A stretch of 42,749 nucleotides of DNA from Patescibacteria group bacterium (GTDB taxonomy: Bacteria; Patescibacteriota; Patescibacteriia; SG8-24). This document shows positions 1 through 42,749 of the stretch, piece by piece. The DNA lies in NCBI GenBank assembly GCA_018813785.1, contig JAHJAU010000043.1, positions 1-42,749 on the forward strand, given 5' to 3'. A program made the translations under genes and the position numbers. Each line of letters starts with the position of its first letter. Within the stretch, counting starts at the first letter, position 1. The notes beneath the pieces are model-generated. The model ran no database searches, was not told the origin of the DNA, and saw only the letters and a program-made list of their open reading frames with translations.

Positions 1-257
1 AGTTCGTATCGTATCGCACTATCACAGGTGACCAGCACATCCTCCGCCCAGGCAGACAAACGGCCTGTTTTCGCGTATATCACACCTCTGATTTCCCAAT
101 CCGCCGATATTGCATTATTAATTGATCTTACGCCCTCAACAACAAATTCACCGCTACGATGTCGCTTTTGACGGTTGCGACGGAGCGTCTCTAGGTGTTG
201 AAAAGTGCTATTCTCCTTCCCTATTTTCAATACTTTATCTCCGTCAGATTTTTTCAT
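1..257 (-). CDS. TrmH/SpoU-family RNA methyltransferase, N-terminal part (runs off window start)
   Basis: Not in the ORF track because it is open at the window edge. My translation from ATG (257-255) gives MKKSDGDKVLKIGKENSTFQHLETLRRNRQKRHRSGEFVVEGVRSINNAISADWEIRGVIYAKTGRLSAWAEDVLV..., with no stop to position 1. The pattern resembles the N-terminal domain of RlmB/TrmH-like enzymes. No clear SD. Confidence 0.45.
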   Translation of the reverse strand, partial: MKKSDGDKVLKIGKENSTFQHLETLRRNRQKRHRSGEFVVEGVRSINNAISADWEIRGVIYAKTGRLSAWAEDVLVTCDSAIRYE

Positions 258-320
258 ACATCACAGAGCGTTGTTAGTTGTTTTCAGTTTCCGAATTATT
301 ACCATAACACAAAAAATGAG

Positions 321-349
321 TTAATGGACATTTTCAGTTGGTCTTTTGG
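321..349. repeat. Left terminal inverted repeat of the IS
   Basis: ttaatggacattttcagttggtcttttgg is the exact reverse complement of 1334-1362. Confidence 0.9.
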
Positions 350-429
350 CTATTTTAATGCTAGGTTGCGCATATATTCTTCATTTTGATTTATGAGTAT
401 CAAAAAACTGCCCCGGATGTGGCAGTTTT

Positions 430-1362
430 TTGGTTCAGAAATACGGTCGTCAGAATGGCCTTCAGCGGTATCGTTGCCGTGCATGTCGCGGATGCTTTCG
501 TTCCAAGCGAAAAGGAGCTTCGAGACCCAATGCGCTTTGGAAACGATATACGTTCAAGCGTCAGACGGTGAGCGACCTTGCGACATCCGTGCATCTTTCC
601 GAGCGTCAGGTGAGGCGCAAACTGAAAGGAGCTTCCTGTCCTGAACACGTCCGTTTCAAACGGGGGACGGAGATCGTTCTTGTGACCGATACGACCTATT
701 TCGATGCCTTTGGCGTCATGGTATTTCGATCGTGGACGCATCGAAGCAATATCTACTGGTTTTTCGTGACCGAAGAAACGAATGCTGATTATCTTTCGGG
801 GATCAAGAGGCTTGAAGATGATTTTGGGTATCGGGTTGTCGCCACCGTCTGTGATGGCAAAAAATGGCTCTGTGAGCAGTTTAGAGCGGCTGGATACCCT
901 GTCCAGCATTGCCAGTTCCACATACTCAAGACCGTCACGAGACATCTCACGAGGCATCCCGTTCTTGAGGCCGGCATCGAGCTTCGACGGATCGCCATGA
1001 TGCTGAAACATGCCTCAAGAGCATCCTTCACGGGAGCGCTTCATGATTGGTTTGGGCGCTGGAAGATATTTCTCAAAGAACGCACGACCGATCCCGTGAC
1101 CGGACGATGGCAATACACACATCGGCGCATTCGAGGTGCTTATACCTCCCTCATGCACGCCCTCCCGTTTCTCTTTACCTTCGAAGACTATCCTGACCTC
1201 GATATCCCAAAAACCACCAATACCCTAGACGGAACATTCTCTCATCTCAAGCAAAAAATCTACGTGCATCGTGGACTAAATGTCGAAACTCAAAAGAAGA
1301 TGATCGGGACGATCCTAAATGTTCCCGCACAGACCAAAAGACCAACTGAAAATGTCCATTAA
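430..1362 (+). CDS. Transposase with N-terminal zinc ribbon and HTH, C-terminal DDE-like core; N-terminus probably frameshifted
   Basis: ORF track, 310 aa, called from TTG at 430. It carries RYRCRACRGCF, a basic/HTH-like segment and DTTYF...CDGKK motifs. The in-frame upstream codons (409-429) read CPGCGSF, which completes a C4 zinc ribbon, but the only ATG (393) is in another frame across an A6 run at 402-407. Confidence 0.8.
   Translation: MVQKYGRQNGLQRYRCRACRGCFRSKRKGASRPNALWKRYTFKRQTVSDLATSVHLSERQVRRKLKGASCPEHVRFKRGTEIVLVTDTTYFDAFGVMVFRSWTHRSNIYWFFVTEETNADYLSGIKRLEDDFGYRVVATVCDGKKWLCEQFRAAGYPVQHCQFHILKTVTRHLTRHPVLEAGIELRRIAMMLKHASRASFTGALHDWFGRWKIFLKERTTDPVTGRWQYTHRRIRGAYTSLMHALPFLFTFEDYPDLDIPKTTNTLDGTFSHLKQKIYVHRGLNVETQKKMIGTILNVPAQTKRPTENVH
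1334..1362. repeat. Right terminal inverted repeat of the IS
   Basis: ccaaaagaccaactgaaaatgtccattaa is the exact reverse complement of 321-349. Confidence 0.9.
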
Positions 1363-1646
1363 GCCCAAAAATATCAAGGATTGGATGTCAGTTCCATCCC
1401 TTCCTTTAGTGCCCCCGCCAGAATACTTGAGTCTGGGAGACGGTTAGCGGCATACGCCCCCCTACACTGAACGTTTATCTTGCCCGGAACCAAAAAGACA
1501 GGCTCACTCCTATCCGGCAACTCATTGCCCACATGAAGGGCCATTCGCCCTCCTATCCCCTAGTTTGACTGACTTCCATAAAGACCAGATAAGCAGCCCT
1601 CCGATGACAACCCCATCTTAGCCAAGGCATGAACTGGAGCCTAATC

Positions 1647-1681
1647 AAAACCCACCGCCCTACTCTGGATAGGGCGGCGGG
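1647..1681 (-). terminator. Rho-independent terminator after tRNA-Trp
   Basis: On the minus strand, CCCGCCGCCCTA/TAGGGCGGTGGG forms a 12-bp stem (one G-U) followed by TTTTGATT. Confidence 0.6.
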
Positions 1682-1713
1682 CTCTGCTCCGTACCCGGCG
1701 GTACGGAGCGCAG

Positions 1714-1784
1714 CAGGGGCGACAGGACTCGAACCTGTAGTCCCGGTTTTGGAGACCGGTGGTTTACCATTAACCGACGCCCCT
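1714..1784 (-). tRNA. tRNA-Trp (anticodon CCA)
   Basis: Hand-folded cloverleaf. Acceptor AGGGGCG/CGCCCCT, anticodon stem CCGGT/ACCGG with loop CTCCAAA, T-loop TTCGAGT. The 3' CCA is not encoded. Confidence 0.85.
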
Positions 1785-1831
1785 ATGCCTTTCTTTTGTA
1801 CCTAATTTTAAACCAGATGTCCATTATACAA

Positions 1832-1854
1832 ACGCGGCGGTTGATCCGCCGCGT
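1832..1854 (-). terminator. GC-rich hairpin downstream of rpmG (terminator or processing hairpin)
   Basis: ACGCGGCGG-ATCAA-CCGCCGCGT on the minus strand, followed by TTGTATAAT. There is no long U run. Confidence 0.35.
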
Positions 1855-1878
1855 CATACACCCTACCCCAACTAAAAA

Positions 1879-2034
1879 CTATTTAGTTTCTTTGTGTGCA
1901 ACATGCTTCTTGCACCAGCGACAAAATTTCGACAACTCGAGTCGATTTTTTAAGGTCTTCTTATTTTTATGACCGCGATAATTGATGCGCTTGCACTCTC
2001 CGCATTCTAATTTGATAGCGTTATCTTGAGACAT
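1879..2034 (-). CDS. rpmG: 50S ribosomal protein L33
   Basis: Below the ORF-track size cutoff. My translation is [51 protein letters not shown] (51 aa), with the CxxC...CxxC pattern of a C4-type L33. Confidence 0.85.
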
Positions 2035-2116
2035 ATCAATCAATTTGTTACGGCATCGATCTTAATCGACTCTGGCCGATTTGTCTAGTCCGGGCTGTAA
2101 CCCGATATTTATTTAC

Positions 2117-2193
2117 TGGAGCCACCTCTGGGATTCGAACCCAGGACAACCAGTTTACAAAACTGGTGCTCTAACCAACTGAGCTAAGGTGGC
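2117..2193 (-). tRNA. tRNA-Thr (anticodon TGT), CCA encoded
   Basis: Reverse complement is GCCACCTTAGCTCAGTTGGTTAGAGCACCAGTTTTGTAAACTGGTTGTCCTGGGTTCGAATCCCAGAGGTGGCTCCA. Anticodon loop TTTGTAA. Confidence 0.9.
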
Positions 2194-2308
2194 AAAAGAC
2201 CGATTTTCTTTGATAGAGCTACAGCTGAGCATCCCTCGTAGCTCCAGACGAACCTCTGCACAAAACAAATTGTGTAGAATGAACAAATTTAAATGAAGCG
2301 ACAAGGGG

Positions 2309-2393
2309 TGGTGGGCAGGGCTGGATTCGAACCAGCGAAGGCGTAGCCAGCAGATTTACAGTCTGCCCCGGTTGACCACTTCGGTACCTACCC
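2309..2393 (-). tRNA. tRNA-Tyr (anticodon GTA), long variable arm, CCA encoded
   Basis: Reverse complement is GGGTAGGTACCGAAGTGGTCAACCGGGGCAGACTGTAAATCTGCTGGCTACGCCTTCGCTGGTTCGAATCCAGCCCTGCCCACCA. Anticodon loop CTGTAAA. Confidence 0.9.
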
Positions 2394-2545
2394 TCGATTA
2401 GATGCATTTTTTAAAAAACTCATTCCCAACGTAAAATAAAAACTTCTCTCTAAAATCACCCATCCCAATATCGCTGTACTGCATCTGTAAGTACGTCAGA
2501 TACAAATCTACACATACCCGCCAATGCAACAAAGCAGCATTGGGA

Positions 2546-2621
2546 TGGAGCCGACGCGCGGATTTGAACCGCGGACCTACTCCTTACCATGGAGTTGCTC
2601 TACCAACTGAGCTACGTCGGC
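2546..2621 (-). tRNA. tRNA-Thr (anticodon GGT), CCA encoded
   Basis: Reverse complement is GCCGACGTAGCTCAGTTGGTAGAGCAACTCCATGGTAAGGAGTAGGTCCGCGGTTCAAATCCGCGCGTCGGCTCCA. Anticodon loop ATGGTAA. Confidence 0.9.
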
Positions 2622-2662
2622 CTATAGTAATGACTAAAATGATCTTTTACTATTTAATCCAT

Positions 2663-3562
2663 TTATTCCTCTAATTCTTCGTCTTCTACCAAAGCCTCGA
2701 TCCGCATCTGCAGAACCTCTAATTTATTATTTTCTGGGTTGGCAATACGGAGTTTCTCTAGGGCGCTCCTAGCTTTAGCTTTATCGCCCTCCATTATACA
2801 CGCTTCAACTAAAGAATCAAGATGCTTGGGATTACTTAGCTCAAAGGCGGCAGCAGTCTCAAAACCAGATCGAGCCGCGGAGAATTCCCCTCTCTCCTGA
2901 CAAACTAAACCGAAATTGGCAAACTGCTTGGCGATCGCAGCATGTTCGGCCGCGCTCGCCGGGCAATCATCAGAAAACGCTTCGAATCGTGGCATGGGTA
3001 TACCCTTGGCCTCACTAACCGATTGGCCACAATATCGCTTCACTAGTAACTTAGCCAAAAAAGAATAGATGTCTTTGGCTCGATCCCATCGTTTGGTATT
3101 CATGTACAATTCACCCAGATCACGATAAACGCTCTCGTTTAGTTCATCCAGAGCCAAAATTTCGATGAGTTTTTTCTCAGCTTCACCAAACTTCTCAGCC
3201 TCGATCAGTCGAAAAGTCTCTTGGCGCAACTTCTCGATCAATGTCTTTTTTTCTTGTGGTTTAAGTCGACGTTCATTACGAAATTGTCGATCAATGGTCA
3301 GCAATTTTTTAACCTGGCGACGAAAAGTATCGCGCAAACGCAATGCTGGCGGCCTGAGTATCTGTAAAATTTTTCCTAACCAGCGCTGAACTGCTCGCTG
3401 AACGCGCTGATCCATAATTTCTCGCTTGCGAACTAAATTACGCTCCTTGGGTATAACCCCAGTATTAATAAGCGTTAGCTGTGGAAATTTACGAACAACA
3501 ATCACCGCTATAATCAGCAAACTAACAATGATGACAGTTAAGCAAATAAAATAGAGCCACAT
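2663..3562 (-). CDS. Membrane-anchored TPR-like repeat protein (hypothetical)
   Basis: ORF track, 299 aa. N-terminal TM helix (MWLYFICLTVIIVSLLIIAVIVV) followed by a helical repeat-like region. Confidence 0.6.
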   Translation of the reverse strand: MWLYFICLTVIIVSLLIIAVIVVRKFPQLTLINTGVIPKERNLVRKREIMDQRVQRAVQRWLGKILQILRPPALRLRDTFRRQVKKLLTIDRQFRNERRLKPQEKKTLIEKLRQETFRLIEAEKFGEAEKKLIEILALDELNESVYRDLGELYMNTKRWDRAKDIYSFLAKLLVKRYCGQSVSEAKGIPMPRFEAFSDDCPASAAEHAAIAKQFANFGLVCQERGEFSAARSGFETAAAFELSNPKHLDSLVEACIMEGDKAKARSALEKLRIANPENNKLEVLQMRIEALVEDEELEE

Positions 3563-3567
3563 AATCG

Positions 3568-4347
3568 TTAAGTCGACATCAATTCTGCCAGACGAATAAA
3601 TTCATCTGCTTGCAGTGATGCTCCGCCCACTAAAGCACCTTCTATGACGTCTTCCTGCAAAAAGGCGGATAGATTGGTCACATTGACCGATCCACCATAA
3701 ATAACAAAACAATTTTTCTCAACTTCGTCGACTGAATACATCTCGCGTAGCATGTCACGAATAATATGATGCACTGCCGCGGCATCGGTCGGTGAAACTG
3801 CCTGACCGGTACCAATAACCCAAACCGGTTCGTAGGCGATAATAATATGTTGATTCCCGGTTGGTCGTGATCCTCCCTCGGCCAAGGCAGCTTGCACCTG
3901 CTTGATAATCACCGCGTCACGCTTGCCAGCCTCGCGCTCAGCCCTGGTTTCACCAACACAAATTATCGGGTTAATGTTGTGCCGCAATAACGCGGCCACT
4001 TTACGCTGAACCATCTCGTCACTTTCATTTAAAAATGTCCGGCGCTCTGAATGCCCGACGATACAATAATCACAGCCCAAATCTTTTAAATTGAGTGGGG
4101 AAATCTCGCCAGTGTAAGCACCTTTATCCTCCCAAAAAACATTCTGCGCACCTACCGAAATACCCGCATCTCGGGCAGCTCCAGATACCACATCCAATGC
4201 CGTCTGAGTTGGGCACAAGACTGTTTCGACCCGAATATCAGTAGTCGGCACAGCTGGCAAAAGTCGACTAATTTGCTCGGTCAATTTCAAACTCTCACTA
4301 TCCGTCAGCTGCATTTTCCAATTGGCAATAAGATATCGTGTGGGCAT
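3568..4347 (-). CDS. tpiA: Triosephosphate isomerase
   Basis: ORF track, 259 aa. Motifs ANWKM, GHSERR and YEPVWVIGTG. Confidence 0.95.
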   Translation of the reverse strand: MPTRYLIANWKMQLTDSESLKLTEQISRLLPAVPTTDIRVETVLCPTQTALDVVSGAARDAGISVGAQNVFWEDKGAYTGEISPLNLKDLGCDYCIVGHSERRTFLNESDEMVQRKVAALLRHNINPIICVGETRAEREAGKRDAVIIKQVQAALAEGGSRPTGNQHIIIAYEPVWVIGTGQAVSPTDAAAVHHIIRDMLREMYSVDEVEKNCFVIYGGSVNVTNLSAFLQEDVIEGALVGGASLQADEFIRLAELMST

Positions 4348-4418
4348 ATGAAATAAAATTGTTTTCGAGTTTGATAGGCTGGTGATAATGATAACACTGC
4401 TTCAGCTGTTGGTTCTGA

Positions 4419-5705
4419 CTAAAGAACCTCAGTGGCGGAAATCAACTGTCGATCATCCTTGAGTGGTCCAATAATTGCCATAGACAAGTGACGGCGATTA
4501 AAAATCCGTTGAGCAACACGCCGAATATCAGCTCGAGTAACCGCCATAATGTTGGTAATCTTCTGTTCTGGTGTTTGAACATGTTGCAATAACAATTCCT
4601 GTTTAGCATACCAATCAGCCTGATGACTGGAGTCCTCGAGAGCCAGCAGAGTTCTACCTCTAATATACTCCTTAGCGCGCGATAATTCCTCTGCACTGAC
4701 AAATTTATCTCGTATCCGACTGAGTTCGGACATAATTAAACGTAAGGCATGATCAACGCGATCTTTGGCTAAACCGGTCTGAATGGTGAAGTCGCCAATG
4801 TCCTGATACGCATTGGCTGTCGCCCGAATAAAATAACATAAACCTTCGCGCTCTCGCACAGATGTAAATAATCGCGAACTCATAGTACCGCCTAAAATCA
4901 CAGCCAGCACCTTAGCAGCTGGCAATTCACGATCAAAATAACCGAAAGCAGGAAAAGCTAATGCGGCTTGTACTTGTTCCGTATCACGCTCAAGTACTTT
5001 TACGCGCGGCTTACGAAAACCAGCCTGAGCTTTATTGAAGCGCTGGAATGGACGTGGTCGACCATGAGAAATCGAGCGGCCAAATGTTTTTTCTAACGTT
5101 TCAATAACCTGTGCTTCATCGAATTTTCCTGCCACAGCCAACACCGTTCGCGCTGGTACATAATAACAATTGCGATAATTAATTAAATCCACCGGGGTCA
5201 GTCCTTTCACTGATTCGACTGTGCCGCCAATACGTTGTCCCAGAGGCGAACCGCGATACAATTCTTCCTCGACTAACTCCTCCACCAGCATCAATGGATT
5301 GTCCTCATACATTCGCAACTCTTCAAGTATGACCTGTCGTTCTGAGGTGACATCACGCGTTCGAAAAAGCGAATGATAAATCATATCCTGGAGCATGTCC
5401 GCCGCCAACTCGAAACGTCCGGACTGCAATTTGATGTAATAGCCGGTGTAATCCTTGGCGGTAAAGGCGTTATAGTCAGCGCCAACCGAATCCAAATCAC
5501 GCGAGATATCAAGTGTGGTTGGTCGGCGGCGCGTACCTTTAAACATTAAGTGCTCAATAAAATGCGATGCTCCTGAAAGCGCTGCATTTTCATATCGCGA
5601 ACCAACCTCATACAAAGCTAAAACGGTCACGGCAGCTGTATCGGCGTGAGGAATGGTGATAACCCGAGTGCCATTTTTTAGTTTGTGTTGTTTAAAATTC
5701 ATCAA
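4419..5705 (-). CDS. M16-family (pitrilysin/insulinase-like) zinc peptidase
   Basis: ORF track, 428 aa. Inverted zinc motif HFIEH (HxxEH) near the N-terminus. Confidence 0.9.
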   Translation of the reverse strand: MMNFKQHKLKNGTRVITIPHADTAAVTVLALYEVGSRYENAALSGASHFIEHLMFKGTRRRPTTLDISRDLDSVGADYNAFTAKDYTGYYIKLQSGRFELAADMLQDMIYHSLFRTRDVTSERQVILEELRMYEDNPLMLVEELVEEELYRGSPLGQRIGGTVESVKGLTPVDLINYRNCYYVPARTVLAVAGKFDEAQVIETLEKTFGRSISHGRPRPFQRFNKAQAGFRKPRVKVLERDTEQVQAALAFPAFGYFDRELPAAKVLAVILGGTMSSRLFTSVREREGLCYFIRATANAYQDIGDFTIQTGLAKDRVDHALRLIMSELSRIRDKFVSAEELSRAKEYIRGRTLLALEDSSHQADWYAKQELLLQHVQTPEQKITNIMAVTRADIRRVAQRIFNRRHLSMAIIGPLKDDRQLISATEVL

Positions 5706-5780
5706 ATACTCAGCTGGTATATCGAATAAAAAACGTAACGACCGAAAAAATTATAATAGCTGCCCTGATAATATTTTTTG

Positions 5781-7178
5781 TTAGGGCAAAGCTACTTTCT
5801 CATCAATCATGTCCGAAAGTTCATCTATCGCGACACGTTCTTGTTTCATGGTATCGCGATCACGCACTGTAACTTTTTTATCCTCCGGAGTATCGAAATC
5901 CACGGTAATACAATAGGGCGTACCGATTTCATCCTGTCGCCGATAACGCCGACCAACTGAACCCGTCTCATCGTACTGAACCATCATTCGCTTAGCGAGC
6001 GCATCACGAATCTCGCGCGCTATGGCAGTAAGAGGTTCTTTCTTGGAAAGCGGTAATACCGCGGCTTTTATTGGTGCGATGGCTGGATGAAAACGTAAAA
6101 CGGTTTCAGTTTCTTTTGCTGATTCAGTCGTAGTCGTGCGACCGCCATCAATTTCCTCGTAGGCATCAAGCAAAAATGTCAGCACCGAACGATCCAAACC
6201 AAGTGCAGGTTCAATCACATACGGCATATACTTCTCACCGGTTTCCTGATCCCGATACGACAAATCTTCACCACTAAATTTAGAGTGCTGCTTCAAATCA
6301 AAATCAGTACGATTGGCGCAACCCCAAAGCTCACCCCAACCCCAAGGATACTCATATTCGAGATCAACCGTGCGTTTGGAATAATGTGATAACTTCTCTT
6401 TCGGATGCTCATAGAATCGCAACTTGTCCGATTTAACCCCCAATCCCACGAACCAATCTTGCATGAACTGCTTCCAAGTTTCGAACCACTCCTCATCGGT
6501 TCCGGGCTTCACAAAAAACTCCATCTCCATTTGTTCAAACTCGCGTGTCCGGAAAATAAAATTACCTGGAGTTATTTCATTTCGGAATGACTTGCCAACC
6601 TGCGCTATACCGAACGGCAGCTTCTGCCGAGATGTATTCAAGACATTGCCAAAATTAACAAAGATGCCCTGAGCGGTCTCTGGTCGTAAGTAAACCACCG
6701 ATGCCTCATCCTCCACCGGCCCCATGAACGTTTTAAACATCAAATTAAACTCACGAATATCGGTAAATTCACCACCGCACTCTGGACACTTCAAATCTTT
6801 AATACTAACCAGCTCTTCTTTTAATCCTGATAAACCGGCCAACTGAGCTTCAATTAAATGATCGGCGCGAAATCGTTTTTTACAACCCTTACAGTCCACG
6901 AGCGGATCAGTAAAACCCTGTAAATGACCGGATGCCTCCCAGGTTTTGGAGTTCATAATAATGGCCGCATCCAAACCAACGATATCGTTACGGCGCTGAA
7001 CCATAGCGTTCCACCAAGCAGTTCGAACATTATTTTTTAATAACACCCCCAGCGGTCCATAATCATAGGTTGAACCAACTCCGCCATAAATCTCGGAGCC
7101 AGGAAATAGAAAACCGCGACGCTTGGCGAGCGATACGATTTTATCCATTAAATCTGATTGAATTTTCTTGTCAGTCAT
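5781..7178 (-). CDS. glyQS: Glycine--tRNA ligase (single-chain GlyQS type)
   Basis: ORF track, 508 aa, trimmed to the internal Met at 7178 ([44 protein letters not shown]...). The 43 residues upstream are hydrophobic read-through of the leader region. Confidence 0.9.
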
Positions 7179-7289
7179 ACGGAAAGAAAGTAACACGAGG
7201 CTTATGAGTAAGCAAGATATATTATGGCATATTTTTACTATCTTCGTCTGTAACTTGATATCGTCGGATAAAATCAACTTTTCAACAAA

Positions 7290-7480
7290 CAAAAAACTCC
7301 CGAACAACGATATGGAGACGGAAATTCAGGTTGGTCATAAGACGTCTGAATCACGGCGCTTTCGCTGAATTATCTCCAGCCGGAGCCGGTGATAATCAGT
7401 TTCCACGCACCGGTCGTCCTTTTCCGGCAAATGCCGGTTGGTGCGACCAATCCCCCTCCATGTCGTAAATCGGGAGTAAC
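7290..7480 (-). ncRNA. Structured RNA candidate A (unclassified), proximal to glyQS
   Basis: 22-position closing helix ACTCCCGATTTACGACATGGAG / CTCCATATCGTTGTTCGGGAGT (18 Watson-Crick pairs plus 1 G-U), immediately followed by TTTTTT. Several internal helices and no ORF. Shares 5' ATGGAGGxGGAT and 3' TTCCGTCTCCATxTCGTT with candidate B. Confidence 0.5.
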
Positions 7481-7496
7481 TTTATCAATTTTGAGT

Positions 7497-7707
7497 CAAA
7501 AAAACTTCTAATTAACGAAATGGAGACGGAAGCCCAGGGTAATCCGTAAACGGATGCCTGTACCGATGACACTTGTGTTGGCAGCTGTCAGCCGAGGCCA
7601 ACTACTACCAATTGCGTGTCTTTATCGCTCTGCCCAGACAAGCCTGGTTAAGGCGATAAGATCCTCCTCCATTCCGCTAATTAGAAGTTGGAATTTTATT
7701 GACCAAC
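7497..7707 (-). ncRNA. Structured RNA candidate B (unclassified), paralog of A
   Basis: 23-bp closing helix AACTTCTAATTAGCGGAATGGAG / CTCCATTTCGTTAATTAGAAGTT, followed by TTTTTTT. Its two non-Watson-Crick positions are G-U on the minus strand but A-C on the plus strand. A consensus promoter lies just upstream. Confidence 0.55.
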
Positions 7708-7712
7708 ATAAC

Positions 7713-7741
7713 ACTATAACACATCTTTAAAATTTTGTCAA
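7713..7741 (-). promoter_or_regulatory. Sigma-70-type promoter driving RNA candidate B
   Basis: On the minus strand, TTGACA - 17 nt - TATAGT, with a TGT extended -10 element. Confidence 0.6.
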
Positions 7742-7794
7742 GAATCTTTGACAAAGAGACAGATATGCAAAATAAAGTGGCTAATTTTAGCTAT

Positions 7795-7822
7795 AAAAAA
7801 GACTACCTAAACTTAGGCAGTC
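7795..7822 (-). terminator. Rho-independent terminator after dnaE
   Basis: Minus-strand hairpin GACTGCCTAAGTTTAGGTAGTC followed by TTTTTT. Confidence 0.6.
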
Positions 7823-7949
7823 AACGTCAGAAATTAATGACATCTTTTAGAGACTTGAATGCTATTCTATCTGATCCCCGCCTATAATTTTAACGTGATC
7901 CTAAGCAAAATATACTGCTTTTGAACCAAAATTCATCAGGTAAAATAAA

Positions 7950-10900
7950 TTAGACTTTCACGGCTCCCCGACCAACTAGTTTTTCGATCGCGACGATCAG
8001 ATCACTCGATACTGCCACATTATAATGCGTTTCAATTTTTTTGACCGCCTCACCATCGCGCACCAGCAGAACCACACGTCGAGATCCAGGATACTTGGTA
8101 AAATTACGTTTTAATTCAACGGCTATCGAGGGAGCCATGGTGGGTGGAACCTGAATGGTTACAATTTCAGCCGCAACTTTAACATTCGTATTTTTTAATT
8201 TGCCGCCTCCCAACACCAACATATCGCGCACCTGATTAATATTATCAGGCGTTAAAGGAGTTACTTTCTCCGCTAGAAGTTTAGGCTCACCGTCTCGCTC
8301 ATCATATTTAGCCTCTAACATGATTGGTGTATCTTTAACCCAGGCTGATTTTGACTCGGCAAAAGTGCGGGGAAAAACCACGACCTCTACCTCGCTAGTG
8401 CCATCGTCCAGCCGCGCAAAGGCCATAGGTTCTTGTTTTTTCTTGGTCAAAATCTCCCGAATATCCGAAATCATTCCAGCCACTCGAAGCAAACTGGTTT
8501 GTCCGCGTTGCTGAGTGATATTTTTTAGCGAGATCAACGACCCTTCAAAAAATTTGGCGTACTCAGTAAATGGATGCTCAGAAACATATAGCCCGAGCAA
8601 CTCTCGCTCCCAAGCCAATTTTTCTCGTTTGGTGGCTGGCGGTGCCTCGCGTAAAGTAATTTCTCGAACTACACCTAAAATCGGTGAGGTGGCAAAAAGA
8701 TTGCTCTGACCACTTGCTAAATCTTTCATCGCGTCTCGATTGTATTTCAAAATTTGATCCAAAGAGGCCAAAAGCTGATTTCTCTCCCCCAAACAATCCA
8801 TCGCACCGGCCTTAATCAAGGCCTCTAGCACACGCTTATTAAAATATTTGGTCTCTAGGCGCGAGGCCATATCACTAATTGATTTATAAGCACCGCCAGC
8901 TTTACGCTCCTCGGCCATAGTCTGAGCCACATCCGCGCCCACATTTTTAATCGCTCGCAAACCAAAACGAATAGTCTGATCATCAATATAAGTGAAATCA
9001 ACCAGTGACTCATTGACCGATGGCGGCAACACGGTGATGCCCAAGCGCGCACATTCGGCAACGATAATCGCTACCTCATCAAGATCGTGCGACTCACAAG
9101 TCAACAACGCTGACATGTACTCAGCCGGCCAGTTAGCTTTCAGGTACGCGGTCTGATAAGCCACCATGCCGTAACTACAGGCGTGAGCTTTATTGAAACC
9201 ATATTGCGCAAATGGCTCGATCAATTTCCATAATTCCCAGGCCTTTTCTTCAGTCAGTCCACCATGCTCCTGACAACCACTGATGAATTTACCCTGCTGA
9301 CGATCCATCTCTTCTTTAATCTTTTTTCCCATGGCCTTGCGTAACTTGTCCGCCTCCAGCCAGTCATAGCCAGCGAGAGTCAGCGCCGTCAACATAACGT
9401 CGTCCTGATAAACCAACAGACCGTAACTTTCTTTTAATGCATCTTCCAGGCGTGGATCTGGATATATAACCCGAGCCGGATCTTTGGATCGAGCGATAAA
9501 TTCTGGAATGGATTCCATTGGTCCGGGACGATACAACGCCACCATGGCCATGATATCGGTAATTTTCGTGGGTTCGAGGGCCATTAAATGTTTGGTCATA
9601 CCCGAACCACCGAGCTGAAACAGACCCTGGGTTTCACCCCGCTTCAACAACTGAAATGTTTTCTTGTCATCGAGTGGTATGTCGTGAATATCAATATCTA
9701 ATCCTTTAGTATTTTTAATGGTCTTAATGGCCAAACCAAGAATGGACAGGTTGCGAATACCCAAAAAATCCATCTTCACTGCGCCGGCGTCTTCGATTTG
9801 ATGCATGTCATACTGAGTCACCAACTTCTCACCGCCCGACTCGCGCTGTAGAGCAGTAAACTCAGTCAGTGGTGTTGGTGTGATAACGACACCGGCGGCA
9901 TGCACTGAACAATGACGGGCGCTACCCTCCACCTTCTGTGATAAATCGAGCAAACGCTTAACCTGTGGATCAATCTCGTAAAGTTCTTTAAGTTCCGGTT
10001 CCATGTCTAGTGCCATTTGAATATTCTTAGCAGCGGTGGGAATCAACTTGGCCACTCGATCACAAAACGCGTACGGCAAATTCAATACCCGCCCCACGTC
10101 CCGCACCGCGCCACGCGCCGCGAGAGTTCCATACGTACCGATCTGAGCGACCTTATCTTTGCCATATTTCTCGGTAACGTAAGCAATGACCTCATCCCGA
10201 CGTGAATCCTCAAAATCACCGTCAATATCAGGCGCTGATGGACGCATTGGATTCAAAAACCGCTCAAATGGAAGTTTGTAAGTGAGCGGATTAACCGGGA
10301 CGATATCCAGGGCGTACGACACCAGGGAACCGGCGGCTGAGCCACGCGTGGTGTTGGCAATACCATTCGCCTTGGCAAATCTCATGTAGTCAGAAACGAT
10401 CAAAAAATACGAAGCGTAGCCCTTGGTTTTAATGACTTCCAACTCGTACTCTAAACGCTCCTGAATGCTAGGTGTAATTTCCGGTAATTTTTCAGCGATC
10501 CCCCGAAAGACTTCTTCGTCTAAAACTTCGTCATAATTTTTCCCGGCGGGAATTTTATAATCAGCGAAATACCATTTACCAAGCTCTAGCTGGATATCAC
10601 AGCGATCGGCAATTTTACGGGTGTTATCGATGGCTTCGGGGGTATCGGCGAAGGCTCGTTCCATGTGTTCACTTGAAACAAACGAATAGTCGGCATTAGT
10701 CATGGATTTACGACGATCATCCTGCACAGTCTTACCCAAACCAACGCAAACGAGTACATCATGAGCCTCGGCATCAGCCGGATCCATATAATGAACATCT
10801 TTGGTGGCCACGAGTGGCAGACCTGTTTTTTGCGCTAAGTGCTTAAGATCTGCGTTGCGAGCGCATTGTTCGTCCAATTCCGGATGATCTTGTAGCTCGA

Positions 10901-11420
10901 GAAAAAAATTATCCGAACCAAAAATTTCTTTATACTCATTGGCTACGCGCTCAGCTTTGTTCCAGTCCCCCACCGTAAGTGCTTTATTAATTTCACCAGT
11001 CAATCCGCCCGAAAGACCGATCAAGCCCCGGGCATGCTGGCGCAAAACTTCTTTATCTAAGCGCGGACGATAATAAAAACCTTCAACATTAGCGATGGTC
11101 GCCAATTTGAGCAGGTTTTTATAGCCCTCGATATTTTCTGCGAGCAGTACCAACTGATGATTACGATCGTCAATCCGGGGTCGTTTATCGGTTAACTTGT
11201 CCAGCGCCATGTAGACACATAGACCGATAATAGGTTTGATGCCAGCCTTCCGACAAACTTGATAAAATTCCACGCCGCCATATATGGCACCATAATCAGT
11301 GATCGCTAGCGCATCCATCCCCATTTCCTTGGCGCGAGAAACCAGCTCCTTGGTCTTCGGTAGCGCCCGAAGCATTGAGTAGTGCGAGTGGACATGAAGA
11401 TGAATAAATTTACTTGGCAT
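7950..11420 (-). CDS. dnaE: DNA polymerase III alpha subunit
   Basis: ORF track, 1156 aa. N-terminal PHP motif HLHVHSHYS and typical DnaE length and layout. Confidence 0.95.
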   Translation of the reverse strand: MPSKFIHLHVHSHYSMLRALPKTKELVSRAKEMGMDALAITDYGAIYGGVEFYQVCRKAGIKPIIGLCVYMALDKLTDKRPRIDDRNHQLVLLAENIEGYKNLLKLATIANVEGFYYRPRLDKEVLRQHARGLIGLSGGLTGEINKALTVGDWNKAERVANEYKEIFGSDNFFLELQDHPELDEQCARNADLKHLAQKTGLPLVATKDVHYMDPADAEAHDVLVCVGLGKTVQDDRRKSMTNADYSFVSSEHMERAFADTPEAIDNTRKIADRCDIQLELGKWYFADYKIPAGKNYDEVLDEEVFRGIAEKLPEITPSIQERLEYELEVIKTKGYASYFLIVSDYMRFAKANGIANTTRGSAAGSLVSYALDIVPVNPLTYKLPFERFLNPMRPSAPDIDGDFEDSRRDEVIAYVTEKYGKDKVAQIGTYGTLAARGAVRDVGRVLNLPYAFCDRVAKLIPTAAKNIQMALDMEPELKELYEIDPQVKRLLDLSQKVEGSARHCSVHAAGVVITPTPLTEFTALQRESGGEKLVTQYDMHQIEDAGAVKMDFLGIRNLSILGLAIKTIKNTKGLDIDIHDIPLDDKKTFQLLKRGETQGLFQLGGSGMTKHLMALEPTKITDIMAMVALYRPGPMESIPEFIARSKDPARVIYPDPRLEDALKESYGLLVYQDDVMLTALTLAGYDWLEADKLRKAMGKKIKEEMDRQQGKFISGCQEHGGLTEEKAWELWKLIEPFAQYGFNKAHACSYGMVAYQTAYLKANWPAEYMSALLTCESHDLDEVAIIVAECARLGITVLPPSVNESLVDFTYIDDQTIRFGLRAIKNVGADVAQTMAEERKAGGAYKSISDMASRLETKYFNKRVLEALIKAGAMDCLGERNQLLASLDQILKYNRDAMKDLASGQSNLFATSPILGVVREITLREAPPATKREKLAWERELLGLYVSEHPFTEYAKFFEGSLISLKNITQQRGQTSLLRVAGMISDIREILTKKKQEPMAFARLDDGTSEVEVVVFPRTFAESKSAWVKDTPIMLEAKYDERDGEPKLLAEKVTPLTPDNINQVRDMLVLGGGKLKNTNVKVAAEIVTIQVPPTMAPSIAVELKRNFTKYPGSRRVVLLVRDGEAVKKIETHYNVAVSSDLIVAIEKLVGRGAVKV

Positions 11421-11492
11421 GGACTCTCTGTCGATTATATTTTATCTCCTGGCTGATCTTCTATAGCCAGCCCCACCCTATCACATTACAAC

Positions 11493-11513
11493 AAAAAAGG
11501 CTGTTGATAGCCT
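11493..11513 (-). terminator. Rho-independent terminator after the methyltransferase gene
   Basis: Minus-strand hairpin AGGCT-ATCAAC-AGCCT followed by TTTTTT. Confidence 0.5.
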
Positions 11514-11606
11514 CTGGATTATTTTTGCAGTAAAGTAAACTGCCGGCTCTTATAAAATCACTTTTAATACACGAATGAATGTTTTGCATTATATTTAAAA
11601 ATGAAA

Positions 11607-11640
11607 CTCCTAAGGCTTACGCCTGGGAATTTGCAGGCAT
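11607..11640. repeat. Degenerate copy of the IS200-type left-end hairpin plus flank
   Basis: ctcctaaggcttacgcctgggaatttgcaggcat aligns with accccgggcttacgcccggggatttgcaggcat at 21199-21231 (same strand; the 3' 12 nt are identical). Confidence 0.6.
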
Positions 11641-11679
11641 TAACACACATTATTAGAACGACGATATTTAAAATAAAAG

Positions 11680-12930
11680 TTACCTAAAAAATAGTGGTTT
11701 AAACCTCTCCATTGTCTGTTCATCGTATCTATTTTGTAGCATGGCAATTAATGTCTTGCCAATATGATAACCAAGGTTTACGGGTACAGCGTTGCCGATT
11801 TGCTTATACTGTTGCGCGACCGAACCTACAAATTCCCAGTCGTCGGGGAAGGTTTGTATTCTTGCGTACTCACGAATATTTAATGGTCTCGTTTCTTCTG
11901 GATGACAGCGTTCGGTCTGTTTTTGTGCTGGACTACACGTGAGCGTTAGGCATGGTTCGTCCCATGCCAAACGTCGTGCCATGCCAGTTTTACCACCACC
12001 CATATAAAAGCTGGCACCCATATATTGCTTTTGTAATTTCTCTGGCAGGTCTCTCCAGTAACCACCTGGAGGCACCAATTTTAAAATTTCAGACTTGCCT
12101 TTTGGATATTTTTGCCCTTCAGACCGAGGACAGTCTTTCAATGCTTCTCTTATAGAGATTGTATAATTCCTTTCTTTCGGAAAAAAAATTGGTAAATTTA
12201 AATCTTTCCTTACACCGATGATAATTAATCGCTCTCTTTTCTGTGGCACATCCAAATATTGTGAGCGCAATATTTTATAAGCAACATTATAGCCTGCTTC
12301 GCTCAATTCTTTTGTCATTGTAACAAGAGTCCTGCCCTCATCATGTGTTGCTAGTCCTCTTACATTTTCTCCTACCGCTATCTTCGGCTTAATCTCTCTA
12401 ACACAACGAATGAACTCGTAGAATAAAGTACCTCTGGTATCACCAAATCCTTTTTTATTTCCTGCGTAACTAAAAGCCTGGCATGGAAAACCACCTTCAA
12501 CTATATCCGCCTTTATATTAGAAAAATTAACTTTATGAATGTCATCTTCCAAAATATTCCAATCTGGTCGATTTCGACGCAGGGTTGCGGCGGCATTTTT
12601 ATCAAACTCAACTAACATAACATCCCTTATGCCGGCATTTTCTAATCCGAGCGCTGTCCCTCCTGCGCCAGAAAAAAGCTCGACAACCGTATAAGGTGTC
12701 ATCTTTCTTTCTTTCAAAATTTTGTACGAACTTACACTAGACACACCACCTACCTTATCGTGTATCCTACGCACCTCATCGATATCGAATAATCGATAAT
12801 TCAACTCCGATCTATGCGCTTTTATAAGACCTTTCTTGTCCCAACGACGAATAGTATCCGAAGACACGCTTAATTTTTCTGCAGTCTCATTAACTGTTAA
12901 TAATTTATTCATATATACATGGTCGATCAC
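11680..12930 (-). CDS. DNA (cytosine-5) methyltransferase with N-terminal HTH domain
   Basis: ORF track, 416 aa. C5-MTase motifs FSGAGG (I), GFPCQAFS (IV), GENV (VI), QKRER (VIII) and GNAVP (X). The N-terminus LTVNETAEKLSVSSDTIRRWDKKGLI looks like a MerR/excisionase-type HTH. The start may be the ATG at 12912 rather than the GTG at 12930. Confidence 0.9.
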   Translation of the reverse strand: MIDHVYMNKLLTVNETAEKLSVSSDTIRRWDKKGLIKAHRSELNYRLFDIDEVRRIHDKVGGVSSVSSYKILKERKMTPYTVVELFSGAGGTALGLENAGIRDVMLVEFDKNAAATLRRNRPDWNILEDDIHKVNFSNIKADIVEGGFPCQAFSYAGNKKGFGDTRGTLFYEFIRCVREIKPKIAVGENVRGLATHDEGRTLVTMTKELSEAGYNVAYKILRSQYLDVPQKRERLIIIGVRKDLNLPIFFPKERNYTISIREALKDCPRSEGQKYPKGKSEILKLVPPGGYWRDLPEKLQKQYMGASFYMGGGKTGMARRLAWDEPCLTLTCSPAQKQTERCHPEETRPLNIREYARIQTFPDDWEFVGSVAQQYKQIGNAVPVNLGYHIGKTLIAMLQNRYDEQTMERFKPLFFR

Positions 12931-12938
12931 TCATAACT

Positions 12939-12969
12939 AAGTAACCATTGCATTATGCAATGGTTACTT
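12939..12969. promoter_or_regulatory. 31-bp perfect palindrome between the endonuclease and methyltransferase genes (candidate operator or hairpin)
   Basis: aagtaaccattgcat-t-atgcaatggttactt: two 15-bp arms that are exact reverse complements. Confidence 0.6.
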
Positions 12970-12992
12970 AAAATTGTCTTGTGGAAATCTAT

Positions 12993-13751
12993 TTAATAAA
13001 CGGAGTCAAATAACTTAAAGAATAATTTATCATTCTCTATACCTCCAGCAGAGACACCTTTGGTGTCTGCGATCACAATTGGTAATACATCGTACAACTT
13101 TCTGAGAGCCCTCGCATCACCCGAGGCTATCTCGTAAAAACTTTTACCGTCAATGACACGAATATATTTATATTTGGGTCTCTTCTTTTTCGTCACATTG
13201 TCTGATGGTGTAAAAAAATCATTATACGGCTCGTGTTTGCTTGGAATAATCTCTACATAATAACCAGTAAATCCCTTATTGTGTCTCTCACTAAGTTTTA
13301 CCAATAAATTATCATAGAGAGTCTTCTTGTCTGAGCCCTTGGTTGTGTTGTACTTATTTTTAATTTCGGCAATGATTTTCTTTTCCTCGTTTCTTACATC
13401 TACTAATCCACCGATACCTAGATTTTCCCATCCAGACATTGAACTGATGATGTCCTGATGAAAATCACCAAGTGCATTTTGAAGTGTTTTCTGTATCTGT
13501 CGATTTTTTTCGTTCTCTAGCCAATCAGATAACGAAATTCCATTAATCGCACTATCAAACACGGCAGAAAACGGATCGATTACATTACTAAAAACTTTCT
13601 CGTCAGCCTGCTCAACAGCAGCACTGGCTTTATCGAGTATAGTTTTGACACAACGCTTTAATTTATCGTCAGATATAAAAGGTAAGTAGGATATATTTAA
13701 AATAAGAAATGATGATTCTATCATCCTCACATACTCAGTAATGCCGGTCAA
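12993..13751 (-). CDS. Putative type II restriction endonuclease (possibly Eco47II/Sau96I-like)
   Basis: ORF track, 252 aa, immediately upstream of and co-oriented with the C5-MTase. AT-rich. The family call rests on my recollection of FHQ and AEIKNKYNT-type motifs in that family and is unverified. Confidence 0.55.
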   Translation of the reverse strand: MTGITEYVRMIESSFLILNISYLPFISDDKLKRCVKTILDKASAAVEQADEKVFSNVIDPFSAVFDSAINGISLSDWLENEKNRQIQKTLQNALGDFHQDIISSMSGWENLGIGGLVDVRNEEKKIIAEIKNKYNTTKGSDKKTLYDNLLVKLSERHNKGFTGYYVEIIPSKHEPYNDFFTPSDNVTKKKRPKYKYIRVIDGKSFYEIASGDARALRKLYDVLPIVIADTKGVSAGGIENDKLFFKLFDSVY

Positions 13752-13800
13752 GTCGCGCGTTTCGGTAACATTTATTTCTATCTAAACGGTATCTTTTTAC

Positions 13801-13828
13801 AAAAAATCCGCCTCTAGAAACGAGACGG
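13801..13828 (-). terminator. Rho-independent terminator after the 111-aa membrane protein gene
   Basis: Minus-strand hairpin CCGTCTC-GTTTCTA-GAGGCGG followed by ATTTTTT. Confidence 0.5.
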
Positions 13829-13851
13829 AAGTGGTTAGATAATCAATCAAC

Positions 13852-14187
13852 TCAATCGTCAGTTCGGTCTGGACGATCGCTTGAATCACGCAAACGAAAA
13901 GGTTCAGTTAAAATCTGTCGGAATGTTCGATCATCTTCTTCTGGGCCTGGCCTTGAACTCTTTCGAATGTAAAAGAACCCGCATCGATTACAAATCACCA
14001 AAATGATCTGCAGTGGAATCCATATTGGAGCAAACACAATCACTGTTATAGAAGCGATAAACCCGAGCAGTGCTTCTAGCACCTGACGCAAAATCAATCC
14101 AATTATATATAGACAAAACGATATGCCTCGAACAAGATTATCTCTTATTATCGCTCTTTGAGTCCGAGTCTTCCGACGCCACGACAT
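13852..14187 (-). CDS. Small membrane protein (hypothetical)
   Basis: ORF track, 111 aa. Two hydrophobic helices, with a basic N-terminal tail and an acidic C-terminal tail. Confidence 0.5.
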   Translation of the reverse strand: MSWRRKTRTQRAIIRDNLVRGISFCLYIIGLILRQVLEALLGFIASITVIVFAPIWIPLQIILVICNRCGFFYIRKSSRPGPEEDDRTFRQILTEPFRLRDSSDRPDRTDD

Positions 14188-14276
14188 GATAAACCTCCCA
14201 AAAAATGAGCTATGTTTACCTGAGTATATCAGGCTCTAATGTTACTGAATAGATTAATTTAAACAAAAAAGTATAA

Positions 14277-14307
14277 GAAAACCCCGTATCTCAGATGACA
14301 CGGGGTT
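14277..14307 (-). terminator. Rho-independent terminator after ABC exporter 1
   Basis: Minus-strand stem AACCCCGT...ACGGGGTT followed by a T-rich tract. Confidence 0.55.
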
Positions 14308-14331
14308 AATCGAACCAAGGAACAACGGGGG

Positions 14332-16278
14332 TTAGGCACTGAAATCGATCGGTGAATCTCCAAAGAGCAGTGGTGGTCTACTGATCGGCGCATCTTCCGG
14401 CTTGATACTGATCTCCGGACGAATCTTCAGACCTTCGTTTTCAGCGATTCGTCGAAAAGTCGGTGAAAGCTCGTACAACTCACCGAAAGATCCGGCCACT
14501 GCTTCCACCTGTGATTCTCCTGCCACCAGCTCGTCGACTGGTTTCAGCACAATAAACTGATCGCAGTCCATGACTGTCGAAAGTCGATGCGCTACGATGA
14601 TCGCTGTCACCCCGCGCTTCAAGACGGCATTCAGTCCATCCTGAAAACCTTTTTGGGTCTCTGAGTCCAAATTGCTGGTCGGCTCATCCATGATCAGCAA
14701 TCGCAACAGCGGATTCATCAAGGCCATCGCCGCTGACAAGCGCTGACGCTCACCGCCGGAAAGCTCGAGGCCGTCGCGTCCGATCTTGGTGTCAAGTCCT
14801 TTGATCAGACGTTCACCAAAATCAGCCTTAACTGCTCGCAAAACAGCCCAAATCTCATCATCGGAAGTTCTGCTTCGATGCTGGGGATCGAGTCCGTAAA
14901 GCATGAGCTCACGAATACTGCCATCGAAAAGCGGCGCACCCTGCGGAGCATAACCGACGAATCGTTTGAACGACGCCTGTGTCACCCCGCGCAGATCATG
15001 TCCATCAAGAAGCACTTGCCCTTGATCGGGGTCGCGTGACCGTAACAGCATGTGCAACAACGTCGTCTTCCCGACCCCTGACGGACCGATGATCGCCACC
15101 TTTTGTCCAGGTCGAATCGAAAAGCTGACATTTTGCAGAACCGGTCTCGATGATCCATCGTTATCTTTACCTGGATGAGCAAAGCTGACCTGCTTAACCT
15201 GAACCGACAGCGCGCCACTCGCCTCAAAATAGGTTGCATTGGGTGCGTCCTGAACGGCTGGTTCCAACTCCATCAATCGTTTGAGTGTATTGATGGCCGG
15301 TAGCTGACCATTGATCTGGCGCTCTGTTCCGCGTAACTGATCTATCGTGCTAATGAATCCACCGACCCAAAACGTAAACGGCAACAACGTCCCGATGGTC
15401 CATTCACCGGACAGCACCAACCAGATACCGATGGCTATCGCGCCCACAAAAAACGGTGACGAGGAGGTCTGAGCACGAATGTGATTCATGAAGTGATACC
15501 ACATCCAAAAACGCATCGCTTTATTGTTCGCCTCTCGATTCATCTGAAAACAGCGTTCGCTTTCCTCGACTTCTTTGCCTGAGGCCTTAACTCGCTCAAC
15601 ACCCCGCCAGCGCTCATCCATGTAGCGATCAACGGCGCGCAGCTCTTCATCGATTTCCTGGCCGACGGTCATGACCCGCCGGTTCAGATACAACGACCAA
15701 CCGGCGCTGTAGAAAATAAATACGAGCGCGATCAGACCGGTGATCCAATGAAGCCAGAACAGCAGACCCAGAAACAGAACGGCCTTGATCAGCATGGGTA
15801 TCAGCTGATAGAGCATGATCTTCTGCAGACCCCGAACAGCGTTCTGTCCCTTCTTGATGTTGGCTGGACTCAATTCCTGCGAATCACCAAGATGCTGACC
15901 AAGTGACTTACCGAAAAAAAGCTCGGTCAGACGCGTTTCCAGTGTTACGATTTGCTCTGTCCCCAGTCGCTCTTCCAGTCGACTCCTGATCCAATCAGAA
16001 CCCTGACCAACAACTTCAAAAACGGCGATCGCCGCAAATGACCAGACGATAATCGCTATCGCCCGAATGGCCAAGCCATCCAGAATCCACTTGAACATGT
16101 ATGGCCAGAGGGTGGAGAGGAATGAATCAACCAGCACAATCAACAGAGTCCAGATAAACAGCCGCCGACCGACTGAACTCATAAACTCCTGCCAAATCCA
16201 GCCCCACTGCCGCAGAACCATTAACGAAGTTTTAATGTACTCCCACCTGTTGGCGGGTTCCTTAACCTGTTTTTCCAT
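14332..16278 (-). CDS. Fused TMD-NBD ABC exporter, paralog 1
   Basis: ORF track, 648 aa. Six-TM-type N-terminal half. Walker [10 protein letters not shown], signature LSGGERQRL, Walker B LLIMDEPTS. SD GGAGGTGAC precedes the ATG. Confidence 0.9.
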   Translation of the reverse strand: MEKQVKEPANRWEYIKTSLMVLRQWGWIWQEFMSSVGRRLFIWTLLIVLVDSFLSTLWPYMFKWILDGLAIRAIAIIVWSFAAIAVFEVVGQGSDWIRSRLEERLGTEQIVTLETRLTELFFGKSLGQHLGDSQELSPANIKKGQNAVRGLQKIMLYQLIPMLIKAVLFLGLLFWLHWITGLIALVFIFYSAGWSLYLNRRVMTVGQEIDEELRAVDRYMDERWRGVERVKASGKEVEESERCFQMNREANNKAMRFWMWYHFMNHIRAQTSSSPFFVGAIAIGIWLVLSGEWTIGTLLPFTFWVGGFISTIDQLRGTERQINGQLPAINTLKRLMELEPAVQDAPNATYFEASGALSVQVKQVSFAHPGKDNDGSSRPVLQNVSFSIRPGQKVAIIGPSGVGKTTLLHMLLRSRDPDQGQVLLDGHDLRGVTQASFKRFVGYAPQGAPLFDGSIRELMLYGLDPQHRSRTSDDEIWAVLRAVKADFGERLIKGLDTKIGRDGLELSGGERQRLSAAMALMNPLLRLLIMDEPTSNLDSETQKGFQDGLNAVLKRGVTAIIVAHRLSTVMDCDQFIVLKPVDELVAGESQVEAVAGSFGELYELSPTFRRIAENEGLKIRPEISIKPEDAPISRPPLLFGDSPIDFSA

Positions 16279-16382
16279 GTCACCTCCTCTTCTTATGTGG
16301 TTTATCGCCCAACTTTCTGAACGAAATCTTGGCTACGACACTCTTGGCTCGCAGACAAAATTTCAACCATAAACAACCATTA

Positions 16383-16411
16383 ACAATAATAAAAAATACC
16401 TAAATTGTCAA
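16383..16411 (-). promoter_or_regulatory. Promoter of ABC exporter 1
   Basis: Minus strand: TTGACA - 17 nt - TATTGT, leaving a leader of about 100 nt. Confidence 0.5.
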
Positions 16412-16443
16412 TGTTAAGGTAACAAACCCAATTTTATGTCATT

Positions 16444-16470
16444 AAAAAGCACCTCATTAAAACGAGGTGC
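16444..16470 (-). terminator. Rho-independent terminator after the metzincin gene
   Basis: Minus-strand hairpin GCACCTC-GTTTTAAT-GAGGTGC followed by TTTTT. Confidence 0.6.
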
Positions 16471-16477
16471 AAATCAC

Positions 16478-17140
16478 TTAAAGACGATTGCAACAACAGT
16501 CGTAGATCAGACAAAACGCATCCAGGTCGGCATCAGTCAAAAATTCTGAACCGCTTAGAAAACTCAATCCGTCATCGTTCATCACCCCTGGCCGATCGTT
16601 ATGATGCAAAAGACCCAGCAGATGTCCCAACTCATGCAGAGCCAGGTTGCGAACGAAGTGGAACCGGAATCGATCCAGCGACGCCTGAAGATTTTGGTTA
16701 TCGTAGCCCAGCTGTGCTGACCGCTCACATTGTTCGGCCTCCAGCTCGATCATGAACCGATCGAAGTTATACATGATCAAAATGACATCAGCTAAGGTAG
16801 CGTTACCCAAAGTGCTATCTGCTCCACCATAAACGTTTTGCAGATACTGCTCCGCTTCGATGGGGTTACTAATACGATAGATAACATGCACTCCATCTTC
16901 GTAGTCTCTTTCAGTGAAATCATCAGTCACTGTACCAGCTATCTCGAGAACGACATCGCCGTACGCATAACGACAGCCGGCCTGCCGATTCCATTCAGCC
17001 ACTGCATCAGCGATCCCTTCTTGTTCGAGATCGCTAAAGCGCGTATCAACGTATATCTGCACTGGCAAATCCTGCCATTCAGCGCAAGCGCTGAAGACTG
17101 TCACTAGCACACTCAGAAAGAATAGCCGACGCCAACCCAT
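16478..17140 (-). CDS. Metzincin-type zinc metalloprotease, predicted lipoprotein
   Basis: ORF track, 220 aa. HELGHLLGLLHH matches HExxHxxGxxH, with a downstream Met (PGVMN). The signal peptide has a lipobox-like VFSAC. Cys-rich C-terminus (CLIYDCCCNRL). Confidence 0.75.
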   Translation of the reverse strand: MGWRRLFFLSVLVTVFSACAEWQDLPVQIYVDTRFSDLEQEGIADAVAEWNRQAGCRYAYGDVVLEIAGTVTDDFTERDYEDGVHVIYRISNPIEAEQYLQNVYGGADSTLGNATLADVILIMYNFDRFMIELEAEQCERSAQLGYDNQNLQASLDRFRFHFVRNLALHELGHLLGLLHHNDRPGVMNDDGLSFLSGSEFLTDADLDAFCLIYDCCCNRL

Positions 17141-17670
17141 GTCTGTACTCCTTCGGCACTTTGCGTATAAATACGCCGGGCAAAATCACCGTAATGACTG
17201 ATGACTCTCCTAGGCTCCGGAAAAAAGAACCGGAAATCCACGGTCAGCCACCAACGATCAGCGAACTGCCATTCCAAGCCTGTGCCAAAAGTGATATCGA
17301 CTGCCCGTTCAACATCCGGTCGAATAATCCGAAAGCCGGGACACCAGGCGTAAAACACACCGGGGTCTAACAGATGTACTCGCCAGTTGTCATTTCGAAA
17401 GACATCAATCAAGAGATTCGCTCCAATCCCCCAAGGGACGTAGAGACCAACCTCTAAGGCAAGTGGTGTTTCTGGAATGCGACGCAATCGTACGGCCAGA
17501 AATAATCCAGCGCGATCCGGATATCCGCCGCCGATAGTACCCAACACCGTCAAATCAATGGCTTCGATCTCCGCCCCGGCTCGTTCCTGAGCCTCCACCT
17601 GTCCAGAAAAAACCATCAACACCGCGATCGCGACTGATACAGCCGCGATATCTCGAAACCGCTTAACCAT
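17113..17670 (-). CDS. Secreted beta-barrel-like protein (outer-membrane-protein-like), hypothetical
   Basis: ORF track, 185 aa. Cleavable-looking signal peptide (…VFSGQVEAQE), alternating hydrophobic/aromatic pattern, and a C-terminus ending GVGYSF. Overlaps the metzincin gene by 28 nt. Confidence 0.5.
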   Translation of the reverse strand: MVKRFRDIAAVSVAIAVLMVFSGQVEAQERAGAEIEAIDLTVLGTIGGGYPDRAGLFLAVRLRRIPETPLALEVGLYVPWGIGANLLIDVFRNDNWRVHLLDPGVFYAWCPGFRIIRPDVERAVDITFGTGLEWQFADRWWLTVDFRFFFPEPRRVISHYGDFARRIYTQSAEGVQTWVGVGYSF

Positions 17671-17868
17671 AGCGACCTCCTTTTATTGTGTAAGGAACCT
17701 ATACACCTCATCAGAGTAAAGCCTGGAGGTCAAATAAAAATCCGATGACCGAGGCCTGACAAATTAAGATGAATGATAAAAATTCGACAAATCATTAATT
17801 AAAATCCGATTTAAACGGCACTTGACTATCAACTTGTGACCTGAAAAAGTAAATTTGGGACGGGAAAA

Positions 17869-18396
17869 ATGAATCGTTCTTTTAAAAAAATGGTTTGGCA
17901 AGCCGTGCTTCGGGGTGGCCCAGGGTCATGCCTGCCGAAATCGCTCCGCCGCGTTTTTGGTCATTTCGTATTGACACAATTTCTACCAACCATCGAACAT
18001 TTGTTTGATGAGCCGATCAACTTTATCAATCTCATGCGATGTGTTTACGCCTATCACCGATTGATGCGTGATGGCGGGCTACTGATCAGGCTGACTGATC
18101 TCTATCTCGGACGTCTCTCAGGAGGCACCAAAGAAACACATTTGGAAATTCTTCAACAGTCGGTGGATCGTGACGTCCAAGCTCTGGAGCCGGTCATTGA
18201 TGATCCGATTGCTTGGCTGTGTCAACACAATCTCACCGAACAAGAAGTGTTGGAAAAATTTCACCTCAACAAATCAATGATTGGTAGCCCGCGTCAGCCC
18301 TCACTGACTATCGGTCAACTACTCACCACCAGACCGCAAGTTATTATGGGTAGTTACACTTGGTTTTTAATTCAGGGCAAAATGGATCTAGAATAA
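17869..18396 (+). CDS. Hypothetical protein, family P (paralog of 24167-24676)
   Basis: ORF track, 175 aa. Shares the blocks L..IEHLFDEP, LEPVIDD......L.Q..LTEQE and LTIGQLL..RPQVI with the 169-aa ORF at 24167. Confidence 0.6.
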   Translation: MNRSFKKMVWQAVLRGGPGSCLPKSLRRVFGHFVLTQFLPTIEHLFDEPINFINLMRCVYAYHRLMRDGGLLIRLTDLYLGRLSGGTKETHLEILQQSVDRDVQALEPVIDDPIAWLCQHNLTEQEVLEKFHLNKSMIGSPRQPSLTIGQLLTTRPQVIMGSYTWFLIQGKMDLE

Positions 18397-18401
18397 AAAA
18401 A

Positions 18402-18418
18402 GCCCCAACTTCTGGGGC
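18402..18418. terminator. Bidirectional terminator between convergent genes
   Basis: GCCCCA-ACTTC-TGGGGC flanked by an A-run on the left and a T-run on the right. Confidence 0.6.
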
Positions 18419-18421
18419 GTT

Positions 18422-18973
18422 TTATTTTGCTTTATTGGAGAGATCGCTCCAATGTGTAATGTAGTCAACGAGCGGCCAGAGTCCCCGAGCGAGAACCTCC
18501 TGGCGGGAATGCTGACCCCTGGTCAGAAAAGAATGTGGATCGACTGGGCTGCACTTATTAGGATGACGTTTGGCCAGCACCTGACCGATAGTCACCTGAT
18601 CGATACCCCGTCGCAGAACTTCTTCGACCACATCCGCCGGAATATCTACCGGATCAGTGAAAAAGATGTGAGTGGAACTGCTTTGACCAGGCAGAATCAG
18701 ACGAATAACTGCCAGATCAGCCCAGCCACCAACTTGTTCGATGATGCCATTCTCGATGCCGACAACAAAACTGTTTGGTCGTTGCCGTTGCGCCTGCTGA
18801 GCCCGGTGCAATGCACCTTGACCAGTCATGATGTAACCGACCGGCTGCTGTGGCACATTCGATTCAACTGCAACACCTGTGACTTTCGCCACCAGTCCCC
18901 GCTCTGCACAAGCTTGGCGTACCGCAGTCAACTTGAGCTCGCTTAGGGTTCCCACCACGATCGATACGGTCAT
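18422..18973 (-). CDS. YjjX-like inosine/xanthosine triphosphatase (NTPase_I-T family)
   Basis: ORF track, 203 aa, trimmed to Met 21 (MTVSIVVGT...; GGAG SD 9 nt upstream). VAVESNVPQQPVG and GIENGI match the E. coli YjjX blocks VAVESGVPEQPFG and AIEAGI as I recall them. Confidence 0.7.
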   Translation of the reverse strand: MTVSIVVGTLSELKLTAVRQACAERGLVAKVTGVAVESNVPQQPVGYIMTGQGALHRAQQAQRQRPNSFVVGIENGIIEQVGGWADLAVIRLILPGQSSSTHIFFTDPVDIPADVVEEVLRRGIDQVTIGQVLAKRHPNKCSPVDPHSFLTRGQHSRQEVLARGLWPLVDYITHWSDLSNKAK

Positions 18974-18977
18974 TTGC

Positions 18978-19214
18978 TCACTCCGTCGTCTGAGAGTCTT
19001 CAGTGGAAACATCCATTTCGTATTCCAGGCCAACGATAATCATGTGCTGTGGCATGAGAATCCCAGGGGAAACAAGCCCTTGATAGTCGATTGACCCCTC
19101 AATCCACCAATCGATAACTCGAATCTTTTCACCCAGTTCATCTTGGGCTGCAGACTGAACCACCTCATTATCTACGCCGGTATTCTTAAAACAGATCCAA
19201 GTCTTCAAAACCAT
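18978..19214 (-). CDS. Hypothetical 78-aa protein, closely spaced with the NTPase gene
   Basis: ORF track. AAGGAG SD. Its stop lies 4 nt before the NTPase ATG. Confidence 0.5.
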   Translation of the reverse strand: MVLKTWICFKNTGVDNEVVQSAAQDELGEKIRVIDWWIEGSIDYQGLVSPGILMPQHMIIVGLEYEMDVSTEDSQTTE

Positions 19215-19344
19215 GCCAGACTCCTTTCCTTTCTATCTCAATTTAAAAGAGCCCTTTACCTTATTACTTTTTAAGGCCTGTGTCAAGCCAAAATCAAGGA
19301 ACGCCTCAAGGGGAACGCCTCTTGATTTTCAACCCGAATCGCAT

Positions 19345-19432
19345 AAAAAGCCCACCTTCGAGTGTAGCTGCAGAGATAAACTCTGCCCATCCGATTGAAA
19401 TAACGATGGGCGAAGGCAAGCTCCGCAGCTAC
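19345..19432 (-). ncRNA. Structured RNA element (attenuator-like or small RNA), unclassified
   Basis: Three helices on the minus strand. GTAGCTGCGGAG/CTCTGCAGCTAC has 1 G-U. GCTTGCCTTCG/CGAAGGTGGGC has 3 G-U and is followed by TTTTT. GCCCATC/GATGGGC is a hairpin. All four G-U pairs become A-C on the plus strand. Confidence 0.4.
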
Positions 19433-19532
19433 GTGATTAATAAGAGTACAGTAACTTTTAGATTGATGCGCTTCTGGTCAATCAAGCCAAAAAACGGTAG
19501 AATTCCGACCATAAATAGCCTGAATTGAATCT

Positions 19533-20660
19533 ATGAATCTATCTGATATATTATGCGCGGCAATAATTGTGGCCTTGGCAACTTTACTGGTCGCCGTGCT
19601 GATCATCATCATTCACCGTCGGCAGAAAGTTAATATCACCTCACCTAATATCGCCTTCTTACCATTGGTGGTGTGTTTGCTTGGTATTTTATTTGTATTG
19701 GCTCTACTGCTCAGCAAGTGGCCAAGTAAATCAATTGAACCACTAACTGAACCGCCCGCCCAAAAATCGTCTGCTGCGGAACCATCTTTGCCAGCAATCA
19801 TACCGTCACCGTTAAACTGTATCAGTCGTGATCAATCTAATAACGATTCGGGGCGTTTTTATATTAAAAAAGATATTTGTCTCACTGGCCTGCAACAGGC
19901 TGACGACTCGATCACAACGGAATTACAAACAATCGAAAAAACTTTCCTAAAAGATATTAATGAGCCCGACCTGTTGGCTTTGAGTCGACAGTTTGCTCTT
20001 GATTTGAACACACGAGAATTTACCTTCACTCGTCAGCCATACATTCAAAGTGTCTTGCTAACTATTTACCGCAACGTTGGCGGCGCACATCCGAATTTGG
20101 AATACCGAACCTGGACTTATGATCGGGCCACCGATCGTCTGATTGATCTCGAATTACTGTTCCAGGCCGAACACAATCCCCTGCCAACGATTTACTCCTT
20201 GGTGAAAGAACAACTTCTGCAGTCTGAATATGCGGACGAACGATTGATTGACTTGGGCACCGGCGACAAACAAATCGATCATTATCGTAATTTTATCGTC
20301 AGTGGTGATGATCTGGTGTTCTACTTTGAACCGGGTACAGTGGCCGCCAGTGCTACCGGACCACAAGAAGTACACTTGTCACTCACTGATCTGCAGGCAT
20401 TATTGCGACCACCATTTTTAAATTTGTCAGCTGTTTATGGTGATTCCGAGCCGCCGCGGACGTTAGATTATGAAACAACGGCCTCATCCTGTTCAGACAG
20501 TGACGGAACTTGGCTGAACGATTATTACGAGTGCGAATATATCAGTCGTGATTGGTGCGAGCAGTGGTCGGGTCGCTTTAATGACTGTGCTTCAGCCTGT
20601 CGCCACGATCCAACAGCCGAACTTTGCACATTACAATGTGTGCCGGTGTGTCGATTGTAA
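19533..20660 (+). CDS. Membrane-anchored DUF3298/RsiV-like domain protein with Cys-rich C-terminal module
   Basis: ORF track, 375 aa. Two N-terminal TM helices. The NVGGAHPN...Y...D...L pattern resembles DUF3298. There are 8 Cys in the last ~57 residues. Confidence 0.55.
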   Translation: MNLSDILCAAIIVALATLLVAVLIIIIHRRQKVNITSPNIAFLPLVVCLLGILFVLALLLSKWPSKSIEPLTEPPAQKSSAAEPSLPAIIPSPLNCISRDQSNNDSGRFYIKKDICLTGLQQADDSITTELQTIEKTFLKDINEPDLLALSRQFALDLNTREFTFTRQPYIQSVLLTIYRNVGGAHPNLEYRTWTYDRATDRLIDLELLFQAEHNPLPTIYSLVKEQLLQSEYADERLIDLGTGDKQIDHYRNFIVSGDDLVFYFEPGTVAASATGPQEVHLSLTDLQALLRPPFLNLSAVYGDSEPPRTLDYETTASSCSDSDGTWLNDYYECEYISRDWCEQWSGRFNDCASACRHDPTAELCTLQCVPVCRL

Positions 20661-20687
20661 AAAATTCCAACTACAATAAATAAATTT

Positions 20688-20707
20688 CCCCGGGCTTACG
20701 CCCGGGG
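20688..20707. repeat. IS200-type subterminal hairpin (right end)
   Basis: ccccgggcttacgcccgggg, identical to 21200-21219. Confidence 0.8.
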
Positions 20708-20713
20708 TATTTT

Positions 20714-21148
20714 TTACCATACAAGCTTCGCTTGTCCTTTGTCTTCCTGGCCTTGTCGCTGGATGTACCGCCTGACAGCGCGCTCGTCGTGATCGGACGT
20801 TGAGATGAAATAGCCGTCCGACCAGAAGCCCAAGTTCTCGTGTTCATACATTTTAGACAAGAAAGGAAAACGTTTCTTCATCGCCCGCGCGCTGTTCGTC
20901 TTGAGCAGGCGCACTGCGTCGCTGACCGACACCCTCGGCGGTATCGAGGCGAGGATGTGGATGTGATCCTCATCCGTGTTTATCTCCAGAATCTCAATGT
21001 CGGGATATGTCCTGGTCACGTTCAGGAGTACCGCCTTGGCGTACTCGCCTAAGCTACCGCGGAGGACATTCCTGCGGTACTTGGTCACGAACACCAGATG
21101 ATATCTAGTGTGATAAGTGCAGTGCGCCTGTCGTCTGTACTCTTCCAT
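20714..21148 (-). CDS. tnpA: IS200/IS605-family Y1 (HUH) transposase
   Basis: ORF track, 144 aa. CTYHTRYHLVFVTKYRR, the HUH motif DHIHIL, and a C-terminal catalytic-Tyr region RRYIQRQ. Confidence 0.9.
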   Translation of the reverse strand: MEEYRRQAHCTYHTRYHLVFVTKYRRNVLRGSLGEYAKAVLLNVTRTYPDIEILEINTDEDHIHILASIPPRVSVSDAVRLLKTNSARAMKKRFPFLSKMYEHENLGFWSDGYFISTSDHDERAVRRYIQRQGQEDKGQAKLVW

Positions 21149-21199
21149 AGTCCACGACCTTACCGCAGGACGGCCAGGAAGACAAAGGGCGACAAGGAA

Positions 21200-21219
21200 C
21201 CCCGGGCTTACGCCCGGGG
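21200..21219. repeat. IS200-type subterminal hairpin (left end)
   Basis: ccccgggcttacgcccgggg, identical to 20688-20707. Confidence 0.8.
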
Positions 21220-21231
21220 ATTTGCAGGCAT

Positions 21232-21258
21232 AAAAAACCAGACATCTTATGTCTGGTT
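21232..21258 (-). terminator. Rho-independent terminator after ABC exporter 2
   Basis: Minus-strand hairpin AACCAGACAT-AAG-ATGTCTGGTT followed by TTTTTT. The IS200-type element abuts it. Confidence 0.65.
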
Positions 21259-21265
21259 TTCTGAA

Positions 21266-23140
21266 TTAAGAAATGACCTGAATTCCCTGATCGTCAGCCA
21301 AGCGACGAAAGGTGGCTGACCGTGGGTACAGTTCCTCGAATGAGAAACTGATGCACTCAACTTGCTGTTCTCCGATCGTCAGATCCTCAATTGCCCGCAG
21401 AACCACAAACTTGGAACAAAGTTCACGCACCGTTGATAGTCGATGAGTTACCACCAACGCTGATACATCTGGACCGAGCAATTTTTGCAGACCGTCCTGC
21501 ACCGCTCTTTCGGTCGTTGAGTCGAGCGAGCTGGTCGCCTCATCAATCACCATAAAACGTGGTTTCTTCAGCACTGCCGCACCGATCATCAATCGCTGAG
21601 CCTGACCGCCAGAAAGTCTGATGCCGCGACGTCCGACTACTGTATCTAATCCATCAATCAACCGTTCGCCAAAATCTATTTTCAGCAAACGCATCACGCG
21701 CCACAATTCCTCATCAGTAACCCGAACCCGCTCCTCGTCCGACAGACCATACAACAAATTGTATCGAATCGTACCATCCAGAACTTGTGACTGTTGAGGA
21801 ATATACCCCACAAGTCGCGTCCAGGATTCCTGCTGAACCTGACGCAAATCAAAGCCGTTCACTAAAATCGCACCGCTGGTCGGGTCAAAAAATCGCTGAA
21901 CCAGTCGCATTAGTGTGGTTTTGCCGGCGCCCGAGTCCCCCAAAAGCGCTACTTTTTCGCCCGGCTCAATCACGAAATTAACATCACTCAGTACATGCAG
22001 ATTCGATTGCTTGCCCTGACCGTAACAATGCGTCACATCAACCAACTCTATCCGCACCGGCTGATCGGCTGACAGTTCAACAGCATTGGTCGCATCAATC
22101 ACATCTGGCTTAGTCGTCAGTGCTCGTTGCAATGAAATCACCGAGGGTAAACTCCAGTTTAGTTTCAATTCCAGATCGCCCAGCTGCCACATCTTGTCGA
22201 CTATCTGCCGCACCCAAGTTACCAACGGGATGAGCAGGCCGATGGTCCAATTGCCCTGAGCAATATTCCAAGCTGAGTAAGCGATGATCGCCAGGGCGGT
22301 CGCTAAATTGATCAGCCCCCGCCAACCGATCATTCGAATAAACCATAACCAAAAATTGCGGTCGCACTTCAACCAATCACCAAAATCGCTCCGCAATCTT
22401 TTTATTTCAGCGATCTCTTTACCGCAAGTTTTTACCCGCTCAATGTTATCCCAACGCTCAACCCGAAAACGATTCACTCGGCGATAAAGAGCGTCAATCG
22501 GTGTGCACTGAACCACCACGTTCCGGTTCAAACAGAGTGACGTAATCAAGTGAATAATTATAAACAAGGTTATCGCCAGTCCAGCCGTTGGAAATACCAC
22601 GCATAGAAACAGAAAAGCCAGGGTTATCTCCAAAAGAGAAACAGCAAAGTTGAAGACTAGATTGGCAGCTACTTCAAAGGCTCGACTACGTCCCTTTTCC
22701 ACGTTCGCTGCGGACAACTCATCTGAATCCTGCATGTGCTGACCGAGAGATTTTTGCATGAACAATTCGGTTGTTCGCACATCTAATCGTTGCTCGACCA
22801 AACCGATCGCCCATTCCCGACAATGCTGAAATACAGTAAACAACCCGTGATGCAACAACATCGAAACACCCAAAGCCAGCAAGGCCCAGATTACGGTGTT
22901 GTAATCATGCTCATTCAAACCGTCTGCAACCCAGCGTAAAGTGAGCGGTTGTAACATACCGAACCCAGCGGCCAAAAAAAGCACGAGCAATCCACGATAA
23001 ACCCATTGTTTAGCTTCGGCGGTAACAAATTCCCGCCAGGCCCAACCGTAGACCCGAAAAGACCGAAGAGAGTCGGCCAAATACTCACGGTAGTTACCGG
23101 CAAGTCGACGTGTTTCCTGCGGATCCTTAGGCATCGTCAT
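21266..23140 (-). CDS. Fused TMD-NBD ABC exporter, paralog 2
   Basis: ORF track, 624 aa. Walker A GDSGAGKTT, signature LSGGQAQRL, Walker B FMVIDEATS. Very similar to paralog 3 across the NBD. Confidence 0.9.
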   Translation of the reverse strand: MTMPKDPQETRRLAGNYREYLADSLRSFRVYGWAWREFVTAEAKQWVYRGLLVLFLAAGFGMLQPLTLRWVADGLNEHDYNTVIWALLALGVSMLLHHGLFTVFQHCREWAIGLVEQRLDVRTTELFMQKSLGQHMQDSDELSAANVEKGRSRAFEVAANLVFNFAVSLLEITLAFLFLCVVFPTAGLAITLFIIIHLITSLCLNRNVVVQCTPIDALYRRVNRFRVERWDNIERVKTCGKEIAEIKRLRSDFGDWLKCDRNFWLWFIRMIGWRGLINLATALAIIAYSAWNIAQGNWTIGLLIPLVTWVRQIVDKMWQLGDLELKLNWSLPSVISLQRALTTKPDVIDATNAVELSADQPVRIELVDVTHCYGQGKQSNLHVLSDVNFVIEPGEKVALLGDSGAGKTTLMRLVQRFFDPTSGAILVNGFDLRQVQQESWTRLVGYIPQQSQVLDGTIRYNLLYGLSDEERVRVTDEELWRVMRLLKIDFGERLIDGLDTVVGRRGIRLSGGQAQRLMIGAAVLKKPRFMVIDEATSSLDSTTERAVQDGLQKLLGPDVSALVVTHRLSTVRELCSKFVVLRAIEDLTIGEQQVECISFSFEELYPRSATFRRLADDQGIQVIS

Positions 23141-23160
23141 CTCCTTTTGAAAGAACTAAA

Positions 23161-23188
23161 GAACCCTGTCCGTTTCCGGACAGGGTTC
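23161..23188 (-). promoter_or_regulatory. Strong hairpin between the 55-aa peptide gene and ABC exporter 2 (possible attenuator or processing site)
   Basis: GAACCCTGTCCG-GAAA-CGGACAGGGTTC, a 12-bp perfect stem, followed by TTTAGTTCTTT on the minus strand. Confidence 0.5.
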
Positions 23189-23209
23189 AGACAATTCAGC
23201 TGAAGTTAA

Positions 23210-23377
23210 TCAACAAAAATTGGCTAAATCTTGGCCGGAAATGGGTCGTGCTGAAAGCACAGCAACGGCACCGGCAACCACCGGGGCAGCATCAACCCGT
23301 GCAACACAAGACAGGCGGCTGATAACAGCTGCTACAGCACCAAACATGATGTCGTTACAAAACCAATACTTTTCCAT
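23210..23377 (-). CDS. Unannotated 55-aa hydrophobic, Cys-containing peptide
   Basis: Below the ORF-track cutoff. My translation is MEKYWFCNDIMFGAVAAVISRLSCVARVDAAPVVAGAVAVLSARPISGQDLANFC. AGGA lies 5 nt upstream of the ATG. It has its own promoter upstream and lies 69 nt upstream of exporter 2. Confidence 0.4.
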   Translation of the reverse strand: MEKYWFCNDIMFGAVAAVISRLSCVARVDAAPVVAGAVAVLSARPISGQDLANFC

Positions 23378-23430
23378 ATTGTTCCTGTCTTAAATTAGTT
23401 AAGTTCCGGCCTTTAGTTTCGGAACTCGAA

Positions 23431-23459
23431 AGATTATCAAAATAAGCTCAGAGCGTCAA
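23431..23459 (-). promoter_or_regulatory. Promoter of the peptide - ABC exporter 2 unit
   Basis: Minus strand: TTGACG - 17 nt - TAATCT. Confidence 0.4.
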
Positions 23460-23470
23460 GCGCTGACATA

Positions 23471-23498
23471 AAAATAAAAATGCCCGCAGAAGCGGACA
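23471..23498 (-). terminator. Terminator after the 132-aa hypothetical gene
   Basis: Minus-strand hairpin GTCCGC-TTCT-GCGGGC followed by ATTTTTATTTTT. Confidence 0.5.
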
Positions 23499-23511
23499 CA
23501 GAAAGAAACGA

Positions 23512-23910
23512 TTAGCCGATCACAATGACCAGTACCGGAGCCAACCGGCTAGTAGGGCTGCACCGACTCGTCAGGCGCAGGGGCAAACGCCCTCCGACCT
23601 CATGATCTTCATCAAGAGTGATCGTAAAGTCCCAGGTAAAACAACCGTCAGACTTCTGACATGACTGGTCATCCAATTGCATCGCATAGATGCCTGGCTT
23701 GATCAGTTGTCGCAGATGTTGAACCAACTTGTTCAAAAAATCACGCGATTCCTGACACGCCGTCCGATAGTCCAGAGTAATCCGCAGTTCCAATCGACCT
23801 GGATCGACGGAAGAAAAATTACCAGAGTTCAGCCGACTATTTTGCAAAGTGCGACAGATCGCTTCCGTGCACTTGGCCATAAAACCAAACTCAGTTCTGG
23901 TCGTCATCAC
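23512..23910 (-). CDS. Hypothetical protein (132 aa)
   Basis: ORF track (133 aa from GTG). I prefer the ATG at 23910, which lies 6 nt after a GGAGG SD. No recognisable domain. Hydrophobic C-terminal tail APVLVIVIG. Confidence 0.5.
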   Translation of the reverse strand: MMTTRTEFGFMAKCTEAICRTLQNSRLNSGNFSSVDPGRLELRITLDYRTACQESRDFLNKLVQHLRQLIKPGIYAMQLDDQSCQKSDGCFTWDFTITLDEDHEVGGRLPLRLTSRCSPTSRLAPVLVIVIG

Positions 23911-24036
23911 CAACCTCCGTGCTCAAAGTTACCAAATTGAACTGCTGTGTGAATTCTGGCTCAATGACAAAATCGAATAGTCATGAAGGTCAAAAATAAC
24001 ATTATTCACGACACTCGTCAACATTTCTAGGGTTGT

Positions 24037-24094
24037 GTCTTTAATGTTTAAAGAAAAAATGGCCTGGTCAGCATAAATACTAAACATTAAAGAC
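24037..24094. promoter_or_regulatory. 14-bp perfect inverted repeat pair in the divergent intergenic region
   Basis: gtctttaatgttta (24037-24050) and taaacattaaagac (24081-24094), 30 nt apart, abutting TTGACT/TTGACC -35-like hexamers upstream of the 24167 gene. Confidence 0.5.
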
Positions 24095-24166
24095 TTGACT
24101 CCACTCCCTGCTTGACCCAAACCAAGAAAAACTCCTAAAGTTCAAGGGTACTTTAAAAGGAGACAC

Positions 24167-24676
24167 GTGGCACAAACAAGAATCAGCGGAAATGATGTCT
24201 GGCAGGTGGTAGAGGGTAACACCCTCATTATGGATGTTCTCCCTACTCCCGATCATCGGGCGGCGATGCAGCTCTATGTAACACGGGACTTGTTGGTGGC
24301 TCTGGAGCATCTTCTGGATCAACCAGCTTCGTTGGCCACCCTGCTGACGGCTCAAATCATCTATGCGCAAACCGCGGTTTCGTCTGGTTTGACGCGAAGA
24401 CTGTCAGCCCTCGATATGGGGGTAACAGAAGACGAAGTTCCCTTCTTCATTGATGACCTGTTGGCCGGCTGGGTCAGGACGGCTGTCAGCATCCTGCAAC
24501 CAATTGCAGACAATTCACCCGGCTGTCTGGAACAACTTGGCACAACTGAACGTGAGCAGCTCGAGGCCACTAACCTCACCGCGGAAAACGTCGAGCGGAT
24601 TCTGAATCGAGAACTCACCATTGCCGACATTCTGTTGATACAGCCGGACGTTATCTTTAATCCGATCGAGCAATAA
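24167..24676 (+). CDS. Hypothetical protein, family P (paralog of 17869-18396)
   Basis: ORF track, 169 aa. GTG start with a GGAG SD. Conserved blocks L..LEHLLDQP, LQPIADN......L.Q..TTERE and LTIADIL..QPDVI. Confidence 0.6.
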   Translation: MAQTRISGNDVWQVVEGNTLIMDVLPTPDHRAAMQLYVTRDLLVALEHLLDQPASLATLLTAQIIYAQTAVSSGLTRRLSALDMGVTEDEVPFFIDDLLAGWVRTAVSILQPIADNSPGCLEQLGTTEREQLEATNLTAENVERILNRELTIADILLIQPDVIFNPIEQ

Positions 24677-24765
24677 CAATCGACGGATCAACACCGGCAA
24701 AACTCTTCTAATGCAACTCTATTATTCCCAGCTCAAGTCACAGCTGATGATCTCCTCAATCACTC

Positions 24766-24795
24766 AACCCGATAACTCATCGGGTTTTATTTTTC
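24766..24795 (+). terminator. Rho-independent terminator after the 24167 gene
   Basis: AACCCGAT-AACTC-ATCGGGTT followed by TTATTTTT. Confidence 0.65.
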
Positions 24796-24835
24796 CGCAC
24801 TTAACTTAATCCGCCGCGCTGATTTTAACAGCAAC

Positions 24836-24860
24836 AAAAAGCTGCCTCTAAAGAGACAGC
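24836..24860 (-). terminator. Terminator after ABC exporter 3
   Basis: Minus-strand hairpin GCTGTCTCT-TT-AGAGGCAGC (one mismatch) followed by TTTTT. Confidence 0.45.
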
Positions 24861-24876
24861 CTGGAAAAATAATCGA

Positions 24877-26754
24877 TTAAAGAGCTACATCTTGATCAGC
24901 GGCCAGCTGCTGAAAAGTCGGTGAAATCTTGACCAACTCTTCAAACGAGCCAGCTACCGCCTCGACCTGAGACTGACCCTTAGTCACCTTCTCGAGCGGT
25001 CGCAAGACCACGAACTTGGTACAAAGCTGGCGCACTGTCGACAGTCGATGCGTTACCACAAGTGCAGAGACATCCGAACCGAGAACACTTTGCAGACCTG
25101 CCTGAACCGCCTTCTCGGTCGTCGAGTCAAGCGAGCTGGTGGCCTCATCAATGATCATAAAACGCGGATTCTTTAAAACTGCCGCGCCAACCATCAAACG
25201 CTGAGCCTGACCACCCGACAATTTAATGCCGCGCCGACCAACCACGGTATCCAACCCGTCAACTAAACGCTCACCAAAATCGATCTGCAAAAGCTGTACC
25301 ACGCGCTGTAGTTCCTCATCAGTCATCTGTTCTTGCTCGGCCGGAGTTAGGCCATAAAGCAAGTTATAACGAATAGTGCCGTCCAAAACCTGTGGCTGCT
25401 GCGGAATGTATCCAATGAGCCGCTGCCAATCGCGAAGTCGTATCTGACGCAAATCTTCACCCGACACCAAAACGCGACCAATCAACGGATCCATAAACCG
25501 CTGTGTCAACCGCATAACGGTAGTCTTACCGGCACCCGAAGAACCGATGAGCGCCACCTTCTCCCCGGGAGAAATGTTAAAACTAACATCGTGCAACACC
25601 GCCGGATTCATCTTCTCGGTGTCTTCGCCATCACCGCGCGGATAAGTGTAGCCGACGCCCTCAAACCGCACCTCGACTGCTTGGTCTAAAGCAAGCTGTC
25701 GCGGATTCGGCCTATCTTCAACCTCGTTCGGCATAGTCAACGCCTCACGCATCGAACGAACGCTGGGCATATTTTTGTTCATTCGATGCTCAACCTGACC
25801 GATGCGCCAGACGTCATCAGTAATTCGCCTGATCCAAGTGATGAACGGAAACAAGGCTCCAATAGTCAGACCGCCGGACCACACCAACCAAGCGGCATAA
25901 CAGATCAAAGGCATGACCACCAGTAGGTCATAGGCCAGGTGGCGCAAACTAAAGGCTCGGATGAACCACAGCCAGAAACGGCGATCTCGAACAATGTACT
26001 CGTGATACCAAGTATCGATGTACGCGACCTCTTCAACTTCTTTGCCGCAAGTCTTCACTCGTTCCAATTGTTCCCAGCGCTCGCGAAGATAGCGATTGAT
26101 CCGCCTGGATTCAGCATCGAGTGGTGTGGTCTCTTCGATGATTCGGCGATTTACATACACCGCCCAAACGAAATATGAAACCAACAGCGCCAGCATGGCG
26201 CAACCAGCCACCCACGACAAAATCATCAAAAAAATGAAGGCCATCAACACGTTGAATACGGTCATCACTCCATCGAATAAGACCACATACTCAACTTCCA
26301 TTACCCGATGTCGGCCCTTTTCAACATTGGCGGCTGACAATACGCTTGAGTCCCGCAGATGCTGACCGAGAGACTTGCTGAAAAATAGTTCGGTGGATCG
26401 AACATCCAATCGCACTTGATCCTCGCCCAATGCATACTCTCGGTAATAAAAATATATCCAGGAAAAAATGCGGTTCAGCACATACAAAACAACCATCGCT
26501 CCCAGCGACCAAGCGGTAATAACGAAGTCACGGGCAATAAGACCATCCACCAAATATTTCATGGCGAGTGGCAACAACATAGTCAGTGCGGCTGAAACAA
26601 GCTGCATGATAAGCGCGCGAATCTGCCAACCGCGACTCGCTCGAGTCACGAACTCACTTATTACCCACCCAAACACTCGAAACGTTTCCCGTATATCACT
26701 CAAGTATTCTCGCCAATTACTCGCCAGGTGGCGGGTCTCTCGGGGATCATCCAT
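24877..26754 (-). CDS. Fused TMD-NBD ABC exporter, paralog 3
   Basis: ORF track, 650 aa, trimmed to Met 26 (MDDPRETRHLASNWREY...). This Met is preceded by AGGAGGGAAG and aligns with the N-terminus of paralog 2 (MTMPKDPQETRRLAGNYREY). Walker A GSSGAGKTT, signature LSGGQAQRL, Walker B FMIIDEATS. Confidence 0.9.
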   Translation of the reverse strand: MDDPRETRHLASNWREYLSDIRETFRVFGWVISEFVTRASRGWQIRALIMQLVSAALTMLLPLAMKYLVDGLIARDFVITAWSLGAMVVLYVLNRIFSWIYFYYREYALGEDQVRLDVRSTELFFSKSLGQHLRDSSVLSAANVEKGRHRVMEVEYVVLFDGVMTVFNVLMAFIFLMILSWVAGCAMLALLVSYFVWAVYVNRRIIEETTPLDAESRRINRYLRERWEQLERVKTCGKEVEEVAYIDTWYHEYIVRDRRFWLWFIRAFSLRHLAYDLLVVMPLICYAAWLVWSGGLTIGALFPFITWIRRITDDVWRIGQVEHRMNKNMPSVRSMREALTMPNEVEDRPNPRQLALDQAVEVRFEGVGYTYPRGDGEDTEKMNPAVLHDVSFNISPGEKVALIGSSGAGKTTVMRLTQRFMDPLIGRVLVSGEDLRQIRLRDWQRLIGYIPQQPQVLDGTIRYNLLYGLTPAEQEQMTDEELQRVVQLLQIDFGERLVDGLDTVVGRRGIKLSGGQAQRLMVGAAVLKNPRFMIIDEATSSLDSTTEKAVQAGLQSVLGSDVSALVVTHRLSTVRQLCTKFVVLRPLEKVTKGQSQVEAVAGSFEELVKISPTFQQLAADQDVAL

Positions 26755-26876
26755 CTTCCCTCCTATTGTCAAAGAAACCGGGTAAAAAACCCGAAATGAG
26801 ACAGTATCAATTGATGACGATTCGGTCAAAAATCATATTAAACTTTAAAACAGTCAAACAATTTTAATGACATCCT

Positions 26877-27001
26877 CCCCGGGCTAAAGCCCGGGGTTTC
26901 CTTCTAGTTCGCAAGTTTCGCTTGCGCAAAAGCCTCCGCTTCGCTCCGGGTCACATTCATCCCCGCACTCGGCGGCTAACCACGCCGCCTTCGTGCGGGG
27001 T
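26877..27001. repeat. Relic IS200/IS605-type end: two GC-rich hairpins plus a tnpA 3'-end-like stretch
   Basis: ccccgggc-taaa-gcccgggg (26877-26896) is followed by caagtttcgcttg, resembling caagcttcgcttg at 20722-20734. A second hairpin, ccccgcac...gtgcgggg, lies at 26962-27001. No intact ORF. Confidence 0.5.
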
Positions 27002-27013
27002 TTCCTGTGAGAC

Positions 27014-27040
27014 AAAAAGCCCTTAATTAGATTAAGGGCT
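27014..27040 (-). terminator. Rho-independent terminator after cdd
   Basis: Minus-strand hairpin AGCCCTTAAT-CTA-ATTAAGGGCT followed by TTTTTG. Confidence 0.6.
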
Positions 27041-27045
27041 TGAAA

Positions 27046-27594
27046 TTACTTCTGACCGGCAAACACGAACGCGTATGGTAGAGCGGAGGCGATAGTCGTT
27101 ACACAGACCGTACCGTCAGCCAAGTAAGAAATCAACCAGGTCGGTTGATCACTTCGGGCATTTTCTACAATACACTGCAAACAATGACCACATGGAGCGG
27201 ATCGAACCCATTCCTTTGATGTTGACGAAACATCAACAACTGAACCGGGCTCGGGCAGGTCAACTTCGGTTGGTGCGGCCACGATAGCTATGGCGCTAAT
27301 TTTTGCCCCACTTCCCTCTTCGGCAATCAGCGTATCTAGAGCATTCTGCTCAGCATGAGTAGTTTGAGTGAAAGTGCCGCGCTCCACGTTACAACCGACA
27401 TACATTTCTCCGGTCTGATCGCTTAGAACAGACGCGCCAACATGAAAGCCAGACAAAAAAGCCTGTGCGTTGTGGCGATAAAGATAGGCCAGGCGAATCA
27501 ATTCCTGGCCTTCAGCTGAAAGCTGATGAAACAGAACACGACAGGAAATAATCCGTCGTTCTTCATGACCCAAACGGCCTCCGAGCGGAATCAT
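27046..27594 (-). CDS. cdd: Cytidine/deoxycytidine deaminase-family protein
   Basis: ORF track, 182 aa. Zinc motifs HAEQNAL and PCGHCLQC. There is an insertion between the two motifs relative to small tetrameric Cdd enzymes. Confidence 0.75.
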   Translation of the reverse strand: MIPLGGRLGHEERRIISCRVLFHQLSAEGQELIRLAYLYRHNAQAFLSGFHVGASVLSDQTGEMYVGCNVERGTFTQTTHAEQNALDTLIAEEGSGAKISAIAIVAAPTEVDLPEPGSVVDVSSTSKEWVRSAPCGHCLQCIVENARSDQPTWLISYLADGTVCVTTIASALPYAFVFAGQK

Positions 27595-27770
27595 ACTGAC
27601 CTCTTTCTCTCTCTTTATTAAGAGAAATATCCTGGTGAAAGATGAGAAACCTTGGCAAAAAGACCTCGCACAAATCTAAGCAGAGCTGACCTTTGGCGTC
27701 AACGCGATCAGATAAATGATCTCAAAAACGACCATATCGTGACGGCGTGCACGTGTACGCCCCGCCGCCC

Positions 27771-27799
27771 TTGAACTTACTTCGTAAATACGCTAGAAT
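27771..27799 (+). promoter_or_regulatory. Promoter of the 27-aa peptide gene
   Basis: TTGAAC - 17 nt - TAGAAT. Confidence 0.55.
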
Positions 27800-27826
27800 T
27801 CCTTCTCGAGCTAAAAGGAGGTCAAC

Positions 27827-27910
27827 ATGAAGCGGCCAATAGCCATGACTATCACCCTGATCGTCGGACTCGTGCTGTTCCTGCTCATGCGCTGGTGCGC
27901 CGGAGCATAA
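27827..27910 (+). CDS. 27-aa single-TM peptide (small membrane protein or type I toxin-like)
   Basis: Below the ORF-track cutoff. Sequence MKRPIAMTITLIVGLVLFLLMRWCAGA. AAGGAGG SD 5 nt upstream, tandem stops TAATAA, and its own promoter and terminator. Confidence 0.5.
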   Translation: MKRPIAMTITLIVGLVLFLLMRWCAGA

Positions 27911-27927
27911 TAAACGATCGTCTCTTT

Positions 27928-27950
27928 GCACCCACCTAGGGTGCTTTTTT
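27928..27950 (+). terminator. Rho-independent terminator of the 27-aa peptide gene
   Basis: GCACCC-ACCT-AGGGTGC followed by TTTTTT. Confidence 0.65.
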
Positions 27951-27979
27951 AAAAAAAGACCTGCTTATTAAGTAAGCAG
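27951..27979 (-). terminator. Rho-independent terminator after the 138-aa gene
   Basis: Minus-strand hairpin CTGCTTA-CTTAA-TAAGCAG followed by GTCTTTTTTT. Confidence 0.55.
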
Positions 27980-27990
27980 ATCCATAGAAA

Positions 27991-28407
27991 TCATGAAGCC
28001 AGATAAACGAGTGCGGCGCGCAGCATATTTTTACGCTCTTCTGGTCGGTCAGCGATAATTCGAAGCAGTTCGTAAACTTCGCCGCGCGTCAAAATTTTAA
28101 CCAAATCCAGATCCTCGTCTGTTAATTCACTGCTGTGAGGCAGAAAATCATCGTTTAGATCTGGAGACAAGGCTCCGACTGGGCAACGAAACCTGGTGAG
28201 CTTATTAAGCCACAATCTGACTAGGCCAGCTGTTTCTTCGTCCATCACTTCCGGATCCCAGACGTTCTTGGCTAGAAGCACGACCTTAACTAATGGCCGA
28301 AAAATATCAGCAATGTCCACCATGGCCATGATTTGTCTTTGCAGTGCCTCGGAGCTATGCGGCTCACACAGGCAACCACAAGACAAAATCTTATCATCGG
28401 TGCTCAT
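27991..28407 (-). CDS. Hypothetical protein (138 aa) with N-terminal CGCLC motif
   Basis: ORF track, 158 aa, trimmed to Met 21 (MSTDDKILSCGCLCEPH...), which is preceded by AAGGAG 6 nt upstream. Confidence 0.5.
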   Translation of the reverse strand: MSTDDKILSCGCLCEPHSSEALQRQIMAMVDIADIFRPLVKVVLLAKNVWDPEVMDEETAGLVRLWLNKLTRFRCPVGALSPDLNDDFLPHSSELTDEDLDLVKILTRGEVYELLRIIADRPEERKNMLRAALVYLAS

Positions 28408-28565
28408 GACTAACTCCTTAAATTTTGAAAAGAAGAATAACTGATCATAGTTTAAAAACAGCCCCACGTCAAGAAACTTAACCTAAAATATTGAATTACC
28501 CAACCAAAAACACCGGATAATTATTTAATCCGGTGTTTCTCAAATTAATCGTTAATTTAAGCCAA

Positions 28566-28880
28566 TTATTTCTTCGCTGCCTTTTTAACCCGTGAACGTA
28601 CGGCTTTCTTTGCGCGCTCCTGAATCCCCCAGGTAATTAGCTCTTTCACCGCCTGAGCGACCAGAGTAAATGATGCGGCTGATCTTTCCATTTTTTCATG
28701 AGCTGAGTGAGCTACTTCCTCTACTTTTTCGACTGCACCGCGTACCTGTCGCACTAGAGCCTCAGTATCGCGCACGATAGAGATGACATAATAAAGCAAC
28801 CAGGAAACAAAAACTGTGATCCATAACACACTAAATGCCAGAACCACGAACAACAAATCTTTACTTGATTCAATAAACAT
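28566..28880 (-). CDS. DUF948-like membrane-anchored coiled-coil protein
   Basis: ORF track, 104 aa. One N-terminal TM helix, then a helical region and a basic tail. The layout is typical of DUF948. Confidence 0.55.
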   Translation of the reverse strand: MFIESSKDLLFVVLAFSVLWITVFVSWLLYYVISIVRDTEALVRQVRGAVEKVEEVAHSAHEKMERSAASFTLVAQAVKELITWGIQERAKKAVRSRVKKAAKK

Positions 28881-28979
28881 AACTGAAGGGACAAATTATT
28901 ATACGAATATTATAGCACAAGCCGATTCGTCGCGAAAAGCTGCTTAACCAAAAAAGCAAAAAATAAATTAAGATTAATC

Positions 28980-31403
28980 CTAGTCTCTCAGCTTGGCTCC
29001 AAGCTCTTTTTCTAAAGCAGTTAATATTCGACTGATCTCCAACTCTACTTCCTCGTTAGTCAACGTGTGCTCGGCATGCGAGAACGACAAATGCATGGCA
29101 AAACTTTTTTGCTCCTTGCCCAGTCGATCACTGCGATAAACGTCAAACAACTCAACCTCAGCCAGCAAATCAGTCACACTGCGGATTATCGCTTCCACTC
29201 TGGTGTATTCAACATTCTCGGCTGCCACAATAGCTAGATCACGCCGAGCTGGTGGAAACAGTGGAATGGAGCAATAACCACCGGCTCTCTTCTGTGACTG
29301 CATCAACCCAGCCAGATCAAACTCAGTCGCGACTACGCGACCAGCCAAACCAAAAGCATTTAGTATGGCCGGATGAATTTCACCCAACGTGCCAATGACG
29401 ACATCTCCGACAAACAAATCAACTGTCCGACCCGGATGCCATAAATGATTCTGTTGTTCGGTACGTTTTAATTGAACGTCACGATCCAAATCATCAAACA
29501 AACTTTCCAGCGTGCCTTTAACCCGACGGAATAAACGATCATCAGCGGTTGTTCCATAAGAAGCAATTAAAACTGTCGCCAGTTCATCTGGTAAATTCAG
29601 TCCGTCATGTCGCTGATAAACATTACTAACCTCGAACAAATCATTCTCTGGGAATAATCCTTCGTTTTCTTTAATGGCGGCTAACGCTCCAGGCACTAAA
29701 CTGGGGCGCATAAAAACAAAATCCGTACTAAGAGGATTGGCGATCTGCAAACAACTTTCCGGAGCAAAACCAGCCTTGGTTAAAACTTCAGATGAAACAA
29801 AAGAATAATTGAGCAGTTCAGTAAAACCGGCAGCCGATAGATATTTTTTGGTGCTATCTTCAGCGATTAAAACCGGATCCATGGGTGCGAGCGGCAGTTT
29901 ACCGGCTGGAATCTCTGAAGGTAGATTGGCATAACCATAAACCCGCGCTATCTCTTCAGCAAAGTCGCGCTCACCTTCGATATCACGCACGCGCCAATAA
30001 GGCACCTCCACATCAAAAACCGGTTTACCCTTTTTAATCGTTGATCGTCGACTGATACCAAAACCGAGCATCTTCAAAATCTTCACCATGCGTGCGGCTG
30101 GAATCTTTACACCAATCAACCGCTCCGCATGATCCGGACGAAACTGAAACTTAACCCGCCGCCGTGAATCAGAACGCAAATCATGTACCTTGCTCGCCAT
30201 CTGACCGCAAGCTATCTTCTGACACAACTCAACTGCTCGCGCCAAAGCGGCCTGGGTTTGTTCCTCGGGTAAACCTTTTTCGAATCGCAAGGACGAATCA
30301 GAGCGCAAATCCAACGAACGACCTGTGCGCCGCACTGAAACCGGATCGAAAGTCGCCGCCTCAAAAACTATCGTATTGGTCTGATCAACTACTCCAGTTC
30401 CTTCGCCACCCATCACTCCGGCCACAGCAATCGGTTTTTCGGCATCAGCAATGATTAACTGATCAGCACTTAAAATTTTCTCTGAACCATCTAGTAATAA
30501 AATCTTCTCCCCCTTCTTGGCCTTGCGAATTCTAATTTTTCCGCCGGCTAATTTCTCATAATCAAAAGCATGCATCGGCTGACCCAATTCCAACATCACA
30601 TAATTAGTAATGTCTACGATATTGTTAATCGGACGCAACCCAGCCATCAGTAAACGATTTTTAAGCCACCAAGGCGACGGGCCAACTTCAATATGATCCA
30701 TAACCACCGCCTGATATCGCGTACACAAAGTCTTCTCATGATTGGCAACTTCAAATGGTACGGGCTTAGATGACTTGGGCATTAATGGTGTCACGGCTTC
30801 CTTCCAGACAAACGGTTCAGCTAAAATCACCGCCGCCTCACGAGCCAAACCAACAATTGAAAACGCGTCTGGCCGATTGGTGGTAACTTCGACATCAAAT
30901 ACGGTGTCCTCTAGGTCGAGTGCCTTAGCCAACTTGGTTCCAGGTTTGGCCTTGCACCAACTCATATCCATAATCTCGCGTTCAGCGTGCGGAAAACCAT
31001 CCTGTAACCCAATTTCACTCGCACCACAAATCATGCCAGAGCTTTTAACACCGCGAATTTCGGTCGGCTCCAACGTAATCAAATCACCAGCACCATGCCA
31101 GCGCACCTGAGCACCCGGCAGAGCAACCACCACTTTCATACCGACCGATAAATTTGTACCACCACACACAATCTCGGCTCGGTCTGTGCCCCAATCAATT
31201 ACCGCAATCTGTAACTTATCGGCATTGGGGTGTGGCTTTAATTCCAACACCTTACCGACAATCATAAACTCAAACGGCGGCGCTTGTGGGTACAAACGCT
31301 CGACGCCCGGACCAGACAACGATACTCGACGAGCAAATTCTTCTGGTGATTGCTTCAAGATGACAAACTCCTTAATCCAATTGTATGAAGCGAGAATATT
31401 CAT
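28980..31403 (-). CDS. pheT: Phenylalanine--tRNA ligase beta subunit
   Basis: ORF track, 807 aa. N-terminal tRNA-binding domain (KPHPNADKLQ). Directly downstream of pheS. Confidence 0.95.
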   Translation of the reverse strand: MNILASYNWIKEFVILKQSPEEFARRVSLSGPGVERLYPQAPPFEFMIVGKVLELKPHPNADKLQIAVIDWGTDRAEIVCGGTNLSVGMKVVVALPGAQVRWHGAGDLITLEPTEIRGVKSSGMICGASEIGLQDGFPHAEREIMDMSWCKAKPGTKLAKALDLEDTVFDVEVTTNRPDAFSIVGLAREAAVILAEPFVWKEAVTPLMPKSSKPVPFEVANHEKTLCTRYQAVVMDHIEVGPSPWWLKNRLLMAGLRPINNIVDITNYVMLELGQPMHAFDYEKLAGGKIRIRKAKKGEKILLLDGSEKILSADQLIIADAEKPIAVAGVMGGEGTGVVDQTNTIVFEAATFDPVSVRRTGRSLDLRSDSSLRFEKGLPEEQTQAALARAVELCQKIACGQMASKVHDLRSDSRRRVKFQFRPDHAERLIGVKIPAARMVKILKMLGFGISRRSTIKKGKPVFDVEVPYWRVRDIEGERDFAEEIARVYGYANLPSEIPAGKLPLAPMDPVLIAEDSTKKYLSAAGFTELLNYSFVSSEVLTKAGFAPESCLQIANPLSTDFVFMRPSLVPGALAAIKENEGLFPENDLFEVSNVYQRHDGLNLPDELATVLIASYGTTADDRLFRRVKGTLESLFDDLDRDVQLKRTEQQNHLWHPGRTVDLFVGDVVIGTLGEIHPAILNAFGLAGRVVATEFDLAGLMQSQKRAGGYCSIPLFPPARRDLAIVAAENVEYTRVEAIIRSVTDLLAEVELFDVYRSDRLGKEQKSFAMHLSFSHAEHTLTNEEVELEISRILTALEKELGAKLRD

Positions 31404-31431
31404 AGGCGATCAATCAAGCACTGAAATAAAA

Positions 31432-32493
31432 TCAAAACTGATTTAAGAAACGAAAGTCACTTTTATACAACACGCGAATATCATCGACCATGATACCTGA
31501 TCGCATCATCATTGTACGTTCCACTCCCCAACCAAAAGCCAGCGCCGAATACTCCTCTGGATCTATGCCGCCAGCAGTCAAAACATTCGGATGCAATAAG
31601 CCGGCGCCACCCAATTCAAGCCAGCCTTCTTTACATAGACGACATTTACTACCATCTTCAGATCGTCCCGAACCGCTACAAATACCACAGCTAATATCAA
31701 CTTCAAAACTCGGCTCAGTAAAACGAAAGTGAAACGGTCGCAAACGCGTATGACGACCGGCGCCAAAAAACTCGCGGGCGAAATGATCCAAAATTCCCTT
31801 CAAATGAGTTACCGAAACGTCACGATCAACCAACAATCCTTCAAACTGATGGAACATTGGTACATGCGACACATCAATCTGACGACGATAAGTTTTGGAA
31901 ATGTTCATCATGCGAATCGGTAGCTGTCCTTTTTTCAATTCCCGGGCACTGCCAGAAGTCGTATGAGGCGTTAAAACCATCTTACCCAACTTGCTGTGCT
32001 GAGGAGCATCAATAAAAAAAGTTTCCCATTCATCGCGAGCCGGATGATCGGGCGGCATATTCAACGCCTCAAATGCAAACCAATCCCACTCTACCTCTGG
32101 GTGTCGAACGCGGGTAAACCCGACCCGGCTAAAAATATCCACGATGTCCTGAATGGCCTGAGTGGTCAAATGCAAATGTCCGGTCTCGGGTCGCAGTCCA
32201 GGAATCGTCACATCAATCCGATCAGTTTCAGCCAGAGCTTTAAACTCAACCTGCAGCAACTCACTACGTCGTAATTTCAACGCGTCCTGTATCTCTTGCT
32301 TTAAATCATTGGCCAGTTGACCAACTTCGCGACGCTCGACCGCTGACAATTCACCCAACTGCTTCATTAGTTGGCTAAACTGACTTTTTCGACCTAAACA
32401 TGTTATCTCGACCTGCTCCAATGCGGTCACATCTGAAGCCACAGAAATCTCAGCTAAAATTTGATCGCGCAGCGCTTTTAATTTGTCTTGCAT
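31432..32493 (-). CDS. pheS: Phenylalanine--tRNA ligase alpha subunit
   Basis: ORF track, 353 aa. Class II motifs FRFTEPSFEVD and AFGWGVERT. Confidence 0.95.
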   Translation of the reverse strand: MQDKLKALRDQILAEISVASDVTALEQVEITCLGRKSQFSQLMKQLGELSAVERREVGQLANDLKQEIQDALKLRRSELLQVEFKALAETDRIDVTIPGLRPETGHLHLTTQAIQDIVDIFSRVGFTRVRHPEVEWDWFAFEALNMPPDHPARDEWETFFIDAPQHSKLGKMVLTPHTTSGSARELKKGQLPIRMMNISKTYRRQIDVSHVPMFHQFEGLLVDRDVSVTHLKGILDHFAREFFGAGRHTRLRPFHFRFTEPSFEVDISCGICSGSGRSEDGSKCRLCKEGWLELGGAGLLHPNVLTAGGIDPEEYSALAFGWGVERTMMMRSGIMVDDIRVLYKSDFRFLNQF

Positions 32494-32529
32494 ATTAATT
32501 CAATGCGGCGGCAGAGTCAGCTCTGCTCA

Positions 32530-33651
32530 TCAGCCGGTAAAAACATTATAGAAGGCTTGTAAAATTCTGTCGCCAAACCTGACCACATCACCGTAAGTCA
32601 CGACGAGGACCAACATCAGCAGCAGAGCGAAACCAACATTATGAATTGTTGCCTCCAAACGCTGATTGATCGCTCGACCTCGAAGACGTTCGATAATCAA
32701 AAAGAGCAGGCGACCGCCATCCAGAGCTGGCAAAGGCAAAATATTTATTACTCCAAGATTAATTGAAAGTAGGGCGGTGAATTGTAATAAATGTCGCCAG
32801 CCATGCCGAGCCACTTCGCCGGTCACAACAGCAATACCAACCGGACCAGAAATCTCGGCTGGTGCTCCACCGCCCATAACCAAATCTCTGATTATAACTG
32901 CAAAAGCAACCACAATTTGTCCGGTGAAAGAAATTGTAGTCCAGAGGCCTTGCAAAAACGCAGCATAAATCGGATATGACACGACGCCGGTCTTCATTAA
33001 ACTAACACCAATACCCGGTTTACCGGTTACTTCCAGCATGGTTGGAGTAAGCGTTTTATCCAAAACCTCTCCGTCTCGATCAAGCTTTAGTCCAATCGGC
33101 CTATCTCCCCCGTCGCCAGTCAAACCAGCAAAAGCCTCAATAGTGGTAACCGCTGATTCATCGGCCATAATTATTACATCGCCGATCTGAATATCAGCCT
33201 CAGCCGCCGGAGTGCCTTCAAGTACATCTACTATATGTAATTTCTCCTCGACGACGCGCGCGTATCCTGGCAGAGCCGCCTCATCATCAATAATTTGTGG
33301 CAGTCCGAAAGTATAACCGACTGAAAACAAAAACCAGGCCAGCACTAAATTCATGACGACCCCAGCGACGATAATAAGCGAGCGTTTAGTTGCTCCTTGA
33401 CGACTAAAACTGTCCGCATCTTGCTCGTTCTCACCTGCTTCGCCCTTCAGGCGGACAAAACCACCAATCGGAATGGCATTGATCGAATAAATCGTGTCAC
33501 CGCGTCGAACACCCCAAAGTCGAGGTGGAAAACCAAAACCAAACTCCTCTACTTTGACACCGGCTCGTCGAGCTAAAAAGAAATGCCCAAACTCATGCGC
33601 GAATACGATAACCGATAAAACAACAATGAAAGTAATAATTGTTCCGATCAT
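32530..33651 (-). CDS. rseP: RIP site-2 metalloprotease (M50, RseP-like) with PDZ domain
   Basis: ORF track, 373 aa. HEFGHF near the N-terminus and NILPLPALDGG near the C-terminus. Confidence 0.9.
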   Translation of the reverse strand: MIGTIITFIVVLSVIVFAHEFGHFFLARRAGVKVEEFGFGFPPRLWGVRRGDTIYSINAIPIGGFVRLKGEAGENEQDADSFSRQGATKRSLIIVAGVVMNLVLAWFLFSVGYTFGLPQIIDDEAALPGYARVVEEKLHIVDVLEGTPAAEADIQIGDVIIMADESAVTTIEAFAGLTGDGGDRPIGLKLDRDGEVLDKTLTPTMLEVTGKPGIGVSLMKTGVVSYPIYAAFLQGLWTTISFTGQIVVAFAVIIRDLVMGGGAPAEISGPVGIAVVTGEVARHGWRHLLQFTALLSINLGVINILPLPALDGGRLLFLIIERLRGRAINQRLEATIHNVGFALLLMLVLVVTYGDVVRFGDRILQAFYNVFTG

Positions 33652-33756
33652 AATCTCAGCCTAAGAAACAAAAACCTGTTGTTAGAAACAAGGTAAATCA
33701 ATCAATGATTTTTAAAAATGAAAAGCTGTTTTGTTCCAAATTTTCACTAACCTGGA

Positions 33757-34542
33757 TCAGCCGGCGGTTGCTGCTTGGACGACCACCTCTGTACCAAGCC
33801 ATTCTTTTGCCATTTCAACAAAATGTTCTGTTCGGTCACTGACGTAAAATTCATGCTGGCCCGGAGTTCGTACAGCCGCATCCAGACCGGGATTATGCGC
33901 CAAGTAGTCAACCAACTCAGCCACGGTATCTTGAGCCGGATCTACCAACTTCACCTGACCGCCAATTGCTTGTCGAATAACTGAACGCAAAAAAGGATAA
34001 TGAGTACAGCCTAAAATTAATGTATCTATGCGAGCTAATCGTAACGGGTGCAGATACTCTTTGGCAATGGAAAGCGTTTCACTATGACCTATCCAGCCTT
34101 CCTCCACCAACGGCACAAACAACGGACAAGCAACAGAATTGATCCTGACTTGTGGGGACAACTGCAACATCTTACGTTCATAAATTCCACTAGAGATTGT
34201 TCCGCGGGTTCCAATCACACCAACTCTCCCCCGGGTAACGCTCGCGGCACGACGTACGGCCGGCATAACCACTTCAAAAATTGGTATATCAAAATTTTGT
34301 CGCAACATTTCTACACCATGAGCTGAAACAGTGTTACAAGCTACGACAATTATTTTTGCTCCTTTGGATAAAAGAAATTCCGCATCTTGTTGAGCATACC
34401 TGCGAACCAGATCCCGACTTTTTGTTCCATACGGTGTGCGGGCAATATCACCAAAATAAACCACCCGTCGGCCGGGTAGCTGTCTAAATATTTCGCTGGC
34501 AACCGTTAACCCTCCAAGACCAGAATCAAATACACCGATCAT
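33757..34542 (-). CDS. murI: Glutamate racemase
   Basis: ORF track, 261 aa. Motifs DSGLGGL, ACNTVS and GCTHYP. Confidence 0.95.
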   Translation of the reverse strand: MIGVFDSGLGGLTVASEIFRQLPGRRVVYFGDIARTPYGTKSRDLVRRYAQQDAEFLLSKGAKIIVVACNTVSAHGVEMLRQNFDIPIFEVVMPAVRRAASVTRGRVGVIGTRGTISSGIYERKMLQLSPQVRINSVACPLFVPLVEEGWIGHSETLSIAKEYLHPLRLARIDTLILGCTHYPFLRSVIRQAIGGQVKLVDPAQDTVAELVDYLAHNPGLDAAVRTPGQHEFYVSDRTEHFVEMAKEWLGTEVVVQAATAG

Positions 34543-34684
34543 AACTTAAGTCACACCTTCATAATTTCTATAAAATCCTCTAAATAATGACAGTCTGAAG
34601 CCCAATTAACAAGAGGAGGTGCGATAACAAAAAACTGACCACTCGGTCAATTTTTACTGTAATAAATTGAATTGATTTTAAAGA

Positions 34685-34906
34685 TTATTGCTCAGCCGTG
34701 CTTTTTTGGCTCAATAAATTGTTGCTTGGGTCATTATTGGCATCGATTGGATCGTGAGCGAAAAATAGATGAACAGCTAGGCCTAAAAAGATAATGATAT
34801 ACAAAAAACGTTTTCCGGCTTTAATAATGTTAATTTTCCTCTGTTTGGCCGGTGCTTTTTGGGACTTTTTAGCACAATTTAGGCCACACTGGATTTGTTT
34901 TCTCAT
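34685..34906 (-). CDS. Small membrane protein (hypothetical, 73 aa)
   Basis: ORF track. Basic N-terminus followed by one TM helix. A strong promoter lies upstream. No clear SD. Confidence 0.4.
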   Translation of the reverse strand: MRKQIQCGLNCAKKSQKAPAKQRKINIIKAGKRFLYIIIFLGLAVHLFFAHDPIDANNDPSNNLLSQKSTAEQ

Positions 34907-34934
34907 TTTTCTTTATTTTGGTTTCTATAAATTC

Positions 34935-34963
34935 ATTATACCAAGTTATCCACATGTGTACAA
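34935..34963 (-). promoter_or_regulatory. Sigma-70-type promoter
   Basis: Minus strand: TTGTAC - 17 nt - TATAAT, with a TGG extended -10 element. Confidence 0.55.
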
Positions 34964-34966
34964 ATC

Positions 34967-35056
34967 TAAATATAGTGCCTGTCACCCTCGACTAAATATA
35001 GTGCCTGTCACCCTCGACAGGTAGTAAATATAGTGCCTGTCACCCTCGACAGGTAG
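34967..35056. repeat. Three abutting direct repeats (26 + 32 + 32 bp), each carrying a hairpin core
   Basis: The unit is taaatatagtgcctgtcaccctcgac(aggtag). Units 2 and 3 are identical and contain CCTGTC-ACCCTC-GACAGG. Unit 1 lacks the last 6 nt. Confidence 0.85.
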
Positions 35057-35133
35057 AAGGGACAGGTACACCTTAAATTTTTCTCACTTTTACTTTAAAA
35101 AATGTCAGACGCTCTTTAAGCGGGCAGAGATAA

Positions 35134-35159
35134 ACCCCATCGCTTGCAAGCAACGGGGT
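35134..35159 (-). terminator. Terminator after the phosphohexomutase gene
   Basis: Minus-strand hairpin ACCCCGTTGCTTG/CAAGCGATGGGGT (two G-U pairs) followed by TTTAT. Confidence 0.45.
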
Positions 35160-35197
35160 AAACTCTAGCGACCACGCCAGGAACACGATATTAAAAA

Positions 35198-36571
35198 CTA
35201 ACTCTCAATCAATTCAGTTAGCTCAACTTTCATTTGTTCCATTTTAGCTTCCTTCTTGGCTTCCAGATTTAATCGTAGCTTGGGCTCAGTGTTTGATGCC
35301 CGAACACTGAACCACCAATCCTCTTCTGGATTTGAGTCAGAGAAAAACTCCATACGCACACCATCAATCCTGATAATGTTTGAAGCTTGAGATCCATATT
35401 TATCTTCAAGAGCACTCAGTACAGCCTCTTTATCCTGCACCTCAAAATTTATTTCACCGGAATGATAATAACGTTTCAGCGGTGCAATCAATTCAGACAG
35501 CGGCTGACCTGTTTCTGAAATTAATTGCATGATCAGCAACAGAACCAAATCGGATGATTCAGCTCCACAAAAATCCCTGAAATAAAAATGATTAGAAAGC
35601 TCGCCAGTAAATACTGCGTCAACTTCACGCATGTGTGGCTTGATCAAGCCGTGTCCAACTCGGGTCATAATTGCCTGGCCGCCAGCCTGTTCGATTTCTT
35701 CAACCACAGCCATGCTTTCACGCACGTCGTATAACACCGCTGAACCAGGTGACTCTTTTAGTAATAAAGGAGCCAATAATGCAGCCAATATGTCACCGCG
35801 CACCACTTCACCGGCTTCATCAACAATTCCGATCCGATCCCCGTCACCATCAAAAGCTACACCTAAATCCGCACTCAACTCAGCCACTTTTGCCTTCAAT
35901 GCATCCAAAGTTTCCTCTTTTAGAGGATTGGCTTCATGGTTTGGAAATCGACCATCGAGCTCTTTAAATAAAACTTCGTACTGACAACCCGGTACACGCG
36001 ATAAAATATCATCAATGATCACTCCTTCCATGCCATTGCCCGTGTCCACGGCCACTTTCAAAGGTTTTATCTTTCCTAAATCAACAGCCGATAAAAGCTT
36101 TTCCAAATAATCGGCTCTGATATCCAGAGCGGTCATTTTACCTTCATTATCAGTTGCTTCGTGCGGGCCAGCCAATGCTAAATCACGAATTTCGTTCATC
36201 CCCGACTCTCCGCCGATTGGCAGTGCGTCAGCCAAACACATTTTTACGCCATTGTATTCACTTGGATTGTGTGAAGCGGTGATCATCATACCAGCTTCGT
36301 GTTCGGTATAATCACAAGCCGCAAAATACATCATCGGTGTAGTCACTAAACCGATGTCTACTACGTTACTACCCTGAGAACGGATACCACGCGACAAAGA
36401 TTCAAATAACGCCGGAGTGGTCTCGCGCATATCACGACCGACGACAATATTTTTTGCGGCTGTAAATTTCACCATGGCCTGACCAATTCGATAGGCAGCA
36501 TCTTCATCCAATTCTTCAGGTGATAAACCACGAATATCGTAAGCTTTAAAAAGTTTGGAATTAATTGGCAT
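35198..36571 (-). CDS. Phosphomannomutase/phosphoglucomutase (alpha-D-phosphohexomutase family)
   Basis: ORF track, 457 aa. Active-site TASHNPSEYNGVK and metal loop DGDGDR. Confidence 0.9.
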   Translation of the reverse strand: MPINSKLFKAYDIRGLSPEELDEDAAYRIGQAMVKFTAAKNIVVGRDMRETTPALFESLSRGIRSQGSNVVDIGLVTTPMMYFAACDYTEHEAGMMITASHNPSEYNGVKMCLADALPIGGESGMNEIRDLALAGPHEATDNEGKMTALDIRADYLEKLLSAVDLGKIKPLKVAVDTGNGMEGVIIDDILSRVPGCQYEVLFKELDGRFPNHEANPLKEETLDALKAKVAELSADLGVAFDGDGDRIGIVDEAGEVVRGDILAALLAPLLLKESPGSAVLYDVRESMAVVEEIEQAGGQAIMTRVGHGLIKPHMREVDAVFTGELSNHFYFRDFCGAESSDLVLLLIMQLISETGQPLSELIAPLKRYYHSGEINFEVQDKEAVLSALEDKYGSQASNIIRIDGVRMEFFSDSNPEEDWWFSVRASNTEPKLRLNLEAKKEAKMEQMKVELTELIES

Positions 36572-36747
36572 AAAATTAATTTAGTTAAATAATATTTAAC
36601 TGAGTCACAAAAAATATCTAAGCCGATTTTTTCTCTAAACTATCCACATTTTTCGTTGACCCAAGCTTATTTTTTACCTATAATTAGGATAGAATTAGTG
36701 TAATCACTTAACAATCGCGGTGCAAATAACGCTTAATCAATGGAGTA

Positions 36748-37335
36748 ATGCACTGCCTAGCCAACTTTATGTCATCACTCACCATAATCACCATCGTCGT
36801 TCTGGGCTTGGTTCTGCTCTTGGCGATGTGGATAATCCTCGTTTATAACGGTCTCATAACTTTACGTAATCGGGTAGATGAAGCCTGGTCAGATATTGAT
36901 GTTCAACTTAAGCGTCGCTATGATCTCATCCCCAATCTGATCGAAACCGTCAAAAGTTATGCTACTCACGAACGTGAAACCTTGGAAAGAGTTGTCGCTG
37001 CCCGAACTGCGGCCATGGGTGCCGAAAACAAGCATGACAAGGCCGAAGCTGAAAATGCCCTGTCACAGACTCTTAAGTCCTTATTTGCCATAGCGGAAAA
37101 TTATCCGGATTTAAAAGCCTCACAAAACTTTCTCCAGATGCAGGATGATCTGAAAGATACCGAAGATAAAATTCAAGCCGCTCGACGCTTTTACAACGCC
37201 AACGTACGTGACTTCAACACGAAAGTTCAGGTCTTTCCTAACAATGTTATTGCTGGCCAATTGAAATTCCGAAAGTACGAATTTTTCGAGATTGAAAACA
37301 AGGAACAACGAGAAAATGTTCAGGTAAAATTCTAA
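36748..37335 (+). CDS. lemA: LemA-family membrane protein
   Basis: ORF track, 195 aa. NRVDEAWSDIDVQLKRRYDLIPNL. The start may instead be Met 8 (36769). Confidence 0.9.
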   Translation: MHCLANFMSSLTIITIVVLGLVLLLAMWIILVYNGLITLRNRVDEAWSDIDVQLKRRYDLIPNLIETVKSYATHERETLERVVAARTAAMGAENKHDKAEAENALSQTLKSLFAIAENYPDLKASQNFLQMQDDLKDTEDKIQAARRFYNANVRDFNTKVQVFPNNVIAGQLKFRKYEFFEIENKEQRENVQVKF

Positions 37336-37362
37336 GCGTAAACTGAAACCGAACTAATGTAG

Positions 37363-37436
37363 AGGTGTAGGAAGTGTAGAGGTGTGAAGCGCGGCCAAAT
37401 AATTGGCCGCAGACACTCTTCTACAGCTCTACACCT
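37363..37436 (+). other. Long imperfect hairpin between lemA and htpX
   Basis: The core GCGGCCAA-ATAA-TTGGCCGC (37391-37410) is extended by AGGTGTAG...CTACACCT and GTGTAGAG...CTCTACAC pairings. GTAGAGGTGT occurs twice on the 5' arm. Confidence 0.5.
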
Positions 37437-37449
37437 TTACGTACTTAAC

Positions 37450-38343
37450 ATGACTACTTACGATTTTATTTCCGCCAACAAACGGAAATCAGTATTATTG
37501 ATAATCATTTTCACGGTTTTGGTCTTGATGCTGGGTGGCCTGATAGATTATGTCTATGAAGGTGGTGGATTTTTTCTGTTTATTGCTGGCGCCTACTCAA
37601 TAATCATCGGTCTGATGGGCTTTTATTCTGGCGATAAAATTGCTCTGGCTGTGTCAGGTGCACGCGAAATTAAAGAGACAGACAATCAATATCTTTATCG
37701 AATGGTGCAAAACCTTTGCCTGACGGTTGGCCTACCAATGCCCAAAGTACACATCATAAATGATCCAGCAATTAATGCCTTCGCCACCGGACGTGATCCC
37801 AATCACTCATCAATCGCCGTTACTACTGGTGCTCTACAACGGCTGGAGAACGAAGAGTTGGAGGGAGTATTGGCGCATGAGCTATCACACATCAAAAATT
37901 ACGACATCCGAGTCATGACTCTAGTCATGGTGCTGGCTGGAACGGTGGCAATCATTGCTGACCTAACCCTACGTTCATTTCTCTGGGGCGGCCGTGGTCG
38001 ACGTCGTGAAGGCGATAACGGTGCTTTACTGATAATCGGTCTGGTTCTCATGATCATTGCTCCAATTGTAGCTCAACTAATCAAACTGGCTGTTTCCAGA
38101 CGACGTGAATATTTAGCTGATGCTTCAGCTGCACTGATCACCCGTTTCCCGGAAGGACTGGCGCGAGCACTGGAAAAAATCGGCCAGCAAGCTCAACCCA
38201 TGGCTCGAGCTTCTGGAGCAACTGCTCACCTGTTCATTGCCAATCCCTTTTCCGGAAAAGCCCTGGCAACCCTATTCTCAACACATCCACCGATTGAAAA
38301 AAGACTGGCGGCCTTAAGACATATGACCGGAGCGAATGGTTAA
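37450..38343 (+). CDS. htpX: HtpX-family M48 zinc protease
   Basis: ORF track, 319 aa, trimmed to Met 23 (MTTYDFISANKRK...) because the upstream part is the hairpin region. HELSHIKN motif and 4 TM segments. Confidence 0.9.
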   Translation: MTTYDFISANKRKSVLLIIIFTVLVLMLGGLIDYVYEGGGFFLFIAGAYSIIIGLMGFYSGDKIALAVSGAREIKETDNQYLYRMVQNLCLTVGLPMPKVHIINDPAINAFATGRDPNHSSIAVTTGALQRLENEELEGVLAHELSHIKNYDIRVMTLVMVLAGTVAIIADLTLRSFLWGGRGRRREGDNGALLIIGLVLMIIAPIVAQLIKLAVSRRREYLADASAALITRFPEGLARALEKIGQQAQPMARASGATAHLFIANPFSGKALATLFSTHPPIEKRLAALRHMTGANG

Positions 38344-38399
38344 AACTTAATACTTTAAACCAGCCAAGAACAAAAATTGCCAAATGTGACGCTTAATCT

Positions 38400-41015
38400 A
38401 TGAATACTGATATCCTCGACAAATTTACTGCTCATCTTAAAAATGCACTGGCCAAATCTTTCTCTCTGGCGGCTGAACTATCCTCATCAAATATTCACCC
38501 GGAACATCTTTTGCTGGCTCTGCTCTCACAACGCGGTAGTATGGGTGGTGAGATTTTACGTCAGGCTAACCTGGGATCAGAAGCCCTGCGCCAAATGTTA
38601 ATCGCCGTTAATCAATTCACTCCGAGCCGAAACATCAGCCAGCCACCTAGATTATCAGCTGAGTCAAAGCGTGCTATCGAAAAAGCAGTTCTTATCGCCA
38701 ACAAATACGATCATCACTACGTAGGCACTGAACACTTGCTGTCCGGAATTCTTGAAATCGGATCACCGGTGGTAAACGCAGTTATGACTGACCAAGAGGT
38801 GGACATCTCGTGGTTACAAAGACAGATCACCACGACTTTAGAGAGTACTTCAAAATTTCCAGAAATCACCGAGACTTTCGAATCTGGACAAGTTCCGGGT
38901 AGACACGGAGCGGAGACCGGAGAACAAACCCTGACTTTAGCTGAAGCCAACTTTCAATCACAAAAAACTCCGGCGCTGGATTTTTTTGCGGTTGATCTAA
39001 CCGATTCGAAACAACAGGAAAATATCGACCCGGTAATCGGACGCGATCAGGAAATCGAGCGATTGATACAAATACTATGTCGTCGCAATAAAAATAATCC
39101 GGTTTTGCTGGGTGAACCGGGTGTGGGTAAAACAGCCATTGTCGAAGGTTTGGCAAAGAAAATTGTTCAGGGGGACGTACCTGAAGTCTTGGCTGACAAA
39201 CGCATTCTATCGCTCGATCTTGGTCTGATGATTGCCGGCACCATTTATCGTGGCGAATTCGAAGGTCGAATCAAACAAATCATAGATGAAGTCAAGGCCA
39301 ACTCGAATGTCATTATCTTTATTGATGAGATGCATAACATCATGGGAGCGGGTTCGACTAATGGTTCGATGGATGCAGCCAACTTGCTGAAACCGGCTCT
39401 GGCCCGTGGTCAGATGCGCTGTATTGGTGCGACCACAATGGCGGAATACAAAAAACATATTGAAACTGACGGAGCTTTAGAACGTCGCTTCCAACCAATT
39501 ACTGTTGACCAGCCTTCACCGGAAGCAACGATGGAAATCTTACGCGGCTTACGCGACAAGTATGAGCAACATCACGATGTCTCTATCGAAGATGATGCCA
39601 TTATTGCCGCGGTAACACTGTCAGAACGCTATCTAACTGATCGAAATCTTCCAGACAAAGCCATTGATCTGATTGATGAGGCGGCGGCCCGGGCTCATGT
39701 TGCTTCTGGCGGTGATGCCAAGAAAAAGCTCCAGACCCGTCTCGAAGGTGAGCTGGAAAAGGTTAAGGCTCGCAAACAAGGGGCAGTTCACAGCGAAAAC
39801 TTCATTGAAGCCCTGAAACTAAAAAGTGAAGAAGAGAAAATTATTCGAGAACTTAAAAAAGCTAAAAGTGCCGGCGGAAAACGAATTCGTGGAGGACGGG
39901 CCAGTATCAACGAAAAACATATTGCTGAAATCATTTCTCAGGCAACTAAAATTCCCCTATGTGATCTGGTAGCTGAAGAAAGAACTCGATTAATTGATCT
40001 GGAGAAACTCTTAACTAAACGAATTCACGGACAGACCGAGGCGATAAAATCCGTGGCCGAAATGGTTCGACGCGCCAAAGCTGGTATGGCTCACCCACAA
40101 CGACCGCTGGCCTCTTTCATGTTTCTTGGCCCGTCAGGCGTGGGTAAAACTGAGCTGGCCAAAATATTGGGCGAAGAAGTGTTCCGAGATCCCGAGGCGG
40201 TCATTCGTATTGATATGTCTGAATTTTCAGAAGGGTTCAATATGTCCAAGTTGGTTGGTGCGCCAGCCGGCTATGTTGGCTATCGCGAAGAAACTAAACT
40301 GACTGACTTGGTTAAACGCAAACCACATGCACTGGTGCTATTCGATGAAATCGAAAAGGCTCATCCCGATGTTCATAACTTACTACTGCAAATTCTGGAG
40401 GATGGACACATTACAGATGCCACCGGACGAAAAATTAATTTCAAAAACACGATCATCGTCATGACCTCTAATGTCGGAGCGATTGAGTTGAAAACGGCTG
40501 GTATCGGCTTTTCGGCCAATGGTCAGGATGTTGGATTAGATATCGGTCAGATCAGCTCAACGATCTCCGGAGAATTAGAGAAATCATTCCGACCAGAATT
40601 TATCAATCGTATTGATAAAATAGTTGTGTTTCGTTCGCTGGATAAAAATGATCTCGAATCAATTGCTCGCTTACACTTTGATGAACTAATCAATCGACTG
40701 TTTGTTAATCACAGTATTGCGCTTCAAGCCGAGGACTCAGCCGTTAAATTAATCGCCGATAAAAGCTGGAATCCGGATTACGGTGCCAGAACAATCCGTC
40801 GACAACTGCAAGAATTGATCGAAAGTCCGTTGGCCAAATCCCTCCTGTCGGAAGAATATCGACCAGGCGACACCATCAAAATTAACGTTGTCGGTGATCA
40901 GGTTGTCTTTACCAAAAACCGCAAGACGCCAACATTAAAAGGCCAGATTTCAACGTCTAATAAGGCCGTCAGCAAAACTAAAAAAACCAAAGTAAATGCC
41001 AAAGCTACCCGATAA
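38400..41015 (+). CDS. clpC: ClpC-type AAA+ unfoldase (Clp ATP-binding subunit)
   Basis: ORF track, 871 aa. Clp_N repeats and two Walker A motifs ([16 protein letters not shown]). An IGF loop (AGIGFSA) suggests ClpP docking. Confidence 0.9.
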
Positions 41016-41829
41016 CAACGGACTGTTGGAGCGCGAGATGACGTGGCGACAACAACTAGAGCGTGATCGTCAACGACGTTTTGGTGCTGATGAAAAAGAA
41101 AAACCTGAATCGTCTTCAGCTAATTTCGATCTGTCTCCAGCTAATCACGGCTCGGATAATGAACGAACTTGGTCTAATCAACTGGAACGCAATCGTCGCC
41201 AGAGGTTACCAACCCCAGATAGACTGTCTTTACCCGGACCGGGTGCAACAGCGGCGGCTAAAGCTCCCCTGCCGAATATCGGTAAACCTCTACCGACCTT
41301 ACCAGCTAACGGAGCAGCCCCGGGAGAAAAAGGCACAAAAAGTGGCGGCGCATCCTCTTCCTTTGAACCCCAGGCTCCCTCATCGATCGAAACGGCCAAA
41401 ATGGCGGCTCAAGTCGCATCTGGCGTTGGTTTAGGTAAAGTAGCGGCCGAAGAAATGCAAAGTGCTGCTCTGGCGGCTGGTAAGGGATTCATCGCTACCC
41501 TGGGCGCGGTCTGGCAAATCATAAATAAATACGGTCCCTGGCTTTTATTCTTTGGTGTTTACAGCATAATTTTCGAAGACCCCTTCATCACCACTCCTAT
41601 TTTACTGGGTTTACTTTGGGCCTGGGCTATTGGCGCCCACTGGCTTAAAATTAAATGGCTGCGAACATTTAATATTCTAGAGCAGTTGGCTCTGATCACT
41701 ATCTCATCAATCTATATGGTGGCATTCGCTGCTATCGTACTTTTAATCGCCCTGATCGCCTGTGCGAATGATACGACTTGCGCGGTTGAAGCCATTCGAA
41801 CACTGGGTGTAAGTGATCTGCCAATCTAA
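40996..41829 (+). CDS. Hypothetical membrane protein with low-complexity N-terminal half
   Basis: ORF track, 277 aa. Overlaps the clpC end by 20 nt. Internal repeat WRQQLERDRQRRF / WSNQLERNRRQRL. TM helices at the C-terminus. Confidence 0.55.
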   Translation: MPKLPDNNGLLEREMTWRQQLERDRQRRFGADEKEKPESSSANFDLSPANHGSDNERTWSNQLERNRRQRLPTPDRLSLPGPGATAAAKAPLPNIGKPLPTLPANGAAPGEKGTKSGGASSSFEPQAPSSIETAKMAAQVASGVGLGKVAAEEMQSAALAAGKGFIATLGAVWQIINKYGPWLLFFGVYSIIFEDPFITTPILLGLLWAWAIGAHWLKIKWLRTFNILEQLALITISSIYMVAFAAIVLLIALIACANDTTCAVEAIRTLGVSDLPI

Positions 41830-41856
41830 AATTCATTTCGAAAGTTGAATAAATAT

Positions 41857-42749
41857 ATGTTTAAACGCCTGGGACTCATTCTTCTATTCATCGCCGTAAC
41901 CATCGGCATCGGCTATACGCTGTATCGAGTTATTTTTGGTCCAGCTGCCCCACCGGTGACGCCGCCCGGAGAAATCGTTAACGTACCACCAGGAGGTTTG
42001 CAACCAGCTGCGCCAGGAACAGCACCAGGGGTGACAGTTCCGGGTGAAGAGGCTCTGCCACCGACAGCACCAGCCGTTTCGCCAATCGCTAATGGTGGTG
42101 TAACGCAAGTCAAACCACTCACGCGAGTTCAGACCAAAAATGCGACTCTTTCCGCTGCCGGACAGCTTAACTACTACAATCGAGCGGACGGTAAATTTTA
42201 CCGAATCATGGAAGATGGCACGATCAAATCCCTCTCTGAGAGTGTTTTTCACAACGTAGACGAAGCAACTTTTGCTCCGAACGGCAATCAGGCCATTCTC
42301 GAATATCCGGACGGTTCAAATATTTTTTATGACTTCACCAACAATCAGCAGGTTACTCTCCCCCGCCACTGGGAAGATTTCGATTTTAGTCCGCAGGGCA
42401 ATAATATTGTGGCCAAAAGCATCGGTCTGGATCCGGAAAATCGCTTTATTGTAATTTCAAACCCTGACGGATCGTCAGCTCGACCAATTCAAGAACTGGG
42501 TAACAACGCTAATGAAGTTATGGTTGATTGGTCGCCAAACAATCAAATTGTGGCTACTGCCACTACAGGTCGAAAAATGGGGCTGGATCGACATGAAGTT
42601 TATTTCATTGGTCAATATCATGAAAACTTCCGCTCCTTGATTGTCGAGGGACTGAACTTTCAACCGCAATGGTCACCGGGCGGTGAACAGCTTCTATATT
42701 CTTCGGCCAGCGCCCTATCTGATTGGAAACCTCGTCTCTGGATCGTTGA
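41857..42749 (+). CDS. Membrane-anchored TolB-like (PD40 beta-propeller repeat) protein, runs off window end
   Basis: Not in the ORF track because it is open-ended. My translation from ATG 41857 is MFKRLGLILLFIAVTIGIGYTLYRVIFG...PNGNQAILEYPDGSNIFYDF...FSPQGNNIVAKS...WSPNNQIVAT...WSPGGEQLLYSS, with no stop to 42749. The repeated [FW]SP.G pattern is typical of PD40 repeats. Confidence 0.65.
   Translation, partial: MFKRLGLILLFIAVTIGIGYTLYRVIFGPAAPPVTPPGEIVNVPPGGLQPAAPGTAPGVTVPGEEALPPTAPAVSPIANGGVTQVKPLTRVQTKNATLSAAGQLNYYNRADGKFYRIMEDGTIKSLSESVFHNVDEATFAPNGNQAILEYPDGSNIFYDFTNNQQVTLPRHWEDFDFSPQGNNIVAKSIGLDPENRFIVISNPDGSSARPIQELGNNANEVMVDWSPNNQIVATATTGRKMGLDRHEVYFIGQYHENFRSLIVEGLNFQPQWSPGGEQLLYSSASALSDWKPRLWIV

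Follow-up and report, generated by a model that had tools for sequence, protein, structure and literature searches.

Between dnaE and glyQS on the minus strand of a contig from an ultra-small bacterium of the Patescibacteria (CPR) lie two adjacent, similar units, here called B and A, and the locus raises the question of what they are: RNA genes in their own right, a leader of the aminoacyl-tRNA synthetase gene that follows, or an element acting at the DNA level. The window, that is, the whole stretch of DNA that was analysed, is 42.7 kb long. A sequence-only reading had proposed a tandem pair of structured RNAs of no known class, and the promoter, motifs, helices and U runs that it listed were all found in place on the minus strand.

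Unit B, the B-type paralogue, occupies positions 7503..7689 of the minus strand, and its closing helix P1 is formed by positions 7689-7662 paired with 7530-7503. Unit A, the A-type paralogue, occupies positions 7296..7477 of the same strand with P1 formed by 7477-7451 and 7322-7296. These assignments are based on folds, covariance-model matches and covariation. The units are approximately 190 nt long, and inside P1 both of them contain a four-way junction with the hairpins P2, P3 and P4. The folding energies were -96.6 kcal/mol (z = -9.05) for unit B and -88 kcal/mol (z = -6.67) for unit A, and in either case none of 200 shuffled sequences folded equally well. The core enclosed by P1 comprises 124-137 nt arranged as three composite hairpins around the junction, and each of P2, P3 and P4 ends in a stable tetraloop of the UUCG/CUUG type.

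P1 ranges from 19 to 30 pairs in all but one of the 23 units known (see below); for unit A the automated walk along the helix halts at 14 pairs, at an internal loop, and its fold contains about 22. The inner end of P1, in which AUGGAGG-R-GGA is paired with UCC-G-UCUCCAU, is almost invariant, and the helix extends inward beyond the purine·G mismatch into GGA/UCC, whereas the outer half is free to vary through compensatory changes. The 5' motif ATGGAGGNGGAT is found at 7661-7672 and 7450-7461; in unit B this conserved inner strand (7661..7672, minus strand) reads AUGGAGGAGGAU and includes a Shine-Dalgarno-like (SD-like) GGAGG. UGG and three more G residues of the 5' inner strand are invariant in all 21 aligned units, and GGAGGRGG occurs twice in the 42.7 kb, once per unit. 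The 3' motif TTCCGTCTCCATNTCGTT is located at 7514-7531 and 7306-7323, and a scan returned three matches to it where 0.16 were expected; the third is a chance occurrence with three mismatches. In unit B the conserved 3' inner strand (7514..7531, minus strand) reads UUCCGUCUCCAUUUCGUU and contains an anti-SD-like CUCC.

A second fixed feature is found at the apex of P3, which has the sequence UUGGC-CUCG-GCUGA in unit B (7588..7601, minus strand) and CCGGC-UCCG-GCUGG in unit A (7376..7389, minus strand). The G·U wobble that it holds (G7599·U7590 in B, G7387·U7378 in A) was present in 22 of 22 units, and the adjoining pair covaries between C-G, U-A and A-U. The fixed non-canonical pairs are thus the G·U and the R·G in P1 and the G·U at the P3 apex. 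Conservation is mostly confined to helices, and few unpaired or junction nucleotides are conserved across units.

Some variants of this model were rejected. In the first RNAalifold model the RGG of the 5' strand was paired with an ACC of P4; this was contradicted by independent folds and by the variants in the related loci L114 and L115, which show that GGA pairs with the UCC directly after P4. An alternative hairpin of the 5' strand, in which a UCCYG clamp pairs with GGRGGA, was predicted for the majority of nascent transcripts, but covariation links the clamp to the 3' strand and not to the R position, and the hairpin was therefore not counted as a conserved switch. No long conserved ORF overlapping units B and A was found, and a coding role for the AUG of AUGGAGG was dismissed as the ORFs starting there are short and non-conserved.

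Homologous units were sought in related genomes, and at least 23 were found in at least 12 related Patescibacteria loci. When folded individually, all 21 units tried adopted the same four-way junction. In an alignment of 22 units compensatory double changes were seen at 47 of the 63 base pairs, including pairs of the three internal hairpins. The fraction of alignment cells able to pair was 85-88%, compared with 36-47% in slid controls, and none of 500 shuffles matched the observed values. With the covariance model unit B scored 166.3 (R1) and 159.9 (R2) bits and unit A 174.2 (R1) and 168.9 (R2) bits, and the two units of L117, which had been outside the training of the model, scored 156 and 150 bits. 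The conservation in relatives and the compensatory changes bear out the proposal of a structured RNA with tandem homologues.

The strand was also predicted correctly. The two non-Watson-Crick positions in the closing helix of B are G·U on the minus strand, and the window units scored 160-174 bits in the forward direction as against 38-39 bits in reverse, an approximately fourfold difference. The invariant G·U pair of the P3 apex and the higher forward scores identify the minus strand as that of the RNA.

The pair lies upstream of glyQS and in the same orientation in every locus found, and in the relatives it was seen solely at the syntenic position between frr and glyQS. The order B then A was kept in all nine genomes with a typed B and A pair, in keeping with the view of the two units as paralogues. 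A strict two-block DNA pattern had no match in genome-contig or metagenome-contig collections. A looser three-block pattern matched at least 26 metagenome loci, six of which were true (L090, L091, L096, L100, L103 and L108); the remaining ones were chance matches in GC-rich coding sequence. The glyQS relatives among GTDB representatives belonged to other phyla and had at best about 60% identity, and a covariance-model scan of 26 such loci detected the RNA in none.

The absence of a known class was tested with the 4227 covariance models of Rfam 15, using the gathering threshold of each family as criterion. At this threshold only four tRNAs were detected in the whole window, and no match was obtained at the units of the twelve related loci. 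When the region 7150-7960 was searched at E-values up to 10, only spurious sub-threshold matches appeared (MIR1120, S-element, SNORA27 and U7). The MIR1120 match had 26.5 bits relative to a threshold of 86, and is an artefact of the 3' motif of B facing the 5' motif of A. A search of the full-text literature returned no account of this RNA or of any structured RNA class specific to the Patescibacteria (CPR); almost nothing was found there on non-coding RNAs of this group. That B and A are paralogous copies of a previously undescribed structured RNA of one Patescibacteria subclade is well supported by these results.

How the units are probably transcribed can be predicted from the flanking elements. 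Upstream, the gene assigned to dnaE by Pfam is followed by an intrinsic terminator hairpin (7801..7822, minus strand) with a 9-bp stem GACTGCCTA/TAGGTAGTC and the run TTTTTT. This terminator would end the dnaE transcript, so that the RNA unit starts afresh. The near-consensus promoter that had been noticed upstream of B (TTGACA-17-TGnTATAGT with an extended -10 box; 7713..7741, minus strand) matches the consensus at 11 of 12 positions and has the TG, and transcription is predicted to start near 7707. A promoter is found at equal distance in six relatives (L081, L085, L086, L114, L115 and L117). At or just past the predicted start lies the block TGTTGGTCAA (7699..7708, minus strand), whose position is taken in relatives by the near-palindromic TGTTGATCAA; this block may function as an operator or belong to a 5' leader.

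As claimed, a U run follows each unit. P1 of unit B is directly followed by a U7 tract (7498..7504, minus strand), which together with the helix resembles a terminator; in unit A the GC-rich base of P1 (CUCCCG/CGGGAG) is followed by a U6 tract (7291..7296, minus strand) and then by GUUUGUU. Both units thus have the form of an intrinsic terminator, a stable helix and an immediate U-tract. The 'loop' of this terminator comprises about 130 nt that are themselves folded, a non-canonical form, and for this reason a simple terminator scanner listed neither element. No promoter-like site was found between B and A in the window. The AU-rich base of the B helix, together with the fact that A has no promoter of its own, suggests that the terminator of B is probably leaky, whereas the helix of unit A with its U6 tract is likely to be the strong stop of the transcription unit. 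That B and A share one near-consensus promoter and constitute a separate transcription unit, located between dnaE and glyQS, is well supported.

Across the family the U-tracts are not conserved, which the sequence-only reading could not have seen; they are absent after the B units of L085 and L090 and in L100 and L115. Termination therefore appears to be a lineage-specific addition and not the core function. L114 contains a single unit, which is preceded by a promoter of its own and has a canonical terminator separate from it, and in L115 a promoter is present for each unit. With more than 20 bp, P1 would also be a substrate of RNase III, and the 3' ends may therefore arise by processing rather than by termination.

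Our preferred explanation is that B and A form a transcription unit of their own, in which P1 doubles as terminator, and that the product acts alone as a scaffold of the ribonucleoprotein (RNP) type. We would put the probability of this reading at roughly one half. In this genome each P1 adjoins a U-tract and would double as an intrinsic terminator, leaky past B and efficient past A, where a GC clamp precedes the U6 tract. Such a leaky stop followed by an efficient one would yield small RNAs in abundance, consisting of B by itself (about 210 nt) and/or of both units (B-A, about 420 nt), and glyQS would be transcribed from its own conserved promoter, not through B and A as a leader. In relatives, where ORFs follow the units, the helix of unit A with its U-tract would throttle read-through into them, so that much RNA and little protein is made. 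The weakest step is the last one, in which the RNA would act independently as a protein-binding or RNP scaffold. Conservation is concentrated in helices with fixed non-canonical pairs, not in junction loops, which makes a scaffold likelier than a metabolite sensor, and the conserved core has the appearance of a platform for protein binding. A generic metabolite riboswitch was also considered; here too the helix-centred conservation was found, along with the stable tetraloops and with orphan small ORFs as genetic partners.

These small ORFs, which the sequence-only reading could not have seen because they are absent from the window, bear on the next explanation. Behind the pair most relatives have small orphan ORFs that evolve fast and possess unusually strong Shine-Dalgarno sites, the pair being the first element of their operon. 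At 10 of 12 loci an ORF with such a site comes after the last unit; the gap between unit and ORF is 15-50 nt in most of them, but about 130 nt in L100 and behind the second unit of L115, a locus in which each unit has its own ORF. With this exception B units never directly precede an ORF. A canonical terminator follows the ORF(s), which places promoter, B, A and ORFs in one operon. The first ORFs share the N-terminal motif G-[KR]-[VI]-[FY]-x-[VI] and many of them end in TPPPxP, indicating that they form one loose gene family. They appear to be acidic and poorly conserved, and evolve much faster than the RNA. PADLOC, Pfam and PHROGs gave no match to the ORFs, among 5.8 billion protein sequences a profile search detected only five orphan relatives, and the one ORF protein that was modelled had no fold match in the PDB (best E-value 0.009), the model being poor (pLDDT 61). 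In the window and in L114 there is no downstream small ORF, yet the units are intact and consistent with the covariation, and the promoters are strong; from this window the small ORFs are lost. The persistence of units without ORFs in these two loci was counted for a free-standing RNA. The SD-bearing ORF after the last unit is explained by a cis-acting leader no less well than by a free-standing RNA.

It is therefore possible, and we hold it as a tentative second choice, that the units are cis-acting leaders or attenuators of the small-ORF operon, orphaned in the window after deletion of the ORFs. Formation of P1 would then terminate transcription where a U-tract is present and free the Shine-Dalgarno site of the ORF, and a factor (a protein, the 30S subunit or a ligand) bound to the nascent SD-like 5' strand or to the junction would shift the balance. 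The strong extended SD of the ORFs behind the last unit, the separate promoter and ORF of each unit in L115, the terminator placed behind the ORF(s) and the membership of the first ORFs in one family are all in line with such an arrangement. So is the SD region of the ORFs, GGAGGAGGAA, which copies the 5' motif of the unit: in seven of eight relatives tested the 3' inner strand of P1 can pair with the extended SD when the 5' strand is withheld, and most genes of the window are without an SD. Sequestration of the SD by the 3' inner strand was rejected as main model, since thermodynamically it is no match for P1. At equilibrium P1, with 20-28 bp and in whole units of -80 to -117 kcal/mol, is far too stable for an SD pairing of about 10 bp to compete with it. 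The intact units and strong promoters of the window and L114 and the B units without a directly following ORF (L115 excepted) also argue against a leader, as do the scarcity of conserved junction nucleotides, unlike in ligand-binding aptamers, and the fast evolution of the ORFs relative to the RNA, with only the five profile matches.

A more specific function can be proposed for the RNA, although we regard it as rather doubtful: it may engage the translation apparatus, as a mimic of the SD/anti-SD duplex or as a decoy for a protein of, or associated with, the ribosome, or B and A may form a heterodimeric RNP with a biochemical activity of its own, which would make them a new CPR-specific class of functional RNA. 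The link to translation rests on the SD-like GGAGGRGG strand being clamped to the anti-SD-like strand CCGUCUCC. The G·U and purine·G pairs of this duplex are fixed, and the housekeeping genes are largely without SD. If this were true, the small ORFs with the PPP motif would be accessory clients.

In another explanation, which we consider improbable, the units are half of a two-part RNA-protein module, either an array of antitoxins directed against the downstream small protein, similar to type III toxin-antitoxin systems, or an RNP with that protein, and the window retains the RNA half only. A promoter, tandem RNA repeats, a terminator-like element and a small ORF make up the type III layout, and in most loci RNA and ORF are co-transcribed. 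On the other hand, type III repeats have about 36 nt, whereas the units have about 190 nt and are structurally elaborate. The ORFs, unmatched in PADLOC, Pfam and PHROGs and, for the poorly modelled protein, among solved folds, seem too acidic and too poorly conserved for an RNA-binding toxin, and the RNA persists without the ORF.

The gene that follows the units in the window is glyQS (glycine--tRNA ligase, 465 aa; 5781..7178, minus strand), identified by Pfam and homologues, and we treat it as a neighbour and not as a demonstrated target. The possibility had been raised that the units are a tandem cis-regulator of this gene. Such a regulator could be a T-box-like sensor of tRNA-Gly or an autoregulatory operator of GlyRS, acting through two tandem terminators. 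It was also suspected that glyQS has room for its own promoter downstream of the units, and this is supported. A promoter-like block (7187..7215, minus strand) consisting of TTGCTT (7215-7210), 17 nt and TGnTACTTT (-10 box at 7192-7187) lies 8-9 nt before the ATG (8 nt in the window) and is conserved in the window and in L081, L117, L085, L086 and L113; in L086 it reads TTGATA-18-TATATT with a TG and matches the consensus at 10 of 12 positions. A promoter adjoining the ATG implies a leaderless or nearly leaderless mRNA, and in this clade glyQS is probably expressed in this way from its own promoter. Upstream of the genes of GlyRS orthologues with 86%, 78%, 76%, 71% and 70% identity there is no unit, and in L119 frr is directly adjacent to glyQS. 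In relatives the RNAs are separated from glyQS by one to three ORFs that have terminators, and even promoters, of their own.

A glyQS leader is favoured by the fact that at every locus found the pair precedes glyQS and is oriented like it, as well as by the invariant UGGA of the 5' strand and UCCA of the 3' strand, which we take to resemble the bulge of the T-box and the 3' end of the tRNA. Against it, the T-box model of Rfam gave no match even at E-values up to 10, no specifier-like triplet is conserved in any loop, and the intervening ORFs, the conserved promoter 8-9 nt before the ATG and the RNA-free orthologues at 70-86% identity are hard to reconcile with control of glyQS. Taken together, B and A probably do not control glyQS, the view of them as its leader is very unlikely and largely refuted, and of the two options left by the sequence-only reading the independent RNA genes, favoured by the promoter at the glyQS ATG and by the close orthologues without the RNA, are better supported than the tandem cis-regulator, which is not supported. 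The idea that the units are DNA-level elements (a MITE, a palindrome of the REP or IS200 type, or simply two terminators of exceptional length) can draw on the long terminal inverted repeats of each unit, on the gene for an IS200-like Y1 transposase in the window (20714-21148) and on the weak Rfam match to the MITE-derived MIR1120, but it is refuted for practical purposes by the presence of only two copies in the window, both at this site, the confinement of the pair to the syntenic frr-glyQS site in relatives, the lack of anything similar in viral contigs, phages and plasmids, the covariation of the three internal hairpins, and the strand-specific G·U pairs and dedicated promoter, which indicate a transcribed RNA.

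A large part of bacterial diversity belongs to the Patescibacteria (CPR), and a promoter of consensus strength in genomes stripped to essentials suggests that the cell invests in this RNA. Large, intricately folded bacterial RNAs are usually ribozymes, RNP scaffolds or sophisticated sensors, thus a defined family of this kind is a concrete target for experimenters. The family is now defined by exact coordinates, a covariance model, the two-paralogue arrangement and a linked family of orphan small proteins, and the tempting annotation as a novel glyQS riboswitch, which is probably wrong, has been removed.

How do the units compare with known systems? The processing stems of 16S and 23S rRNA cleaved by RNase III are, like P1, long-range helices of more than 20 bp in a polycistronic transcript, made by the sequences on either side of a structured RNA and with a covarying outer helix, but this is an analogy only, as the helices described here end in terminator-like U-tracts. 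A T-box leader of glyQS would share with B and A the position upstream of glyQS (as in gene orders of the Gram-positive type), control by a terminator helix and a conserved strand containing UGG. In T-boxes the specifier loop of Stem I displays the cognate codon, and the T-box/antiterminator competes with a terminator. B and A are instead closed four-way junctions without a match to the model at E-values up to 10, no conserved unpaired GGN triplet was found across 22 units, a promoter separates them from the glyQS start codon, and the RNA is absent at the glyQS of close relatives.

The tandem glycine riboswitch likewise has two homologous domains in series behind one promoter, together with terminator-type elements. 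It consists of tandem three-way-junction aptamers with a glycine-binding core and precedes genes of glycine cleavage or transport. B and A differ from it in having a four-way junction, a long P1 instead of one of a few bp, and few conserved junction nucleotides; they have no Rfam match at E-values up to 10, and are followed by orphan ORFs, by glyQS or by nothing. The loci resemble the type III system ToxI/ToxN in their promoter, tandem RNA repeats, a terminator setting the RNA:protein ratio and a small ORF. In ToxIN the repeats of about 36 nt are followed by the gene of an endoribonuclease toxin, whereas the B and A units are about five times larger and contain a four-way junction, the RNA is retained without the ORF, and in the window a downstream small ORF is absent.

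The Y RNAs, with bacterial YrlA-YrlB, bind Ro through a conserved stem and have a gene for a Ro (TROVE-domain) protein nearby. Like B and A they have a long stem formed by the ends, a conserved imperfect duplex, a multibranched module and paralogues side by side, a likeness that, we assume, extends to a role in protein binding. They differ in that B and A have no Rfam match at E-values up to 10 and, in place of a T-arm-like conserved loop, have UUCG/CUUG caps; a Pfam scan of 28 window ORFs revealed no Ro/TROVE domain, and none was found among the genes called in the loci of relatives. Finally, the orphan 'ornate' RNAs that comparative genomics has brought to light, such as the raiA motif, OLE and HEARO, are likewise multi-helix RNAs of well over 100 nt with heavy covariation and a narrow phylogenetic range, and were recognised purely from their conservation. 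Rfam 15 gave no match of B and A to them in sequence or structure, and what sets B and A apart is a compact four-way junction closed by a P1 of more than 20 bp, present as a fixed pair of paralogues in one subclade of the Patescibacteria.

On the minus strand of the window, to which all coordinates of the RNA locus refer in 5' to 3' order, dnaE (DNA polymerase III alpha, 1156 aa; identified, like glyQS, with Pfam) ends with a stop codon at 7950 and is followed by a canonical terminator hairpin (7822-7801), a near-consensus promoter (TTGACA-17-TGtTATAGT, 7741-7713), two ORF-free units, B and A, and the ATG of glyQS at 7178. The closing helix of unit B runs directly into a T7 tract (7504-7498) and that of unit A into a T6 tract (7296-7291). 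The conserved 5' flank ATGGAGGNGGAT lies at 7661-7672 and 7450-7461, and the conserved 3' flank TTCCGTCTCCATNTCGTT at 7514-7531 and 7306-7323. The promoter upstream of B, the long helices ending in U-runs and the shared flanks that the sequence-only reading had described were thus all recovered; a scan of the locus showed no promoter in the stretch separating B from A. A near-palindromic block, TGTTGRTCAA (7699-7708, minus strand), is located where transcription of the RNA unit is predicted to start; it is conserved in four related loci (L081, L085, L086 and L117) and may be an operator or, alternatively, an element of a 5' leader.

The folding energies of unit B (-96.6 kcal/mol, z = -9.05) and unit A (-88 kcal/mol, z = -6.67) were not reached by any shuffled sequence. 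When units were folded singly by minimum free energy, a common architecture was obtained in 21 of 21 cases: a closing helix, P1, around a four-way junction with hairpins P2, P3 and P4, the enclosed core being 124-137 nt long. P1 comprises 19-30 pairs in 22 of 23 units; for unit A of the window the automated count halts at 14 because of an internal loop, but about 22 pairs are visible in the fold. On its inner side P1 forms a near-invariant duplex, AUGGAG/CUCCAU followed by a G·U pair, a purine·G mismatch and GGA/UCC, and its outer half covaries. In P2 a distal hairpin follows an internal loop. The internal loops of P3 are GA-rich, and its apex reads CCGG-N-(tetraloop)-N'-CUGG. P4 has the base YYAGG/CCURR and, beyond an internal loop, a distal stem with a cap.

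The host is a member of the Patescibacteria (CPR), and its GlyRS is at most 90% identical to metagenome proteins; the named matches are to 'Patescibacteria group bacterium' (85-86%) and Candidatus Uhrbacteria (76-78%). Homologues of the units were sought in DNA around GlyRS orthologues and, with a three-block pattern derived from the first eight units, in metagenome contigs. Among the loci recovered, at least 23 units were found in at least 12 distinct loci of one subclade. Tandem B+A pairs are present in the window and in L081, L085, L086, L090, L091, L096, L108 and L117; the pairs of L100 and L115 are more divergent, and L114 has one unit only.

For the analysis of covariation the consensus of independent folds was applied to a MAFFT alignment, in which 85.4% of the cells were paired and 47 of 63 pairs had changes on both sides. 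These statistics are pair counts with two controls: none of 500 shuffles reached any of five measures, and moving the 3' partners by 1-3 columns lowered pairing to 37-47% and the covariation score from 0.42 to about 0.1. When 22 units were aligned on the basis of a model, pairing was 88.1% and, again, 47 of 63 pairs had both-side changes. The two L117 units, which had been left out of model building, scored 158 and 152 bits with one covariance model (R1) and 156 and 150 bits with the other (R2). The proposal of a structured RNA is therefore borne out by homologues that share the fold and covary. Its assignment to the minus strand holds as well, since the G·U of the P3 apex is invariant (22 of 22 units) and the window units score 160-174 bits forward versus 38-39 bits in reverse; the apex pair adjoining the loop varies (C-G, U-A or A-U).

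That the RNA could not be placed in a known class agrees with Rfam 15, which at gathering score found only four tRNAs in the whole window and, for 7150-7960 at E values up to 10, nothing meaningful. The best match, to the MITE-derived plant family MIR1120, scored 26.5 bits against a threshold of 86 and was rejected; it arises from the 3' motif of unit B lying opposite the 5' motif of unit A. Rfam gave no match at the units of twelve related loci either, and no similar DNA was found in phage and plasmid collections or viral contigs. Full-text searches of the literature brought up no account of an RNA of this kind from CPR bacteria. We conclude, with a probability of about 0.9, that the structured RNA of this locus is genuine, had not been classified before and has a transcription unit to itself. 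A four-tRNA cluster (Trp-CCA, Thr-TGT, Tyr-GTA, Thr-GGT; 1713-2621, minus strand) lies downstream of the glyQS, M16 peptidase, tpiA and TPR block, and in the related Patescibacteria contig L116 a group I intron (RF00028, 68.6 bits; 6430-6614, plus strand) adjoins a tRNA at 6811-6882.

The locus has a dedicated strong promoter, two paralogous four-way-junction RNAs with closing helices of 20-28 bp, and an independent promoter for glyQS; independent RNA genes, the option preferred initially, are better supported than a glyQS leader. The locus would form a transcription unit producing abundant small RNAs. The helix and U7 of unit B would act as a leaky terminator, because the base of the helix is AU-rich and unit A relies on read-through, whereas the GC-clamped helix and U6 of unit A would provide an efficient stop. 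U-tracts are missing in the B units of L085 and L090 and in L100 and L115, so termination appears to be a lineage-specific use of the helix rather than the core function of the family. There the helix, more than 20 bp long, may serve instead as a processing stem, by analogy with the RNase III stems around rRNAs, or the RNA may be retained as a 5' UTR. Most of the conservation falls in helices that contain fixed non-canonical pairs, namely the inner duplex of P1 and the apex of P3 with its G·U. The nucleotides of the junction lack conservation, and the hairpins are capped by loops of the UUCG/CUUG type; on this pattern, protein binding or a part in an RNP is preferred to a metabolite aptamer. 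A mechanism combining terminator and protein scaffold is put forward tentatively, its chances being somewhat short of even. A more far-reaching reading, given a low probability, is that of a CPR-specific RNA engaging the translation apparatus through a duplex resembling Shine-Dalgarno (SD)/anti-SD pairing, or of a B+A RNP with an activity of its own.

The last unit is followed in 10 of 12 loci by an ORF whose SD is strong and extended (for example GGAGGAGGAAAAUG). The gap is 15-50 nt in most loci but about 130 nt in L100 and behind the second unit of L115, a locus where each unit has its own promoter and ORF. Such ORFs are found in L081 (1946-2305), L085 (849-1829), L086 (870-1439), L117 (e.g. 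4535-5522), L090, L096, L108 and L115. They encode fast-evolving, apparently acidic (by reading of the sequences) proteins of 108-189 aa with an N-terminal G-[KR]-[VI]-[FY]-x-[VI] motif and, in many cases, TPPPxP 3-11 residues before the stop; this polyproline run might act as a stall site dependent on EF-P or as a binding motif. There was no match in Pfam, PADLOC or PHROG, and a profile search of 5.8 billion protein sequences yielded only five relatives, all Patescibacteria hypotheticals. One protein was modelled, but the model was of low quality (pLDDT 61) and no solved fold corresponded to it.

We keep alive the explanation that the units are cis-regulatory elements of these ORFs. The SD region of the first ORF practically duplicates the 5' motif of the units and, in seven of eight relatives, can pair with the 3' inner strand UUCCGUCUCC if the 5' strand is withheld; moreover, most genes of the window have no SD, and GGAGGRGG occurs in its 42.7 kb only twice, both times inside the units. 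However, SD pairing is much less stable than the closing helix, only in L115 does an ORF go with a B unit, and the window, where the ORF family is absent, and L114 retain intact units and strong promoters without any such ORF.

The suggestion of a tandem cis-regulator of the synthetase gene fared worse. The usual gene order is BNR-repeat protein, frr, B, A, 0-3 small ORFs, glyQS, M16 peptidase, tpiA and TPR protein, with frr directly upstream in six relatives; the window, with dnaE upstream and no small ORF, is an exception. Just before the glyQS start codon a promoter-like block (CTTGCY, 17 nt, TGTTACNTT, then 8-9 nt to ATG) is conserved in the window (7187-7215, minus strand; ending 8 nt before the ATG) and in L081, L117, L085, L086 (TTGATA-18-TATATT with TG) and L113, as had been surmised for glyQS. 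Its position implies from sequence a leaderless or nearly leaderless glyQS mRNA, with which the missing SD of glyQS in the window agrees. The ORFs between the RNAs and glyQS in relatives have their own canonical terminators and sometimes promoters. In L114 the single unit is preceded by a TTGACA-17-TATAGT promoter of its own and followed by a distinct canonical terminator, with about 170 nt left before glyQS. No unit precedes the GlyRS orthologues of L113 (86% identity), L118 (78%), L116 (76%) and L120 (71%), and in L119 (Magasanikbacteria, 70%) the frr-glyQS gap is 4 nt, so the RNA/ORF module seems to have been inserted between frr and glyQS in a single subclade. The glyQS promoter, the intervening ORFs, the unit-free orthologues and the layout of L114 all speak against the RNAs being a leader of glyQS. 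In L086 (2260-2440) and L113 (2760-2950), repeated GC-rich motifs (…CCCCGCGCAGYGG… and …GAAGCCCCTGAAGC…) lie upstream of the glyQS promoter; they may be small REP-like elements.

A MITE-like repeat element is rejected, as searches of the 42.7 kb window with the motifs and with both covariance models return these two copies alone and the units of relatives are confined to the syntenic place within the DNA recovered around these loci. Long perfect inverted or direct repeats occur in the spacers around units: L085 (170-295) has an inverted repeat of ~35 bp between frr and the promoter of the RNA unit, L117 (4265-4325) has GCCTGTCTGTACT repeated between B and A, and in L100 (3355-3430) the spacer separating the two units contains an inverted repeat. 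An IS200-like Y1 transposase gene (20714-21148, minus strand; Y1_Tnp, E = 4e-31) lies about 13 kb from the RNA locus, and no link between it and the units was found. The minus strand of the window also carries a type II restriction-modification pair (11680-13751) of an Eco47II-family endonuclease and a C-5 cytosine methyltransferase with an N-terminal MerR-type HTH domain, and, within 13 kb, three paralogous ABC-transporter genes of about 620-650 aa (14332-16278, 21266-23140 and 24877-26829), two of which have a fused membrane domain according to Pfam.

Among known systems, the orphan ornate RNAs (raiA, OLE, HEARO) are alike in the manner of recognition. Y RNAs, including YrlA-YrlB, share the long terminal stem with a conserved imperfect duplex, the branched module and the paired genes, but differ in their linkage to a Ro gene; no Ro (TROVE-domain) gene turned up among the 28 window ORFs scanned with Pfam or the genes called in related loci. 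The layout resembles that of tandem riboswitches and of type III antitoxin arrays, whose short repeats with a known toxin are absent here, and the defining features of a T-box are lacking. Since the units match neither these features nor the Rfam models and have no dispersed copies, they are assigned to none of the systems compared; they represent a new RNA family, whose members can be described as small structured RNAs, or leaders, with a terminator helix as the closing stem.
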